Positions 1-56,065 of a DNA stretch of 56,065 nt are shown here, one piece after another. The notes under the pieces were generated by a model that worked only from the letters and a program-made list of their open reading frames with translations, did not search any database and was not told where the DNA came from. The stretch lies in assembly GCA_043827085.1 (NCBI GenBank), contig JBDRPO010000005.1, positions 1 through 56,065 on the forward strand. Direction: 5' to 3'. This DNA is from a bacterium (lineage in GTDB: Bacteria > Patescibacteriota > Microgenomatia > UBA1400 > UBA12108). The number at the start of each line of letters is the position of its first letter. The stretch's first letter is position 1. A program made the translations under genes and the position numbers.

Positions 1-2
1 AT

Positions 3-2669
3 AGCGATACTAATATCAAGACCTACGATGTCGGCGCCAATGTTCCCTCCGGCGGCACCACGATTATCGATGATGATATTACTTCTCTTGGAGTTGGGTA
101 TAATCTGGAAACAGTGGGATCGGCTGCTTCCGGAGTAAAAAGTATGGGAGTAGATAACTATGCTACAACAACCTCTGGCAATTATGTGAGCAAGACCTAT
201 ACCCTCCCCAAAAACATCGGTTCCGCTGTCCTGTGGGTCTCTCCGGTTCTAGATAGCTCTGACGTCAGCAACACCATCACCGTCAAAGCCAGCAACGACG
301 CCGGAGTCAGTTATAGTACTTGTACTTTGGTCAATACCAACAGCAACCCACCGGTTCCTGAGCGCGAATATGCCTGCACCTTTCCTGCCTCGGATAATGA
401 CCTAAAAGTCAAATTTGAATTTGCCCGGGGCAGTACTAAAACCAACACCTATGTCGTCCAATACGGTATTACTTGGCTCGGCCAAACCGGCTTCAGAATC
501 GAACAAGCCGATGGCAACAACGTCAGGCTCTACAACTACACCGGTGAAACCCAAAACTTGCGACTCGACGTCATTACCGGCGGTCTGGGACGTAACGCCG
601 GCACTGTTTCTCTGGCCCCATCTGCGGCCGACGTTGATTCCCAAAGTTACACCAACTCCCTCTGGATCAACAAAACCGGCACTGGAGGCAATTTATTAAA
701 ACTTCAAACGGCAGGCACCGACGTACTCACTCTTACCACCGATGGCATCCTTGACCTATCAAGCTCGTCCACTTCTACCGCCTCCGCCATGATTAGAAAC
801 ACCTCCACGACTGCGGCAACTATCGGTCTTGCCATCAAAATGAGCGCCTCAACAATAGACAACACGACTCGATTTATTAACTTTATGGACAAAAACGGAG
901 CCGTCATAGGTAAAATCCAGGGTAATACAGCTACAACTATTTCCTACACAGGCAACGGCACCGATATGGCCGAGTATTTCACTAAAGATGATCCAAGTGC
1001 TATTTTTACTCCCGGCACGGTAATGTGTCAGGGATCAAATGGAGTTTTGGCCTGTTCTTCGTCAAACTCAACTAAAATTATTGGGATTGTTTCAGATGCA
1101 CCAGTCTTCTTGGGCGGAGTTGAAGGCCCTAACAAAGTTATTCTCGCTTTAACGGGACAAGTTCCCGTCCGTATTTCCCCCACTTCACCAGCTATTCAAC
1201 CAGGAGATTTTCTCACGATTGCTGATAATGGTCTCGCCACTAAATCTACTGGAACTGGCTATATCATCGGTAAAGCTCAAAAGTCCTGGTCACCTACTAG
1301 CGGGGAAAATAGCCTGCAAATCACCATTTCCTACATCTATGCCGATCCAGATCTCACCATCAATAATGAAGGTGATGTGACGCTCCATGGGGAGACCGTT
1401 GCAGATTACCAAGTAGTAACTCCAATTGGCATTACTTCCAAGATCGGTGCCTTCGCCAGCGCAACTATCGCCAAACTCACGGCTGGCTTAACCCGCACAG
1501 AAGAACTCCAAGTTGGCACCATCTCTCCCCTTGCCTCCGGCTCTGCCATCACCGTCAACGGCCCCATGATTATAAAAAATTCCGAACTTTCAAATAATTC
1601 AGAACCTCAAGCTCCCCTTCTCGAAGTTGACGGCGAGATCATGGCTGCCACCATCAGCGCAAGGACCGCCGTCCTCCAAAACATCCAAGCCGACACGATC
1701 ACGGCTAAAAATATCGTCGCCGATACCATTAGTGCCAATCACATCATGGGTCTCGACGCCAAGCTCGCGAGCATCTCCGGTAATCTTTCCGATTCCGAGC
1801 TTACCTCCATCACCGACCGAATCAAAGCTCGACTCGCTCTCTTGGCCGGCAACATCCCAGACGCCACCGATATCCCCGCTCCACCTGAAGCCACCTCCTC
1901 TGCTACTGGAGTCTGGGGTCCAGAATCTGACGTCTCGACAAATTCAGCCACTCTCGCCTCCGCCGACATTGACTTTGCTACCGTCAACCAGTATCTCGCC
2001 GTCATCGGCCAAGCCGTAATTACCGATCTCGACGTCACCAACTACCTCTACGCCACCAATATCAACAGCAAAACTGGCCATTTAGCGCTCGGTAACAACA
2101 CCCTCCTGATTGACGAAAACGGTCAGGTGGCAATCAATGGTGACCTCACGGTTTCCGGCAAAATCCTAGCCGATAGTGCTGAACTTAATTCTCTCTCCCT
2201 TGGCTCGCCCAGTGCCACCAGCTCTTCCGAACTCGGCAAATTGCTCGCAGTTTATGACGAATCCGGCAAACAGGTCGCCAGCATCGACGCCTCGGGGAGT
2301 GCCAACTTAGCCGCCCTCACCACCCAACTGATTACCATTGCTGCAGGTAGTGATGCCTCCGCCTCCGCCTCGGGTCTCCTTACGACTTCAGTCAAGAGCA
2401 ACGCCACCGCCGGTGAGTCTGTCCTTGTCTCTCCCAATACAGAGCTCGTCGTCGAAAGTCCCTACGTCACCAGCAACTCCCTCGTTTACTTGACCCCCAC
2501 CGCCAATACCGCAGGCAAAATCCTCTTTGTCAAAGCTAAACAGTCTTGTGAGTCTGGTTCCGAACTTCCAAATAATTCCGATCCTTGCGTGCACGCCTTC
2601 ACCGTAGGCATCGATACTCCTGCGGGTAGCGATATTCCTTTCAATTGGTGGATTATTCAACTAAAATAG
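3..2669 (+). CDS. Large Ser/Thr-rich surface or secreted protein, 5'-truncated by the window edge
   Basis: The frame is open from nt 3 with no stop, so the track start at 114 (GTG) is only the first in-frame start codon. S/T/N-rich, low-complexity composition typical of adhesin or fibre proteins. It lies upstream of the pilin genes. Confidence 0.6.
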   Translation, partial: SDTNIKTYDVGANVPSGGTTIIDDDITSLGVGYNLETVGSAASGVKSMGVDNYATTTSGNYVSKTYTLPKNIGSAVLWVSPVLDSSDVSNTITVKASNDAGVSYSTCTLVNTNSNPPVPEREYACTFPASDNDLKVKFEFARGSTKTNTYVVQYGITWLGQTGFRIEQADGNNVRLYNYTGETQNLRLDVITGGLGRNAGTVSLAPSAADVDSQSYTNSLWINKTGTGGNLLKLQTAGTDVLTLTTDGILDLSSSSTSTASAMIRNTSTTAATIGLAIKMSASTIDNTTRFINFMDKNGAVIGKIQGNTATTISYTGNGTDMAEYFTKDDPSAIFTPGTVMCQGSNGVLACSSSNSTKIIGIVSDAPVFLGGVEGPNKVILALTGQVPVRISPTSPAIQPGDFLTIADNGLATKSTGTGYIIGKAQKSWSPTSGENSLQITISYIYADPDLTINNEGDVTLHGETVADYQVVTPIGITSKIGAFASATIAKLTAGLTRTEELQVGTISPLASGSAITVNGPMIIKNSELSNNSEPQAPLLEVDGEIMAATISARTAVLQNIQADTITAKNIVADTISANHIMGLDAKLASISGNLSDSELTSITDRIKARLALLAGNIPDATDIPAPPEATSSATGVWGPESDVSTNSATLASADIDFATVNQYLAVIGQAVITDLDVTNYLYATNINSKTGHLALGNNTLLIDENGQVAINGDLTVSGKILADSAELNSLSLGSPSATSSSELGKLLAVYDESGKQVASIDASGSANLAALTTQLITIAAGSDASASASGLLTTSVKSNATAGESVLVSPNTELVVESPYVTSNSLVYLTPTANTAGKILFVKAKQSCESGSELPNNSDPCVHAFTVGIDTPAGSDIPFNWWIIQLK

Positions 2670-2684
2670 TGTTTAAATATATTT

Positions 2685-3347
2685 ATGAAAATAATTCGAC
2701 ATGCTTTTTCTCTCATCGAAATCATGATCGTCGTTGGCATTATCGCCATTCTCCTCGTGGGTACCCTTCTAACAGTCCGCGTCCAACGTAGCAAAGCCGA
2801 AGACACTACGATGAAAACCGATCTCTCTCGCCTTAAAATCGCCTTCGAAGATTATTATAACGACCACAACTGCTATCCTCCTGCAGATTGGTTCAATGGG
2901 CCAGAAGACGTCAATAGTACTGTTCTCCAACCTTATCTCAAACAAATGCTCTACAATAGAAAAACTCTGCTCCCCTACGTTCTTGAAAAGGATCCTACGG
3001 GCTGTTCGTGGTTCAAAATCTACACGACTCTCAACAACGCAGACGACCCTCAAGCTGTCACCCTCCGATCTCCCTTCGGCTCCACGCTCGGCAACTACGG
3101 CGTCTCCTCCACCAATACTACTGTCAGTATCTATTATGACTCTCTGAGCTCCTCTGCCCCCTCGCCAACCACTTCCCCCTCCCCCACCCCCAATCCCGAC
3201 AACATCTACTACTGTTCGGGCATTCACAACTGCAGCTCCTTCGACAATACCCGTTTCGATTGCACTCCAAATTATGCCGACACTGAGTGTACGGGATCCA
3301 ACAATTGCGCCAGTCTCGGCTCTTGCAGGTCGCTTAAACCTCTATGA
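2685..3347 (+). CDS. Type IV pilin-like protein (prepilin-type N-terminal cleavage/methylation domain), paralogue 1
   Basis: N-terminus MKIIRHA|FSLIEIMIVVGIIAILL has a class III signal with Glu at +5. A PST-rich linker is followed by a Cys-rich C-terminal module. The stop overlaps the next ATG (ATGA). Confidence 0.8.
   Translation: MKIIRHAFSLIEIMIVVGIIAILLVGTLLTVRVQRSKAEDTTMKTDLSRLKIAFEDYYNDHNCYPPADWFNGPEDVNSTVLQPYLKQMLYNRKTLLPYVLEKDPTGCSWFKIYTTLNNADDPQAVTLRSPFGSTLGNYGVSSTNTTVSIYYDSLSSSAPSPTTSPSPTPNPDNIYYCSGIHNCSSFDNTRFDCTPNYADTECTGSNNCASLGSCRSLKPL
2814..2881 (+). repeat. 68-nt block identical to 3467-3534 (pilin paralogue 1 copy)
   Basis: Direct nucleotide comparison. The match extends to about 96 nt with 3 mismatches (to 2909 / 3562). 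Confidence 0.9.
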
Positions 3348-3979
3348 AAAAAAAAGCATTCAGTCTCATCGAAATCATGATCGTCGTCGCCATTCTCGCC
3401 GTCTTGGCTCTGATAGCTATCTTTTCCGTTATTCGGGACAAACAAAAAGCTGAAGATTCTCTCGTCAAAACCGATCTCTCTCGCCTTAAAATCGCCTTCG
3501 AAGATTATTATAACGACCACAACTGCTATCCTCCCGTAGATTGGTTCGATGGGCCAGAAGACTGTGGTTCCCACGTCCTCTCTCCATACTTACAGGCTCT
3601 CGTCTGCGACATTCATACCCAAAAACCATACCTCGTTGAAAATGATAGTACTGGCTGTGGCTGGTTCAAAATCACCGGTACCCTCCACAATGCCGAACCA
3701 TATCCAGGTTGCCTCAGCGATTCCTGCCCCACCAGCACAACATATCGCGTTAGCTCAGGCAACATCAATCCCTACCCTGACTACGATCCCAACGCCGTTC
3801 CCTCACCAACTCCTAGCCCAAACCCAGATCCATCAGATTATCAATACCTCTACTACTGTCAAGCCCTCAACAACTGCACTTCCTATAACAGAGTTCGTTT
3901 TAACTGCACTCCCAGCTTCACCGATTCCTATTGTAGTGGCACTTGTGCCACTACTATTGGCTCTTGCACTGACCGTTAA
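3344..3979 (+). CDS. Type IV pilin-like protein, paralogue 2
   Basis: N-terminus MKKKA|FSLIEIMIVVAILAVL. It shares DLSRLKIAFEDYYNDHNCYPP with paralogue 1 and has the same Cys-rich C-terminus (YYC..NC.S....RF.CTP). Confidence 0.8.
   Translation: MKKKAFSLIEIMIVVAILAVLALIAIFSVIRDKQKAEDSLVKTDLSRLKIAFEDYYNDHNCYPPVDWFDGPEDCGSHVLSPYLQALVCDIHTQKPYLVENDSTGCGWFKITGTLHNAEPYPGCLSDSCPTSTTYRVSSGNINPYPDYDPNAVPSPTPSPNPDPSDYQYLYYCQALNNCTSYNRVRFNCTPSFTDSYCSGTCATTIGSCTDR
3467..3534 (+). repeat. 68-nt block identical to 2814-2881 (pilin paralogue 2 copy)
   Basis: Direct nucleotide comparison. Confidence 0.9.
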
Positions 3980-4001
3980 ATTACCTATATACTCGAAGTA
4001 T

Positions 4002-5963
4002 ATGTTTAACCAAATTATTTACCCCCTCACACTTTTCCTCACTCCTTTACTGTTTTTTACCTTCACTCCCAACTTTTTTGCCACCCCCAAACAGCTCCTC
4101 CTTATCCTCGTCGTTCTCTTGATCGCCCTCAATTGGCTCTTTAAGCTCGCCGCCTCGCGCACGCTCCAAACTAGTTCCTCTCCTCTCCGCCTTGGCCTTA
4201 TCGCCTTTGTGATTGCTCTCCTCCTCAATCTAGTCCTCCATAAAGAAGGACGGCTTGAAAGTCTAGTTGGTCCCACCGCCATCTATCTCGTCCTTTCCGT
4301 TTGGACATACTTCCTCACCCTCCAGAAAAATTCCCAACTGCACCAAAAAATTCTCTCAGCCTTTCTCGGCAGTACTACTATCTTGGCTATTCACACTATT
4401 CTCCAACTCACACTGCTCTCCCGCCTCACCTTTCTCCCCCTCTATCTGCAATTACGCTCTTTCACTTTAACCGGCAATCTCCTCACCACCCTCATCCTGA
4501 TCGGTCTCGGCATCGCCGTCGCCATTTCACGTCTCCGCGCCAGTATCAACCATCAACCATCAATCATCAATCATGGGCTTTCCTCCATTATCCACCTTAT
4601 CGCCTTTGTTGCTCTAGGCTACCTCCTCCTTCCAGGCCATGAACTCGCTCTCAACATCCTCCCCCTCACCGCTTCTTGGAGTATCGCGCTTGACGCCATG
4701 AAGTCAATTCGTACCTTTTTCTTTGGTGTCGGTCTCGCCAACTTTGCCATTTTTTACAAGAGTGTCAAGCCTCTCTTCCTCAACACCACTCCCTTTTGGA
4801 GTACTCTCCCCTCCTCCTCCGGTTCAGCTTTTCTCCACCTCCTCACCACTACCGGCGTTATCGGCTTTATATCCTTCCTCTCCCTCCCCCTCCTAACATT
4901 AAAATCTCTGCTCAAAGATTTACGCTCAAAGCAAAACCATGACCCCTTGACCATGAGCTATAAACTAATCTTCTTCCTTTCCACTCTCGCCCTCCTCCTG
5001 TCTCCCAGCTCCATCCCCCTTCTTCTCGTTTTCTTTACTACTTTGGGTGTTCTCAATGCCTCAGATCCCCACACCCGCTCTCTGACTCGGCCCCTTTCCC
5101 TCATACTGGCTCTCGTCATCCTCGTCCTCACTCTTGTCACCGGCTACTATAGCGCCCTCATTATTACCGCCGAGATAAACATGCGCCAAGCTCAAAAAGC
5201 TCTCTCTAGTAATAATGGCAAATTAGTCTACGAAAAAAATATCGTTGCCATCAATCTCCTCCCTGGACTCACCAGTTATCATCTCTCCGCCTCTCAAGTA
5301 AATCTCTCTATCGCCGCCGCTCTCTCACAGCAAGCATCCCTCTCCGACACCAACCGCCAAAACATTACCCAGCTTGTCTCCCAAGCTATCAGAGAAGGCA
5401 AACTGGCCGTCAATCTCTCACCCAACGACTCCGCAGCCTGGCAAAACCTCGGCAGTCTTTACCGCAATCTCGTCAACGTCGCCGAGGGTGCCGATCAGTA
5501 CGCGATCCAAAGCTATGCCCGTGCCGTCGCTCTCGATCCCGCCAACCCGCTTTTACGCCTCGAATTTGGTGGTTTCCTCTACCAGCTTGGGGGATCCGCT
5601 CCCAAAGCCAGCGACATGACCGCCCTCTATTCCCGTGCCCAAAACGAGTTTCAGACTGCTATTCAACTCAAGCCCGATTACCCCAACGCCTACTACAACC
5701 TCGCCAAGCTCTTTGAAACAAACCGAGACTACCAAAATGCCTACTTAGCCATGCAAAAAACTCTCAGCCTCTTGGGCCCCGACAGTGCCGACCTTGCTCG
5801 TACCACCTCCGAACTAGAGAGTATCAAAGCCAAACTTCCCTCTTCCTCTCCCTCAACCATCAACCATCAACCATCAACCATCAGTGAACCCTCTCCTCTC
5901 CCCTCACCTCTCCCCGGCGGTCCCATCGAGCTCCCCACTGACATTGAACCAACTCAACCATGA
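4002..5963 (+). CDS. Polytopic membrane protein with C-terminal TPR repeats (O-antigen ligase / Wzy_C-like architecture suspected)
   Basis: The track ORF 3549-5963 overlaps pilin 2 in another frame, so the first plausible start is ATG 4002 (MFNQIIYPL...). About 10 or more hydrophobic helices are followed by TPR-like AxxxYxxA repeats (AWQNLGSLY, AYYNLAKLF). Confidence 0.6.
   Translation: MFNQIIYPLTLFLTPLLFFTFTPNFFATPKQLLLILVVLLIALNWLFKLAASRTLQTSSSPLRLGLIAFVIALLLNLVLHKEGRLESLVGPTAIYLVLSVWTYFLTLQKNSQLHQKILSAFLGSTTILAIHTILQLTLLSRLTFLPLYLQLRSFTLTGNLLTTLILIGLGIAVAISRLRASINHQPSIINHGLSSIIHLIAFVALGYLLLPGHELALNILPLTASWSIALDAMKSIRTFFFGVGLANFAIFYKSVKPLFLNTTPFWSTLPSSSGSAFLHLLTTTGVIGFISFLSLPLLTLKSLLKDLRSKQNHDPLTMSYKLIFFLSTLALLLSPSSIPLLLVFFTTLGVLNASDPHTRSLTRPLSLILALVILVLTLVTGYYSALIITAEINMRQAQKALSSNNGKLVYEKNIVAINLLPGLTSYHLSASQVNLSIAAALSQQASLSDTNRQNITQLVSQAIREGKLAVNLSPNDSAAWQNLGSLYRNLVNVAEGADQYAIQSYARAVALDPANPLLRLEFGGFLYQLGGSAPKASDMTALYSRAQNEFQTAIQLKPDYPNAYYNLAKLFETNRDYQNAYLAMQKTLSLLGPDSADLARTTSELESIKAKLPSSSPSTINHQPSTISEPSPLPSPLPGGPIELPTDIEPTQP
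4545..4572 (+). repeat. Heptanucleotide tandem repeat inside a CDS (ATCAACC x2, ATCAATC x2)
   Basis: Read directly from the sequence. It encodes INHQPSIINH. Confidence 0.9.
5852..5886 (+). repeat. Heptanucleotide tandem repeat inside a CDS (CTCAACC, ATCAACC x3, ATCAGTG)
   Basis: Read directly from the sequence. It encodes STINHQPSTIS near the C-terminus. Confidence 0.9.
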
Positions 5964-6676
5964 CCAAACCCAAGCGTTACCTTCCATTCCCTCTTTTCCT
6001 CCTCACTCTCCTCGTCGTCGGGGGCACTTTATGGTATGTTATAAAAAACTTTGCCCCTCTAGTCACCCCTCTTAGCATCAATGAAGTTAATCCCACAGGT
6101 ATCGTCCATCTAGAAGCCTCCCCCGCCCCCGTCAGCCTCTACACCAACAACTCCACCACCCTCGACCTCAACGCCATCTTCGACTCAGACTCCATCCATC
6201 TCACTGCCGTCTCACTCAATCTGACCTACCTACCCGGTTCTCTCCTTATCGGATTTACCTCGACCGATTACCTTCCTATCACTTTATCTGCCGCAACCGA
6301 GGCAACCGGCAGCTATATGATATCTGTCGGAGTCAGTCCTAGTAGCGGTGGCCAAACCAATTGGGGTACTGTCGGTCGCCTTACAATCAAAGCTTTGTCC
6401 CCCGGTCTCCACGTCATCAACTTTGGTACGGGAACCCTAGCCTCTGCCACAGAATGGCCTGACAACGTTCTCAAGAGTGTCTCTCCGCTTGAAATTAACG
6501 TTTATAACCCCGGCGACGCCAATCACGACAAAATCATTGACCTCTTTGACTACAACTTCCTTGTTTCCGACTACGGTCGCTCCGATATGCCTCGCTCCGA
6601 TTTCGATAAAAGTGGCAAAGTTGACCTCTTTGACTACAACCTCTTAGTCGCCAACTACGGCAAAATCAGCCAATAA
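5960..6676 (+). CDS. Membrane-anchored protein with a cohesin-like domain and a C-terminal dockerin-like duplicated Ca-binding repeat
   Basis: N-terminal TM helix. The C-terminus has GDANHDKIIDLFDYNFLVSDYG and SDFDKSGKVDLFDYNLLVANYG, a dockerin type I-like pair. ATGA overlap with the upstream gene. Confidence 0.6.
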   Translation: MTKPKRYLPFPLFLLTLLVVGGTLWYVIKNFAPLVTPLSINEVNPTGIVHLEASPAPVSLYTNNSTTLDLNAIFDSDSIHLTAVSLNLTYLPGSLLIGFTSTDYLPITLSAATEATGSYMISVGVSPSSGGQTNWGTVGRLTIKALSPGLHVINFGTGTLASATEWPDNVLKSVSPLEINVYNPGDANHDKIIDLFDYNFLVSDYGRSDMPRSDFDKSGKVDLFDYNLLVANYGKISQ

Positions 6677-6681
6677 AAATT

Positions 6682-7860
6682 ATGTCCAAAAAAAATTCTC
6701 GCCGCCAAAAACACTCTAATTTCCTCTTCCCCCTGATCGTCTTAGGGGTAATCATCCTCGGTACTATTCTCTGGTACTCACTACCCCACCCCACTCCAAT
6801 CGGAATCAACGTCGTTGGCAGCGCAGACGGAACCGCCACCCTCACTCTCACTCCCGCCGAAATCACCTCAACCCCCAATACCGAATCCACCCTCACCCTT
6901 CTCCTTGACGGAGGAGAAAGCCACGTAACCGGTGCCCAAATCGAAATCAATTACAACACCTCTCAAGTCGACACCCCCCAAGTCACCCTCGGTAGTTTCC
7001 TCTCTGTTATTTTATCCGAAGTCAAAATCGAAAACGGCAAAATCACCTTTACCCTCGCCGCTCCCCCCACCTCCGGCGGGATTACCGGCTCTGGCCTCCT
7101 TGCCACCATCAAAATCAAACCTCTTATCCCCGGCACCTCATCTCTCGACTTTACCGCCAATACCGTCGTAACTGCCACTGAATTTGCGACCAATACACTC
7201 CAATCCGCCGCTAGTGCCACCCTTGTTGTTACCGTCCCCGCTTCGGCCGAGCCCTCCGTCGAGCCTAGTGCCGAGCCCAGCTCTCCTGCCAGTCCGGCAA
7301 AACCGGCCAAGCCCACTGGGCTCAGGAGTAATTGCTACGAGGGAGGCAGCAAAATTACCCTCCGCTGGGACGCGGTTTCCGGCGCCTCCTCCTATAAAGT
7401 CCGCCTCGACCAAAAAGACGGCGATGATTACCAATCCATTGACGATATTGACAACACCGAGTACAACCTCTCTCTCAGCCCTGATCAAAAATACGCCTGG
7501 TGGGTTCACTCCAACCAAAACGGTGTCGATAGCGAAGAAGCTAAAGTAGACGAGGTAATCTGTATCAAAACTGTCTCCACCCCGACCCCCACTCCCTCCC
7601 CCACCCCCAAGCCCACGGTCAAACCCACAGTCAAACCATCTGTCAAAGCTTCTCCTACCCAAACTCCCAAACCCACTACCACGATTTCTGCTGCCTTTGT
7701 CTCACCCTCCCCAGGCATCGCCGAGTCCCTCAACGACATCTTTGCTGGTGCCATGCCCTCCCCAACCCCCACTCCTCAGCCTAGTACCAATATCTTCGCC
7801 CGCATCTGGCTTGGCTGGCGTGCCATCTTCCAGAAAATCGGTGAAACTCTCTTCAAATAG
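6682..7860 (+). CDS. Membrane-anchored surface protein: cohesin-like domain, Pro/Ser/Thr linkers, FN3-like module
   Basis: N-terminal TM helix. GSGLLATIKIKPLIPGTSSLDF resembles the domain of the preceding protein. PAKPTGL...ITLRWDAVSGASSYKVRL is FN3-like. PT-rich linkers. Confidence 0.55.
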   Translation: MSKKNSRRQKHSNFLFPLIVLGVIILGTILWYSLPHPTPIGINVVGSADGTATLTLTPAEITSTPNTESTLTLLLDGGESHVTGAQIEINYNTSQVDTPQVTLGSFLSVILSEVKIENGKITFTLAAPPTSGGITGSGLLATIKIKPLIPGTSSLDFTANTVVTATEFATNTLQSAASATLVVTVPASAEPSVEPSAEPSSPASPAKPAKPTGLRSNCYEGGSKITLRWDAVSGASSYKVRLDQKDGDDYQSIDDIDNTEYNLSLSPDQKYAWWVHSNQNGVDSEEAKVDEVICIKTVSTPTPTPSPTPKPTVKPTVKPSVKASPTQTPKPTTTISAAFVSPSPGIAESLNDIFAGAMPSPTPTPQPSTNIFARIWLGWRAIFQKIGETLFK

Positions 7861-7890
7861 TAGAAACTATAGTAAAATAGCTAAGCACCA

Positions 7891-7966
7891 GGGCCGTTAG
7901 CTCACCTGGTAGAGCGCTACTATGGCATAGTAGAGGTAGTCGGTTCGAGTCCGATACGGTCCACCA
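7891..7966 (+). tRNA. tRNA-Ala (anticodon GGC), CCA encoded
   Basis: Cloverleaf folded by hand: acceptor GGGCCGT/ACGGTCC with the G3:U70 Ala identity pair, D stem GCTC/GAGC, anticodon stem CTACT/AGTAG with loop ATGGCAT, T arm GTCGG-TTCGAGT-CCGAT, discriminator A, CCA. Confidence 0.9.
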
Positions 7967-9020
7967 ACTCCCCCACTTCTCCCATTCCGGCAGAGACCCA
8001 AACTAACTCTTTGTGGATCTTTTTAGTAATTTCTGTCTCAATTTTCTCCCGCAAACTCACATCAACCAGTTCCATCTTGTTTACGACTACTATCTCGGGC
8101 TTCTCAGCTAACCCCTTCCCGAACTTCTCTAGTTCCTTCCGCACGACCTGATAATCCTTGATCAACTGACCACTAACATCTTGAGTCTGTAATCTAGTAT
8201 CTGTGAGGATCTCCGAACTGGGCGCTAGTACATGGATCAACATTTTTGTACGCTCGAGGTGTCTTAGAAACCATGGCCCTATGCCCTTCCCTTCCCACGC
8301 ATCTTCAACCACTCCTGGCACGTCCACTAGAATTAAATTCTTCTTCGTCTCACCCTGTGGCAAACTCAATACCCCCAAATTAGGCTCGAGAGTCGTAAAT
8401 GGATACCCCGCAATTTTAGGATTCGCGTTCGTCAATGCTTTGAGTAGTGATGACTTGCCTACGTTTGGTAGTCCCACTATCCCCACGTCCGCGACCACCT
8501 TTAGCTCCAGTAGGAGCCACTTCTCGTCGCCCGGCTTCCCCGCCTCAAACTCCTGTGGGGTCTGGTTCGTTGCCGAACGAAACTGAAAATTCCCCCTGCC
8601 TCCCCTGCCCCCCCACGCCGCCTCAAACCGCTGTCCATGCCGGATCATATCAACCATGAGTCGCCTCCCCTTCATCACCTTTTCAAACATCTCTCGATCC
8701 CGCAAATTGGCTCCAGCGTACTCCTGGCTTATTTCATACACGACCGTCCCAACCGGAACCTTCACCTGAACTTCATCCGTATTCTTCCCGTGCATATTCT
8801 TCCCCCATCCAGGATCAGCATCACGTACCACAAATTTTTTCTTAAAATTAAACTCCACCAAATTTGGCATGTTCTCGTCAGCAACGAGGACTATATCGCC
8901 CCCATCGCCCCCATCACCCCCGTCAGGTCCCCCTTTTGGTTGATACTTGCCGTGCAAGAAATGGACGCTTCCATCGCCCCCATCGCCCGCCTTAATGTAT
9001 ATCCTCGCTAAATCTTTCAT
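7920..9020 (-). CDS. obg: GTPase Obg/CgtA
   Basis: Gly-rich Obg fold (KAGDGGDGSVHF...GGPDGGDGGDGGDIV) and G1 motif GLPNVGKSSLL. SD GGGAG lies upstream. The 3' 47 nt lie antisense to the tRNA-Ala. Confidence 0.9.
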   Translation of the reverse strand: MKDLARIYIKAGDGGDGSVHFLHGKYQPKGGPDGGDGGDGGDIVLVADENMPNLVEFNFKKKFVVRDADPGWGKNMHGKNTDEVQVKVPVGTVVYEISQEYAGANLRDREMFEKVMKGRRLMVDMIRHGQRFEAAWGGRGGRGNFQFRSATNQTPQEFEAGKPGDEKWLLLELKVVADVGIVGLPNVGKSSLLKALTNANPKIAGYPFTTLEPNLGVLSLPQGETKKNLILVDVPGVVEDAWEGKGIGPWFLRHLERTKMLIHVLAPSSEILTDTRLQTQDVSGQLIKDYQVVRKELEKFGKGLAEKPEIVVVNKMELVDVSLREKIETEITKKIHKELVWVSAGMGEVGELVDRIGLEPTTSTMP

Positions 9021-9067
9021 AATCTCCCATATTCTACTCTAATTCTTCATTTTCCTCTAGCTTAAAC

Positions 9068-9093
9068 GATATAATGATTTAAATCATTATATC
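9068..9093. promoter_or_regulatory. Palindrome copy 1: GATATAATGATTTAAATCATTATATC (26 bp, perfect); candidate operator / bidirectional extended -10
   Basis: Perfect dyad, 48 bp upstream of the obg start, overlapping the stop of the EEP gene. It contains TGATATAAT when read on the minus strand. Confidence 0.6.
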
Positions 9094-9818
9094 AACTTTC
9101 TCACCATACCAACTAACGCGCAGTGGTCACTTACTCCCGACACCACTCTCACCTCATTTACTTCGTACTTTGGTGTACTCCAAATGTAGTCTACGACTAG
9201 CTTTAACCTCCCCGGCTCTTTTTTATTTGCGTAATGCAAAACTGGGTCAATAGTGGTTTCAACTCTCAGGGGGATATTGTCTTGAAAATGTCTCGCCAAC
9301 TCAAGATATATCTTATTCCCCCGTGGGATATTAAAGTCACCCGCCAAAACTAGCTCCTGTCCCCGTAATAAATCGATCATCTTCCCCATTTCTTGCCGCT
9401 GCCTCTCCGTCACACTTCCTTTTTCCGTCCACGTCCCGTGGACCACCCCAATCTGGTACTCTCTCCCCGCTTTCTTCACGCCCGTCGTCACAAGTACCGC
9501 CGCATGCTTGTCTTCCCCATATTTCGGCAGGTTGTCCTCACTATACGGCCCCAAATACGTTTTTTTTGTTTCCGAGAGTGGATATTTACTCATAATAACC
9601 TCCCCAAACTTTCGTCCCCCCACGACCAACCCCTCTTCATCTTGATCAGCTAAATACCCTGGCACAAACTCGACGTACGGATACCCCTTTGTCAATTTTG
9701 GTAGCGTATCTTCAAACACCTCCATCATCAGTACCACATCCGCTTGTTCTTGCTGCAAAAACTCCCGCACCATTTTTACATGTTTCTGTCCTTCAATATT
9801 TAACGACACCAATTTCAT
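9087..9818 (-). CDS. Endonuclease/exonuclease/phosphatase (EEP) family protein
   Basis: MKLVSLNIEG at the N-terminus and SDHCALV at the C-terminus. Start chosen at the Met preceded by GGAG (track start is 9836). Confidence 0.65.
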   Translation of the reverse strand: MKLVSLNIEGQKHVKMVREFLQQEQADVVLMMEVFEDTLPKLTKGYPYVEFVPGYLADQDEEGLVVGGRKFGEVIMSKYPLSETKKTYLGPYSEDNLPKYGEDKHAAVLVTTGVKKAGREYQIGVVHGTWTEKGSVTERQRQEMGKMIDLLRGQELVLAGDFNIPRGNKIYLELARHFQDNIPLRVETTIDPVLHYANKKEPGRLKLVVDYIWSTPKYEVNEVRVVSGVSDHCALVGMVRKLI

Positions 9819-9871
9819 GCTCATACTCCAGCACATTATATCCCACTACCCCATTGACAATTCGCTTCTGA

Positions 9872-9907
9872 TTAATGATATAATGATTCAAATCATTATA
9901 TCATTAA
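9872..9907. promoter_or_regulatory. Palindrome copy 2 (36 bp, one central mismatch; core 9877-9902), overlapping a promoter for the YerC-like gene
   Basis: TTAATGATATAATGATTCAAATCATTATATCATTAA. TTGACA at 9854-9859, a 19-nt spacer, and extended -10 TGATATAAT at 9876-9884. It lies 22 bp upstream of ATG 9924. The same TGATATAAT reads on the minus strand toward the EEP gene. Confidence 0.6.
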
Positions 9908-9923
9908 AGAAAAGCTATCCCCT

Positions 9924-10331
9924 ATGTCCCAAATCTCGCGTCGCTACTTAAATCCCAAAGTCGAACAACAAATCTTTAGTACTTTTGTCGAATCTTTTAC
10001 CTCTCTCTCCTCAACCCAAAAAGCTACCGATTTCCTCTATGACCTCCTCTCCCCTGTCGAACAGGTCATGCTTGGCAAACGCCTCGCCATCGCCTACATG
10101 CTCATGAAAGGTTATGCCCAACGCACGGTAGCCGACACCATCAAAGTCTCGCAAGCTACCGTCACAAAAGTTAATGCTTCGCTCAAAATCGGTATGGGCT
10201 ACCGCGCCATTATTTCTCACATGCTCCAAAGAGAAAAAATTGTCGCCTTCTTTGATAAGCTCGAAGAAAAAATTGAGGACATTCTCCCAAAGCGCAAAAT
10301 CTCCTTTAGTATCAACAATAAACACAAATAA
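9924..10331 (+). CDS. TrpR-like / YerC-YecD family DNA-binding protein
   Basis: The pattern ...LLSPVEQVMLGKRLAIAYMLMKGYAQRTVADTIKVSQATVTKVNASLKIGMGY matches the YerC/TrpR HTH (S.ATI.RVNRSL..G..GY). Confidence 0.7.
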   Translation: MSQISRRYLNPKVEQQIFSTFVESFTSLSSTQKATDFLYDLLSPVEQVMLGKRLAIAYMLMKGYAQRTVADTIKVSQATVTKVNASLKIGMGYRAIISHMLQREKIVAFFDKLEEKIEDILPKRKISFSINNKHK

Positions 10332-10356
10332 TTACCCTAATATCATCTACATCAAT

Positions 10357-10384
10357 TGACATAATGATTTAAATCATTATGTCA
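10357..10384. promoter_or_regulatory. Palindrome copy 3: TGACATAATGATTTAAATCATTATGTCA (28 bp, perfect)
   Basis: Lies between the YerC-like stop (10331) and the SPFH gene start (10447). It contains TGACATAAT on both strands. Confidence 0.6.
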
Positions 10385-10446
10385 TCAATCCCTGTTCAAT
10401 TATTTGTGTTATACTTGACTAAATTACGTACAATTGGAGGTCGCTT

Positions 10447-11187
10447 ATGGAATTCTTTATTCCCATTATTATTTTCCTCATCTTGATCTCCCTCAAGCAA
10501 GTCAACCAGTACGAGCGCGGCGTCGTCTACACCATGGGTCGCTTTAGCTACATCATCGGTCCCGGTTGGAAATTCGTCATCCCCATCTTCCAATCCTTCC
10601 GCAAAGTCGACATCCGCACCAAAGCCGCCGACGTCCCCAAGCAGGATACCATTACCAAAGACAACGTCACCTGCAAAATGAACGCCGTCATTTACTACAA
10701 AGTGGTAGACGCCGCCAAAACGATAAACGAAGTCGAAGACGTGACCTACGCCGTCCTCCAGCTCGCCCAAACTACCATGCGCCGCGTGGCTTCCGAGGCA
10801 ACACTCGATGAACTCCTTTCTCAGCGCGAAAAGATCGCCAAAGAAATCTTGAGCCTAGTTGAAAAACACGCCACCTCCTGGGGTATCGACATCCAGGCCG
10901 TTGAACTCAAAGACATCGAACTCCCTGAATCCATGATCCGCACCATGGCCAAACAAGCCGAAGCCGAACGCGAGAAACGCGCCACCATTATCAATAGTCA
11001 GGGAGAACTCATGGCAAGCGAAAACTTAGCCAAAGCCGCCAAAATGCTTGCCACCGCTCCCGGCGCCCTCCACCTGCGCACCCTCAACTCCATCAACGAT
11101 ATCAGTTCTGATCAAAGCAACACCGTAGTCTTCGCCGTACCTCTCGAGGTACTGCGCGCCCTCGAAGGCATCACCAAAAAGAAATGA
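10447..11187 (+). CDS. SPFH/Band 7 (stomatin-like) membrane protein
   Basis: N-terminal TM helix, then QYERGVVYTMGRF...KVDIRT...TKDNV...YYKV, typical of stomatin/QmcA-like proteins. Confidence 0.8.
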   Translation: MEFFIPIIIFLILISLKQVNQYERGVVYTMGRFSYIIGPGWKFVIPIFQSFRKVDIRTKAADVPKQDTITKDNVTCKMNAVIYYKVVDAAKTINEVEDVTYAVLQLAQTTMRRVASEATLDELLSQREKIAKEILSLVEKHATSWGIDIQAVELKDIELPESMIRTMAKQAEAEREKRATIINSQGELMASENLAKAAKMLATAPGALHLRTLNSINDISSDQSNTVVFAVPLEVLRALEGITKKK

Positions 11188-11486
11188 GCTTCTTCTCCCG
11201 CGTCTACGCCCTCTCTCGTCAAATCCCCGAGGGTTACGTCACCACCTACGGTGAACTCGCTCGCGCTCTCGGTACCCGTGACGCCCGTCGCGTCGGCCAC
11301 GCCCTCCACGCCAACCCTGACCCCACTACTCCCTGCCATCGTGTAGTGGCCAAAGATGGCCGTCTCGCCCCTCACTACGCCTTTGGCGGCTCCCTAGAAC
11401 AATACGCCAGATTAAAAGAAGAGGGCGTCACTTTCTTAGATAGGGAACACGTCGATCTGGCTTGCCACTTCTTCCGGTACTCTTGA
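11184..11486 (+). CDS. MGMT-family protein (methylated-DNA-protein-cysteine methyltransferase DNA-binding/active-site domain only)
   Basis: YVTTYGELA...VGHAL..NP....PCHRVV with the PCHRV active-site motif. ATGA overlap with the SPFH gene. Confidence 0.75.
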   Translation: MSFFSRVYALSRQIPEGYVTTYGELARALGTRDARRVGHALHANPDPTTPCHRVVAKDGRLAPHYAFGGSLEQYARLKEEGVTFLDREHVDLACHFFRYS

Positions 11487-11906
11487 TTTCCAGCTCACGT
11501 CCCCTCGCCTCATTAGTTCGCGTATCTTCACCCCCTCAAGTTCATCCCGATTAAATAACCCAGTTTTGGATATTGGATACCCTACATGCTTCATCAAATT
11601 TGTTACCCAATTATTATTCGATACCACAACATCAAATTTTGGCACAAGATGTATTACTTCTTTCACCCATTCTTCATCACTCGGAGTATCTGGTATCGCA
11701 ATAATATTAACCTCTTGTGACACAGCTCCTATCATCCTTTTTCTTGTTTCAAAATCCCACGGATTATCTAACGTTCCTCTGATATTACTACTTCCAATCC
11801 CCACGATCACCGCATCCGCCACGTCAAAACACTTCTTTAAACTATACAGATGGCCATTGTGAAACGGCTGAAACCTCCCGATAAATAATGCGATCTTATA
11901 CTGCAT
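11436..11906 (-). CDS. Nicotinamide-nucleotide adenylyltransferase (archaeal NadM-type cytidylyltransferase fold)
   Basis: N-terminal IGRFQPFHNGH motif, about 156 aa. The 3' end overlaps the convergent MGMT gene by 51 nt. Confidence 0.7.
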   Translation of the reverse strand: MQYKIALFIGRFQPFHNGHLYSLKKCFDVADAVIVGIGSSNIRGTLDNPWDFETRKRMIGAVSQEVNIIAIPDTPSDEEWVKEVIHLVPKFDVVVSNNNWVTNLMKHVGYPISKTGLFNRDELEGVKIRELMRRGDVSWKSRVPEEVASQIDVFPI

Positions 11907-12017
11907 AAATTAAAAATCCAAAGCATCAAATAACAAACAAATCAAAAATTATGTTTAAATATTTAATCTATAAACTTTTTGTAATTTGTTTTGAATTTGT
12001 AATTTTGAATTTTGGAT
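11907..12017 (-). terminator. Long imperfect AT-rich inverted repeat (AAATCCAAA ... TTTGGATTT) between the M23 peptidase and NMNAT genes; possible terminator
   Basis: The outer arms are complementary and, read on the minus strand, are followed by a T-run. The interior has period-7-like TGNAATT units. Weak stem, so uncertain. Confidence 0.3.
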
Positions 12018-13103
12018 TTATTTTAGATATCCCAGCGGATCCACATTCCCAGAAGCAGTTCTAATCTCAAAATGTAAATGTACTCCTGTCGACCTCCCCG
12101 TCGACCCCATCTGCCCAATCACTGTTCCTCTGTTTACCCTCTGTCCCGTCACCACCGCAATATTTGACAAATGTCCATACAAAGTTTGATAACCATTCCC
12201 ATGATCAATTATTATATGATTACCGTACCCCACATTCGTCCAACCCGCCACAACGATCGTTCCCGCATCAGCCGAAAGGATTACTCCTCCACCATGATTC
12301 GCGATATCTACTCCTTTGTGGTACCATCGGAAAGGCTGTGAGATCGTCCCAAAAGCCGGCCACGCAAAGTTCCCTGTGGCAGTAACAGAACCAGCGTCAG
12401 GCGTGAGAACGTTAGCAAATCGTGGGGTAGACACTACTTCGTCTGGCATAATCCCATCTGGGATGATCAAAGTCTGTCCGGCTACAAGCGCAAATGTCTC
12501 ATCATCCGAAAATGTATTCATCGGAAAGTCTACTATTCCCTGCGCGCCTGTCTGGAACTTCTTGGCTATCGAGTACACTGTATCCCCCGGCTTTACTTTA
12601 TAAACTACCCCCGTGACCGGCGGCACCGACACGACGACTCCCGGCTTAACCTTTTGCCAATTAATACTCGGATTGGCCCACTTCAGAGACTCGATTGACA
12701 GATCAAACTTAGCCGCGATTGACGACAAAGAATCGCCCTCTTTTACCGTATATTCTGATACTTGGTTCCACGGCTTCTCCGACTCTAAGGTCACAATTCC
12801 CGTTGAATCCAAGGATACCCCGAGCGTACTCGTTCCAGACACGCTATCCTCTCGAACCGACTCCCCAGCGAGCGAACTTTGGACAAACTTGGGACCAAGG
12901 ATCACCCCAAAAAAGATCAAGGCCATCATCCCCGAATGCAAAAACGGTCTGGCATACTTTCCCCTCTTACGGTACAGTACCCCCGCCACAATATCCTTCC
13001 CTGCCTCAAAGCGGAAAAATGCTCGGTATGCATGCTTGGTAACATAGCGCAACAACTGTCTGTTAAACTCCCCAAATTCAGCTACTCCCGTCAAATCACT
13101 CAT
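12018..13103 (-). CDS. LysM-domain M23 family metallopeptidase
   Basis: Two LysM repeats (YTVKEGDSLSSIAAKF, YKVKPGDTVYSIAKKF). M23 motifs HKGVDIA and GSTGRSTGVHLHFEI. N-terminal TM helix. Confidence 0.85.
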   Translation of the reverse strand: MSDLTGVAEFGEFNRQLLRYVTKHAYRAFFRFEAGKDIVAGVLYRKRGKYARPFLHSGMMALIFFGVILGPKFVQSSLAGESVREDSVSGTSTLGVSLDSTGIVTLESEKPWNQVSEYTVKEGDSLSSIAAKFDLSIESLKWANPSINWQKVKPGVVVSVPPVTGVVYKVKPGDTVYSIAKKFQTGAQGIVDFPMNTFSDDETFALVAGQTLIIPDGIMPDEVVSTPRFANVLTPDAGSVTATGNFAWPAFGTISQPFRWYHKGVDIANHGGGVILSADAGTIVVAGWTNVGYGNHIIIDHGNGYQTLYGHLSNIAVVTGQRVNRGTVIGQMGSTGRSTGVHLHFEIRTASGNVDPLGYLK

Positions 13104-13126
13104 GCGCTTGCTATCCTAACAGATCC

Positions 13127-14506
13127 CTATCCTTCCTTCAACATCGCCAGGAATTCCTTGTTAGATTTGCTCTTATTCAATCTCTCGACCATCATCGAGG
13201 TGCGTTCGTCATCGTTTAGCATGTCGAGCATCCGCCTCATCATCACAATGTTTTGGTACTCGGCTCCAGTAAACAACAAGTCCTCGCGCCGCGTCCCCGA
13301 CTTATATACATCGATAGCCGGATAAATTCGTCGTTCAGACAAATGTCGGTCAAGCACGAGCTCCATATTGCCCGTACCCTTAAACTCTTCGTATATGAGC
13401 TCGTCCATCCGAGAGCCTGTATCCACGAGCGCCGTCCCGATGATGGTGAGCGATCCCCCATCTTCCATCTTGCGCGCCGCTCCAAAGAATCGCTTCGGTG
13501 GGTACAGTGCGGCTGGGTCAAATCCGCCCGACAAGGTCCTACCTGATGTCGGAATCGCCAAGTTGTATGCACGAGCCAAACGAGTAATAGAATCTAGGAG
13601 TATTACAACGTCTCTCCCCTCCTCCACTAGTCGCTTGGCACGCTCCAGTGCGATCTCCGCCACCCGCGTCTGATCCTCGGCTGGCTCATCAAAATTACTA
13701 GCCGCGCACTCCCCTTTCATTTCTGAGTTTTCCGTCACTTTCTCTAGATGTCTACGGATATCCGTCACTTCCTCCGGCCGCTCACCGATTAAAACCGTCA
13801 TTAAGTGAATATCCGGATAATTTTTAGCAATTCCCGTCACCATATCTTTCATGATGGTTGTTTTTCCGGCTTTAGGTGGCGCGACAATCATCCCCCGCTG
13901 TCCACGACCGATTGGAGCCACCAGATCAATAACTCGGTTCGACAGTGGCTGTGTTCCCATTTCGAGGGCAATCTTTTGAATTGGATAGATGGGCGTTAGA
14001 TTATGGAACTTAACTCGTTTATGTGTCTCCGACGGCGCTTTGCCGTTTACTTTATTCACCGTCACAAGCGCCCAGTAGCGCTCATTATCCTTGGGTTTCC
14101 TGGCCGTTCCCTCTACATAGTCACCGGGACGCAGTCCCAGTCGTCGCACTACCATCGAGGAAATATAGGCATCGCGCTCTGTAGGGTGGAAATGGGGTCG
14201 GAGTACTCCATGCCCGTCATTAGAATCGTCGAGGTAACCGGCAATCGGTTCGATATCAGCACCATTTGACGATGGAGTGTTATAACTCGGTCTCATTTGA
14301 TTGTAATTATTCATTGGTTTACCGCGCGAAGCCCCCTGGGAAGCGTAGCCAAAAGGCCTTGGTGACATTTGAGGACTTGGCGGGATCACGACTGGTGTCG
14401 ACGGTACCACAACCGACCCCGTCCTCACCGCTTCTATCTTTGTTTCCACTTTTTCTTCTACTTTTTCAACTTTCTCTACTTTCTTTGTGCTCTTTACAGC
14501 TGGCAT
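13127..14506 (-). CDS. rho: Transcription termination factor Rho (with low-complexity N-terminal extension)
   Basis: P-loop APPKAGKTTIM, an RNA-binding OB region and the conserved C-terminal ATPase. KVEKVEKVEEKVE N-terminal tail. Confidence 0.9.
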   Translation of the reverse strand: MPAVKSTKKVEKVEKVEEKVETKIEAVRTGSVVVPSTPVVIPPSPQMSPRPFGYASQGASRGKPMNNYNQMRPSYNTPSSNGADIEPIAGYLDDSNDGHGVLRPHFHPTERDAYISSMVVRRLGLRPGDYVEGTARKPKDNERYWALVTVNKVNGKAPSETHKRVKFHNLTPIYPIQKIALEMGTQPLSNRVIDLVAPIGRGQRGMIVAPPKAGKTTIMKDMVTGIAKNYPDIHLMTVLIGERPEEVTDIRRHLEKVTENSEMKGECAASNFDEPAEDQTRVAEIALERAKRLVEEGRDVVILLDSITRLARAYNLAIPTSGRTLSGGFDPAALYPPKRFFGAARKMEDGGSLTIIGTALVDTGSRMDELIYEEFKGTGNMELVLDRHLSERRIYPAIDVYKSGTRREDLLFTGAEYQNIVMMRRMLDMLNDDERTSMMVERLNKSKSNKEFLAMLKEG

Positions 14507-14543
14507 ACTTGCCCTCCTATCAATAATATTTGTGCAAACTACT

Positions 14544-14578
14544 AAAATCTAATTTCTGGAATCTAGCTTCTAACTTCC
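14544..14578 (+). repeat. Heptamer array a: AAAATCT AATTTCT GGAATCT AGCTTCT AACTTCC
   Basis: Read directly. Intergenic, 38 nt upstream of the rho start. Confidence 0.85.
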
Positions 14579-14600
14579 GGGGAACAACCATAGTATCGCA

Positions 14601-15506
14601 TTATCTTTGCAGTTCGTCAACTATCATCTGCGCCACACTCAGCACTTTAAGCTTCTTACTTTTGCGTTTCTGTATTTGTACATTTTTGCATTCTATTGTG
14701 TCGCTCACCACCATCTCGTCGATCGCACTCTTCTCAATCTTCTCTTGCACTCCTGGCACATACAAATGATGAGTAAGCCCCACTCGGATCGACTTTGTCC
14801 CATCTTTCTTCAGTTCTTTTGCTGTTTCCAGGAGCGTTGCTCCCGTAAACACATTGTCGTCGATCAAGAGTACTTCCGCGCCAGTAACACTCCGCGACAT
14901 CCCTACAACTGTGACGTCCCCGCTCTCCAAATCTCTTTTTTTGTCTAAATAAACCACTGGCACTCCTAGCTCCGCTGCAAATGCCGTAGCCACCTTTACG
15001 CTCCCCGCGTCCGGCGCCGCAATCAACGAATCTTTACTCAATTTCTGCTTAAAATACTCGACCAGTAGCTCCTTAGCCGACAACTCCGTGATCGGAGTAT
15101 CAAAAAACCCAAGTGTCGCACGATTGTGCAAGTCCACCGTGATAATGCGCGCCAGTCGCGCTAGAGTCAGTATCTGCGCCACTACCTTGCATGAGAGCGG
15201 CTCGCCAAGTCTAAACACCTTGTCTTGCTTTGAATATCCCATCCACGGTACAACAGCCGTAATTTCGCGCGCTCCTCCTCTGTGGAGAGCGTCGCAAATC
15301 AAACAAAACTCCATTAAATGATCATTTGTGGGTGAGGATAGAGACTGTACGACAATCACTTCTTTTTCAATCTTTGGCTCCTGCACCCATACCCTTGTCT
15401 CTCCGTTGGCAAACTGCGAAATCTCGAGTTTCCCTAGCTTTACCCCCAATAACTTCGCGATTTTCCCCGCCAACTCTCTATTACTACTTCCAGCAAATAT
15501 TTGCAT
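14601..15506 (-). CDS. prs: Ribose-phosphate pyrophosphokinase
   Basis: MQIFAGSSNRELAGKIAKLLG...ISQFANGE plus a PRPP-binding loop (LIDDNVFTGATL). Start moved to the conserved MQIF (track start is 15527). Confidence 0.9.
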   Translation of the reverse strand: MQIFAGSSNRELAGKIAKLLGVKLGKLEISQFANGETRVWVQEPKIEKEVIVVQSLSSPTNDHLMEFCLICDALHRGGAREITAVVPWMGYSKQDKVFRLGEPLSCKVVAQILTLARLARIITVDLHNRATLGFFDTPITELSAKELLVEYFKQKLSKDSLIAAPDAGSVKVATAFAAELGVPVVYLDKKRDLESGDVTVVGMSRSVTGAEVLLIDDNVFTGATLLETAKELKKDGTKSIRVGLTHHLYVPGVQEKIEKSAIDEMVVSDTIECKNVQIQKRKSKKLKVLSVAQMIVDELQR

Positions 15507-15842
15507 AAAACTATTGTACCGCAACACATATTCAGTATCGGAGGGCTATGAGCCTGCCCTATCTCACATGCCCCCCGATACTAATCACGCGTCGAGTCAT
15601 TATAGGCTCAAGCACTACAGATAGTGTGTTAGATACACTCTTACACACAAAATATAGCTTGACGGCCCTACAGTGCAGTGTTAAAGTTCTCTTACGCTTG
15701 TGTAGAAATTGAAACATCTACACTTCGTATTTGAATAAGAGCATTGCTACACGTGATCCCGTGCAAATGGAGAATCAGCGGTAGGAATGCTCTTTTCGTT
15801 CGTATCCTACCACCTCTGGTAATCCATGTCAACCTATAACAT
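15507..15842 (-). promoter_or_regulatory. Candidate prs promoter (TTGACA-17-TAGGAT, 15842-15814) plus a roughly 300-nt structured leader
   Basis: On the minus strand, TTGACA is the reverse complement of 15837-15842, followed by a 17-nt spacer and TAGGAT (reverse complement of 15814-15819). Downstream hairpins: 15737-15750/15781-15794, 15700-15706/15717-15723 and 15534-15541/15575-15582. Confidence 0.35.
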
Positions 15843-15957
15843 TTATACTCCCAATATCCACTATATCCCATATAAAATCTTCCTCTGGTTATCCCCTCTT
15901 TTTCGTCATTGTGGATAACTCAAGAATAACTATCACAGAACTTCAAATAATCATGAG

Positions 15958-16098
15958 GTCTGTCATCTCTCACAAGGAAAATTTACGCAAAGCTCAGGCG
16001 AGCCGGTTCCCACCAAAGGCGGGATCGCCTGACTGCGTTCGAGGAAATTCGATCGCTGGATCGAATATTCCGTTTTTCTAGTTGGGAGAGTGACAGAC
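15958..16098. ncRNA. Candidate structured RNA, a three-way junction; class and strand unknown
   Basis: Closing helix GTCTGTCATCTCTC (15958-71) / GAGAGTGACAGAC (16086-98). Hairpin TCAGGCGA (15994-16001) / TCGCCTGA (16025-32). Hairpin GGAAATTCGATC (16043-54) / GATCGAATATTCC (16059-71) with a GCTG loop. No ORF. Confidence 0.4.
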
Positions 16099-16099
16099 A

Positions 16100-17392
16100 T
16101 CACAATGATTTAATAATTTCGCTAACTTTCCGGTGACTACTTCTCGAGTAAAAATTCGTGTAACCCAGTTTACGCGCTTCTTTTTCCCGTTTCTCCCCCC
16201 AACTCACGTTGCGAATCTCGCCAAGTAGCCCCACCTCCCCCACCGCAGCCGTGTTTTTTGGTAACGGTTTTCCGAGCGCCGAGCTCGCGATTGCAAGCGC
16301 AATGGCGAGGTCAACCGCCGGCTCCTTTACCGTCAGTCCCCCCGCGATCTTTACGAAAACGTCTTTCGTTCCGAGCGATAAGCGTGTATATTTTTGTAAG
16401 ACTCCAAGAAGGATCTGTACTCTCCTCACATCCACTCCCTGCGACACACGGCGCGGCACCGGCAGCTCGGAATCCACTACAAGTGCCTGCACCTCCAAAA
16501 GTACCGGCCGCGTCCCCTCCATAACTCCCGCAACCGCCGACCCCACACTCCCTTCCTCTCGCTCAGAGAGAAATAATTCACTTGGGTTCTCCACCTCTTG
16601 CATACCTGATTCAACCATCCGGAACACCCCCACCTCGTCCGTCGCCCCAAACCTATTCTTTTGGGTCCTGAGGAGTCGCAGGTCATAGTACCGGTCCCCC
16701 GTGAGCTCGAGCACACAGTCCACCATATGCTCAAGCACCTTAGGTCCCGCCATCTCGCCGTCTTTTGTTACGTGTCCAACAAGCATGATTGGCACATTTT
16801 TGTTCTTTGCAAAGCCAATAAGGCGCCCTGTACACTCGCGGATTTGACTGATCGACCCCGCTAATCCTGGTAAATCGTCGGAATACAAAGTTTGCACCGA
16901 ATCAATAATTACCAAAGACAAATCCAGCTTGATTATTGTCGCGATAATTGCATCCACATTCGTCTCCGCAAGCATTTTCAAATCCTTCCCCCCTCCCAGC
17001 CTCTCCACCCGCAGCTTTACTTGTCCCGAACTCTCCTCGCCACAAACATACACCGTTTTATTTATGTTCAAAGATAGCTGCGTCAGCAAAGTACTCTTTC
17101 CTATCCCCGGCTCTCCAATCAGCAAGTTTACTTCCCCCGGCACTAGTCCTCCCCCAAGTACCAAATCAAGCTCCCCAATCCCCGTTTTGAGCCGCTCTCC
17201 AACTTTCGCGTCCACTTCCGCCAGTCCCAGTAGCTTTGCCCCACTAACATCTAACTTCTTACGTCTAACATCTCTCACAGAAAGCACGCTTTCTACGAGC
17301 GTATTCCACTTCCCACACTCTCCGCACTGCCCCGCCCACTTCGGTGATTGCGCTCCGCAACTTTGACATTCATACACCACGCTCGACTTCAT
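16100..17392 (-). CDS. radA: DNA repair protein RadA/Sms
   Basis: Zn finger CQSCGAQSPKWAGQCGECGKWNT, Walker A GEPGIGKSTLL, KNRFG motif and a Lon-like C-terminal domain. Confidence 0.9.
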   Translation of the reverse strand: MKSSVVYECQSCGAQSPKWAGQCGECGKWNTLVESVLSVRDVRRKKLDVSGAKLLGLAEVDAKVGERLKTGIGELDLVLGGGLVPGEVNLLIGEPGIGKSTLLTQLSLNINKTVYVCGEESSGQVKLRVERLGGGKDLKMLAETNVDAIIATIIKLDLSLVIIDSVQTLYSDDLPGLAGSISQIRECTGRLIGFAKNKNVPIMLVGHVTKDGEMAGPKVLEHMVDCVLELTGDRYYDLRLLRTQKNRFGATDEVGVFRMVESGMQEVENPSELFLSEREEGSVGSAVAGVMEGTRPVLLEVQALVVDSELPVPRRVSQGVDVRRVQILLGVLQKYTRLSLGTKDVFVKIAGGLTVKEPAVDLAIALAIASSALGKPLPKNTAAVGEVGLLGEIRNVSWGEKREKEARKLGYTNFYSRSSHRKVSEIIKSL

Positions 17393-17436
17393 ATCCCTAT
17401 TCTAACATTCAGGAAAGTCTTCACCGTCACTGAAAA

Positions 17437-18171
17437 CTACTTCATTGCAGAGAGCTGTGCGCGCAGGACCAGGAGTGCATCATTTTTGAGATGCAAACGC
17501 AGTTTTTTGAAAGTCATTGGATCAAACAGCGTATTTAAATCCTGATCGATAATAGTTTGAGTAAATTTTCTCTCAACAAAACTGATCAGACCAATAAAAA
17601 AGTCAGCTACCGTCAATCCCGATTTCTCGGTGATCAGCTCCGTACTGTACGGCAAGTTGTGAGTCAAAAAATAATAGATATCATAAAGGTCGCGCCCAGC
17701 AATATTATGATGTTTTGTCCATCTATCGTGGGGAGTCGTGAGCTTGCTAGCTACCATGGTTTCAACCGTTTGCACTGTGGCATGGTGATCAATATCTTGC
17801 AGATATACCGTCTCGTATCGTGTCGACTCCGATGGGCGCCCGATCATCTCAATCTTAATCGTACTACGCTGGTTTGGGGGAGCATCATATCCCAGCAAAT
17901 ATTGCACTGCTCTCTGACTCGCCTCTTTGATTGGATAGCCCAGTTTAATAAACAACTTCTCCAGCTCGGATCGAATTTTTGCCTCCTTTACTTCAGTTGC
18001 CAGATCAAAATCCAAATCAACCGAGAAGCGGTCGAGAATCCCGATCATTGTTGCCGCCGTCCCACCTTTAAAGTAGCAATTCTTGGCCAAGTAGGGATTG
18101 TCTAGGATTGCCGCGAGAATCCGAAACAAATGGTATCTATGGCTGGCCGCATGCTGATTTGGAAGTAGCAT
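17437..18171 (-). CDS. AbiEii/AbiGii-family nucleotidyltransferase toxin (type IV TA), copy 1
   Basis: FKGGTAATMIGILDRFSVDLDFDL motif. Adjacent upstream partner gene. Confidence 0.75.
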   Translation of the reverse strand: MLLPNQHAASHRYHLFRILAAILDNPYLAKNCYFKGGTAATMIGILDRFSVDLDFDLATEVKEAKIRSELEKLFIKLGYPIKEASQRAVQYLLGYDAPPNQRSTIKIEMIGRPSESTRYETVYLQDIDHHATVQTVETMVASKLTTPHDRWTKHHNIAGRDLYDIYYFLTHNLPYSTELITEKSGLTVADFFIGLISFVERKFTQTIIDQDLNTLFDPMTFKKLRLHLKNDALLVLRAQLSAMK

Positions 18172-18172
18172 C

Positions 18173-18709
18173 TTATTTATATCCTAACTCTTTTTGATAA
18201 TAGAGTAATTTATCTTGGTTTATCTGGCTAGGAGAGTCCAGTTGATAAAACGGGTTGTAGTACATGAGGTCAGCTGTAGCCCGCTCCGTATCAGCTCGGC
18301 CACTCACCACCCCCAGTGGGTTATAAAGGAAACGGGGCGCGAGCTGACGCACTTTTACCTGTATGTTATGTCCAGGCAAAGTAAAAGATTGCGACTTCTC
18401 CCCCACCAATGTCATCACACCCAGTACCTGGTGGATCACCCCCTGCGAGACGAGCACGCTCTCACAAGTTAGGTAGCTCAGGCGGTGGATCATGGCTCGC
18501 GCAAGCTCCAACTGATCCAGCCGACTGGGCTCGACTGTACCGTACAATCCCTTGTGCAAACTGATCAAAATTCCCGATTTAAGGTACCGCGAGATCGTCG
18601 TCCGCAGCGTATTTCCGTTCTCTATCCCCCACAAGAGTGCCAGATCCGCCGCATGGAAAATCTTCCGCTCTTGAGACAGGAGTACTTTATGTTTATTTAT
18701 TATGTACAT
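18173..18709 (-). CDS. AbiEi-family antitoxin/transcriptional regulator, copy 1
   Basis: Size and position: 1-nt gap to the AbiEii gene. N-terminal wHTH-like segment (FHAADLALLWGIENGNTLRTTISRYLKSGIL). Confidence 0.6.
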   Translation of the reverse strand: MYIINKHKVLLSQERKIFHAADLALLWGIENGNTLRTTISRYLKSGILISLHKGLYGTVEPSRLDQLELARAMIHRLSYLTCESVLVSQGVIHQVLGVMTLVGEKSQSFTLPGHNIQVKVRQLAPRFLYNPLGVVSGRADTERATADLMYYNPFYQLDSPSQINQDKLLYYQKELGYK

Positions 18710-18804
18710 ATTTGTACATAATAATACAACTCAAATGATTTGTCAAGACCAAACTACCAGACATCACACCGAGAGTCATATCCCTTATTCCTAATTTAGT
18801 CGTC

Positions 18805-19419
18805 TTACTCCACAAGATATTCATCATCTTCATCAAGCAATGCAACGTATTGGGCACTACTAGAATCGATCATGCTGGGCATTATTGCTGCTCTACGCTC
18901 CATCTCAAAAGCTTCCGCTTCTGCTCCCGCACCATCTGCGAAAATTCGCTCCATTTCTTGATGAGTGAAATAATTCGCTCCTCCACACACACGTAAATGA
19001 TGAACAAAAATAACAGCAATTCCAGGGTTAAGCTCAATCACAGCATTAATCCATTCAACATCTGCATTCAATCGTTCTGAATCTGGTTGCACTGGTCCAC
19101 CCGCCGTAGCAAAAACAATATCTCCCTCTTCATACCCAATTTCAGGGTCATTTATGACATCCCCACTTTGACGGTAATCCTCACACACGACGACTAGTCT
19201 TCGTGCCGCCTCTACTTTTTCCGCTTCTTTATCACTTTCAACCGGTAGTCTAGGATTATAGTTCCCTAAACTCATTGGAAAAAAAATACCTCCCTCAACT
19301 ACTCTCACCCCGTGCTTGGCTGCGCCCGGTCTCACCAAATCAGCATCATTTCTCCCTGCTTTTCTACCATTATGTAATCTTTGTATCTCTTTCGATGCCG
19401 CAACATAACGCTCGTACAT
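18805..19419 (-). CDS. Hypothetical protein; distant beta-carbonic-anhydrase-like motif order (speculative)
   Basis: VVVCEDYR (CxDxR), GDIVFATAGGPV and AVIFVHHLRVCGG follow the order of beta-CA motifs, but the His-Cys spacing is non-canonical. Confidence 0.5.
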   Translation of the reverse strand: MYERYVAASKEIQRLHNGRKAGRNDADLVRPGAAKHGVRVVEGGIFFPMSLGNYNPRLPVESDKEAEKVEAARRLVVVCEDYRQSGDVINDPEIGYEEGDIVFATAGGPVQPDSERLNADVEWINAVIELNPGIAVIFVHHLRVCGGANYFTHQEMERIFADGAGAEAEAFEMERRAAIMPSMIDSSSAQYVALLDEDDEYLVE

Positions 19420-19421
19420 AT

Positions 19422-19565
19422 TTACTCCTCTACTGCTGAAAGTAATGCTTTGAGTTGCTCCTCGACTGCCTTCCAGTCGCCACCCGCGCCGCGGATTTCC
19501 TCAAAAATCCACTGCAAATCAACGAGTATCTGATCGTCTTTCACTATCATTTTTGTTTTCGACAT
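19422..19565 (-). CDS. Small ORF (47 aa) not in the track, translationally coupled to the downstream 204-aa gene
   Basis: Strong SD GGAGGAAAC before the ATG. Translation: MSKTKMIVKDDQILVDLQWIFEEIRGAGGDWKAVEEQLKALLSAVEE. Its last codons GAGGAGTAA provide the SD, 2 nt before ATG 19419. Confidence 0.55.
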   Translation of the reverse strand: MSKTKMIVKDDQILVDLQWIFEEIRGAGGDWKAVEEQLKALLSAVEE

Positions 19566-19576
19566 GTTTCCTCCAT

Positions 19577-19604
19577 CGACCATTGGTCATTGACCATTGA
19601 TCAT
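19577..19604 (+). repeat. Heptamer array CGACCAT TGGTCAT TGACCAT TGATCAT
   Basis: Read directly. Lies between the rpsA stop (19605) and the SD of the 47-aa ORF. It contains the palindrome TGGTCATTGACCA. Confidence 0.85.
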
Positions 19605-20738
19605 TTATTTATAACCGACTGGCACTTCTTTGAGTACTGGTCCGAGACTCATTCGTCTATGTTCTGGATCTACGTTCTCAACTAGTACTTCAATCTTTTC
19701 TCCCGGTGTCAGTTCACCAAATGACCCGAGGCGCGAGATGTGGATCAGTCCATCCACCCCTGGCTCAAAGTTCACAAACACCCCAAATGGAGCCGCTCGT
19801 GAGATTGTTCCCTTTACCGTTGTTCCTGCCGCGTACTTCTCGGCTACCTTACTCCATGGATCAGCTTGGAGCTGTTTCATCGACAGGTTTAGCTTCCCCG
19901 TCCCCTCTTCTACGCCTAGTACCTTCACTTCTACTTTATCTCCGACTTTTAGATACTTGTGGATATCCTCCACTTTCTCCCACGAAATCTCCGAGATATG
20001 TACCAGTCCTTCGACCGTAATTGTCTCTTTCTCCGAGATAACCGGCACCGCCACAAACGCCCCAAATGACAACACTCCCGTGACAGATCCTGAGAAGGTA
20101 TTCCCAACTTTTACTGCCTTGAGAGCTGATTCGCGCTGTTCCATGACCGCCGCTTCAGATACATGCTTCTCTGAGAATATCAGGCGGTTCTTCTCACGGT
20201 CCACCTCGATTGGTTTGACATCAATGGTCTTCCCCACGAGTCCCTGCAAGTTCCCCGCATAGCTCGCCCCAAACTGTGAACTGGGGATGAATCCTCTGAG
20301 TCCCTGCCAGCGAACGATCATTCCTCCGCGGTTTAACTCAACTGTTTTGACCTGCACTTCTTTTTCATTCTTTAGATAGTCATCAAGCATATTCCAAAGC
20401 TTATCAAACATCGCGCGCTTGAGGGACAGGAGGATCTGTCCCCGCTCATTCTCGTCCGACGCGACGTATACGTCGATCTCGTCGCCCACTTTAATAGTTT
20501 CAATAAATTCCTTAGCAAAATCATATTCGCGCTCAGATACAATTCCCTCGGTTTTCGCCCCAATATCCACCAAGACCATCTTGCGGTTTACTGTCGTGAC
20601 TAGTCCCTTGATAGTCTCACCTTTCTTGGGCACCGATAATTCGTATCCAGAGCTGGCCAGGAGCTCTTCCATCGTAGTCGGCTCTTTGATCACTACTTTC
20701 ACTGCTTTCTTCGTTTCTTTTACTTTCATTTTTGCCAT
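19605..20738 (-). CDS. rpsA: 30S ribosomal protein S1 (four S1 domains)
   Basis: Repeated S1/OB motifs (G..V.G.V......G.fV). Start set at MAKMKV (track start is 20774). Confidence 0.85.
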   Translation of the reverse strand: MAKMKVKETKKAVKVVIKEPTTMEELLASSGYELSVPKKGETIKGLVTTVNRKMVLVDIGAKTEGIVSEREYDFAKEFIETIKVGDEIDVYVASDENERGQILLSLKRAMFDKLWNMLDDYLKNEKEVQVKTVELNRGGMIVRWQGLRGFIPSSQFGASYAGNLQGLVGKTIDVKPIEVDREKNRLIFSEKHVSEAAVMEQRESALKAVKVGNTFSGSVTGVLSFGAFVAVPVISEKETITVEGLVHISEISWEKVEDIHKYLKVGDKVEVKVLGVEEGTGKLNLSMKQLQADPWSKVAEKYAAGTTVKGTISRAAPFGVFVNFEPGVDGLIHISRLGSFGELTPGEKIEVLVENVDPEHRRMSLGPVLKEVPVGYK

Positions 20739-20849
20739 ATTTTTCTTATCTTCCCTTGGGCTTAGCAAGTGCACCTGAAATTCCAGTGTGAAGCTAAATC
20801 AAGATGCAAGTATTCTACCTCGAGAACTAAAATTCCACAACCACCCACT

Positions 20850-20877
20850 AGAGTCTAGGATCTAAAATCTAACGTCT
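20850..20877 (+). repeat. Heptamer array b: AGAGTCT AGGATCT AAAATCT AACGTCT
   Basis: Read directly. Intergenic, upstream of rpsA. Confidence 0.85.
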
Positions 20878-21076
20878 ACTTCCCCATTCCCGGGATCAAC
20901 TGAGCTGGCTGGATCAGATAAATATCCGCTGGGGTCTGGAGCGAAATGATAAAGTACCGAACCATCACAATGAGAGCCCCTATCCCCACCGCCAAGATCA
21001 ACATTCCCAAAAATTGGTTTCTCATTACCATTGGCTTAACTACTGTCGTTACTTTTTTCTTGGTTTTCTTGGGCAT
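20876..21076 (-). CDS. Small membrane protein (66 aa), hypothetical
   Basis: Lys-rich N-terminus followed by one TM helix (FLGMLILAVGIGALIVMV). Confidence 0.45.
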   Translation of the reverse strand: MPKKTKKKVTTVVKPMVMRNQFLGMLILAVGIGALIVMVRYFIISLQTPADIYLIQPAQLIPGMGK

Positions 21077-21111
21077 ACACTTACCTCCGATTTGATATAT
21101 CTATTTTAACT

Positions 21112-22137
21112 CTATACTATTATTCCTCCGCCCACAAGTACACCATCTCTGTCGTATAGTACCGCGCTCTGTCCCCCGGCTACTCCAAATATCCGCTCTC
21201 TTGTTTTGATTACTTTTCCATCAAATTCTTCTACCTCATACAACTCTCCCAAATTTCTTATCCTTACCCATAATTTTTGATCATTCTGTCCCTGAAATCT
21301 AACGTCTAAAATCTGGAATCTATCCCTCATCGTCGCCTCTCTTGTTCCAACTATCAACTGATTTTTTACCTTATTCTTCCCTATCACATAAAGTGGCTGC
21401 GTGTCTGATTTTTGCGCTTTCGGATCCATTTCCCATCCACCCCTTTGCCCAATCGTGTAAAACCAAAGACCATTGTGTCTCCCCACAACCTCACCCCCCC
21501 TTACGACTTCGCCTGGCTTTTCGCCCAACCTATCTTTAAGTAGCTTCGCCACGTCCACTTCCCCAATAAAGCAAATCCCCATCGAGTCAGGTTTCTCTGC
21601 CGTCGCCAACTCGAGCTCTTTGGACTTTGCTCTTACCTCACTCTTTAACATTCCTCCCAAAGGGAACAAAATATGTTTCAAGTGACGACGCGGCACCTGC
21701 CACAAGAAATAACTTTGGTCCTTGCTCTCGTCGTATGCTCTCCTCAGTTTTCCGCCCTCTATTCTCGCGTAGTGACCCGTCGCAACGTAGTCATATCCAG
21801 ATGCTATAGCCCAATCATAAAATATCCCAAACTTGATCTCCCGATTGCACACTACATCTGGATTTGGCGTCCTGCCCTCCTCGAATTCATGGTAAAAATA
21901 CTCAACTACCTTCTCTCTGTATTCCTTCCTAAAATCTAGCGTCTGGAATCTAATTCCTAGTTGCATCGCCACCTGTAAAGCATCCTTTTTATCCTGATCT
22001 GTCCGACACCCCGGCTCGTTATAGCACTCTAGATATACTCCGTGAACGTCATAACCCTGCTCGATAAGCAGTGCTGCTGCTGCCGACGAATCCACTCCAC
22101 CCGATAATCCCACCACAACTCGCTTTTTTAACGTCAT
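21112..22137 (-). CDS. mnmA: tRNA-specific 2-thiouridylase MnmA
   Basis: PP-loop VVGLSGGVDSS, GRTPNPDVVCNREIKF and ATGHYARI. Confidence 0.9.
   Translation of the reverse strand: MTLKKRVVVGLSGGVDSSAAAALLIEQGYDVHGVYLECYNEPGCRTDQDKKDALQVAMQLGIRFQTLDFRKEYREKVVEYFYHEFEEGRTPNPDVVCNREIKFGIFYDWAIASGYDYVATGHYARIEGGKLRRAYDESKDQSYFLWQVPRRHLKHILFPLGGMLKSEVRAKSKELELATAEKPDSMGICFIGEVDVAKLLKDRLGEKPGEVVRGGEVVGRHNGLWFYTIGQRGGWEMDPKAQKSDTQPLYVIGKNKVKNQLIVGTREATMRDRFQILDVRFQGQNDQKLWVRIRNLGELYEVEEFDGKVIKTRERIFGVAGGQSAVLYDRDGVLVGGGIIV
21294..21321 (+). repeat. Heptamer array c (inside mnmA): GAAATCT AACGTCT AAAATCT GGAATCT
   Basis: Read directly. On the coding strand it encodes DRFQILDVRFQ. Confidence 0.85.
21931..21958 (+). 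repeat. Heptamer array d (inside mnmA): AAAATCT AGCGTCT GGAATCT AATTCCT
   Basis: Read directly. It encodes GIRFQTLDF, which occupies the position of a native MnmA segment with no length change. Confidence 0.85.
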
Positions 22138-22155
22138 ATCTGGCTATTCTAAATG

Positions 22156-22184
22156 TTGACCCCACTATTCACAAGTGTCATAAT
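22156..22184 (+). promoter_or_regulatory. Sigma-70-like promoter TTGACC-17-(TGT)CATAAT, predicting a leaderless mRNA
   Basis: -35 at 22156-61 and extended -10 at 22176-84. ATG 22191 lies 7 nt after the -10, and there is no SD. Confidence 0.5.
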
Positions 22185-22190
22185 CGAATC

Positions 22191-22520
22191 ATGACCTTTA
22201 CCCAATCAGACATCAAAATATTAGATGAAATGTTTGACAAAAAACTCAAACCAATTCAAACAGATATCTCCACTCTTAAAACTGATGTTTCCGGTCTCAA
22301 GACTGACGTTTCCACTCTTAAAACTGATGTTTCCGGTCTCAAAACTGACGTCGATTCGCTCAAAAAAACTATCAAACCCATCAAATCCATGCAAAAAACT
22401 CTCAATCACGTAAAAAGGACTGTCGATATCATCTCTGGACAGTACGATACTCGACTCTGTTCCCTCGAAAGACACACTACCCACCCACCTCACAAATTGA
22501 ACTTCTCCCTCGCCACCTAA
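22191..22520 (+). CDS. Small coiled-coil protein with heptad tandem repeats (LKTDVS[GT])
   Basis: The track ORF (22071) overlaps mnmA, so the start was set at ATG 22191. Repeats: DISTLKTDVSGLKTDVSTLKTDVSGLKTDVDSLKK. Confidence 0.55.
   Translation: MTFTQSDIKILDEMFDKKLKPIQTDISTLKTDVSGLKTDVSTLKTDVSGLKTDVDSLKKTIKPIKSMQKTLNHVKRTVDIISGQYDTRLCSLERHTTHPPHKLNFSLAT
22269..22352 (+). repeat. 42-bp tandem duplication (2 mismatches), each unit made of two 21-nt sub-repeats
   Basis: 22269-22310 compared with 22311-22352 directly. Confidence 0.9.
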
Positions 22521-23842
22521 TCCACCACCACCACAAACTGTTTAAGATCTCTCTTCCCCACTAAAAACTTATGTTTCATTCGACTTCGGTCCGATACCGA
22601 CACCATACTTTTTACTTTTACTCCCGCCATCACATATTTAATTCCCACAATCTCTCGTTTATTCCTCCCTAATGAACTAAAAAAATAATCTTCGTACAAG
22701 CGGTTATCAGTATCCATAAGTCCCAATTTCTCGGCCAACTCCCGGTCAATACTACTCATATTCGCCCCCGTATCAACTTTGGCTTTTATAATTCCCCGCT
22801 CTCCGTTATAACCCAATAGCTGGACTTCCTCGACAGCCGAAACCGACTTTCTCCCCAGTCCTTTCTCCGCCAATTTAATGTCCGCAAATAGTGCCTGCCC
22901 CACCCGGATCCCATGCCTTGCCGACACCACTTTCAACCCCTTCACTCTCGCCAGCCGCTCCCGCAATCCTGCCCTATTGGCGATCTGGATTTTAAGTCCA
23001 GGCTGAGCATTCACCTCTAGTATCATCGGCACCGCCACCTCTTCTAACTTGTCACTTTTACCCCGTTGTCTATCATCCTGAATCATCGGTTGCAAAACGA
23101 TGTCACACGCCATATACCCAAGCCCTATCGCCTCCGATGCTTTGATCGCCGTCGTGAGTATCTCTTCCCACTGTGGGATCTGAATATTGGCTAGCTTCCG
23201 CCTCGTACCCGGGAAAAACTCGATTGGTCTGCCATGATGCACCCCATATGTCGTGACTCCAGTCGCGATATCAATTCCCGCCGCCGCCGCTCCCTGAAAT
23301 AAATTAGCCCTTCCTCCAGATTCTTCCGTTGGCAGTCGTACATAACTCATGATCGGAATCTTGTTAAACACTATCACTCGGATGTCCGGCGTCCCGTGAT
23401 AACTGTATTTCGTGAAACTTGGATGTACCCTTACTCTCTCCTCAATATAAGCAATGTCTGACACGTCGTCCATCGAGTAGCGTCCCGCCAAAATATCGGC
23501 CATGTGCAGCTTCAGGTCCTCAACTCCCCACGCATCCCCCTGAGAATCAATCCACTCTCCTGCGTACTCTCCCCGCTTCTCGACAACCACAATTCCCTGT
23601 CCTCCAAGCCCATTATTAGGTTTCACCACAAAATCGGTTGGAAGTTTGAGGAAATCAAATTTCTCAAGCACTTCCATATTGTTAATAACAGCATAGGTTT
23701 CCGGTACTCGTATCCCGACCGTTTTTAGAATCTTCTTGGTAAATAGTTTAGAATTCGCAACTTCCTTGCCTTTACGCGTGTTATACACCGAAGTATACAA
23801 ATGATTCCTGGAGTTCAGGCCCAATACGTCGCGTAATTTCAT
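22517..23842 (-). CDS. ATP-grasp enzyme (alpha-L-glutamate ligase-like / RimK-related) fused to a C-terminal retropepsin-like (RimB / Zn_protease-type) domain
   Basis: N-terminus LGLNSRNHLY...NSKLFTKKIL. ATP-grasp body. C-terminal KAKVDTGANMSSID (DTGA aspartyl-protease signature). Confidence 0.65.
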   Translation of the reverse strand: MKLRDVLGLNSRNHLYTSVYNTRKGKEVANSKLFTKKILKTVGIRVPETYAVINNMEVLEKFDFLKLPTDFVVKPNNGLGGQGIVVVEKRGEYAGEWIDSQGDAWGVEDLKLHMADILAGRYSMDDVSDIAYIEERVRVHPSFTKYSYHGTPDIRVIVFNKIPIMSYVRLPTEESGGRANLFQGAAAAGIDIATGVTTYGVHHGRPIEFFPGTRRKLANIQIPQWEEILTTAIKASEAIGLGYMACDIVLQPMIQDDRQRGKSDKLEEVAVPMILEVNAQPGLKIQIANRAGLRERLARVKGLKVVSARHGIRVGQALFADIKLAEKGLGRKSVSAVEEVQLLGYNGERGIIKAKVDTGANMSSIDRELAEKLGLMDTDNRLYEDYFFSSLGRNKREIVGIKYVMAGVKVKSMVSVSDRSRMKHKFLVGKRDLKQFVVVVD

Positions 23843-23847
23843 ACTTT

Positions 23848-24738
23848 CTATTCCTCTTCATCTTCCTTCACAATCCCACGATACATTATGTATTCCGACA
23901 ACCGGAGTCCCGTATACTTCCCCATAAATAAATCAAATATCGCAACTCCAAAAAAGATCAATTCTGGCGAGAGCAGTACTGTCCTCTGTACCACTTCTGC
24001 CCCGAGTATTAAAGATGATATCATGGCAAGAGCAAAAGTCTGAAAAATGAGCGCTCTCGCCTCGCTCGCGCTCCTACCCTGCTGGATATCAATAAATGTT
24101 TCCGCCAGGAGCATCAAAATCAAAATCGGGAAAATCCCGACCGTCACCAATTCTCCCACTCTCCATACCGAAGCCGCAAACAATGTCAAAAACACTCCCG
24201 CCGAGACTACCCACAATAGGAGTGATACTCTCGGCAAATACTGGAGCTTAAACGTCTTGAGTACCGTTCTCGCCAAGATCGTCACACACAGTATCACCAA
24301 AAATAGCGCCATTCCTGCCCATACTCCGGTCGCCAGGAACGCAACCGCCAGGAGTGCCGGAGTCAAAATGCCCACTCCTCTGATACCTATTAGGTGTCGC
24401 GCAGCAGCCACCATCGCCACAATTAATGGAAACAACATGATGAGTACTACTGTATTTACGGGTACTCCGTTTGAAACCGCTCGATGGACTGTCACCCGCA
24501 TAAAGTTATTCCATCGCAAACTACCCACGGGATTATCCTCAAGAAGTTTTTCTAACTTATTTTTTGTCTCTGAGATCGGCTGAGTCAAATCAGTTTTCTC
24601 CTCCACCCTCCGCTCTACAATCCCCGCCGACACGCTAGCATCCGCAAACTGAGCCGACTCCGAAGCCGACAACATCTCCGCCCGTACGGGAGTTACAAAT
24701 ACCCAAAAAGCAACAATGCACAGCACAACATTCTTCAT
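23848..24738 (-). CDS. Signal peptide plus 7-TM membrane protein (7TM_transglut-like partner of the ATP-grasp enzyme)
   Basis: Signal peptide, an extracytoplasmic segment of about 85 aa, then about seven hydrophobic helices. 5-nt gap to the ATP-grasp gene. Confidence 0.5.
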   Translation of the reverse strand: MKNVVLCIVAFWVFVTPVRAEMLSASESAQFADASVSAGIVERRVEEKTDLTQPISETKNKLEKLLEDNPVGSLRWNNFMRVTVHRAVSNGVPVNTVVLIMLFPLIVAMVAAARHLIGIRGVGILTPALLAVAFLATGVWAGMALFLVILCVTILARTVLKTFKLQYLPRVSLLLWVVSAGVFLTLFAASVWRVGELVTVGIFPILILMLLAETFIDIQQGRSASEARALIFQTFALAMISSLILGAEVVQRTVLLSPELIFFGVAIFDLFMGKYTGLRLSEYIMYRGIVKEDEEE

Positions 24739-24789
24739 ACTGTGTATTATATATCAAAACCTGTCCTGAACTTGTCGAAGGATAGATCT

Positions 24790-25575
24790 TTACAGGTACG
24801 GATCAACAAAAGGCTTAAACCCTTCCGTCCAGTTAGCTGCTCCCTCTACCACCTTGTCATTGATAAAGAAGGTCGGAGTCGCTCCATAGCCAAAACCCTG
24901 CGCTATCTGGGGGTCCCCCGTCACTCTAGGCTCGTACCTTCCACTCTCAAAACATGTCTTCATCTTGGTCGCATCGGCTGCAGATTTGAGGAAACTCGCC
25001 ACTTCAGCAAACTTAGTTCGATCATTTTTCACCGTTTCATTGAGGAATATATATCCCTTGTTACTCATCAAAAGGTCATGTGTTTGCCAAAATTTTCCTT
25101 GCTCGTTTGCGCAATATAATGCGAGAGTCCCCAGTTCTCCATTCCCGTGCCCAGGAGTATAGAGCCAAATCATGGCTGCCTTCCCATCCTCAACCAGTTT
25201 TCTGATCTCAAGCTCTGGTGGTACGTACTTACCCCCGTCCTTTACCGCTACAAAATTAGGACTTATTTGCTTATTTAACTCTGGATTTTTACCAGATGCA
25301 ACCTGACAATATGGACAAGACGTATCAGAAAATTCCACAAATTTTAACTTAGCTCCAGGATCTCCAAAAACCAAATTACTCTTATCGTTAAACAACTCGT
25401 CCACTTTTGCCATCTCGATCGGTCTTGGCGTTGGTTGTGCTTGCGCTCCCGCTACCTCCTGTGTCACACTTGGCGCTTTCGTCAAGTACTCTGTTTTTGT
25501 TTTATACACCCCAAGAAAATATGCCCCAGCAACCAGTAGTAACACCATCAAATATTGGGCAATTGTTTGTTTCAT
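24790..25575 (-). CDS. Membrane-anchored DsbA-family thiol:disulfide oxidoreductase
   Basis: CPYC active site (FSDTSCPYCQ) and an N-terminal TM anchor. Start set at MKQTIAQY (track start is 25593). Confidence 0.8.
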   Translation of the reverse strand: MKQTIAQYLMVLLLVAGAYFLGVYKTKTEYLTKAPSVTQEVAGAQAQPTPRPIEMAKVDELFNDKSNLVFGDPGAKLKFVEFSDTSCPYCQVASGKNPELNKQISPNFVAVKDGGKYVPPELEIRKLVEDGKAAMIWLYTPGHGNGELGTLALYCANEQGKFWQTHDLLMSNKGYIFLNETVKNDRTKFAEVASFLKSAADATKMKTCFESGRYEPRVTGDPQIAQGFGYGATPTFFINDKVVEGAANWTEGFKPFVDPYL

Positions 25576-25614
25576 CCGTCTACTATACCACACAAACTCC
25601 TGGGGAAACCATGT

Positions 25615-26496
25615 TCATCTCTCCATCCACCGCTCGGCGTCGAGAGCCGCTTGTACTCCCATCCCCGCTGCCACTACCGCCTGGCGGTAACGTTTGTCCA
25701 CACAATCTCCCGCCGCAAACACCCCCTCAACTGAGGTCATGGTCGGCCACTCACTCCCTCCAATTTTGACATACCCCGCCTCGTCCATCGTAACCCCACT
25801 CCCCGTCAGCCACTTGGTCGCCGGAGCGTGGCCAATCGCAAAAAACACTCCCTCAGCTGGAACCACCTCTTCTTTCCCGTCGACATCCAGTACCAACTCC
25901 TCCACCCTCTCTCCTCGAATTGCTTTAAGATTTGTCCTCCACCTCACTTTTATTTTGTCCGGATTATCCGTCACCCTCTTTTGCATGATTTTACTTGCCC
26001 GGAACGCTTCTCCTCTAACCAATATCGTCACTGAAGTAGCAAATTTAGTCAGCGCCCATGCGTCCTCAATTGCCGAATCCCCTCCTCCGACCACATACAC
26101 ATTTTTCCCTCGGTAAAATGCGCCGTCACACACCGCACAAGTCGAAAAACCCTTGCCGTAATATTTTTCTTCCCCGATTCCAAGCATTTTGGGTGAGGCT
26201 CCCATCGCTAAAATTACAGCATCAAAACTTTCGCGCAATTTCTTCAAATCAGTTACCGTTTGGTACTCGATCTTAGTCCCAAACTTATGTGCCTGTTCCG
26301 TCATAGTCAGCATCAACTCTGGCCCTGTCTTGCCCATGACTCCTGGATAGTTTTCAATCTCACTGGTTTTAGTCAACTGTCCCCCCGGTTCTTCCCCAGC
26401 ATATACTACCGTCTCGATCTCCGCGCGACTTGTGTATATGGCGGCTGCAAGCCCTGCCGGCCCACTCCCTATGATTGCAACCATATATTTTGTCAT
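25615..26496 (-). CDS. trxB: Thioredoxin-disulfide reductase
   Basis: GSGPAGLAAAIY FAD motif, CAVCDG redox centre and GGGDSA NADPH motif. Confidence 0.9.
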   Translation of the reverse strand: MTKYMVAIIGSGPAGLAAAIYTSRAEIETVVYAGEEPGGQLTKTSEIENYPGVMGKTGPELMLTMTEQAHKFGTKIEYQTVTDLKKLRESFDAVILAMGASPKMLGIGEEKYYGKGFSTCAVCDGAFYRGKNVYVVGGGDSAIEDAWALTKFATSVTILVRGEAFRASKIMQKRVTDNPDKIKVRWRTNLKAIRGERVEELVLDVDGKEEVVPAEGVFFAIGHAPATKWLTGSGVTMDEAGYVKIGGSEWPTMTSVEGVFAAGDCVDKRYRQAVVAAGMGVQAALDAERWMER

Positions 26497-26549
26497 AAAT
26501 TAATGATACACCGGCATCTTTATCTTGTCGTTGGTTTGCCTTTTTACAA

Positions 26550-26876
26550 TTAGACAGTTTTCAAAAGATTTTCGTACATTGGTCTGCCGGCAAACCCAAC
26601 TTTACGCGCGACTTCTTTTCCGTCGCGAAACAAAACCACACACGGGATACTGGTTACTCCAAACTCCGAGGCTGTTTTCTGATTACTGTCCACCTCGAGT
26701 TTTCCTATCTTCACCTTCCCCTTATAGTCGTCTGCTAGTTGGTCGATGACTGGCCCCGCCATCTGGCAAGGTCCACACCACGTCGCCCAAAAATCTACCA
26801 TCACTACTCCCTTAGCTTTACTCACCTCGTCGGCAAAATTCTGATCGGTAAAGGTAACCGTATTAGTTCCCGCCAT
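26550..26876 (-). CDS. trxA: Thioredoxin
   Basis: WCGPC motif. Strong SD GGGGGAG before MAGTNTV (track start is 26900). Confidence 0.9.
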   Translation of the reverse strand: MAGTNTVTFTDQNFADEVSKAKGVVMVDFWATWCGPCQMAGPVIDQLADDYKGKVKIGKLEVDSNQKTASEFGVTSIPCVVLFRDGKEVARKVGFAGRPMYENLLKTV

Positions 26877-26886
26877 ATAGCTCCCC

Positions 26887-27159
26887 CTAAGTAACTTCAA
26901 ATAATTGTTTCAGTAGCTTCTCCATCTTATCCGGTTTCTTGCCACGCACACAAGCAACCGCTTCGTCCGTCAAAAGTTCTTTTCCAACCGCCCCCAGCGC
27001 AGCCCGTACCGCTGCAATCTGCGTCACCACGTCGCTGCATTCCCGACACTGATCATACATTTTAATAATCCCATCCACCTGTCCCTGGATTCGTTTTAAT
27101 CTTGTCAATGTTTGATCTGCCACACTTCCAATATACCCCACGGGGGTATATTGTGTCAA
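26887..27159 (-). CDS. CsoR/RcnR/FrmR-family (DUF156) transcriptional regulator, Cys...Cys fingerprint without the His ligand
   Basis: RLKRIQGQVDGIIKM...CSDVVTQIAAVRAAL...LLTDEAVACV. The residue 4 positions before the second Cys is Glu, not His. Confidence 0.75.
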   Translation of the reverse strand: MTQYTPVGYIGSVADQTLTRLKRIQGQVDGIIKMYDQCRECSDVVTQIAAVRAALGAVGKELLTDEAVACVRGKKPDKMEKLLKQLFEVT

Positions 27160-27165
27160 GACTAA

Positions 27166-27891
27166 TTACCTCACCAGCAGCCATGCCCCCATCGTGATGA
27201 GCACCAGCGCGAGCGACAAATGCATCCACTTCTTCGCCTTATGTTCCCACTCTTTCATCTCGACCAGTTTCTGCCCTCTCCACATCACGATCAAGACCAC
27301 AATCAAAGGCAACACAAACAAAAAGTTATAGTAAAGAAAGTACCCCATCACGAACGGGAACGCCATTCCTGAGCTCGATAGAATTGTCGCCGTCCCCACA
27401 TAAATGGGGAGCGAGCACGGTGTCTCAAGTAGCGTCACCAGAACCCCCAAAACCACCGTCATCGGATAACTCACTTTTTCTACCAACCCCTGAAGTTTCG
27501 CTTTTGACACCGTCGGGATCCGCAGGTGTGGCCCACCCTCCACACCCAGGAAATCCTTAAACTGGATTAGTCCAGCAACGAGTAGTGCACCACCGATAAT
27601 GTAGTTAAGAGCCTTCGCTCCACCCGTCAGATCAAATCTGGAAACAAAAGAATATAGTCCCAGTCCCACGACTAAATAGGTAATAAATACTGTCCCTACA
27701 TATAACAGGCCTGTCTTTAGTACCCTCTCCGGTTTCTTGGCAAACACGAGTAGATACCCGAGAAGCATCACCATCATCCCAATTGCACACGGATTGATCC
27801 CATCAACCAGTCCCGCAACCGTTATCATCGGGAGCGAAATAAACTGCCCCTTCCCTGCCAAATAACACGCAATTCTCGTACACTCTACCAT
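27166..27891 (-). CDS. ccdA: CcdA/DsbD-like transmembrane thiol-disulfide electron transporter
   Basis: GINPCAIGM and ETPCSLP Cys-containing TM motifs and about 6 TM helices. The start is uncertain (alternative Met at 27828). Confidence 0.7.
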   Translation of the reverse strand: MVECTRIACYLAGKGQFISLPMITVAGLVDGINPCAIGMMVMLLGYLLVFAKKPERVLKTGLLYVGTVFITYLVVGLGLYSFVSRFDLTGGAKALNYIIGGALLVAGLIQFKDFLGVEGGPHLRIPTVSKAKLQGLVEKVSYPMTVVLGVLVTLLETPCSLPIYVGTATILSSSGMAFPFVMGYFLYYNFLFVLPLIVVLIVMWRGQKLVEMKEWEHKAKKWMHLSLALVLITMGAWLLVR

Positions 27892-27912
27892 TAGTCAATT
27901 CTATCACCAAAC

Positions 27913-28452
27913 TTATATCCTAAATGGGTTTAGTATCCACCTGATAAGTCCATATCCCACCAGGTATACCCCCACTCTCGCCTGCGAGGACAGTCCTCGC
28001 AGGCTCCACAAAATACCAAACAACACCAAATCCAGTATCGCCTCACTTGCCCACCACGGTAAAATCCAAACCTGTTGGGTAAACTCGCCGTTTACCGCAT
28101 TCGCTAGTCTACCGATTGCCTGCCCTATTGGCATCCCCGTAACAATCGCCCCCAATATTTTCCCAAATTCTCTTCTATCTTTGTTTAATTCAAAATACCA
28201 AATACCTACTACCACTAGTCCTCCAATCAACCCTCCCCAAATCGAAAGTCCTCCTCGCCAAACCGCAACTATTTGCCCCAAATTTTGACTGTAATATCCC
28301 CAATAATCCACCACATGGTACACTCTCGCCCCCACCAGTCCGACACCAATCGCCCACGGTGCAATTCCCCCTACTTTAGACTCCAGCTTCTCTGCTACAC
28401 TCCACCCCACAACTATCGCTACCCCTACGATCAATCCATACCAATGCAACAT
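27913..28452 (-). CDS. lgt: Prolipoprotein diacylglyceryl transferase (short form)
   Basis: YGL.V......W, VWRGGLSIWGGLIGG and GQAIGRLANAVNGEF motifs. At 179 aa it is shorter than typical Lgt. Confidence 0.65.
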   Translation of the reverse strand: MLHWYGLIVGVAIVVGWSVAEKLESKVGGIAPWAIGVGLVGARVYHVVDYWGYYSQNLGQIVAVWRGGLSIWGGLIGGLVVVGIWYFELNKDRREFGKILGAIVTGMPIGQAIGRLANAVNGEFTQQVWILPWWASEAILDLVLFGILWSLRGLSSQARVGVYLVGYGLIRWILNPFRI

Positions 28453-28453
28453 A

Positions 28454-29014
28454 TCACCCTACCCAAAAACTAAAGATTACAAATATTGCTGTCATAGTCC
28501 AAAGAAACACCAACCTTTCCTCGTCGCGTATTTCTCGCTTAATGAGCCAAAACAACCGCACGTGCAACCGTCTCGGCTCAACTCTCTGCAGTCTCCATGC
28601 ATCCGAGAGGATATGGAGCATCAGTCCCATCACCACTCCCTTGCCAAATAGTCCCGTGGTCGAAGTCAAAGCAAAAAACGACAAGGGTACCCAAATTACC
28701 ATAAACAAAGACGATCTAAAAGTTAGTCTCTCTTGCTCGAGACGTCGAGCGTCCAAGAGCTCGAACGCACTTCCATACTTCTTCTCCTTAATATACCAAG
28801 CAAACTGTTGGGAAATCTGTGCACTCGGATAGCTATACGTATACACAATCCTGTCGGCAAACAATATGAGCACTCCCGCAACTACCCCCACCATCCACCC
28901 GATCCAAGCGAGCCACCCACCCCAACTAGCATGCCACCATCCACTTCTCACCAAAAAGATCAGGAGTCCATACCCCAAAGCCAAAGGAACATGCGAAAAA
29001 ATATATCGTTTCAT
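28454..29014 (-). CDS. Hypothetical membrane protein
   Basis: Several hydrophobic helices. 1-nt gap to lgt. Confidence 0.5.
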   Translation of the reverse strand: MKRYIFSHVPLALGYGLLIFLVRSGWWHASWGGWLAWIGWMVGVVAGVLILFADRIVYTYSYPSAQISQQFAWYIKEKKYGSAFELLDARRLEQERLTFRSSLFMVIWVPLSFFALTSTTGLFGKGVVMGLMLHILSDAWRLQRVEPRRLHVRLFWLIKREIRDEERLVFLWTMTAIFVIFSFWVG

Positions 29015-29138
29015 ACATTAAATATACACGAAAAGAATATGTATAGATGGTTGGTGGATGAAATTTTGCCGACATTACAGGCGCGTAAGCCACATGTACC
29101 GGAGGTCACAAATTTTGTCCACCAAGCATCAAATTTAT

Positions 29139-29456
29139 TTATTCCGTTTTTCGACTTTGGGAACTAGTCAAGTTTTTAACCCTTTTCAACTCCGAAACCT
29201 TCCACATAAACAGCCTCCCCTTCGATTTCGCGTGGCTAGCATCCACCACAAATGCTCTAGCTTGCTCGAGGATTACCCGATCCACCGTTTTCGCCATCCG
29301 GATATACAGCGCTTTGTGTGGGAGGTCATCTAAATCTACCGCGAGCCGATACCCATAGTCCTGAAATTCGTGGGCTATATACTTCCCGTTACTCCTCCCT
29401 TCAAATTTCTTGAGAATATCACCTAACAATGTTGGTTGTATTTTTGTATTATCCAT
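29139..29456 (-). CDS. Hypothetical protein (105 aa)
   Basis: Clean ORF with no recognised motif. Confidence 0.45.
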   Translation of the reverse strand: MDNTKIQPTLLGDILKKFEGRSNGKYIAHEFQDYGYRLAVDLDDLPHKALYIRMAKTVDRVILEQARAFVVDASHAKSKGRLFMWKVSELKRVKNLTSSQSRKTE

Positions 29457-29483
29457 AATTTATGCATTTATACACTATTTCAC

Positions 29484-30695
29484 TTATCTCATATTACTCT
29501 CTCGCGCCTGGACCATTCCCAACAGTGCCCACAACGAAGCCATCGCCAGTACCAACTCTTTCCATATCCCAAACCAAGCGCCGACCATCATGGCGCTCGC
29601 GACAAATATTGTAGCAATTGAATATATCATCTCCGTATAAACCCAATAAGCAATCGATCCCATCCGCATCCCTCCCAACTGCACATAGTCAAGATACATC
29701 CCTCCATACAGCGCCCCAAACACAGCCCCCAACAAGTCCACCGTTAATACCGCGCGTACACTTGTGATAAACACCCGGACAGTCCAGATCACGCTCGTTC
29801 CTACCTGTGCAGCCCCAAAAACCAGCTCATCACTCCAGTCTCGCCTCTTAAGCCAAACATCAAACCATTTACTCAATATATATCTCACCAATATCGAGAT
29901 CACCGACACAGCCGAAAATAGTCCTCCCACGCTACTCACATGCCACCCCATCAAGTAAATAGCGAGAGGCCAAATTATCGCGATCGCATAATCATCCACT
30001 GCCCGCGATGCTACTCCCACCGCCTGGTGGAAATACCGTCTATTCCGTATCCAATCACCAAATCCCTTCCAACTGGCCCCATTCCGGTGCGAATGTCCCG
30101 GCATATACCACAGTGGGACAACCGACAGCATCAAAACCACCGCTGCCAACGAATAAAGCTGGGGAAATCCCCACTTCTCAATGATGAGTCCTGCCAGTAA
30201 TGGCCCCGTCATCGCACTCACCTGCTCGACGACTAACAGTCTCCCCATCTGACTACCAACCTCTCTTTTGTTCCCATCTTGCGATATTATCGACCCGCGC
30301 GCGATCCAGTAGGTAGGAATATTCAACCCTCCCAAAACCGGCGCTAATAGAAGTAGCCACAAGTTCCCTGGAGCCATTTTTAAAGTAAACAAATATGCTG
30401 CCAAAAACACCGCGCTCACCAAAATACTTCTCCTAAACCCCACCTTCTCGATGTAGTGAGATGCAGGGATCGCCGTCAACAGCACTACCAAGCGCGTTAT
30501 TAAATAAAAAGCCGCGACTCCCGCAACCGCCTGCCAACTAGCGTATCCACCCTTCACCATCTCCAAATAAACAAAAACTGGCGTAAAAATCCCGATCAAA
30601 GCAAATACCATAGACCTCATCATTCCGTTCAAGTACAGCGCGTGCATCCCATCCAAATCCCGACGAAATAACCTCATCTTTTCACTATAACGCAA
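29484..30695 (-). CDS. MFS-type transporter
   Basis: About 12 TM helices, 403 aa, MFS-like loop between TM2 and TM3. Confidence 0.65.
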   Translation of the reverse strand: MRYSEKMRLFRRDLDGMHALYLNGMMRSMVFALIGIFTPVFVYLEMVKGGYASWQAVAGVAAFYLITRLVVLLTAIPASHYIEKVGFRRSILVSAVFLAAYLFTLKMAPGNLWLLLLAPVLGGLNIPTYWIARGSIISQDGNKREVGSQMGRLLVVEQVSAMTGPLLAGLIIEKWGFPQLYSLAAVVLMLSVVPLWYMPGHSHRNGASWKGFGDWIRNRRYFHQAVGVASRAVDDYAIAIIWPLAIYLMGWHVSSVGGLFSAVSVISILVRYILSKWFDVWLKRRDWSDELVFGAAQVGTSVIWTVRVFITSVRAVLTVDLLGAVFGALYGGMYLDYVQLGGMRMGSIAYWVYTEMIYSIATIFVASAMMVGAWFGIWKELVLAMASLWALLGMVQARESNMR

Positions 30696-30713
30696 ATATG
30701 TTAATGTTGTATT

Positions 30714-31163
30714 ATGCGGAAAGCTTATTATTTCCTTGGCGCCATCGTAATCTTGGGTATAATCTGGGCCATCTTTAGTTACCGCAACTTTACCCAGAGT
30801 CTCATCCCCCCCACCCCAACCAATGAGCCCTTATCCACCCAGCCAGCCAGCCCGTCTCCCACCCCCATCTCTACTTTCCCTCCACCCCTTCCCTCGCCTT
30901 CCCTCCACCCCACTCCCGTCCCCGAGGTCCAGGCCTTTATTGACTCACTCGAAAAAGATTCCGCCAGTCTCACATGCACCCAAGATTCGGACTGCCAGTG
31001 GTATGGCCGTGGCGACATTTACTCCAGCGCCGACAACAAAACCCACTCGCTCTTCCAATGCCGCAATTCACAGATCCTCAACTCCTGCCCCAACTGCATC
31101 CTCGACAACTCTCCCATCTCGCCCGACAACAACTGCCGCTGCCTCAATAATCTTTGCGACTAA
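30714..31163 (+). CDS. Membrane-anchored Pro/Ser/Thr-rich protein with a Cys-rich C-terminal domain, hypothetical
   Basis: N-terminal TM helix, PT linker and 8 Cys in the last 70 aa. Confidence 0.5.
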   Translation: MRKAYYFLGAIVILGIIWAIFSYRNFTQSLIPPTPTNEPLSTQPASPSPTPISTFPPPLPSPSLHPTPVPEVQAFIDSLEKDSASLTCTQDSDCQWYGRGDIYSSADNKTHSLFQCRNSQILNSCPNCILDNSPISPDNNCRCLNNLCD

Positions 31164-32929
31164 ATCGTTCCCGCTATTTGTTTCACTTCTGCAAGCGTCG
31201 TAATATCAGTAAGTTTTTTATCATCTCGAAACTTGATTAGACGTGGGAACCGGAGTCCATATCCACTAGAATGCAATTTTGAGGTTGTGATCTCGTCCGC
31301 CGCAATCTCCACAATCACCTTGGGTTCCACCCATACGTCAGGTATTAGCGTTTTAGCCACTATATACTCTAGCATCTGGCTTCTAGTTTCTATCTTCTTT
31401 AAGCGATCATACAATTCCCCAAATTGTAGATCGCTAAGTCCCGTCCCCACCTTTGCCACCGTCACAATTTTCTTCCCACTCACCACCCCCACTAAAAAAG
31501 CACCAATCCCAAACTTCTGTCGCTTCCCCTTACCGGTATAATACCCCATGACTACTGCGTCAATTGTATCCAACAGTTTCCCCGTTTGTCCTTCTTCCTC
31601 TTTAAACTTGACCCAGTTAAAGCTTTTTCGCCCACTCTCATACTTGCCATCAATCTTTTTGACCAGCGCTCCCTCCAGTCCCTTCTCCAGTTGTTTTTTG
31701 TGGTATTCGCGCAACTGTCTGGGATCGCCCGTCACGATTTTCTCGTCCATCACCAAGACATTCCCCGCTTTGATCGTCGCCTCAAGTATCTCTCGCCGCT
31801 TCGAGAGCGGCAATTCGATCAAACTTTGCCCATCTTTATATAAAATATCAAACACATAAAACCGGAGTGGCACCGAGCTTTGTGCCGCCTCTACCCCGTG
31901 TTTGCGCTTTCGCGTGATCGTCAACTGAAATGGTACCATCTTGCCAGTTGTTGGATCATACCCCACCGCCTCCGCGTCAAGGATTACTTCCTGAGCCTCG
32001 ATCTGCTCCCCCATGCTCGCGAGCTCCGGGAACATTTGGCTACTCTCATCCAAACTCCGAGTGTAGGTCTTCACCCAAAATTCTGATTTCTCCTCTTTGA
32101 ACAATCCCGCCACCATTTGTTGTCTATCATCCGAGGGTAGTATTTGTCTTGAAAAATGAATCTGCACCCTAGTTCCGTCAAATTTCGGCTCGACTTGCAC
32201 CTTCCCCATCTTTTCTATCATCTCATCAGGAGTGTGGAGCCGCTGAGCCAGCGCCGGAATGACCGGCCTCCCTATTTTCACCTTGACGTTCTTTATCGCT
32301 CCCGCGATCCCCATCTCTTTTACCAACCGGGACAGCTCCCCCACATCCGGCGCAATTTGGTACGCCGACTCTAGTACTTTTTTCCCATCCTTCGTCCCAT
32401 TCTCCAGATACGACAGAGCGTCCAAAACAGTACTATCCAAAAACCCGAGGCGCAGCCGCCCCGCTACCATCCGCACGATATATTTTGCCGAAACTGGACC
32501 TACTTCTCTTAGGAGCTTCCCCAATCTCTCTACTTTCCGCTGCTGGCTACCCTTCCCCGAATCCCGCGCGATCACCACTAATTCTTCAAATACACTGTTA
32601 ATACTATAATCTGGAATCTGGAATCTAGAATCTTTTTTTATTCCTTCCGCCACCTCTCCCAAATCCCCCTTGTCTTTCATCAGTTGTGCTACTTCTTCGA
32701 CTCCTCTGCCCACTCCCCACGCAACCGCACGGATAATCATCTTCTCGGCAAGATTAAACTCAATACTATCGTATAGTGGCCCGAGCCTCCCGACTGCCAG
32801 ATACGTCGCTGCTGCAATTTCATCTTTGTCTAATTCCTTAAACAGTTCCGCCAGAATTGTTGTCTTAGCGTTACGTAAACTCGTCGCCTCTATTTTTTCA
32901 AAGTACTTGACCAACTCTGCAAACTTCAT
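31160..32929 (-). CDS. lig: ATP-dependent DNA ligase (archaeal/eukaryotic Lig1-like, three-domain)
   Basis: Adenylation motif I EPKFDGTR. The N-terminal DNA-binding domain aligns by eye with archaeal ligases (GDLGE...GKGSQ..K). 589 aa. Confidence 0.85.
   Translation of the reverse strand: MKFAELVKYFEKIEATSLRNAKTTILAELFKELDKDEIAAATYLAVGRLGPLYDSIEFNLAEKMIIRAVAWGVGRGVEEVAQLMKDKGDLGEVAEGIKKDSRFQIPDYSINSVFEELVVIARDSGKGSQQRKVERLGKLLREVGPVSAKYIVRMVAGRLRLGFLDSTVLDALSYLENGTKDGKKVLESAYQIAPDVGELSRLVKEMGIAGAIKNVKVKIGRPVIPALAQRLHTPDEMIEKMGKVQVEPKFDGTRVQIHFSRQILPSDDRQQMVAGLFKEEKSEFWVKTYTRSLDESSQMFPELASMGEQIEAQEVILDAEAVGYDPTTGKMVPFQLTITRKRKHGVEAAQSSVPLRFYVFDILYKDGQSLIELPLSKRREILEATIKAGNVLVMDEKIVTGDPRQLREYHKKQLEKGLEGALVKKIDGKYESGRKSFNWVKFKEEEGQTGKLLDTIDAVVMGYYTGKGKRQKFGIGAFLVGVVSGKKIVTVAKVGTGLSDLQFGELYDRLKKIETRSQMLEYIVAKTLIPDVWVEPKVIVEIAADEITTSKLHSSGYGLRFPRLIKFRDDKKLTDITTLAEVKQIAGTI
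32606..32633 (+). repeat. Heptamer array e (inside lig): ATAATCT GGAATCT GGAATCT AGAATCT
   Basis: Read directly. It encodes DSRFQIPDY in a linker of native length. Confidence 0.85.
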
Positions 32930-33018
32930 AACCGTATTCTACCTCACTTATCCTACTACCAGTTATATTAGAAGCACCAAAACAAGCACCACCTATTTGT
33001 GTGATATTATGAATCAAT

Positions 33019-33822
33019 ATGCCAGATGATAACGATAGTGTTAGTGAAATTTTTCAGGCGATCGAATTCTTTAGAAAATTCAATTCTAATAACCAATTAA
33101 AAGCAAACGAGATCAAAATATCGCATCCAATAATCATAAGCTACACGGCAAAACCTGACATACTTATCTTCGCACCCAACGATCAATTCGCTACCGAAAT
33201 TCTTTCAAAACAAAATATTTCATTAATCGGAAGTAAATTGAATTACAATGTATATAACACAAAAGGCAAAATACCCCCCGATTCAACTTGGCTAACTGGT
33301 TGGAGATACGGACCTCTACCAAATTTTCTACATCACATTTTCGCTCCCACCCACAACCAATCTAAATATATCACGGGTCCCACGTCAGAAGTATTTCTCT
33401 CCAACCAAAATCGCAAATTATTCGGCTTAGAAAACCCATACAAATATATGGACGGTTTCTACGCCACTATTATTCACGAACTAGGCCACGCATCCATTGC
33501 CGAAAATACAAAATCACTTGACACCAAGTTTGTTGAGCAATTCTTCTCGCACAATACCTCGAAATTATTTTATCCAGAAAAATGGTTTCTTCCTGAGTTA
33601 TTCGCATTTTGTACTGAATACTCATTTTCCATATCAAATCTACCCAAACACGCCAAAAAACTAGAAAAATTACAAAGCAAAATACTTAAACTCATGCAAA
33701 ACAAAACGATTCCTTGGTATACCACGCACACTTATGCCATAACAACAGGAATTGCCTTGATAACAAAACATCCACACACCTGGCCAAACCGACTTATCGA
33801 CCGAGTTGCTGTATCTATTTAA
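33019..33822 (+). CDS. Hypothetical HExxH protein (possible Zn metallopeptidase), AT-rich orphan
   Basis: IIHELGHASI motif. The composition looks more AT-rich than the flanks. Confidence 0.5.
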   Translation: MPDDNDSVSEIFQAIEFFRKFNSNNQLKANEIKISHPIIISYTAKPDILIFAPNDQFATEILSKQNISLIGSKLNYNVYNTKGKIPPDSTWLTGWRYGPLPNFLHHIFAPTHNQSKYITGPTSEVFLSNQNRKLFGLENPYKYMDGFYATIIHELGHASIAENTKSLDTKFVEQFFSHNTSKLFYPEKWFLPELFAFCTEYSFSISNLPKHAKKLEKLQSKILKLMQNKTIPWYTTHTYAITTGIALITKHPHTWPNRLIDRVAVSI

Positions 33823-33871
33823 CAAAAACAAATCTCTAATCTCCACCGGGAGGCATCCCAGGAGGACAACC

Positions 33872-34315
33872 CTATGCCATTGGAGAGCATCCATCCGGCA
33901 TACAAGGATTACCACCCGCACCTGGCACACACAAAACATCTGGCTGACAAGCTGCAGTAGGTATACAACCTGACATCTCTGGAATACATAGTGCAAACGG
34001 ATTACAACCCTGCTCTGGCATACATGGTTGTAACGGCTGACAAAATGGCGCACACTCACCAGCCTGAACACTATTTCTTTTAGCAGTTTCGGTTTGAACA
34101 ATCAATTCGGGATTTTCACTTACTTTAATACCACTACTCATTAACATACTAGCTACATTCTCATCAGGAGAAATCGTTCCCAACAGAATATTCTGTGCTT
34201 CCCGATTTATTGAAAAAACATATCCTCGCGCCCAATCATATACAGCACTACGTTTATAACCTTCTACTAATGCTTGATCATCACTCAATCTATAAATCAA
34301 ATGCTCTTTACCCAT
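33872..34315 (-). CDS. Orphan protein: PqqD/RRE-like N-terminal module (tentative) plus a C-terminal (Cys-x-Pro) x10 repeat tail
   Basis: In the tail GECAPFCQPLQPCMPEQGCNPFALCIPEMSGCIPTAACQPDVLCVPGAGGNPCMPDGCSPMA every Cys is followed by x-Pro. The frame continues GCPPGMPPGGD after the TAG. Confidence 0.6.
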   Translation of the reverse strand: MGKEHLIYRLSDDQALVEGYKRSAVYDWARGYVFSINREAQNILLGTISPDENVASMLMSSGIKVSENPELIVQTETAKRNSVQAGECAPFCQPLQPCMPEQGCNPFALCIPEMSGCIPTAACQPDVLCVPGAGGNPCMPDGCSPMA

Positions 34316-34438
34316 AAGTTTTCCTCAGAGTAATTATAGGCCAAGAAGTCAAGCTAATTACACAAATGCTTGCCAATTCCCGCAATTAGTGCGTTAATAA
34401 TAGGTAGATTTCAGTTAGTAGTTATCCGATCTCAGAAT

Positions 34439-34834
34439 ATGGAACAATTTATACAATCAAGTCTCCCAATTGCCAAGTTAAAAGTATGGCAAGAATCAAT
34501 TAATTTAGTAAAACAAATATATTTATTGACACGAAAGCTACCTAAAGAAGAATTATATTGCCTAACACCTCAACTCAGAAGAGCCGTTATTTCAATTCCT
34601 TCAAATTTAGCTGAAGGCCAACAAAAACATTCACAAAAAGATTTTCTGAGATATATTGATATCGCTCTTGGATCTACAGCAGAGATTCGTACACAACTAA
34701 TAGTAGCTAGGGAAATATACAATGTTAATATCGATCTAGAAGAAAACTTGGCTGAAGCTGTATCTAAAATGCTACATGGTTTAAGAAAAACCATATTATC
34801 AAACATTAATTCAGAGATCTCAGCAGAGATCTGA
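34439..34834 (+). CDS. Four-helix-bundle protein (23S rRNA intervening-sequence protein / Avd-like family)
   Basis: KVWQESINLVKQIY.LTRKLPKEE...QLRRAVISIPSNLAEG......DF..YI.IALGS..E. Start set at MEQF (track start is 34370). Confidence 0.75.
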   Translation: MEQFIQSSLPIAKLKVWQESINLVKQIYLLTRKLPKEELYCLTPQLRRAVISIPSNLAEGQQKHSQKDFLRYIDIALGSTAEIRTQLIVAREIYNVNIDLEENLAEAVSKMLHGLRKTILSNINSEISAEI

Positions 34835-34855
34835 GAACGGAAATCTGAGAACTAT

Positions 34856-36037
34856 ATGTACTCTCCCAAATACACGATCACCAATAGCATCCTCAAAAAC
34901 GTCGGCACCATCGACTCTGCCCGCGAGGTGATCTCCCACGCCCCTCTCGTTCCCGCCTGGGAACGTCGTTTCCAAACCGAAGCTCGCCTCAAAATCATCC
35001 ACCACGGTACTCACCTCGAAGGCAATGACCTAAATCTCGAAGAGGTTGAAGAAATCCTTTCTCCCTCCCCAGGGTCTGACCTTAAAGGACGAGCCCAACC
35101 CGCAGACTCAAAGGCTGGAAGGTCAGACCCTATAGGTACTCCCCCCGCCCGCGATCGCGACATCCGCGAAGTCATCAACTACCGCGCCGTCATGGACTAT
35201 CTCGATACTCTTGTGCCCAAGGGGTCTGACCTTGAAGGAAGTGCCCAACCCGAACGCAGTGAGGGAAGGTCAGACCCCAAAGGATATATCGTTTTATCTC
35301 CCCACCTCCTCTCCGAAGTTCACAAGTTGACTGTCGCGGGTTTACTCCCCGATGACGAAGCCGGCCACTACCGCAGCGTCAAAGTGGTCATTAGAAACAC
35401 CGAGACTCACGAGATCAGCTTCCGCCCTCCTCCTCCTCTCGACGTACCATTTTTAATTGATGATCTCTTCGCTTGGCTAGAGTGCGACGAAGGCAAGGCC
35501 GTCCACCCACTCCTGCGCGCCGGCATTCTCCACTACGAGCTAGTCCGTATCCACCCTTTCACCGACGGCAACGGCCGTACTGCCCGTGCCATAGCTCTCC
35601 TGCTCCTATTTCTTGAAGGTTACCAAGTCAAAAAATTCTTCGCCCTCGAAGAATACTACGATTCTCACCCCGAAGAATACTATGCAGCCCTCCAATCGGT
35701 TTCAAGCTCGGGTGAGCTCACCAGCTGGCTCGAGTACTTCACGCTCGGTATCGCCATCGAATTCAACCGCATCAAAACCTTAGTCCAAAAGCTCTCACTC
35801 GACCTCCATCTCAAAACTACCCTGGGTGGACGCCAAATCACCCTCTCAACCCGCCAAATCAAGCTCGTCGAGTACATTGAACGCCACGGACAAATCAGTA
35901 TGGGGAGTGTCCGCGATCTCTTACCTGACGTCTCCGAGGACACGATCCTCCGTGATCTCCGTGATCTGGTCAGCAAAAACTTACTCACCAAAAAAGGCAG
36001 TACCAAAGGCACCAAGTATTATCTAAAATCAAATTAA
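34856..36037 (+). CDS. Fic-family protein (AMPylase-type) carrying two in-frame palindromic insertions
   Basis: HPFTDGNGRTARA Fic motif and a C-terminal wHTH-like region. Two paralogous inserts: GSDLKGRAQPADSKAGRSDP and GSDLEGSAQPERSEGRSDP. Confidence 0.85.
   Translation: MYSPKYTITNSILKNVGTIDSAREVISHAPLVPAWERRFQTEARLKIIHHGTHLEGNDLNLEEVEEILSPSPGSDLKGRAQPADSKAGRSDPIGTPPARDRDIREVINYRAVMDYLDTLVPKGSDLEGSAQPERSEGRSDPKGYIVLSPHLLSEVHKLTVAGLLPDDEAGHYRSVKVVIRNTETHEISFRPPPPLDVPFLIDDLFAWLECDEGKAVHPLLRAGILHYELVRIHPFTDGNGRTARAIALLLLFLEGYQVKKFFALEEYYDSHPEEYYAALQSVSSSGELTSWLEYFTLGIAIEFNRIKTLVQKLSLDLHLKTTLGGRQITLSTRQIKLVEYIERHGQISMGSVRDLLPDVSEDTILRDLRDLVSKNLLTKKGSTKGTKYYLKSN
35072..35130 (+). repeat. In-frame palindromic element 1 (arms GGGTCTGACCTT / AAGGTCAGACCC, 35-nt interior)
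   Basis: Perfect 12-bp inverted arms. The interior shares GCCCAACCCG with element 2. Confidence 0.85.
35221..35278 (+). repeat. In-frame palindromic element 2 (arms GGGGTCTGACCTT / AAGGTCAGACCCC)
   Basis: Perfect 13-bp inverted arms. Homologous to element 1. Confidence 0.85.
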
Positions 36038-36048
36038 TAATTATGACT

Positions 36049-36076
36049 AAAATCTGGTATCTGGAATCTGGAATCT
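36049..36076 (+). repeat. Heptamer array f: AAAATCT GGTATCT GGAATCT GGAATCT
   Basis: Read directly, 3 nt upstream of ATG 36080. 36052-36069 is a perfect 18-bp inverted repeat of 36285-36302. Confidence 0.9.
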
Positions 36077-36079
36077 AAT

Positions 36080-36274
36080 ATGAACACTGCCGCCGACTCT
36101 TCTTTCCTCATGATGCTCTTTATCCTCCCCTCTCTTTTTGGGTTAACTTTAATCGGCGAAGGCGTGAACAAAATCATGAACTACGATAACCACGGCTGGA
36201 TCGGAGTCTCCGTCGGCGGCATCTTCGTCACTATCATCCTCATCGCGTACTTTATGTTTTCAACAAAGACTTAA
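36080..36274 (+). CDS. Small two-TM membrane protein (64 aa), hypothetical
   Basis: Two hydrophobic helices. Bracketed by the inverted heptamer arrays f and g. Confidence 0.45.
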   Translation: MNTAADSSFLMMLFILPSLFGLTLIGEGVNKIMNYDNHGWIGVSVGGIFVTIILIAYFMFSTKT

Positions 36275-36284
36275 GGTTGAAAAC

Positions 36285-36312
36285 AGATTCCAGATACCAG
36301 ATTCTAGATTCC
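36285..36312 (-). repeat. Heptamer array g, the only inverted copy: AGATTCC AGATACC AGATTCT AGATTCC on the plus strand
   Basis: Read directly. It overlaps the 3' end of the four-helix-bundle pseudogene. Confidence 0.9.
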
Positions 36313-36669
36313 AGTTTTTGACGCTTTAATCAAACCAAACATCATCTTTTGGATTTCAATCACTCTTGACAACAAAGCATCTATCACAGTTTGATCCTGC
36401 AAATATCCCACATCTCGCACAATGTAAATTTGATTTCTCACTTCCGTCAAAGAACCCATGGCCATATGGAAAAATTGTATTTTTTCTTTGGAACTCTGTC
36501 TACCAAATCCTTCAGCAATATTGCTTGTTATTTATACGCTGGCTCGTCTCAGTTGATCAGCTAGACCATATCTCTCAAAACTTGGAAACTTTGCAACTAA
36601 TTTATAAATTTCAACCACTAAAACATGAGTCTTTTGCCAAACAAACAAATCAGTAAAATCTTTTATCAC
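36304..36669 (-). pseudogene. Four-helix-bundle (23S rRNA IVS / Avd-like) gene with one in-frame TAA (codon 46, nt 36532-36534)
   Basis: Hand translation: (GTG)IKDFTDLFVWQKTHVLVVEIYKLVAKFPSFERYGLADQLRRASV*ITSNIAEGFGRQSSKEKIQFFHMAMGSLTEVRNQIYIVRDVGYL...KTGI*. Absent from the ORF track because of the stop. Confidence 0.75.
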
Positions 36670-36684
36670 TCCCCTACCCCCACT

Positions 36685-36712
36685 AGAGTCTGATATCTAG
36701 AGTCTGGAGTCT
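36685..36712 (+). repeat. Heptamer array h: AGAGTCT GATATCT AGAGTCT GGAGTCT
   Basis: Read directly. Intergenic. Confidence 0.85.
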
Positions 36713-36726
36713 ACATTCGGCCACTT

Positions 36727-38544
36727 TCAGTTGCCGAATGTCCCCGGCGCCACCTCTTGCCACTGCATCGCAAAACTCTTGAGCCTATTTGGCATATTCG
36801 TGATCAAGTCTGGCCGATAAACAAAGCTATCCCCCGCCAAAGTCTTGTTCGTCCTTCCCAAGTCTCTAGCCATATTAATATTTCCCCACACCACGAGCGA
36901 ACCCTGGAACTCCAGGGGGTCATCATCCAGGATCAATAGTACATACTTTGATTCAGTGCGATAATTTCCACTCATGTCGTACAATCCCTGTACCTTTGTC
37001 ACATCCGAGGCAACTGTCACGTCTCCCTTGACGAAAAACGCCAGGAATCCACCCTGCTCCACTTCTATATTCTCGGCAATCCGCAAGTCCCCGTTGACAA
37101 AGATCACGTAGCTCTCGCCCGCCGAGACCAACCACGGCGAGTCCACCGTCGAGTCTCCCGCCTGATAATAAAAATCCTTCCCTCCGCTGGGTTTGTTACT
37201 CAAATTATTAGTGACCCAATCGTCTTCTTGGGCCGGCAACACTCCCATATTCGCCGCAAAGTAATTGTAGTCCATTCTCTTCCCCCTATACGTTGTCGTC
37301 GCCATCCAGCCCGGGTCCGACACATACCCCCTGCCCAAATCCGCACTTCCCTGTGCCGTAAACAAGGCTCCCTCCGTCCCCCCCACTGCGGGTAGTAGTA
37401 GCCGCATCGACGAGTCCGGCAGCTCTGAGTTTACCGCTCCCCCTCCGTACACCCCGGCTCCCGTCACTTGCCACCAAGGGTCAGGTAAATCATTCAAGAA
37501 AAAGTTGTTGTTATTTGACCCCGCCGCCACGCTGGCCTTATTGGGGCAAGTTGCAGCGTTGCAGTCCGAGCAAATATACTCGTCTGGTTTATTCAGTAGT
37601 TGCAGCGACACGCTCGCCGCTGTCGAGCTCGCGATCACATACATCCCGGCATAATCCCCACTGCTTTGTACCGAACCCGCACTCGTTATCCCTCCCTCGT
37701 TGTATCCCACGGCCAAGTCATCGGTCTGCGTCCACGGACTCGCCGTCGAGCAAGTCCCGGTAGGGTCATAATATACATGACCAGTAATATATGAATACCG
37801 CCGGAAATTGGCCGCCGGACAAGTTGTTATTAACCCATACGGCCATTCTTCCGCCGTCACATTGACTCCGATCAGCCCTACCCCTGGATGACTCGCCAGG
37901 TTAATCTTGGCATAGAATTTACTTCCATCCCCGTATCGTATCCCTGGATAGCGGTAATAATTGCTGGCGCACCCTCCCGGCGCCCCATAACTGCACACCT
38001 CAAAAACAACCGTCGGCCAGTGCCACCCCAGTTTGTCCGAACCCGAATACACTCCACTCGCAAACAGGTAAAAGTACCCGCTCGTCAACGACGTCTGTGT
38101 CTGCTGGGGGAAAGCACTGGTACATCTTGGGGGCGGACACGGCGTGAGACACCCAGAGTCCACATCTTCCTTTCCCCTACTCGAAGTATAACTCCCGCAC
38201 GGACACCTTGCCGATCTCCCCTCTCCCTCATCCCCAGTACTCGGGGGCGTACTCGGCACAATCGCATAATACCTCCCATTTGGGGCCTGATAAAACCCCG
38301 CATACACCCCTTCCGAATACTCAAACCCCGTCTGCCCAGGACTAAAGATCTCCTCTCCACTAACATGTCCTACGCTAGTTAAATATAAACCGTTGCTCAA
38401 ATCACCCGGGATCCCCACCAGGCTGCGCCCATCCGAGGTACTATACAGCTCAAAAATATCCTGTGCCTGTGCTCTCCCACCCACGCCCAGCACCAGCCCC
38501 CAGAGTACTACCGCTACTGCCACCAACCTGCCCCATCTCTTCAT
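36727..38544 (-). CDS. Secreted 605-aa protein, hypothetical
   Basis: Signal peptide MKRWGRLVAVAVVLWGLVLGVGGRAQA. Gly/Tyr/Ser-rich, many Cys. The composition looks more GC-rich than the neighbours. Confidence 0.6.
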   Translation of the reverse strand: MKRWGRLVAVAVVLWGLVLGVGGRAQAQDIFELYSTSDGRSLVGIPGDLSNGLYLTSVGHVSGEEIFSPGQTGFEYSEGVYAGFYQAPNGRYYAIVPSTPPSTGDEGEGRSARCPCGSYTSSRGKEDVDSGCLTPCPPPRCTSAFPQQTQTSLTSGYFYLFASGVYSGSDKLGWHWPTVVFEVCSYGAPGGCASNYYRYPGIRYGDGSKFYAKINLASHPGVGLIGVNVTAEEWPYGLITTCPAANFRRYSYITGHVYYDPTGTCSTASPWTQTDDLAVGYNEGGITSAGSVQSSGDYAGMYVIASSTAASVSLQLLNKPDEYICSDCNAATCPNKASVAAGSNNNNFFLNDLPDPWWQVTGAGVYGGGAVNSELPDSSMRLLLPAVGGTEGALFTAQGSADLGRGYVSDPGWMATTTYRGKRMDYNYFAANMGVLPAQEDDWVTNNLSNKPSGGKDFYYQAGDSTVDSPWLVSAGESYVIFVNGDLRIAENIEVEQGGFLAFFVKGDVTVASDVTKVQGLYDMSGNYRTESKYVLLILDDDPLEFQGSLVVWGNINMARDLGRTNKTLAGDSFVYRPDLITNMPNRLKSFAMQWQEVAPGTFGN

Positions 38545-38588
38545 ACTTTCACTATACAGATTTTTGGGAACTTTGCCAAATCTACTTA

Positions 38589-41500
38589 CTATTTTGTCTT
38601 TACCATATTAAACGCAACGTTATCGCCACACCCCACCCCCACTGGCACCTGGTCCAACATGGTCTGGATCGCCCGCACTCTCATCGGCATCGTCTCATTT
38701 TCTCCCAACGGGCTATCTATAAATTTAGCTATCTGCACCCGCGCATCCATCAGCGTCATCTCACTCATCTGACCTTTTTCGTCTGTGAATTTTACTACTT
38801 CTAATCGTAAACCAAAAGATAAACCTGAATTAAAAGGGTCACCACTCGACATTCCATTGCTGAGCTTCGCCACCGCCGTCACTGTCCTGTTTGGACCAAA
38901 ACATGTCTGCATCTCTGGGAAGGTGTTAGGCACGCCATTCCCAAAAGCAAAGTCTCCATCTGTAAACCCAAGCCAATACAAATTCATCCTCTCCCCATTC
39001 TCGTCCAGTGTATCCAAGTGGGCTACGCTCGGTATAAACAACAGCTTATCCAATGGCACTCCCCACGTAATTTCCTGCACCGGCAACATGTTGGGGAAAA
39101 ATACGTTTAGGTCGCTCTGATCCAGCATAAACGCCATATATTCAATGGGTATCTCTGTTGCCTTGTCCGCTTTAGCATAGTTTCCGTCCTTATCCGCGAT
39201 ATTAAAAACAATTACCACAATTTTTTGACCACCAGCCGTTAGGATGACAATATCCCTTGCCCACAATTTTCCCGTCCATGGTCTTTGTTCAAAAATCTTC
39301 TTGGCCTCATCCAGGATGGTTTTAACTGTCATCCCTTCCTTGGCTTTCACTTCGGGTATGTCTGCTGCGTTTTCCGGCAATGGTCCCATTCTTATCTCCC
39401 CCGCGGCGGGAACTGCCTCTTTAATAATCTGCCCTGTTCTCAAATCCAAAAATGCCATTGGCATACCATCCTTATCCAGCTGTATCACTGAATAAACCGT
39501 CTCTTGTTTGTCATGCACCAAGTGCTGCTTCACCGCTCCCGGCTGCATCTCCACCCACTTCATCTGAAATCCATCCAAATCAACCACCCCCAAAGGCATA
39601 AGTGACAAGAAAGGCAAGCCATTCGCGTCAGCCGCGTATCCAACCCTTCCTCCATTTTTCTCTTGTGGTACAACTGACCAGGATACACTAGTCATATCAT
39701 ACGCAAAATCATAATTATTATAAAATGCTTTTTTAGCTTCTTCATAAGTCTGAGCATTCCCCAGTAATCCCTCTCTCCACAACTTAGATATCCACCAACC
39801 CTCCATGTCCGCTACATCTCCTTGGCTCATACTATCAATCGCTGCACGCAGTTGCTCCGTACTCCCCCCGCTTGCTGATAAATCAAAATCAGTCATACTC
39901 CCAGGCAACGTTATACTAACTTCATTAGTTGGAACAACCTCTGCTATAGGGGGAGGTACTGCCGTCGAATTCGACTCAACCACTTGCGGAGTAGGTATCA
40001 CTATCGCAGTCGGCGACGCTTCACTTGCAACTGCTATTGGTACCACAGCAGTTTCATTCCCACTGCAAGCAGTCATCGACGCCATAAACAATGCCAGTGC
40101 AAGTATAGCTATTTTTTGTTTTTTTCCTTCCCCCGTAACCAACCCCAATATTGGCAAACTCATTGCCAATTCCACAGCTCCTGCCGGATTAACTGCAAAT
40201 TCCCCACCCAAACGGGCGAGTTCTGCAATTGCCTGCTGTTTCCACTCCTCACTACCATCTTTAAAACTATCTGCCAACTCCGTCATCGTCGCCTTCACAT
40301 TATCCGGCAACTGATCAAAATATTCGTTAATTTCTGCCTCTACCTGTTCCCCACTCTCTGCTCCTGCATGTATTGCCTTTGTACTCAACAACGCCTCATT
40401 CGCATTCCACGCCTTCATCGCATTTACATCCATGCTCTGATCTTTTTTATGCAGGGCGTCAGTTACATCCACCATAACGTCCGACGCCTCCGCCACAATT
40501 GCGTCAACTTGGCCAATTTGCTCAACGACATATGCCGCTCCCACCAAAGACGCCATCCCCAACACGACAGGAGCTACTGCCCCCAAAGCTTTCTTTGCTT
40601 GACTCGCAACGAGGACAACCGACTCAACTTCTCCTTTCTCTCCTACCCTCACATTTATATCGCTCGTGTCCATCTTGTATCCCACTCCCCTCAAATTTTG
40701 CCACGCTCTAACTATCTCCGCCTTAACCCATGGCTTTGTGCCCAACTCCAATCTTTCACTTTTTCCGATTCTAGTTAGTATACTTCGCGCAGAATCAGCT
40801 ACCAATCTGGCCATTACAGCAGTGCCATTTTCTCCCAGCGCCGACGGTACAAGCACCGTACAACCCCGAATCATTGCCTCTTTAGTTGGAACAACCCGCT
40901 CTAACCTGACCTCACCACTAGGACTTTTTATTTGCCAAACCTCGGAATTATCCAAAACAGCGCCTGCTACCAGGCGCGCCATCTCCGACGTGGGGCTTGT
41001 CCCCCTTGCAGCTCTCCTTCCCACTCCCCCAGCAGCCGCAACCTCCCTCACGATCGCCTCGGTCGTTTGGTCACCTACGCAATTATGCTCTATATACTCA
41101 ACTAATCCTATGTCATTTTTAATCCCCATCATCCCCAATATCGCCTTAGCCGTATTCTCCTTACTTTGTGGCAACTCGGTAATTTTCACATCATAATCAC
41201 CCTTTGGCCCTTTTACGGGTTTTATCCCTCTCCTAGATACTGCCTGCCACTTCATTACACTCTTTCCCACATCAGTTAAAAACAAAATCTTCTCTCTCTT
41301 CAATTGTTCCTCCGAGTTTACCCCCATTTCCTTCGCCAACTTCTTCACCTGGAGACCAAACCTGCCCCTTTGCTCAACTACACTACTCAACGCCTCAGGC
41401 ACACAGGCTATACTATGCTCATCAGCCAAAGTCTTAGCGACTGCCACTGCTGCCAAAGCAGCTTTCTCTGTTTGTAAACCGTGCACTACGTCGCTTGCAG

Positions 41501-41822
41501 CCTCACCACTTTTTACAACAACGCGTTTACCTTCCGAATCGACATAATTTTTACCCACTGCCGTCTCTCTCAGTTCTTCTGGAGTCATGAGTCCAAACCA
41601 ATGCCCAAGCTGATTCACGTCAGATTCAGGTTCACCCATATCTCCATGCCACAAACTCATTCCCCTCATAGCTTGCAACCATTGCCCAGAATCCCCAATC
41701 ATATTCAACTCCGACACCTTTCTTGCCTCCAGCCCATCCCCCGCAGAAGCAACTGAACGCTTTCGTCCAGCTAGACTCCTCGCTTCTAGATTAGTCACCT
41801 CAAATCGCCTCATAATAGTCAT
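38589..41822 (-). CDS. 1077-aa membrane protein, hypothetical: soluble N-terminal half, internal TM/lipobox-like segment, large C-terminal extracytoplasmic half
   Basis: Uninterrupted ORF. Hydrophobic segments near VAPVVLGMASLVGAAYVV and KKQKIAILALALFMASMTAC (Cys586, nt 40065-40067). No recognised catalytic motif. Confidence 0.6.
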   Translation of the reverse strand: MTIMRRFEVTNLEARSLAGRKRSVASAGDGLEARKVSELNMIGDSGQWLQAMRGMSLWHGDMGEPESDVNQLGHWFGLMTPEELRETAVGKNYVDSEGKRVVVKSGEAASDVVHGLQTEKAALAAVAVAKTLADEHSIACVPEALSSVVEQRGRFGLQVKKLAKEMGVNSEEQLKREKILFLTDVGKSVMKWQAVSRRGIKPVKGPKGDYDVKITELPQSKENTAKAILGMMGIKNDIGLVEYIEHNCVGDQTTEAIVREVAAAGGVGRRAARGTSPTSEMARLVAGAVLDNSEVWQIKSPSGEVRLERVVPTKEAMIRGCTVLVPSALGENGTAVMARLVADSARSILTRIGKSERLELGTKPWVKAEIVRAWQNLRGVGYKMDTSDINVRVGEKGEVESVVLVASQAKKALGAVAPVVLGMASLVGAAYVVEQIGQVDAIVAEASDVMVDVTDALHKKDQSMDVNAMKAWNANEALLSTKAIHAGAESGEQVEAEINEYFDQLPDNVKATMTELADSFKDGSEEWKQQAIAELARLGGEFAVNPAGAVELAMSLPILGLVTGEGKKQKIAILALALFMASMTACSGNETAVVPIAVASEASPTAIVIPTPQVVESNSTAVPPPIAEVVPTNEVSITLPGSMTDFDLSASGGSTEQLRAAIDSMSQGDVADMEGWWISKLWREGLLGNAQTYEEAKKAFYNNYDFAYDMTSVSWSVVPQEKNGGRVGYAADANGLPFLSLMPLGVVDLDGFQMKWVEMQPGAVKQHLVHDKQETVYSVIQLDKDGMPMAFLDLRTGQIIKEAVPAAGEIRMGPLPENAADIPEVKAKEGMTVKTILDEAKKIFEQRPWTGKLWARDIVILTAGGQKIVVIVFNIADKDGNYAKADKATEIPIEYMAFMLDQSDLNVFFPNMLPVQEITWGVPLDKLLFIPSVAHLDTLDENGERMNLYWLGFTDGDFAFGNGVPNTFPEMQTCFGPNRTVTAVAKLSNGMSSGDPFNSGLSFGLRLEVVKFTDEKGQMSEMTLMDARVQIAKFIDSPLGENETMPMRVRAIQTMLDQVPVGVGCGDNVAFNMVKTK

Positions 41823-42031
41823 AGATTATAGGACTTAACGACGCAATCGTCAAATCGGGGGAACTGCCGGATAAATCCACCATACACACCATCTACACAT
41901 TCTATACTATCACTCATTCTCATCTCCCTCATCAACTCTATTTTATCAGAATCTCCTTTCTTGCACAACCCCCTCTTGTTACAAGGTTCAAAACACTGTA
42001 GTACAATATTAATATGGTTAGCAATAAACAA
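41819..42031 (-). CDS. Possible small Cys-containing protein (70 aa), ATGA-coupled to the 1077-aa gene
   Basis: Stop/start overlap at 41819-41822. It overlaps the divergent MNT gene start by 18 nt. Weak support. Confidence 0.3.
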   Translation of the reverse strand: MFIANHINIVLQCFEPCNKRGLCKKGDSDKIELMREMRMSDSIECVDGVYGGFIRQFPRFDDCVVKSYNL

Positions 42032-42319
42032 GATGTATACACCCTGCTCTTAAACAACAAAACAAGACTGCAAAAACTTGGGATTATTAGATTGGGCTTA
42101 TTCGGATCTTTTATTAATAATCAACAAACCAATAATAGTGATATTGATTTACTCGTGGAATTCGACAAAAACAAAAAAACCTTTCGCAATTTCATAGATA
42201 CCGCCGATTTTGCAGAACAATTATTGGGTCGAAATGTCGATTTAGTTACAACAGAATCTCTTAGCCCCTACATCGGACCACACATTATCAAGGAAGTACA
42301 ATATGTTCAAATTGCCTGA
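42014..42319 (+). CDS. MNT-type nucleotidyltransferase (antitoxin of the HepT/MNT type VII TA)
   Basis: GLFGSFINN...SDIDLLVEF (GS...DxD) motif. Confidence 0.75.
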   Translation: MVSNKQDVYTLLLNNKTRLQKLGIIRLGLFGSFINNQQTNNSDIDLLVEFDKNKKTFRNFIDTADFAEQLLGRNVDLVTTESLSPYIGPHIIKEVQYVQIA

Positions 42320-42647
42320 AGAATACTTAAAACATGTTCTCGACGAAATTAATTATTTAATTTCAACAACAGAAAATCTATCTGAAGAAAAATTTTCTCA
42401 AGATCAAACTTTCCAAAGAGCATTCACCAGAAGCCTAGAAATTATTGGCGAAGCCGTCAAGAATTTACCACTAGAATTTAGAACCCAAAATAACTCAATA
42501 GACTGGAAATCAATTACCGGCATGAGAGATCGATTAATTCATGGGTATTTTGGTGTCGATTATCAGATAGTCTGGGACGTCATCAAGAACGAAATCCCCA
42601 AGTTTAAACCTCAAATAGAACAACTTATTACAAAAACTCCTTCCTAA
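42303..42647 (+). CDS. HepT-like HEPN (DUF86) toxin
   Basis: RDRLIHGYFGVDY (Rx4HxY HEPN motif). 17-nt overlap with the MNT gene. Confidence 0.75.
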   Translation: MFKLPEEYLKHVLDEINYLISTTENLSEEKFSQDQTFQRAFTRSLEIIGEAVKNLPLEFRTQNNSIDWKSITGMRDRLIHGYFGVDYQIVWDVIKNEIPKFKPQIEQLITKTPS

Positions 42648-42744
42648 TAATTTCTCCCATCACCTACGAGGACTGTCCTTGCAGGCACAACCAATACACG
42701 CCTTTCTTCGTGACTCCGAAACATCAATATATCACACTTCCATG

Positions 42745-43425
42745 TCACGATCGGCTTGCCAACTGAATCCTCAGTTCTTTCAACAAATTATCTCTCACCC
42801 AATCCTTCTTCCTATATTCCATCACTTCGCCCAAACCCTGCAAAATATCATAATTCTCTGGTAATTCGTCCACTTTTTTTATCAACTCGACCCAATATTC
42901 ATCCATACCTATGCCCATTCTTGTCTTTACAATTCCTTTATTAAGCGGGAAGTCTTGTTCCAACATCCACCACACATCATATAGATCACGATTTTGTAGA
43001 TTTTTCCGGTCTATCACTGCACACAGCTTATGCGCCATCATATACTCTGGTTTCATGACTTTTATCGAATAACCGCGAAAATCCCGCTGCTCGTACTCAT
43101 TGGCATATTGTCGAGTATTAATCTCTACTTTTACTTTGTGTTCACCCTTCTCGTAACTCCCCATCCAATACCAGGTGAAACGCTTGGTTTTTTTATCTAC
43201 AATCGTTAAATTGTTCTTGATAATTTTACCCACCAATTCAATCTCCTTTTCTCCCCCATCGCCAATCAAATCAAAATCCAAATCAGTCGAAAACCTGTCT
43301 AATCCATAGAACAAATACAGGGCCGTCCCACCCTTAAAGCCCAACTTAGAAGCCAATCTTTTCTCACTCACCAAATCCAACAAAATTTTTATCATTATCT
43401 GTTTATGCTTCATTATGTTCAACAT
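42745..43425 (-). CDS. AbiEii/AbiGii-family nucleotidyltransferase toxin, copy 2
   Basis: FKGGTALYLFYGLDRFSTDLDFDL motif. Confidence 0.75.
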   Translation of the reverse strand: MLNIMKHKQIMIKILLDLVSEKRLASKLGFKGGTALYLFYGLDRFSTDLDFDLIGDGGEKEIELVGKIIKNNLTIVDKKTKRFTWYWMGSYEKGEHKVKVEINTRQYANEYEQRDFRGYSIKVMKPEYMMAHKLCAVIDRKNLQNRDLYDVWWMLEQDFPLNKGIVKTRMGIGMDEYWVELIKKVDELPENYDILQGLGEVMEYRKKDWVRDNLLKELRIQLASRS

Positions 43426-44014
43426 GCTGTTCCTCCCATAGTTGTTTCACTTTACGTATCACAACTTTTTTGTCATAAATTCGTGCTATTTTGTAAAGCA
43501 ATTCTTTCCTGGCTTTTCCTGTTCCTTCTAGTCCCACGCCCGGATACAAGTATAATGTATCTGTTATCGCCCGCTCCACACCTGCTATCCTACTTTGCTC
43601 AACTTCCTCAATTCCCAAATCGTCTAACAATACCGGGTTTTTAATTTTTTTGTATACAAAACGAATACCTTTTACCTGACGTGTGACGGCCCTGTTCGCT
43701 ACCGAATATATCTCATCGTAGTACTGAAAAACTATCCCCTCTCTCTTCAATGCTGTCCACAACGACACGTACGAATTAGGCACCAACTTATTGGCAATCT
43801 CATAAAGCAAGTTACCATTTTCTCGTAAATATTCTTCACTGTAGTCTTGAGAACTATATAAACCCCTTGCCAGAGTAAAAATCTGACTAGTTCTCACGTA
43901 ATGCTTGATCAACTCAAAAAGCTTAGTTTCATCGCTATATCCCCACAACACCGCCAAATCCTGCGCGGTAAACACGGTTTTATCAAGAGTCTGCACTAGC
44001 GATATTTTATTCAT
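43403..44014 (-). CDS. AbiEi-family antitoxin, copy 2
   Basis: Overlaps the AbiEii start by 23 nt. Start set at MNKISLVQTL...FTAQDLAVLWG (track start is 44128). Confidence 0.6.
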   Translation of the reverse strand: MNKISLVQTLDKTVFTAQDLAVLWGYSDETKLFELIKHYVRTSQIFTLARGLYSSQDYSEEYLRENGNLLYEIANKLVPNSYVSLWTALKREGIVFQYYDEIYSVANRAVTRQVKGIRFVYKKIKNPVLLDDLGIEEVEQSRIAGVERAITDTLYLYPGVGLEGTGKARKELLYKIARIYDKKVVIRKVKQLWEEQHVEHNEA

Positions 44015-44203
44015 ATTACTGGTAGTAATACTACCAGTAATCTTAATGAATGTCAATAACCAGATATCTCTCGCATCACTCTCTGCACCTCTAGTATCAA
44101 ATCTACCGCCGAGAAAAAACGTCCCCATCTTTTTTCAAGCACTTCCCTTATCAGAACCCCTTCTTTCCTGCAAGCAATCAAGAAAAAATGCTATACTCAA
44201 CCC

Positions 44204-44512
44204 ATGCAAACTCAAGGATATCCCTACTCTCAACTCAAGGCAGAACTCCGTCAAGTGGTGGGTAAACATATAGATCTCCAAAACTACCAAGCTTTTATTT
44301 TCGGCTCACGGACCAATGACCAGGGAGATGACCGTTCAGACATAGATATAGGTATCGAAGGCCAGTCCCCCCTCTCCGTCACCAAACTCGCCAATTTACG
44401 CGAAGATCTCGATAATCTTCCCACACTCTATTCTTTTGACGTCGTAGACTTCTCTACAGTTTCTGATAGTTTCAAAAAAACTGCTAAACTAGCCATAGAT
44501 CCTCTCAACTGA
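44204..44512 (+). CDS. Nucleotidyltransferase-domain protein (HI0073-like MNT)
   Basis: AFIFGSRTNDQGDDRSDIDIGIEG motif. Confidence 0.7.
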   Translation: MQTQGYPYSQLKAELRQVVGKHIDLQNYQAFIFGSRTNDQGDDRSDIDIGIEGQSPLSVTKLANLREDLDNLPTLYSFDVVDFSTVSDSFKKTAKLAIDPLN

Positions 44513-44514
44513 TT

Positions 44515-44895
44515 ATGTCTAAATACCAAGAACAAATCACTCAGCTCAAAGAGGCTACGTTAAGATTAGCCGAGGTATTAGCAGTCCCCAAAACCAGTAT
44601 TACGCGAGACTCTGCTATCCAGCGGTTTGAATTTTGTGTGGATCTCACCTGGAAAACTCTCAAAACACATCTAGAAGAAACGCATGGAGTGATCGTGAAA
44701 TCTCCCAAGGAAACCTTGCGGTCTGCTTATCAACAGGGTCTCCTCGAGTTTGATAATTCATGGATAGAATACGTTGATCTCCGCAACGAGACAGTCCACA
44801 CTTACAATGAACTTCTCGCAGAAAAAACTTATCAAGCTCTCCCCGCTTTTCTCAAATTACTCCAAACTCTCCTTACAAAACTAAACTCACTGTAA
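44515..44895 (+). CDS. HI0074-family nucleotidyltransferase substrate-binding (HEPN) protein
   Basis: AIQRFEFCVDLTWKTLKTHLE...RN.TVHTYNE pattern. 2-nt gap after the MNT gene. Confidence 0.7.
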   Translation: MSKYQEQITQLKEATLRLAEVLAVPKTSITRDSAIQRFEFCVDLTWKTLKTHLEETHGVIVKSPKETLRSAYQQGLLEFDNSWIEYVDLRNETVHTYNELLAEKTYQALPAFLKLLQTLLTKLNSL

Positions 44896-45671
44896 TCCTC
44901 CAAAGATCCGTTCTTTGTAATTTCCCCCAACACTTTCTGTGTCTCTGGAATTAACTCAGCTGCCGAGAAAAACGTCCCTACTCTCTTCTCCAACTTCTCT
45001 CCCGCCCTCTTATTTGCTCTCGAGGCTACCACACAGGCAGCGAATGCCGGCGACTTGGCATAGAGTGCGCTCACCAGGCCCGCGAGCACATCTCCCGTCC
45101 CCCCTTTAGTCATCCCCGCCGATTCACCTTCAATTTTTACTTTCTCCTCCCCATCACTCACGATGTCCACTGGTCCCTTAGAGAGCACCGTCACTCCTTT
45201 GGGGATCTTATCTCCCAAAATCTCCCTTTCGCGTAAGTTCGGCGTCACGATCATGTTCTTATTCAGCAGTCTTGGATCTACCTCTTGTAGCGCCCCACCA
45301 TCCACTACCCATTTCTTGTCCTGATATTTCCGGAGCAACCCGTTCACGATTTGTTTTGTTTCCTCTCCCCGCTCCATCCCCGGACCAATCAAAATAGCAT
45401 CATCTTCCTCTATATAATGCCCTACCTCCTCCCACGGCACCACGATCCCCTCCCAAAACTTACTTTTCGCCCGCACCCGCATCAGTTCATTGTTCTCCAC
45501 GGCCGGTGAGGAAAAGTGCACCATATCCACTATTTTTGCCGCCATGCAGGCCGACCAAAATGAGGCCGCGTGGAACAGTCTGCTCCCCCCAATCACGAGC
45601 ACCCGCCCGTTCTCTCCTTTATGGGAGTTCTTTTTTGGCAACACTATTTGCTTTACATATTTGTCTGGCAT
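44832..45671 (-). CDS. nnrD: NAD(P)H-hydrate dehydratase (YjeF C-terminal / carbohydrate kinase family)
   Basis: HKGENGRVLVIGGS and GGTGDVLAG motifs. The 3' end overlaps the convergent HEPN gene by 64 nt. Confidence 0.8.
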   Translation of the reverse strand: MPDKYVKQIVLPKKNSHKGENGRVLVIGGSRLFHAASFWSACMAAKIVDMVHFSSPAVENNELMRVRAKSKFWEGIVVPWEEVGHYIEEDDAILIGPGMERGEETKQIVNGLLRKYQDKKWVVDGGALQEVDPRLLNKNMIVTPNLREREILGDKIPKGVTVLSKGPVDIVSDGEEKVKIEGESAGMTKGGTGDVLAGLVSALYAKSPAFAACVVASRANKRAGEKLEKRVGTFFSAAELIPETQKVLGEITKNGSLEDYSEFSFVRRVWSNLRKAGRA

Positions 45672-45710
45672 AGTACAATTATACGAGATATATCTACAAA
45701 AAGGAGATTT

Positions 45711-45923
45711 ATGCCAGTCGCACCAACATTAGCAGAGAAAGGACTCGGAACAAATACATTAACTGGGACAAGGGTGGGATCAAATGACTTACTCTCAGGT
45801 AATATTTTAGATGTAACCCATGAAGTAAAAAAACCAGATCCATTAGTGGGTAGCGATGCTGGATCAAACGGTCTTATCCAAAATGATTTAGACAATATAA
45901 TTGAGGCAACAGAAGAGCAATAG
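45711..45923 (+). CDS. Small hypothetical protein (70 aa)
   Basis: SD AAGGAG lies 4 nt before ATG 45711. The track ORF starts upstream at 45570 inside nnrD. Confidence 0.45.
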   Translation: MPVAPTLAEKGLGTNTLTGTRVGSNDLLSGNILDVTHEVKKPDPLVGSDAGSNGLIQNDLDNIIEATEEQ

Positions 45924-45924
45924 C

Positions 45925-46992
45925 CTAGTCTAGCCGCACCACTTCCGCTCCCGGTAACATCTTAATCACCTCTTCTTCCGCCGAAGTCACGATGGTCTGC
46001 CGCCCCGCTGTCATTTTTACTACTTCTTCTCTATGTACTTGATCCAGCTCCGAAAAAATATCGTCCAGTAGTACCACGCTCTTCACCCCCAATTTCGACT
46101 CCATATACTCCATCGCGGCTAGTTTTAGAAATAGCACTCCCAGCCGCTGCTCTCCCCTACTCCCATAAACTAGTAAATTAATCTCTTTTTGTTTTGAATT
46201 TGGAATTTGATTATTGGAGCTTAAGACGACAAAGTCGTCTTTATGTGGTCCCACGAGCGTATACCCAACCGCCACCTCCGCCTCAGCATATTGAGCCAAT
46301 CTCGCAGGTGAAACCGTCGAGGCGTCATACTCTAGCCTATACTCCCCAAAACTAGTCTTGATATCGCTCAGACTCTCAAGGAATTTGCGGCGGTAATCCG
46401 TCACAATATTGCCGTTTTTGATGATCGACTGGTCCCAGTACGAAAGCTGCTCGCGCCGCGCTATCCCCTCGCGGATCGCGTCCAGAAGCTTATTCCTCCT
46501 CCGTAGTGACGCCTCATATACCGAGAGTGCTCGCCCATAATCCGGATGCGCCATACTCAAATTTTCGTCCAAAAATGCCCGTCGCCTCGGCGGCGAACCC
46601 TCGATAAGCCGCATATCCTCGGGACGAAATAGCGTCACCGGAAACTTGCCGGTAAACTTGGCTTTAGTCCGCGCCACCCCGTCCACTAAGTATCGCCGCT
46701 TTGGTGTCACCTTCCCCATGTACGCTCCGCGGGTCAAGACGATCGACAACTCCTGCCGCTCCTCGTTTACCTCGACTATTCCTGCAACTGATGCTACGTC
46801 CTTTCCCCACGCGATCATCTCTCCTGTCTCTCCCGCCCGCTCCGACTCCCCGGTAGAGAGTAGATATATTGCCTCGAGTAGATTCGTCTTCCCCGCTCCG
46901 TTTGGCGCAATGAGAACAGTTAGATCCCCCAAATTAAACGTCTGTTTCTTGTAACTGCGAAAGTTTTCTAATGTGACCCGCTCCAACCTCAT
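45925..46992 (-). CDS. recF: DNA replication and repair protein RecF
   Basis: N-terminal FRSY...APNGAGKTNLLEAIY, SRGEQR signature and Walker B LLDDI. Confidence 0.9.
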   Translation of the reverse strand: MRLERVTLENFRSYKKQTFNLGDLTVLIAPNGAGKTNLLEAIYLLSTGESERAGETGEMIAWGKDVASVAGIVEVNEERQELSIVLTRGAYMGKVTPKRRYLVDGVARTKAKFTGKFPVTLFRPEDMRLIEGSPPRRRAFLDENLSMAHPDYGRALSVYEASLRRRNKLLDAIREGIARREQLSYWDQSIIKNGNIVTDYRRKFLESLSDIKTSFGEYRLEYDASTVSPARLAQYAEAEVAVGYTLVGPHKDDFVVLSSNNQIPNSKQKEINLLVYGSRGEQRLGVLFLKLAAMEYMESKLGVKSVVLLDDIFSELDQVHREEVVKMTAGRQTIVTSAEEEVIKMLPGAEVVRLD

Positions 46993-47345
46993 TGCCTGAA
47001 TTGTACCTCATTACACGGCCTAATTTCTCCTACACATTATCTACTCCTTGAAGGATGTATAAAAAAACAATAGTACTATCGGACTTAATTCTGTTTCTAT
47101 AACAACGGCGTCATAGTCACAACAGAATTGCACGTTAACATCACAGCCATCTGATTTAAAAAGTTTCCTATATTTTTTGTTTTTGTCACATCCGACTCAT
47201 TTCCCCTCATCTATAGGGTAAAAAATCCACTTTTGGATAAACGGATAACCAAACAAGAAAAATAGTCAACAAACCAGATCAGACTCTCAGCCGCGCGGCG
47301 GTCATGATGAGAAGCCATTCTTCTCCTAATTAGGAAGGAGTACGA

Positions 47346-47567
47346 ATGCCGTACTTTAGACCTCCACCCTGGGCTATGCCAGATCCTCGATTTGGCAATT
47401 TGCCAAACCCGCGTGATTTCTACATCAGCGCGGACGGTCGCGTTTTCCTCAACCCACAAGATGCCATCAGTGCAAGTTTGGGTTTTGAAGACACTTCCGG
47501 CACGGGCGCAGGTTGCAGCCAAGATCCACGCAACATCCCCTTGTTGCCTCCGTATCTTTGCCGCTAA
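47346..47567 (+). CDS. Small Pro-rich hypothetical protein (73 aa)
   Basis: Strong SD GGAAGGAG lies 5 nt before the ATG. The overlapping minus-strand ORF 47211-47642 has an implausible composition. Confidence 0.45.
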   Translation: MPYFRPPPWAMPDPRFGNLPNPRDFYISADGRVFLNPQDAISASLGFEDTSGTGAGCSQDPRNIPLLPPYLCR

Positions 47568-47584
47568 TACCTGAGCTGTGATAA

Positions 47585-48709
47585 TTGAATAACTCCAGGA
47601 AGGATAAAGGTGGGTCCTGGCCAAACATGAGCATACGTTCAACCTTTCTCCTGTACGTCTATAATGTCATTATGTTGAAACCAACCATTCCTTCTCCCAA
47701 ACTTCGCAAATCTATCGAACGGTATTTTCAACGAATTCAAAATAATATCAAAACAATAGATAGTCATCAGATAGATTGGGAAACCATTATTTATGCTCAA
47801 CAATCACATACACAGTATTTCATTCCCGACTTAATCTCTCAAATTACCCATTCTCACGATCAAAAGAATCTCAATCAACTCCTCCAAAAACGCAAAAATC
47901 AATTGGCTGCTTTCAACACCCAATATCTCGATTTAATTCAGGCCCGCAATAACATTGCCAGACAAAACAGATACCCAGATTACTCTGCATTCCTCCTCCA
48001 TGACTTAAAAATCAAAATTACCAGCCGCCAAATTGTCTCTCTCATCCGTCAATATCTCATTCAAACCACCAACCGCGTCAATTCCATTCACACTCTCTGG
48101 GAAATCACTCAATCTCAATACCAAATTTGTACTCTATCCAAGCTCCCCACAATTAATCCCACAACTGGTATTACTCTCCTTGATCCCTATTATCCCCTAC
48201 TCTCTAGTCACACAAATAAAATTAATTATGTGAGTAGTGACAAATCTTCTACCCACTACAACCCCACCACCGACATATTTACGATTTCTCTTAATGAAAG
48301 AGAATGCTCCAACCATGCCATTATCGGCCTATTACATGAGCTATCTCACGTTGGTTTTATTCTCGCTCAATTTCAAGAAGATCGAAATCCATGGTTATTA
48401 GGAAAATATGTAAGTGAAATTTCTGTCGCCAAAACCCTATTCTTGGCACTTCCAATTATGTCTCCACAACTATGGATTTTGTACGAGCAAGAAAAACGCT
48501 TATTCTTAGTCAACATTCTCTTCCAACTTCTCGTATACTCTCAACCAACTAACCAACCCAATTTACTTTATCTCGAAGCTCTACGTCTAGCCTATCCCAA
48601 AGCCACATTTTCACCCGAAACCCAATATTTCTACCTCTTCCAAAAAAACCTTTTTAGTGAACCACTAAATGGCCTAGCTCAAGCCATAGCCCTAGTGGAA
48701 ACTATCTAG
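47585..48709 (+). CDS. Hypothetical HExxH protein (possible M3-like metallopeptidase), AT-rich orphan; start uncertain
   Basis: LLHELSHVGF motif. Candidate ATG starts at 47627 and 47672. Confidence 0.5.
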   Translation: MNNSRKDKGGSWPNMSIRSTFLLYVYNVIMLKPTIPSPKLRKSIERYFQRIQNNIKTIDSHQIDWETIIYAQQSHTQYFIPDLISQITHSHDQKNLNQLLQKRKNQLAAFNTQYLDLIQARNNIARQNRYPDYSAFLLHDLKIKITSRQIVSLIRQYLIQTTNRVNSIHTLWEITQSQYQICTLSKLPTINPTTGITLLDPYYPLLSSHTNKINYVSSDKSSTHYNPTTDIFTISLNERECSNHAIIGLLHELSHVGFILAQFQEDRNPWLLGKYVSEISVAKTLFLALPIMSPQLWILYEQEKRLFLVNILFQLLVYSQPTNQPNLLYLEALRLAYPKATFSPETQYFYLFQKNLFSEPLNGLAQAIALVETI

Positions 48710-48712
48710 TAA

Positions 48713-49513
48713 TTACTTCTGGCAATTCGTACACACCCACGTCCCTCTCCCTCCCACTACTATTCGCCGCAGCGGCATCCCACATTTATTGCATGGCTCC
48801 CCAGTCCGCCCATATACCAAAAATTCCTTTTGATACGACCCCTGTCCCCCATATGCATCGCGAAATGTGTTGTCCGAAGCGCCTCCGAGCGTCAGTCCCC
48901 GCTCCAAAACCCGACACAAACTGTCCCGCAGTTTTTTCACTTCTTTAACCCCCAAACTATTTGCAGGACGCCGCGGATCTATCCCGCTCTCCCACAATCC
49001 ATCGTTAGCGTAAATATTTCCTACCCCAGCTAACAAATTTTGATCAAGTATCGATTCTTTGATTGATCTCTTCGTCTTTTGCAATCTGCGCAACAGCTCA
49101 ATATCAGTAATCTCCCATGGCCCAGGACCCATTTTTTGTTTTAAACTGCCCACTGCCAACTGCACACTGTCAACCACTTTTATATATCCAAACATTCGTG
49201 TATCCCAGTAGTAAATTTTGCGCCCATCCGCGAGTTTGATTATCACTCTCGTATGATCCGCTGTTTCATACCACAAATTATTTATCACCAACCTCCCCGT
49301 CATTTTCAAATGGATCATGAGTCCCCTGCCAGACTCAAAGTACACAAACAAATACTTCCCCACCCTGCCCATCTCCACTATCCTCTCTCCTTTTAGCTCT
49401 TTACTCCCCTCATAGCATTTCTCCCGTCTCGCCTCCACTCCCACTATCACACTTCCGACTAGCTCTTTGGCTAGTTGTTTGCGGATTATCTCAACCTCAG
49501 GTAATTCTGGCAT
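48713..49513 (-). CDS. mutM: Formamidopyrimidine-DNA glycosylase (Fpg/Nei family)
   Basis: N-terminal MPELPEVE and C-terminal zinc finger CNKCG...CTNCQ. Start moved from 49612 to the conserved Pro2 Met. Confidence 0.9.
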   Translation of the reverse strand: MPELPEVEIIRKQLAKELVGSVIVGVEARREKCYEGSKELKGERIVEMGRVGKYLFVYFESGRGLMIHLKMTGRLVINNLWYETADHTRVIIKLADGRKIYYWDTRMFGYIKVVDSVQLAVGSLKQKMGPGPWEITDIELLRRLQKTKRSIKESILDQNLLAGVGNIYANDGLWESGIDPRRPANSLGVKEVKKLRDSLCRVLERGLTLGGASDNTFRDAYGGQGSYQKEFLVYGRTGEPCNKCGMPLRRIVVGGRGTWVCTNCQK

Positions 49514-49514
49514 A

Positions 49515-49910
49515 TTATTCGAGTCGTCTCTCCTCCAGTCGTGCGCGAACGTACAAAAGTGGGCAAAGTACAAGTACACAGTACCACGCTCCAGCCACGG
49601 ATCCATTCGCAAACGACAGTCCCAAAAAAGTCAGCATGATGGCCTTGTACATTGGGTGTTTAAGGTAGCCATACACTCCCCGCGTGACTCGTTTCTGGGT
49701 CCGCGGCAGCACCCCAAAGCTACTACCCAAATGTAGGTAGCTGAGGATCCACAACCCTATTCCCGTAACTGCTCCGATAAGTCCCCCAATTCGATACTCT
49801 AGGGGGATCTGCATTCGCTCGCCGTATACAATCAGCCACAATCCCCCCAAATACACTAATGGGATCCCCACCGTCCCATAAAACTCCCCCACATTTCTGA
49901 GCAATTTCAT
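49515..49910 (-). CDS. ICMT/PEMT-like membrane methyltransferase family protein (short)
   Basis: TRGVYGYLKHPMY...ARLEERRL C-terminal signature and 3-4 TM helices. Confidence 0.6.
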   Translation of the reverse strand: MKLLRNVGEFYGTVGIPLVYLGGLWLIVYGERMQIPLEYRIGGLIGAVTGIGLWILSYLHLGSSFGVLPRTQKRVTRGVYGYLKHPMYKAIMLTFLGLSFANGSVAGAWYCVLVLCPLLYVRARLEERRLE

Positions 49911-49928
49911 ATTTCTTCGCCATTTCTA

Positions 49929-49958
49929 ATGACATAATGATTTAAATCATTATGTCAT
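49929..49958. promoter_or_regulatory. Palindrome copy 4: ATGACATAATGATTTAAATCATTATGTCAT (30 bp, perfect)
   Basis: Lies 19 bp upstream of start 49910 and overlaps the stop of the GT4 gene. TGACATAAT reads on the minus strand. Confidence 0.6.
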
Positions 49959-51025
49959 ATCTTCTCGACTAATTTTCTGATATTTTTCTCAAAATTCGCT
50001 CGTCCAAACCTGCTCGCCCACTCTCGTATCTCCTCCCTCTTCCACTTGGTTTTCTCCATTTGTTTGATCCCCCCACCTATCACTTTCGCACTCGTCCCCT
50101 CGACAAATACTCCCGTTTTGCCCGGCACCACGCTCTCCAAGTATCCCCCAGCTTTGTATGCCAAAACTGGTGTCCCGCACAGCATCGACTCCACAACCGT
50201 CATCCCAAAATCCTCGTCGCGGGCAAGCGCCACAAATCCTTTGGCCCCTGCATATAATCCGGCTAACTCAGCGTCATCCACCCTCCCCATGTAGTCTATC
50301 TTTTCGCCCAAGCGCTTATCCACCACTTCCCCTACTATCTTAAGTTGTAGTCCAAGCTTCTTAAACGCCCGCACGGCCTCTAGTATCCCCTTCCCCCCGA
50401 CGATTCTCGAAATCATTAAATAATAATTCCCACGACTTACTGGAGTCTGGAGTCTGGAGTCTAACATCTCAACTGGAGGATAAACAATAGTTGATTTCTT
50501 CCGGTAAAACTTCTCGATTCTCCTTGCCACTTCTTGACTGTTAGCGATCCAAACATTCACTCTCTCGGCCGAACGAAAATCAAAATACCGCATAAACGGC
50601 CCCACAATCCACATAAACACTCGCCCCCACCATCTGCCCTGCGCTCCAGTAGGCGTATCGTATCCATAGAGCCACCTCGGTGGCGTATGGCAATACGCAA
50701 TCACTTTGGCATCCTTCCTCACTTTAAATCCTCGCGCTATATACCCCGAACAACTCGTAATTACGAAGTCATAGGCAGTTAAATCCACACTCCCCCAAAT
50801 CCACGGCAGCAAAAATCGGCAATAACTATACATTCGTCCAATTTTGAGAAACCACGCCCAGGGGCTCTCTACTATCTTTCGATCAAAAAACATTCCTCGC
50901 GCTGACCCTCGCTTAGCAAACGCCGTATAAATCGGCGCTTTGGGATACATCTCAGCAAGCACCCTGAGCACCCTCTCCGCCCCTCCCGCCTCATTCAAGT
51001 AGTCATGTACTAGTGCTATCTTCAT
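49955..51025 (-). CDS. Glycosyltransferase family 4 (GT-B)
   Basis: MKIALVHDYLNEAGGAERV N-terminus and E(x7)E-like DFGMTVVESMLCGTPV. Start set at MKIAL (track start is 51079). Confidence 0.8.
   Translation of the reverse strand: MKIALVHDYLNEAGGAERVLRVLAEMYPKAPIYTAFAKRGSARGMFFDRKIVESPWAWFLKIGRMYSYCRFLLPWIWGSVDLTAYDFVITSCSGYIARGFKVRKDAKVIAYCHTPPRWLYGYDTPTGAQGRWWGRVFMWIVGPFMRYFDFRSAERVNVWIANSQEVARRIEKFYRKKSTIVYPPVEMLDSRLQTPVSRGNYYLMISRIVGGKGILEAVRAFKKLGLQLKIVGEVVDKRLGEKIDYMGRVDDAELAGLYAGAKGFVALARDEDFGMTVVESMLCGTPVLAYKAGGYLESVVPGKTGVFVEGTSAKVIGGGIKQMEKTKWKREEIREWASRFGRANFEKNIRKLVEKI
50442..50469 (+). repeat. Heptamer array i (inside the GT4 gene): GGAGTCT x3, AACATCT
   Basis: Read directly. It encodes DSRLQTPVS. 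Confidence 0.85.
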
Positions 51026-51026
51026 C

Positions 51027-51932
51027 CTAAAACAGCCCCATTTGATTATCGTTTTTTGGTTGCTTAAGCTCGTCTCCAAAGATTCTTCTGATCATACTCT
51101 TAAACCCCAGCTCCTCCAGCTTCTCCCGCAAGCCCACGCTCTGCAACCCCCTGTACTCCATTTCTTCGATTTTTACGGAGAGTGGCATATCCGTCACAAT
51201 TTTTGACAAATCCTGTGACATGAAAGCGCTCTCACGCCCATCAGCCAGTTTTTTTGCCGTGAGCTCCCCAAACTGCGTCTGCACTTCTTTGATATCTCGG
51301 TATATTCGCTCAAGGCTACCAAATGTCTTGATTAGGTTCGCCGCTCCCTTTGGCCCTATCCCCGCAACCCCAGGGATATTGTCGCTTGGATCTCCCACCA
51401 GGGCCTTGTAATCGACCATTTGCTCCGGGTGCACGCCGTACTTGTTCCATACCTCGTCCGGTCCATACAAAACTGGAGGATTAGCCCCCTTAGCTGGCGT
51501 CAAAACTCGCACGTGCGGGGACACTAGCTGCATCGTATCCTGATCCCCCGTGAGGATCACCACCTCCCCCTCCTGATTCATGGAAAGTGTCCCGATGATG
51601 TCATCCGCTTCGTACCCCTCCTGCTCGACTTGTACTATCCCCATCGCCCCAATTACTTCCTTCACCAGCGGAATCTGCAATACCATCTCCTCATCCGCCT
51701 TGGGTCGCTGCGCCTTGTATCCCACATACTTCTCGTGGCGAAAAGTTGGCTTCGGGAGGTCCCACGCAACCATGACGTGGGTTGGTTTCTCCGAATCTAG
51801 TGCCGAGATCAAGATTGACACCACCCCGTACACCGCCCCTACTATCTCCCCCGTCTTGCTGGTCAGCGGCGGGTACGCATGGTACGCCCGGTGCAGCAGC
51901 GCACTCCCATCTACCAAAAGCAACTTGCTCAT
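51027..51932 (-). CDS. Stand-alone 5'-3' exonuclease (Pol I N-terminal / FEN-like domain)
   Basis: LLLVDGSALLHRAYHA, YKAQR, an H3TH region and GIGPKGA. Start set at MSKLLL (track start is 52037). Confidence 0.85.
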   Translation of the reverse strand: MSKLLLVDGSALLHRAYHAYPPLTSKTGEIVGAVYGVVSILISALDSEKPTHVMVAWDLPKPTFRHEKYVGYKAQRPKADEEMVLQIPLVKEVIGAMGIVQVEQEGYEADDIIGTLSMNQEGEVVILTGDQDTMQLVSPHVRVLTPAKGANPPVLYGPDEVWNKYGVHPEQMVDYKALVGDPSDNIPGVAGIGPKGAANLIKTFGSLERIYRDIKEVQTQFGELTAKKLADGRESAFMSQDLSKIVTDMPLSVKIEEMEYRGLQSVGLREKLEELGFKSMIRRIFGDELKQPKNDNQMGLF

Positions 51933-51960
51933 ATGGATATTGTATCTTAGCGAGCGTTTA

Positions 51961-52075
51961 GGTGCAGGAGTGTTCGACAATTCGCAAAAACGACGGAGGC
52001 CGACGGGCCGAGTTCTAGGCTGATTTTGCACCAGCAAAATACAGCCGCTTTTGCACTTGGCGAATACTCCGAACC
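51961..52075. repeat. Structured repeat E, copy 1 (115 nt)
   Basis: Starts GGTGCAGGAGT and ends AATACTCCGAACC. Collinear with copy 2, and its hairpins differ from copy 2 by compensatory changes. Confidence 0.7.
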
Positions 52076-52091
52076 TTACTGCGAGCGAAGT

Positions 52092-52514
52092 TTATTTTTT
52101 TACCAAAAAATCCAAATGTTTTTTTATTTCTTCAATCTTTTTGTCCTGCTCATCCAATCGCTCGAGGATCCGTCTCATGTGAAAGTCCTCCTGGTACCGT
52201 AACAGTTCCACCGACACAAACGCCATCACCGCCCCAAACAAAACTACTCCAAACACCTCTAGTAGTACCGCGATTACCTTCCCCATCCCCGTGACCGGCA
52301 CCATATCCCCGTACCCTACCCCCGTCACCGTCGTAATCGCAAACCATAGTCCATCTCCCTCATTTTTGATCCTTGCTCCCGCTACCGAACTCTCGATCGG
52401 TGCAATCACAAGTCCCAACAGGAGTACTGCCGCAAACAAAACAAACAAAATCTTCCGAAATCTCCCGCTATGCGAGAGTTTTAAAGCTACCTGTCTCACC
52501 TGACTATTATTCAT
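52092..52514 (-). CDS. Small two-TM potassium channel (KcsA-like pore)
   Basis: Selectivity filter TTVTGVGYGD flanked by two TM helices. C-terminal coiled-coil tail. Confidence 0.8.
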   Translation of the reverse strand: MNNSQVRQVALKLSHSGRFRKILFVLFAAVLLLGLVIAPIESSVAGARIKNEGDGLWFAITTVTGVGYGDMVPVTGMGKVIAVLLEVFGVVLFGAVMAFVSVELLRYQEDFHMRRILERLDEQDKKIEEIKKHLDFLVKK

Positions 52515-55500
52515 ACTTCACTTTATATTCTTTCTTCTTTACTACTTCATCTTTACTCACTTTTACGATTTCTTCAAACTGTTCACGCTCCAGTGATTCA
52601 GTCTCCATCAGAGCCACCACTACCCTATCCATCGTCTTTCGCTCATTCTTTAAAATCTCCATGGTAGTAGCTTCACACGCATTCACGATTCGCTTCACTT
52701 GGCCGTCAATCTCGGCGCGTTTAGAATCAGATACATCTGTCGGCTCGAGGTAGTTCCTCCCCCACTCCGACAATCCCTCCGTAGGCCCAAAATCAATCGG
52801 CCCCAAGGGCGACATCCCATAATCAATCACCATCGCGCGAGCAATTTTAGTCACGCGATCAATGTCAGAAGAAGCGCCAGCTGTCAAATCGTTATAAACC
52901 AACTGCTCTGCTGCCCTTCCTCCGAGGAGGGTACAAATTTCTTCAAGTAGTTGTGTCCTGGTCTCCTGGTACTTGTCGGCTGCGGGCGGAATCATGGTGA
53001 ACCCAAGTGCACGTCCGCGAGAAATTATCGAAATGCGATGCACCGGATCAGTATGGGATAGAAAATGGGTCACCACCGCATGTCCCGCCTCGTGGTAAGC
53101 CGTCATTTTCCGATCATCCTCACTCTGGATCCGCTTCTTCGACGGGCCCATCTTCACCTTTGTCGCTGCCTCCTCAATATCATTAAAAGTGATCTCTTTC
53201 CGGTTCTCCCGAGCGATCAAAATTGCCGCTTCGTTGAGCATATTTTCTAGGTCAGCTCCGGTAAAACCAACCGTCCGTTTCGCGACCGACGTCCAATCAA
53301 TATCTTTCACAAATGGTTTACCCTTCGCGTGGATGGCAAGCGTCGCCTTCCTCCCCTCAATGTCTGGCATATCAAGCGTAACTCGCCGATCAAACCGACC
53401 TGGTCGAACTAGTGCTTGATCCAAAACGTCTGGTCTATTGGTCGCCGCCAGTACCACCACGTTTTCTTTGACAGTAAACCCATCCATCTCGACAAGAATT
53501 TGGTTTAGGGTCTGATCCCGCTCATCGTGCCCTCCCATCGAGCCACCACCTCGTGTTCTGCCAATTGCATCAATCTCGTCAATAAAAATAATCGCTGGGC
53601 TGGATTTTTTGGCCGTCTCAAACAGGTCGCGCACGCGGGACGCACCGACCCCCACAAGCATCTCCATAAACTCCGACCCCGCCATCGAGAAAAAGGGTAC
53701 TCCCGCCTCCCCGGCGACCGCGCGCGCCATGAGCGTATTGTGGTTTATCAATCCATTACCCACAAACGAATGAGTCTTATCCACCGTAAAGTCGTATACC
53801 ACATCCTTCCTTTGATCTATGCTCTTGACCAGAGAAAAGAATAATTTCGCCTGTAATAATCTCTCACAATGTACTACAAAATCAGAAGAATATTGATTTT
53901 GTTTACAAAAATCAACAAATTTGCCCATCATAGCTCTTGACACTCGATCTCTTTCTCTAATCTTAAAAATAGCTTTTGCCCAAAATTCATTACTCATCTT
54001 TCGTTTAGACAACTCCCCCCACTCCCGAGCCAACAACTTTCCCATCCCATAAAATATATCCACATTGGTGTTACTTCCTTTCGAAATCATGATCTCAACT
54101 CTTTTCCTTAACTCATCTTGTTTTCTTGACAGTCCAAAGCCAACCATGTCCAAAAATATTGGCAAAGCATCGCCCGTTACCGCCAAACGATAAACTGCTC
54201 TGGGGTGTTTTTCATCTTCAGCTTTAACACCACAACTTGTCACCACCCCCAAATTCAGTAGCATTAACTGCACTTGTCTCATCATTTGTTTACTGACAGT
54301 TGCGTATTCAACCGTTGATCTATTTTTCTGCATATGCGCATCCGCATCAAACAATCCTTTCAAAAAAGCCACTTGGATTTCTCGACTTCCCTGCAAAATA
54401 CTTTCAGGTACTTCCTTGTCATAAGACAATAAATATGACATCCCTGCATGATATAGATCCTTCTTCACGTCCCACGAATTGACAATGTAGTCATAATCGC
54501 CATGTTTATGAACCTTAACACCAGGATATCGCTTTGAAATATAATTCTTCCAATACTCTACAGTTTCCAGGTCAGCACTAGTCAGTCCCACTCGATTAGA
54601 GACAGACATATTCCCGTCCCCAGTCAACAATCCAATTAAATATGCCGTTTCCGAGTCTACATCTTTTCGCCTCCCAAAAAGTTCCTGGCCAAATGACACA
54701 GCCACAACATCACCGACCATTACATTCTCTAATCTTTTGTATTCCAATTTACCGTTATTCATCACCACAATTGGGTGCTCAAATGTCCCCTCAATTTCAT
54801 ATCCCTGCTCCAGCGTCACTCTCTTTGTCTTTTGCTCTCCCAAGTTATACCAGTGGGTTGCTTTCCCGATCATCATTTTTGTAGTTTCAATCTCCAAACT
54901 AGCCAACCCCACCCCATATGCCACATTTTTATTATCTACTTGGTAATATTTTGGAATATCTTTTATCTGTATTAATCCTTTTTGCGTCAAGATATAAGTA
55001 TCTCCCACCACACATTTTCCGACTCCTGCCGGCCCAACAAGAAGCACTCCCTTTGGAGTCCTAGCTCCCACCTTGGCGTATTTATCTGGATTTTTTAAGA
55101 AATCAACCACCTCTTCAAGCTCTTGCTTGGCCTCGTCCACCCCAGCCACGTCTGCAAACTTCACGTTTTGCTTCCCCTTCGCAAACAACTTAGCTTTTGA
55201 CTTTCCCATCCCAAACATCCCGCCTCCCATCATTCCACCCTGTCCCGAGCCTCTCATCTGTCGCACGATCATCACAAAAAATAGTGCCATCAGTAAAAAC
55301 GAGAGCACGTTTAGAATCCCCCCAACCTTGTCCATAAAACTTCCATTTCTGACTTCAAAGTTCACACTCGCAGGATCAATCTGATATTGGGTCAAAAGCT
55401 CGGTAAAGCTCTGCCCAGTCTCTTTGGTACTAAACTTCATGGTGGAGTCGCCATAGTCCAGAACCACTTGGTCCCCGATCACCTCCACACTTTTTACCTT

Positions 55501-55719
55501 TTGGTTTTTGATATCCTCCATCGCTTGGGTCAAGGTCAGGGTCACATCTTGCGCCATCCCCCCAAACCAACTCATCACGGCCGGTACAAAGAGAAATAGG
55601 ATCAGGCTCCACACAATCATTTTCTTGAGGTCAAAGCGAAAACTCCACACCTTCACTGGCTTTGCTCCTAGCGGCAATTTCACTTCTGGAACTTTCTTTT
55701 GTTCTTTAGTCTTCGCCAT
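52507..55719 (-). CDS. ftsH: ATP-dependent zinc metalloprotease FtsH, interrupted by an intein in the Walker A motif
   Basis: GPAGVGK[intein][16 protein letters not shown]. Walker [33 protein letters not shown] and the zinc site HEAGHAV. 644 aa without the intein. Confidence 0.95.
53737..55014 (-). mobile_element. Intein (426 aa) with a LAGLIDADG homing-endonuclease domain
   Basis: Cys1 (TGT 55014-55012), block B TFEH, LAGLIDADG motifs [11 protein letters not shown] and [13 protein letters not shown]-terminal HN (53742-53737), and +1 Thr, the conserved T of GKT. Confidence 0.9.
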
Positions 55720-55780
55720 ATCAGCTATTCTACCAGAAGTTAGGTAAGCTCGACAGCATACAGAACATTAAATGGGAGTT

Positions 55781-55896
55781 GGTGCAGGAGTAGTTTGCAG
55801 TCAAAAAAGTTTACGGACCCCGCGGTGGCGGGGGAGTTCGAGGCGGTTGACCAGCAGGTCAGAACGCCGTCTTTTTTACGCAAAATACTCCGAACC
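55781..55896. repeat. Structured repeat E, copy 2 (116 nt), directly downstream of the tnpA fragment
   Basis: Same ends as copy 1. On the plus strand it contains the terminator-like hairpin GGCGGTTGACCAGCAGGTCAGAACGCC followed by T6 (55842-55877). Confidence 0.7.
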
Positions 55897-55934
55897 AGTG
55901 AACCTCTCTCCGGCCTAAAGGCCAGAGCTTCGGT

Positions 55935-56065
55935 CTAGGCTTGCGATTGTGGCATACTTCTCTGATCACGGATGTAAGTTTTGATCACATCTTCTTCCAG
56001 TCTCCCAACACTCTCGGCAAAATAGCCATCAGCCCAAAAGCTCTCTCCCCACAGGAACTCCTCTA
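55935..56065 (-). mobile_element. tnpA: IS200/IS605-family (Y1 / possibly RAYT-like) transposase TnpA, C-terminal 42 aa only; the rest lies beyond the window edge
   Basis: Hand translation: EEFLWGESFWADGYFAESVGRLEEDVIKTYIRDQRSMPQSQA*. It matches the conserved C-terminus (W...Y....VG......I..YI..Q) of Y1 transposases. Confidence 0.65.

What the first reader, a model, noticed from the sequence alone, without database searches (positions are those of the whole stretch)
9068..10384. A 26-36 bp palindrome occurs four times and brackets a TrpR/YerC-like regulator gene: candidate autoregulated mini-regulon built on back-to-back extended -10 boxes
The consensus is TGAYATAATGATTTAAATCATTATRTCA.
- Copy 1 (9068-9093, perfect) lies 48 bp upstream of obg.
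- Copy 2 (9872-9907, 36 bp with one central mismatch) lies 22 bp upstream of the YerC/TrpR-like gene and faces the divergent EEP gene.
- Copy 3 (10357-10384, perfect) lies just after the regulator gene and upstream of the SPFH-MGMT operon.
- Copy 4 (49929-49958, 30 bp, perfect) is 40 kb away, 19 bp upstream of the ICMT-like/mutM operon.

Each half-site reads TGAYATAAT, an extended -10 (TGnTATAAT), on its own strand. The dyad is therefore both a possible bidirectional promoter core and an ideal operator for a dimeric HTH protein. The only DNA-binding protein gene next to it is the one it flanks on both sides. A perfect 28-mer recurring four times cannot be chance.
Basis: partly seen in the sequence, partly recalled or inferred. 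Interest (0 to 1): 0.65.

Follow-up and report, generated by a model that had tools for sequence, protein, structure and literature searches.

The report
Dispersed palindrome bound by TrpR-like regulator
A perfectly conserved 28-bp DNA palindrome always sits on the promoter of a small TrpR-like regulator gene in a group of uncultured groundwater bacteria, so it is most likely that protein's binding site. Its other copies lie at gene ends rather than at promoters, which suggests a barrier role more than a classical regulon.

Summary
Four near-perfect copies of TGAYATAATGATTTAAATCATTATRTCA occur in the window, where none is expected by chance.

The element is not private to this genome. The same dyad occurs at more than 120 loci in CPR (Microgenomates-type) metagenome contigs, at about 3-6 copies per MAG.

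In 10 of 10 loci found through the protein alone, a palindrome lies directly upstream of the TrpR-like gene. It overlaps a -10 hexamer that usually has a TTGACA -35 box 17-19 nt upstream. In distant homologues the palindrome sequence changes together with the protein. Autoregulation through this operator is therefore well supported.

The "mini-regulon built on back-to-back -10 boxes" is only partly supported:
- Outside the regulator's own promoter, the dyad hugs the stop codon of the upstream gene.
- There it lies upstream of separate, conserved promoters.
- It is conserved between convergent genes (truB/Ham1) in three genomes.
- Its neighbours are unrelated housekeeping genes.
- In several lineages it loses the -10 consensus while keeping its symmetry.

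Best reading: it is the operator of a new "long TrpR-like" family, used for self-repression and probably as a protein-bound boundary or barrier element at gene ends. No RNA data were available to test this.

The parts
9067..9094 (.). Palindrome copy 1. It is perfect over 9068-9093, contains the EEP stop codon (9087-9089), and lies 46 nt from the obg ATG.
   Evidence: An orthologous site lies at the obg/EEP junction in L001, L005 and L033.
9872..9907 (.). Palindrome copy 2 (28-mer core 9876-9903, one central mismatch). It is the inferred operator overlapping the -10 element and start site of the TrpR-like gene's promoter, and it faces the divergent EEP gene.
   Evidence: A palindrome occupies the same position in 10 of 10 protein-ascertained loci.
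9854..9884 (+). Inferred promoter of the TrpR-like gene: -35 TTGACA at 9854-9859, a 19-nt spacer, and the extended -10 TGaTATAAT at 9876-9884. The expected start site is near the dyad centre (about 9890).
   Evidence: The sequence itself. The same -35 box and spacing (17-19 nt) occur in L005, L003, L024, L025 and L149, and L027 has TTTACA-17-TACCAT.
9924..10331 (+). Gene for the 135-aa TrpR-fold HTH protein ("long TrpR-like" family). Its C-terminus is diverged and shortened compared with the 146-aa consensus.
   Evidence: Pfam PF01371, 49.4 bits. The fold matches 3KOR, 3FRW, 3G1C and 1TRO.
10357..10384 (.). Palindrome copy 3. It lies 25 nt after the TrpR-like stop codon and 22 nt upstream of the TG of the SPFH promoter.
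   Evidence: An orthologous copy with the same spacing occurs in L005. The copy is absent in L149 and L001, where the segment is a 60-75-nt indel.
10407..10415 (+). The SPFH operon's own extended -10 promoter, TGtTATACT. It is independent of the palindrome.
   Evidence: It is invariant in window, L149, L005 and L001, whether or not the palindrome is present.
49929..49958 (.). Palindrome copy 4 (30 bp, perfect). It contains the stop codon of the GT4 glycosyltransferase gene and lies 18-19 nt upstream of the PEMT/ICMT-like gene, which is followed by mutM.
   Evidence: Orthologous sites at GT4/mutM or GT4/ICMT junctions occur in L011, L058, L119 and L127.
9087..9836 (-). EEP-family (PF03372) gene, bracketed by copies 1 and 2.
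   Evidence: It is often but not always next to the regulator in relatives.
7920..9020 (-). obg, downstream of copy 1. It has its own -10-like TAGAAT (9031-9036) 10 nt before the ATG.
10447..11486 (+). SPFH/Band-7 gene followed by an overlapping MGMT-type (PCHRV) gene, both downstream of copy 3.
48713..49910 (-). PEMT/ICMT-like gene (49515-49910) and mutM/fpg, downstream of copy 4. The probable true mutM start is MPELPEVE, near 49513.

Best explanation
The dyad is a 28-34-bp site, a-d-TGAYAYAATGATTT|AAATCATTRTRTCA-h-t. It is most likely the specific DNA site of the adjacent TrpR-fold helix-turn-helix protein. That protein belongs to a large, uncharacterised family of about 146-aa "long TrpR-like" proteins found in CPR/Microgenomates bacteria.

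At the protein's own gene (copy 2), the half-site away from the gene doubles as the extended -10 element of a promoter with a proper -35 box. A bound dimer, or a higher oligomer, would therefore cover the -10 element and the start site and repress the gene's own transcription.

The other copies are not promoters. Each abuts or contains the stop codon of the upstream gene and lies upstream of a separate promoter of the next gene. In relatives the dyad also fills the gap between convergent genes. At these sites the bound protein most likely blocks transcription from crossing the gene boundary (a roadblock or insulator) and/or modulates the neighbouring promoter. A second copy just after the regulator's own gene would end its transcript or allow operator-operator looping.

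Shown here: the sequence, its conservation, its association with the gene, the promoter geometry and the site contexts.

Inferred: protein binding (about 0.8), self-repression (about 0.7) and the barrier role (about 0.35). The ligand is unknown.
For: (1) Association with the gene.
- All 10 loci found through the protein alone carry a palindrome just upstream of the gene. These are the window plus P0011, P0029, P0042, P0038, P0047, P0058, P0054, P0045 and P0002. In nine of them the dyad centre lies about 21-39 nt from the ATG, and in L149 about 60 nt.
- Of about 101 sites found through the DNA pattern alone, roughly a fifth flank a TrpR-like gene.

(2) The site changes with the protein.
- Homologues of 49-53% identity, in a different gene neighbourhood, carry related but altered dyads. 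L026 has TGTTATCATGTTTT|AAAACATGATAACA. L027 has CCATGTTCT|AGAACATAG, both upstream and downstream of the gene.
- The three proteins with QPT at the start of the recognition helix all pair with the TGATTAAAT variant.
- The CAYFZD genome carries that variant at all three of its sites.

(3) Promoter geometry. TTGAC(A/C/G) lies 17-19 nt upstream of the half-site hexamer in window, L005, L003, L024, L025 and L149.

(4) Protein family.
- PF01371 hit.
- The recognition helix ATVTKVNASLK aligns with TrpR ATITRGSNSLK.
- The AF2 model (pLDDT 82.5) matches the YerC/HisR and TrpR structures.
- TrpR and HisR bind 18-20-bp palindromes and often autoregulate (PMC9413887).

(5) Sequence, not only pairing, is conserved at every copy. 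The inner 16 bp were invariant in all 23 sites found with patterns or searches that left them free or only partly fixed, which calls for a sequence-specific reader.

(6) Sites that cannot be promoters are under selection.
- The convergent truB/Ham1 junction keeps the dyad in L010, L017 and L104, although the neighbouring proteins are only 40-74% identical.
- In co-directional junctions, 29 of 31 sites are closer to the upstream stop codon (median -3 nt) than to the downstream start (median 46 nt).
- Downstream promoters are conserved whether or not the dyad is present.

(7) Canonical intrinsic terminators are no more frequent than chance in this genome: 14 found against 13.6 expected.
Against: - No binding, expression or transcript-end data exist. 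The only metatranscriptomes from the same study hold no reads for this locus.
- The protein-DNA covariation may reflect only a few independent evolutionary events.
- Divergent family members with different recognition-helix residues still keep the ATGATTTAAATCAT core.
- Perfect 28-bp, all-or-none sites are far more conserved than an HTH dimer normally requires.
- In genomes that hold two variants, 14 of 15 sites carry the same variant in both halves.
- Both of the last two points hint at a hairpin, a cruciform or a templated copying process that protein binding alone does not explain.
- "Never inside ORFs" is trivial, because the dyad has stop codons in all six frames.
- Closeness to stop codons is also what neutral insertion into a compact genome would produce.
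- Some MAGs with sites showed no TrpR-like gene in the loci retrieved (CAXCDZ). MAG incompleteness could not be excluded.
Confidence: 0.6

Rival explanations
1. First reader's model. Each dyad is a bidirectional core promoter made of two back-to-back extended -10 boxes. The TrpR-like repressor shuts it off, so that obg, EEP, SPFH-MGMT and ICMT-mutM form one small regulon.
For: - The half-sites read TGnTATAAT or TGnCATAAT in the window.
- At the regulator's own gene the hexamer has a correctly spaced -35 box.
- About 30% of the distances from a site to a neighbouring non-TrpR gene start are under 30 nt, leaving no room for another promoter.
Against: - Position 2 of the hexamer (the -11 A) is T or C in about 19% of sites and in whole lineages, while the symmetry is kept.
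- SPFH, ftsH and the 18.7-kb gene keep their own conserved promoters, and the dyad lies 22-40 nt further upstream.
- 11 of 47 sites are in convergent junctions, against a background of 15%. Divergent junctions are not enriched.
- The neighbouring genes are functionally unrelated.
Confidence: 0.12
2. The dyad acts at the RNA level. It forms a 12-16-bp AU-rich hairpin at the 3' end of transcripts, serving as a bidirectional terminator or 3'-end stabiliser, independently of the TrpR-like protein.
For: - Predicted hairpins have free energies of -13.6 to -20.4 kcal/mol, with z-scores of -2.8 to -7.1.
- The sites hug stop codons and occur between convergent genes.
- The two halves co-vary: Watson-Crick symmetry is 0.90-0.95 observed against 0.48-0.68 expected at the variable positions.
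- Canonical terminators are not enriched in this genome.
Against: - Most copies have no U-tract.
- A structural hairpin would not need the same sequence at every site and in every genome.
- 27% of sites carry transversion mismatches, and there is no G.U bias on the transcribed strand (30 mismatches against 9 G.U).
- The constant position on the regulator's promoter in divergent junctions, with the sequence tracking the protein lineage, is left unexplained.
Confidence: 0.12
3. The dyad is a REP- or MITE-like selfish or domesticated element that spreads by a templated copying mechanism. The TrpR-like gene, flanked by copies much as a RAYT transposase gene is flanked by REPs, is its partner rather than a regulator of the neighbouring genes.
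For: - The gene is bracketed by copies at both its 5' and 3' ends in many lineages: window, L005, L024, L025, L027, L050, L056, L076, L077, L090, L100 and L126.
- Copies are exact and all-or-none, which point mutation cannot create.
- Presence or absence differs at syntenic junctions between relatives.
- The sites are extragenic and next to stop codons.
Against: - The flanked protein is only an HTH protein, with no nuclease or transposase domain.
- Copy number is only about 3-6 per MAG.
- No target-site duplications are evident in the flanks.
- Sites persist at orthologous junctions across deep divergence.
- The regulator's own locus is syntenic and stable.
- There is no match in 2.9 million viral contigs.
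Confidence: 0.15

Closest known systems
E. coli TrpR and its trp/aroH/trpR operators
   Same: Both are small dimeric TrpR-fold HTH proteins (PF01371). Both use a palindromic operator that overlaps the -10 element and start site, and both have an autoregulated gene. The recognition helices are similar: ATITRGSNSLK in TrpR against ATVTKVNASLK here.
   Different: - The protein scores below the TrpR equivalog cut-off (31.9 against 67.25 bits).
- It has about 45 extra C-terminal residues forming two helices.
- Its site is 28-34 bp and perfect, not about 18-20 bp and degenerate.
- No trp genes are among the neighbours.
- Most sites lie at gene ends.
- The ligand is unknown. The residues aligned with TrpR R84 and G85 are K and V.
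HisR (B. subtilis YerC family), PMC9413887
   Same: HisR supplies the closest solved structures (3G1C, 3FRW, 3KOR). It belongs to the TrpR family, binds a 20-bp palindrome, and has a site before its own gene in about half of genomes.
   Different: - The HisR motif, cacTTTAn6TAAAgtg, is unrelated.
- HisR proteins are under 100 aa, and their regulon consists of his biosynthesis and transport genes.
- The protein scores below the YerC/YecD cut-off (29.3 against 42.2 bits).
- Short YerC-like genes in the same metagenomes (L032, L089) have no dyad upstream.
REP elements with RAYT genes (REPtrons)
   Same: Both are dispersed extragenic palindromes found at gene ends and between convergent genes. In both cases a single-copy gene is flanked by copies, and copies are homogeneous within a genome.
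   Different: Here the flanked gene has no HUH/Y1 transposase domain. The palindromes are perfect and AT-rich, there are only a few copies per genome, and sites are conserved at orthologous junctions.
Protein roadblocks to transcription (LacI, CodY and CcpA roadblocks in bacteria; mTERF and Reb1/TTF-I terminators in eukaryotes). From my own knowledge, not tested here.
   Same: In both cases a sequence-specific DNA-binding protein sits at the end of a transcription unit and could stop RNA polymerase.
   Different: To my knowledge no dedicated, genome-wide roadblock-terminator protein has been described in bacteria. The barrier function here is inferred from site positions only.
B. subtilis RTP/Ter and ParB/parS-type systems. 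From my own knowledge.
   Same: A small dimeric DNA-binding protein has a handful of long specific sites, some of them next to its own gene, where they autoregulate it.
   Different: The sites here are symmetric and so have no polarity. They are only weakly clustered: 23 of 101 sites have a neighbour orthologous to a window gene, and about half of those are at the regulator locus itself.

Membership tests
TrpR family (Pfam PF01371) | Sequence match above Pfam's gathering score | tested here: met
   49.4 bits against a cut-off of 27, E = 4.9e-13.
TrpR family (Pfam PF01371) | TrpR-like all-helical fold with a helix-turn-helix | tested here: met
   The AF2 model has pLDDT 82.5. The top Foldseek hits are 3KOR, 3FRW, 3G1C and 1TRO, with TM (target) 0.63-0.72.
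TrpR proper (NCBIfam TIGR01321 equivalog) | Score above the curated equivalog cut-off | tested here: not met
   31.9 bits against 67.25.
YerC/YecD = HisR (NCBIfam TIGR02531) | Score above the curated cut-off | tested here: not met
   29.3 bits against 42.2 for the window protein; 29.6 for P0006 and 40.0 for P0058.
YerC/YecD = HisR | Operator cacTTTAn6TAAAgtg next to his biosynthesis or transport genes | tested here: not met
   The motif is different, and no his genes appear among 130 neighbouring proteins (PMC9413887).
TrpR-type autoregulated repressor (mode of action) | Palindromic site overlapping the regulator's own core promoter | tested here: met
   10 of 10 protein-ascertained loci have the site. 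A -35 box lies 17-19 nt upstream of the half-site hexamer in six of the ten loci, the window included. Binding itself is inferred.
TrpR-type autoregulated repressor (mode of action) | Binding depends on a small-molecule corepressor | not testable with these tools
   Only the aligned pocket residues could be inspected: S43, R53 and S are conserved, while the residues aligned with TrpR R84 and G85 are K and V.
Sigma-70 extended -10 promoter | TGnTAnnnT hexamer conserved, and placed upstream of a gene on the same strand | tested here: inconclusive
   Met at the regulator's own promoter. Not met in lineages with TGATTAAAT, TTTAAT or TTCAAT, nor at convergent junctions.
Intrinsic (Rho-independent) terminator | G+C-rich stem followed by a U-tract | tested here: not met
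   The stems are AU-rich and most copies have no T-run. The consensus scan does not report them.
REP/RAYT (REPtron) | The flanked gene encodes a Y1/HUH transposase, and there are tens to hundreds of imperfect REPs | tested here: not met
   The flanked gene is HTH only, and there are 3-6 sites per MAG. The bracketing layout itself is present.

The most novel reading that the evidence does not exclude
CPR/Microgenomates genomes lack recognisable intrinsic terminators. They may use a dedicated TrpR-fold protein together with a dispersed, exactly copied palindrome that carries stop codons in all six frames. This pair would act as a protein-dependent boundary element for transcription units, working in both directions and possibly responding to a ligand. 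The palindrome would spread by a templated, REP-like mechanism while co-evolving with its binding protein.
Probability: 0.25. Interest if true: 0.8.

Novelty: new variant of a known kind. Interest (0 to 1): 0.55.

Why it matters
Almost nothing is known about transcriptional control in CPR/Patescibacteria, which cannot be grown alone and encode very few regulators.

This finding pairs one of their widespread but unnamed regulator families with its DNA site. The family has 819 clusters at 50% identity with E <= 1e-10, and nearly all of the 150 best hits are about 145-150 aa long. That pairing makes the family directly testable by EMSA, DAP-seq or heterologous reporter assays.

If the copies at gene ends prove to be protein-dependent barriers, this would be a mode of defining transcription units not described in bacteria. 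It would also help explain how these genomes manage with few canonical terminators.

If instead the sites are ordinary operators, this is a tidy new TrpR-family regulon with an unknown signal.

Tried and rejected
- RNA evidence. Two run searches and one read-laying were made. The only metatranscriptomes from the same study have no coverage of 7900-11500 apart from the tRNA, so transcript 5' and 3' ends could not be read.
- DNA-repair regulon idea (EEP, MGMT, MutM, Ham1, ComM/YraN). Rejected, because the neighbours of 130 sites spread over 51-60 Pfam families with no dominant theme. The EEP protein matches no NCBIfam model.
- Replication-terminus or macrodomain site (RTP/Ter, matS-like). This was prompted by the convergent switch in gene orientation at about 7.9 kb. 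Only 23 of 101 sites have a neighbour orthologous to a window gene, and about half of those are at the regulator locus itself. Clustering is therefore weak.
- Selection for an RNA hairpin, tested through G.U bias at asymmetric sites. No bias was found.
- Known RNA families. Rfam finds only tRNA-Ala in the window.
- Phage or mobile origin. There are 0 matches in the viral contigs, and no target-site duplications are visible.
- Canonical terminators. They occur no more often than chance.
- "Never inside ORFs" as evidence. Discarded, because the dyad closes all six reading frames.
Full report
**Observation**

The core ATAATGATTTAAATCATTAT occurs at 9071-9090, 9880-9899 (one central mismatch), 10361-10380 and 49934-49953. 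None of 100 dinucleotide-preserving shuffles gives a single match. Reading the sequence gives these extents:
- Copy 1 is perfect over 9068-9093.
- Copy 2 spans 9872-9907, 36 bp with one mismatch.
- Copy 3 spans 10357-10384, 28 bp perfect.
- Copy 4 spans 49929-49958, 30 bp perfect.

Searches at up to three mismatches with the 20-mer and the 14-mer core, and up to two with the half-site, find no degenerate extra copies. The element is either present and essentially perfect, or absent.

Pfam confirms the gene calls:
- obg, 7920-9020 (-)
- an EEP-family gene, 9087-9836 (-)
- a Trp_repressor-family gene, 9924-10331 (+)
- SPFH, 10447-11187 (+), with an overlapping MGMT-type gene
- a PEMT/ICMT-like gene, 49515-49910 (-), followed by mutM

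- The EEP stop codon lies inside copy 1, and the stop codon of the glycosyltransferase gene lies inside copy 4.
- The dyad carries stop codons in all three frames on both strands (TGA at positions 1-3, TAA at 6-8, TAA at 14-16).

**The regulator and its relatives**

The 135-aa protein has 59 homologues in the word-indexed search. Nearly all are 146 aa, and the few that carry a source name are from Microgenomates or Woesebacteria MAGs. The window protein and its closest relative share a diverged, shortened C-terminus.

Family placement:
- The protein passes Pfam PF01371.
- It falls below the NCBIfam cut-offs for both TrpR and YerC/YecD.
- The closest solved structures are the HisR/YerC proteins 3G1C, 3FRW and 3KOR, followed by E. 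coli TrpR.
- An AlphaFold model (pLDDT 82.5) shows the TrpR core plus two extra C-terminal helices at residues 92-120 and 128-144.
- The recognition helix aligns with that of TrpR.
- A full HMM scan finds 819 representative clusters at E <= 1e-10. Most of the 150 best hits are about 145-150 aa and are matched over most of their length.

This is therefore a large, unnamed "long TrpR-like" family. B. subtilis YerC is the histidine repressor HisR. It binds a 20-bp palindrome, cacTTTAn6TAAAgtg, and is often autoregulated (PMC9413887). The present motif and its gene neighbours are different.

**The dyad travels with the gene**

I fetched the DNA around nine homologues chosen only by their protein sequence. 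Every one has a palindrome directly upstream of the gene.

Where synteny is conserved (obg - EEP - regulator - SPFH), the dyad also recurs at two other junctions:
- the obg/EEP junction, in L001 and L005
- the regulator/SPFH junction, in L005, L025, and in degenerate form in L024

The inner 16 bp, AATGATTTAAATCATT, are invariant. The outer triplet varies, nearly always symmetrically:
- TGAYATAAT in the window
- TGATAYAAT in L005
- TGATTAAAT in L003, L024 and L025
- TGATATCAT in L028

Two homologues of only 49-53% identity sit in an unrelated gene neighbourhood. They carry related but distinct dyads: L026 has TGTTATCATGTTTT|AAAACATGATAACA twice upstream, and L027 has CCATGTTCT|AGAACATAG both upstream and downstream. 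All three proteins with QPT at the start of the recognition helix pair with the TGATTAAAT variant.

Still more divergent long TrpR-like genes turned up in the motif-ascertained loci (L050, L056, L077, L090, L100, L126). They are bracketed by a dyad at both their 5' and 3' ends. Short YerC-like genes in the same data are not.

**Promoter geometry at the regulator gene**

When the upstream regions are aligned on the dyad centre, TTGACA/TTGACC/TTGACG lies 17-19 nt upstream of the hexamer in the half-site away from the gene. This holds in the window (9854-9859; TATAAT at 9879-9884, preceded by TG), L005, L003, L024, L025 and L149. L027 has TTTACA-17-TACCAT.

That half-site is therefore the -10 element. 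Transcription should start near the dyad centre, and a Shine-Dalgarno sequence follows in most relatives. A protein bound to the dyad would occlude the -10 element and the start site, which is classical self-repression.

**The other copies are not promoters**

One scan of GTDB representative genomes found 17 loci, with 3-6 sites per MAG. One scan of JGI metagenomes hit its 120-locus limit. After removing duplicates there are 116 sites.

With stringent gene calls, the 47 sites not next to the regulator divide as follows:

| Junction type | Sites | Background junctions |
|---|---|---|
| Co-directional | 31 | 572 |
| Convergent | 11 | 115 |
| Divergent | 5 | 93 |

The sites show no preference for promoter-bearing junctions and no avoidance of promoter-free ones.

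In co-directional junctions, 29 of 31 sites lie closer to the upstream stop codon (median -3 nt) than to the downstream start (median 46 nt). The overlaps of -3, -8 and -16 nt correspond exactly to the dyad's own stop codons.

Downstream genes keep their own promoters:
- SPFH's TGnTATACT is invariant in window, L149, L005 and L001. The dyad-containing segment is a 60-75-nt indel upstream of it.
- ftsH keeps TGGTAGAAT 7 nt before the ATG, both with the dyad (L007) and without it (window).
- The gene at 18.7 kb keeps TTGACA-17-TA(A/T)TAT.

The -10 consensus inside the dyad is lost in several lineages, where the hexamer becomes TTAAAT, TTTAAT, TTCAAT, TCCAAT or TCTAAT. The symmetry is kept throughout.

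The neighbouring genes are unrelated housekeeping genes: aminoacyl-tRNA synthetases, obg, DnaJ, PRPP synthetase, MutM, FtsH, TruB, Ham1, NUDIX, SufS, MreB, TGT and others. They fall into 51 Pfam families among 61 start-adjacent proteins and 60 families among 69 stop-adjacent proteins.

**The non-promoter sites are nevertheless selected**

Clustering sites by orthology of their neighbours shows the dyad retained at the same junction across genomes whose flanking proteins are only 40-80% identical:
- obg/EEP, 4 genomes
- regulator/SPFH, 3 genomes
- GT4/mutM or GT4/ICMT, in the window and four further loci (L011, L058, L119, L127)
- sufD/sufS, 2 genomes
- the junction upstream of PRPP synthetase, 2 genomes
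- the convergent truB/Ham1 junction, 3 genomes (L010, L017, L104), each with its own dyad variant

A site that fills the gap between two convergent stop codons cannot be a promoter or an operator of one. Its conservation points to a function at gene ends.

**RNA or DNA?**

As RNA, the dyads would fold into hairpins of -13.6 to -20.4 kcal/mol. Several points argue against a purely structural RNA role:
- Most copies lack a U-tract.
- The same sequence, not only the pairing, is kept at every site and in every genome.
- 27% of sites carry one to three mismatches, including transversions, with no G.U bias on the transcribed strand.

These features fit a sequence-specific DNA reader better than a structural RNA element.

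Canonical terminators occur at chance level in this genome (14 found against 13.6 expected). A protein-bound barrier at some gene boundaries is therefore plausible, but it is inferred only from site positions.

**What remains odd**

- The sites are far more exact than a dimeric HTH protein needs.
- A 28-bp exact match cannot arise by point mutation, yet presence or absence differs between relatives at syntenic junctions. New copies must therefore be made by some templated process.
- In the genomes that hold two variants (window, CAXCDZ, CAJAUT), 14 of 15 sites have the same variant in both halves. Independent evolution of half-sites would not give this.
- Together with the bracketing of the regulator gene, these features recall REP/RAYT systems. 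However, the flanked protein has no catalytic domain, copy number is low, no target-site duplications are seen, the motif is absent from viral contigs, and sites persist at orthologous junctions.

I keep a REP-like or domesticated-element reading as a rival, and as part of the most novel reading that the evidence does not exclude.

**Dead ends**

- No metatranscriptome covers the locus.
- Rfam finds only tRNA-Ala.
- A DNA-repair regulon is not supported.
- A terminus-specific site family is not supported either.

**Verdict**

- The dyad is very probably the operator of the flanked TrpR-like protein, and copy 2 autoregulates it through a half-site that serves as the -10 element.
- Copies 1, 3 and 4 are gene-boundary sites rather than back-to-back promoters, and there is no coherent regulon.

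I class this as a new variant of a known kind: a TrpR-family repressor with a palindromic operator, but with an unusual genome-wide use of that operator. Experimental binding and transcription assays would settle it quickly.

Noticed in passing
window 14541-14573, 20847-20879, 32603-32635, 36046-36078, 36276-36315, 36682-36714 (and about 5 more): A second repeat family made of tandem heptamers (AATCTGG, AATCTAG, AGTCTGG). It has about 11 copies. About half of the copies are intergenic, including an inverted pair flanking 36079-36275. Its function is unknown; it may be a protein- or RNA-binding array.
   Followed up: no
window 52507-55719 (-): The FtsH gene carries an intein with a LAGLIDADG homing-endonuclease domain inserted in the AAA module (Pfam Intein_splicing and LAGLIDADG_3). 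The orthologue in L007 is the same length.
   Followed up: partly
window, many gene starts (e.g. 55720-55735, 9021-9036, 17393-17410, 22138-22155): Many genes have a TAnAAT box, often preceded by TG, ending only 7-12 nt before the ATG. This suggests leaderless or very short-leader mRNAs are common in this genome. An example is ftsH, with TGGTAGAAT, 7 nt, then ATG, conserved in L007.
   Followed up: partly
window 7891-7966 (+) against obg 7920-9020 (-): tRNA-Ala(GGC) overlaps the 3' end of the obg reading frame on the opposite strand. The last roughly 15 codons of the obg ORF (…GLEPTTSTMP) are probably antisense tRNA sequence rather than real coding sequence. Gene orientation also switches from + to - at this point.
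   Followed up: no
window 15528-16099 and 46993-47584: Two gene-free gaps of 572 and 592 nt. Neither has an Rfam match, even at E <= 1. They could hold unannotated RNAs or small genes.
   Followed up: partly
L026 15545-15565 and 16285-16313, flanking 15580-16266: A Y1_Tnp (IS200/RAYT-type) gene is flanked by inverted copies of a different palindrome (TTACAGGGAC…GTCCCTGTAA). This is a classical REP/RAYT- or IS200-like layout, on the same contig as a distant TrpR-like gene.
   Followed up: no
window 10280-10331 compared with homologues (alignment A1): The window's regulator and its closest relative (P0002, L149) have lost the conserved C-terminal tail PPKGANWSxHYKR…KKSF found in the 146-aa family members. 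In the window the ORF runs seven codons further than in L149, into the segment that carries copy 3.
   Followed up: partly
L008 (QNAG01, labelled Zixibacteria) and L013 (QMKU01, labelled Epsilonproteobacteria): Two MAGs labelled as non-CPR phyla each hold one short contig with a typical dyad. The L008 contig has the same sufD/sufS junction that carries the dyad in another contig (L072). These are probably mis-binned CPR contigs.
   Followed up: no

Follow-up and report, generated by a model that had tools for sequence, protein, structure and literature searches.

Is a short protein that combines a possible peptide-recognition module with a cysteine-proline repeat in one chain a new kind of modified-peptide precursor, or does it have another origin? 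The question is raised by an open reading frame (ORF) at positions 33872..34315 (minus strand) of the window, by which we mean the whole stretch of 56,065 nt that was analysed. The ORF encodes 147 residues from an ATG start, and its sequence is the one quoted in the earlier note on this DNA. As described there, ten cysteines lie within the final 60 residues (positions 88, 92, 98, 104, 110, 117, 123, 129, 138 and 143; spacing 4-9), and each of the ten is followed by x-Pro. When the 66-residue tail was shuffled 1,000,000 times with its composition preserved, the best result was eight C-x-P motifs, seen twice; ten never occurred. It was also confirmed that the same frame continues past the TAG stop (33872-33874) with GCPPGMPPGGD, which contains an eleventh C-x-P (CPP), up to a second TAG at 33836-33838. 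Pfam and NCBIfam gave no match for the 147-residue protein, a phmmer search of the PDB returned none even at E ≤ 10, and a simple sigma-70 scan detected no canonical -35/-10 pair upstream of the ORF on its strand.

Origin of the two halves

A word-indexed search of 5.8 billion clusters found two relatives only, P0001 (91 residues) and P0002 (89 residues), both matching just the Cys-rich half. P0003 and P0004 came in addition from an exhaustive HMMER search, which covered 1.84 billion representatives. P0003 is a radical-SAM/SPASM protein of 417 residues, the first 82 of which are 67% identical to residues 1-82 of the ORF; in a tblastn comparison and alignment, its residues 4-81 showed 69% amino acid identity to the remnant in the window. 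P0004 is a more distant peptide of 85 residues with 11 cysteines, all in C-x-P. Hence, ORF residues 81-147 correspond to free-standing peptides of 85-91 residues, and residues 1-82 correspond to the N-terminus of a maturase. The resemblance of the N-terminal part to radical-SAM/SPASM maturases, which had been proposed earlier, is literal, with 67-69% identity over residues 1-81, and the term "orphan" no longer applies, as the ORF has homologues and is part of a widespread cassette.

In the loci L003, L001 and L004, the two parts are encoded by separate, adjoining genes: a radical-SAM/SPASM maturase of 417-431 residues is followed by a precursor of 85-91 residues. In L001, the maturase and peptide genes overlap by ATGA. 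L001 and L003 also have a gene for an HExxH protein of 264-266 residues, which converges on the peptide gene and is placed as in the window. Since the word-index and HMMER searches assign the two halves to two different proteins, and these proteins are encoded by separate adjoining genes in the relatives, the halves were once two genes. The Cys-rich part is the core of a modified-peptide (RiPP-type) precursor, as had been suspected; in the relatives, its gene stands directly 3' of the maturase gene. Among about 15 billion proteins, there is no second one with the ORF's fusion of module and core. As the relic of a maturase and a precursor, the ORF is to be annotated as a fused pseudogene and not as a new domain architecture.

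The N-terminal half was modeled with AF2 (residues 1-81), which gave a pLDDT of 87.7 and four strands plus two helices. The four best Foldseek matches in the PDB were leader-bound RRE domains (TbiB1, lasso B1; 5v1v, 6jx3, 5v1u), with a weak E-value of 0.055 and a TM-score of 0.42; the RRE of PbtF and CteB (5why) followed further down the same list. With Pfam PqqD (E ≤ 1 or 0.1), neither the ORF nor the N-terminal modules of six family members gave a match. Of the earlier proposal of a PqqD/RRE-like N-terminus, the assignment to the N-terminal module of a radical-SAM/SPASM maturase stands; an RRE fold is weakly supported.

An alignment of the window with L003, its closest relative, located the event that joined both halves. 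Window positions 34353..34073 correspond to L003 344..626 and window positions 34075..33836 to L003 1697..1936, so that the window is short by exactly 1,073 nt. The two blocks overlap at one AAT codon, which joins Asn 81 of the maturase in frame to Asn 11 of the precursor; L003 contains an imperfect ACTAA..AAT repeat at both breakpoints. The comparison with L001 gave the same picture. The features of the locus are:

34316..34353, minus strand: upstream stretch of what was the maturase gene; its aligned counterpart, L003 344-383, immediately precedes the intact gene
34333-34338, minus strand: TATAAT box in this upstream region
34322-34326, minus strand: GAGGA, 6 nt before the ATG
34073..34315, minus strand: N-terminal remnant of the radical-SAM/SPASM maturase, codons 1-81 (RRE-like module); aligns to L003 384-626
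34073..34075, minus strand: deletion junction, AAT codon; maturase N81 = precursor N11, 3-nt microhomology
33875..34072, minus strand: precursor remnant, consisting of the last 7 leader residues (SVQAGE..) and the core with 10 C-x-P; 86-94% amino acid identity to the L003, P0002 and P0001 precursors
33872..33874, minus strand: TAG nonsense codon in place of TGG (Trp); the P0001, P0002 and L003 peptides read ...SPMAWGC...
33836..33871, minus strand: former C-terminal tail GCPPGMPPGGD and original stop, now untranslated; collinear with the 3' ends of the precursor genes in L003 and L001, stop codon included
33019..33822, plus strand: convergent HExxH partner, intact, 267 residues, HELGH at 153-157; putative zincin-type peptidase and third member of the cassette

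Lost with the deleted stretch were the radical-SAM barrel including its CX3CX2C motif, the SPASM domain, the spacer between the two genes and codons 1-10 of the precursor. An inspection of the ORF shows the consequences: the match to the maturase ends at residue 81, and the radical-SAM motif (CNMKCLHC in P0003), which begins at about residue 92, is missing. The seven-Cys pattern of SPASM is absent together with its domain, the leader motif is absent together with leader residues 1-10, and what adjoins the precursor in the window is an enzyme stump of 81 codons only. In agreement with the earlier statement that the window lacks a maturase gene, tblastn with three maturases of the family found nothing beyond residues 4-81. 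We have high confidence that the ORF arose by this deletion, as judged from the alignments. What had been read as a leader-recognition fold and a core purposely built into one chain is a product of the loss of 1,073 nt. It had also been considered that the ORF might be absent or frame-disrupted in close relatives; the reverse is the case, the relatives being intact and the window copy disrupted.

Alternatively, the junction could be an artefact of assembly or belong to a minority allele: the organism would then have an intact cassette, and the contig would have collapsed across a short repeat. The window looks metagenome-derived and has singleton proteins, the breakpoints share short microhomology only, and the 147-residue product is not recorded as a called gene. 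However, a 3-nt match would not normally lead an assembler to collapse 1.07 kb of unique sequence. Moreover, a second, independent lesion in the same gene (TGG to TAG) and a broken gene nearby fit real decay, which leaves an artefact as a very improbable explanation.

This second lesion is the nonsense change. Where the window has TAG, P0001, P0002 and L003 have TGG, and their tail and stop position beyond it agree with those of the window; this bears out the previous suggestion that the array was longer until recently. TAG is an ordinary stop codon in the window, where it ends 15 of the 39 long ORFs; given the TGG of the relatives, a simple G-to-A nonsense change is the economical reading. 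Recoding of or read-through at the TAG was ruled out on the same grounds and by the use of TAA in the nearby broken gene. A further candidate was rejected as well: "ELIVQTE" (residues 70-76), considered as a stand-in for the leader motif, is an ordinary maturase linker (ELVVRPE in L003, ERIVNPE in L001).

Combining these findings, we consider it highly probable that the ORF is the relic of a three-gene RiPP-type cassette, damaged by the 1,073-nt deletion and by a separate nonsense change. The ancestral order would have been radical-SAM/SPASM maturase, C-x-P-rich precursor and convergent HExxH protein. A deletion between two short A-rich microhomologies would have joined maturase codon 81 to precursor codon 11, and a separate G-to-A change would have turned the Trp codon into TAG. 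The start codon and the ribosome-binding site of the maturase gene are retained in the fused ORF, which may still be made.

The parent cassette

The block common to L003 and the window coincides exactly with the cassette (32996-34353 in the window); the flanking genes differ between the window, L001 and L003. The intact cassette comprises about 2.4 kb in L003 and in L001, where it occupies L001:2470-4886. Its GC content is 38.9% vs 47.5% in the remaining window, which agrees with the AT-rich island noted earlier, and 37.9% vs 48.0% in L001; it is AT-rich relative to its host in two genomes out of the three. A search around the window cassette found neither flanking repeats, direct or inverted, nor recognisable mobile-element ends. 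The position of an AT-rich cassette between genes that are unrelated from genome to genome suggests horizontal movement.

The surroundings in the window have peculiarities of their own. A Fic/DOC ORF (34856-36037, plus strand) contains two GC-rich palindromic elements in frame (35073-35129 and 35223-35276). The copies of 54-57 nt (GGTCTGACCTT...AAGGTCAGACC) encode repeated GSDL(K/E)G..AQP..GRSDP segments and give the impression of a small repeat element that has spread into coding sequence. At 52507-55719 (minus strand), a homologue of FtsH (AAA + Peptidase_M41) carries a LAGLIDADG homing-endonuclease intein in the ATPase region and is 1070 residues long, compared with 644 for the intein-less FtsH in L001. 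Three large ORFs had no or only sub-threshold Pfam matches: 38589-41822 (minus strand, 1077 residues), 114-2669 (plus strand, 851 residues) and 36727-38544 (minus strand, 605 residues); the last of these has a hydrophobic, signal-peptide-like N-terminus and a weak match to DUF7305. Rfam assigned one tRNA (Ala-GGC, 7891-7966) and nothing else in the window. The GC skew of positions 1-56065 is strongly and uniformly negative, from -0.13 to -0.51 in every 1-kb bin, and the minus strand encodes 27 of the 39 long ORFs.

In metagenomes of Patescibacteria/Microgenomates, the parent cassette is common, and it was met again in contigs of Roizmanbacteria and other CPR bacteria. At E ≤ 1e-20, 761 homologues of the L003 maturase were obtained; those with names stem from Roizmanbacteria, Daviesbacteria, Woesebacteria and the "Patescibacteria group". 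Three contexts taken from the top of this list consist of a radical-SAM/SPASM gene, a peptide of about 94 residues and a convergent HExxH protein of 287-294 residues. Probing with the HExxH alignment identified four loci in species-representative genomes (two Roizmanbacteria MAGs and two "uncultured Gammaproteobacteria" MAGs) and 31 loci in the metagenome collection. Wherever the flank suffices, a C-x-P peptide adjoins the HExxH partner, and the precursor stands beside the enzyme in L001, L003, L004, L006-L013 and many of L015-L045.

Among 22 distinct precursors or tails, 161 of 172 cysteines (94%) are in C-x-P with an unconstrained middle residue; note that this figure is conditional on a peptide filter that required at least three C-x-P. 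All 19 free-standing precursors contain the leader motif [EDT]-[IMV]-x-[LE]-V-[TS] (approximately E-[IM]-x-L-V-[TS]), which is absent from the ORF. In a precursor subfamily encoded beside the HExxH gene (L022, L028, L033), C-x-P alternates with C-R-I and similar motifs (e.g. ...CVPSRCIPYCRITTCQPYCGIIPTCQPVCRIRGPN), and four of the 7-8 cysteines are in C-x-P.

Three loci deviate from the three-gene arrangement. In L025, L041 and L042, a radical-SAM protein of about 320 residues stands beside the HExxH gene; it starts just before CX3CX2C, is devoid of the RRE-like module, and combines a shortened C-terminal Cys (SPASM) region with a fused tail of eight cysteines, all in C-x-P. A separate peptide gene was not found at these loci. 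The natural maturase-substrate fusions, whose tail is exemplified by VCPPNCSPPCPPDCYPSCSPCTPDCGPGQCGPDAP, are:

L025:3738-4688, minus strand
L041:3585-4553, minus strand
L042:3678-4646, minus strand

Their existence implies that the fusion of enzyme and core occurs naturally in this family and that tethering is not abnormal in itself.

These contexts also bear on the idea, raised in the earlier note as a second option, that the tail is a thiolate-rich binder, i.e. an unmodified metal-binding protein. Ten cysteines within 60 residues would suit such a role; however, the homologous cores are always beside, or fused to, a radical-SAM enzyme, and the cassette is free of metal-homeostasis genes. 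A pattern with Pro at +2 after each Cys is not known as a metallothionein-type signature. No evidence points toward a metal binder, and we regard this reading as hardly credible.

The third member of the cassette is intact in the window. Its product shares 73% amino acid identity with the partner in L003 and 52% with that in L001, and a homologue adjoins the precursor in every complete locus examined. The family alignment contains two invariant blocks, ATIxHExxH and ELxAFxxEY; H153, E154, H157, E193 and E200, the last two located in ELxAFxxEY, are invariant across six divergent homologues. HExxH and a downstream third zinc ligand are present, at the level of motifs only. Pfam gave sub-threshold matches only (MPTase-PolyVal 0.046, SprT-like 0.088), neither Pfam nor NCBIfam has a model for the protein, a PDB profile search with the alignment returned nothing meaningful, and an AF2 model from three sequences was unusable (pLDDT 39). 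Based on the motifs, the protein may act as a peptidase in the cassette, an assignment that we make with low to moderate confidence.

Age of the lesions and fate of the remnant

In order to assess the age of the damage, substitutions on the window branch were counted with L003 as sister and L001 as outgroup:

Core peptide: 11 synonymous, 3 non-synonymous (one of which is the nonsense change), pN/pS 0.08
N-terminal module: 6 synonymous, 11 non-synonymous, pN/pS 0.47
HExxH gene: 29 synonymous, 32 non-synonymous, pN/pS 0.30

There is no excess of non-synonymous change in the core and no sign of long neutral drift on this branch. The low value of the core suggests that the damage is recent. The lesions may be young, or selection may still act on the remnant; with such small counts, the two readings cannot be told apart.

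Several observations speak against a relic: the fusion is in frame, for which the chance was one in three, the start signals are common with L003, and the HExxH partner is intact. In addition, P0004 naturally ends almost where the TAG of the window sits; truncation by the TAG alone therefore need not inactivate the peptide. One could accordingly assume that the fused ORF is still functional, its core being modified by a maturase encoded elsewhere and the RRE-like module aiding recruitment or solubility. The strong purifying selection on the core and the leaderless enzyme-core fusions of the family would be compatible with this assumption, as would precursors of the P0004 type, which do without the tail lost to the TAG. 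On the other hand, the 56-kb window is without a maturase, the deletion eliminated the leader motif that all of the 19 free precursors possess, the architecture is the only one of its kind in the proteins searched, and a recent deletion explains the low pN/pS equally well. We judge a functional fused ORF to be unlikely. On the preferred relic reading, as the ORF is without enzyme and without leader, the pathway at the window locus is probably dead, and we regard the locus as non-functional with moderate to high confidence.

Decay was also observed elsewhere in the family. In L035, the precursor is frameshifted, so that the leader (MALKETEIVEVT) is read in another frame than the C-x-P core (L035:3440-3660, minus strand). 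The L004 maturase contains an in-frame stop inside the RRE-like region (L004:1-330, plus strand; ...HTNG*HYHTTTGNVYSINREA...). Both genes are decayed or error-containing. Within the window, a second 23S-rRNA-IVP/four-helix-bundle gene (36304-36669, minus strand), 2.4 kb from the ORF, is broken by an in-frame TAA at 36532-36534 (...RRASV*ITSNIAEG...); its paralogue at 34370-34834 (plus strand) is intact. The repeated decay of the cassette in the window, L035 and L004, its AT-rich composition and the differing flanks suggest that it is an accessory trait, frequently acquired and lost again.

Enzyme affinities and comparison with known systems

The intact maturases match Pfam Radical_SAM and SPASM, the latter with E-values of 1e-7 to 8e-10 in P0003, P0007 and P0010. 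A PDB search with a profile of 32 maturases gave the sactisynthase SkfB as the best match (8e-21) over the radical-SAM core and the auxiliary-cluster domain, as well as CteB (8e-10) and SuiB (8e-7). No anSME chain was found at E ≤ 0.01 in this search, nor was an anSME model among the best 25 NCBIfam matches. The best NCBIfam scores of the maturase are far below the cut-offs (StsB 72.5 vs 625, SkfB 48 vs 300, AlbA 48 vs 850); ranthipeptide and SCIFF models of NCBIfam match neither maturase nor precursor, and the precursor is without a curated Pfam or NCBIfam model.

What might such an enzyme do to its substrate? Where the cassette is intact, the leader motif would be bound by the RRE-like module at the N-terminus of the maturase. 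The SkfB-like radical-SAM enzyme would then modify every C-x-P cysteine, thioether cross-linking being the most likely reaction, and trimming of the leader would fall to the HExxH protein. A different chemistry is conceivable if the parent enzyme resembles anSME, a founding SPASM enzyme, and converts each of these cysteines to formylglycine. The recognition motif of anSME/FGE, C/S-x-P/A-x-R, resembles C-x-P, the middle residue is unconstrained as in sulfatases, and in the open-access literature searched, "Cys-X-Pro" occurs only in sulfatase papers. However, the residues at +4 of the window motifs are C, Q, Q, A, M, A, V, A, G and A, with Arg at none, and the clade profile matches SkfB and CteB but no anSME at E ≤ 0.01. 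These findings favour cross-linking over formylglycine, which we consider improbable; thioether chemistry on the C-x-P cysteines, as deduced from these similarities, is proposed with low to moderate confidence.

A more far-reaching proposal concerns the family as a whole. The parent cassette may represent an undescribed, CPR/Microgenomates-specific RiPP class, in which an SkfB-like radical-SAM/SPASM enzyme acts on every C-x-P cysteine, an HExxH protein performs processing, leader/RRE-dependent and leaderless forms coexist, and the window holds a freshly inactivated relic. We advance this tentatively, as a possibility of considerable weight; a smaller one is that the fused RRE and core of the window still undergo processing in trans. 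Full-text searches of open-access literature, including a compendium of 15,000 rSAM-RiPP enzymes, yielded no description of the cassette. If the proposal is true, the chemistry might depend on the Pro at +2, with an unusual thioether topology or multiple formylglycines as a result. The intact cassette is a compact, apparently uncatalogued three-gene system in bacteria with very small genomes. Its strict substrate rule, the conserved leader motif and the leaderless fusions make it tractable for heterologous expression, and it could reveal how an SkfB-like enzyme acts on a Cys that has Pro at +2.

The window copy itself is an ordinary relic, and the family behind it is a variant of the radical-SAM/SPASM RiPP theme. 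With SkfB/SkfA and the sactipeptides, it shares a Cys-containing precursor beside a radical-SAM enzyme that has an N-terminal, presumably substrate-binding module. Identity is low, however; SkfA has a single thioether, whereas 6-11 C-x-P cysteines and no obvious conserved acceptor are found here, and the processing and export genes of skf contrast with the HExxH partner of the C-x-P cassette. The ranthipeptides (CteB/thermocellin, PapB/freyrasin, SCIFF) likewise combine a radical-SAM/SPASM enzyme that has an N-terminal RRE (here an RRE-like module) with a Cys-rich repeat core. Their pattern is C-x3-D, of which freyrasin has six repeats, or that of SCIFF; in contrast, the C-x-P precursors are longer (about 70-100 residues) and very Pro-rich, and their family was found only in contigs of the CPR/Microgenomates type. 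anSME is also a SPASM-family radical-SAM enzyme whose target Cys is marked by a Pro at +2, but its substrate is a sulfatase with Arg at +4, whereas a small repeat peptide without this Arg is present here and specific similarity is lacking.

The comparison with PqqD-type RREs is based on the model of residues 1-81, for which the best four PDB matches, and a location equal to that of RREs in radical-SAM/SPASM maturases, would fit a related module. Canonical RREs have three strands and three helices, whereas the window model has four and two and its scores are weak; moreover, the module in the window is severed from its enzyme. Finally, borosin OphMA-type proteins are enzyme-core fusions, and the likeness to their substrate in cis belongs to the fusions of L025, L041 and L042. 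These link an enzyme to a core; the fusion in the window is the converse, a recognition module joined to a core after the catalytic domain has gone.
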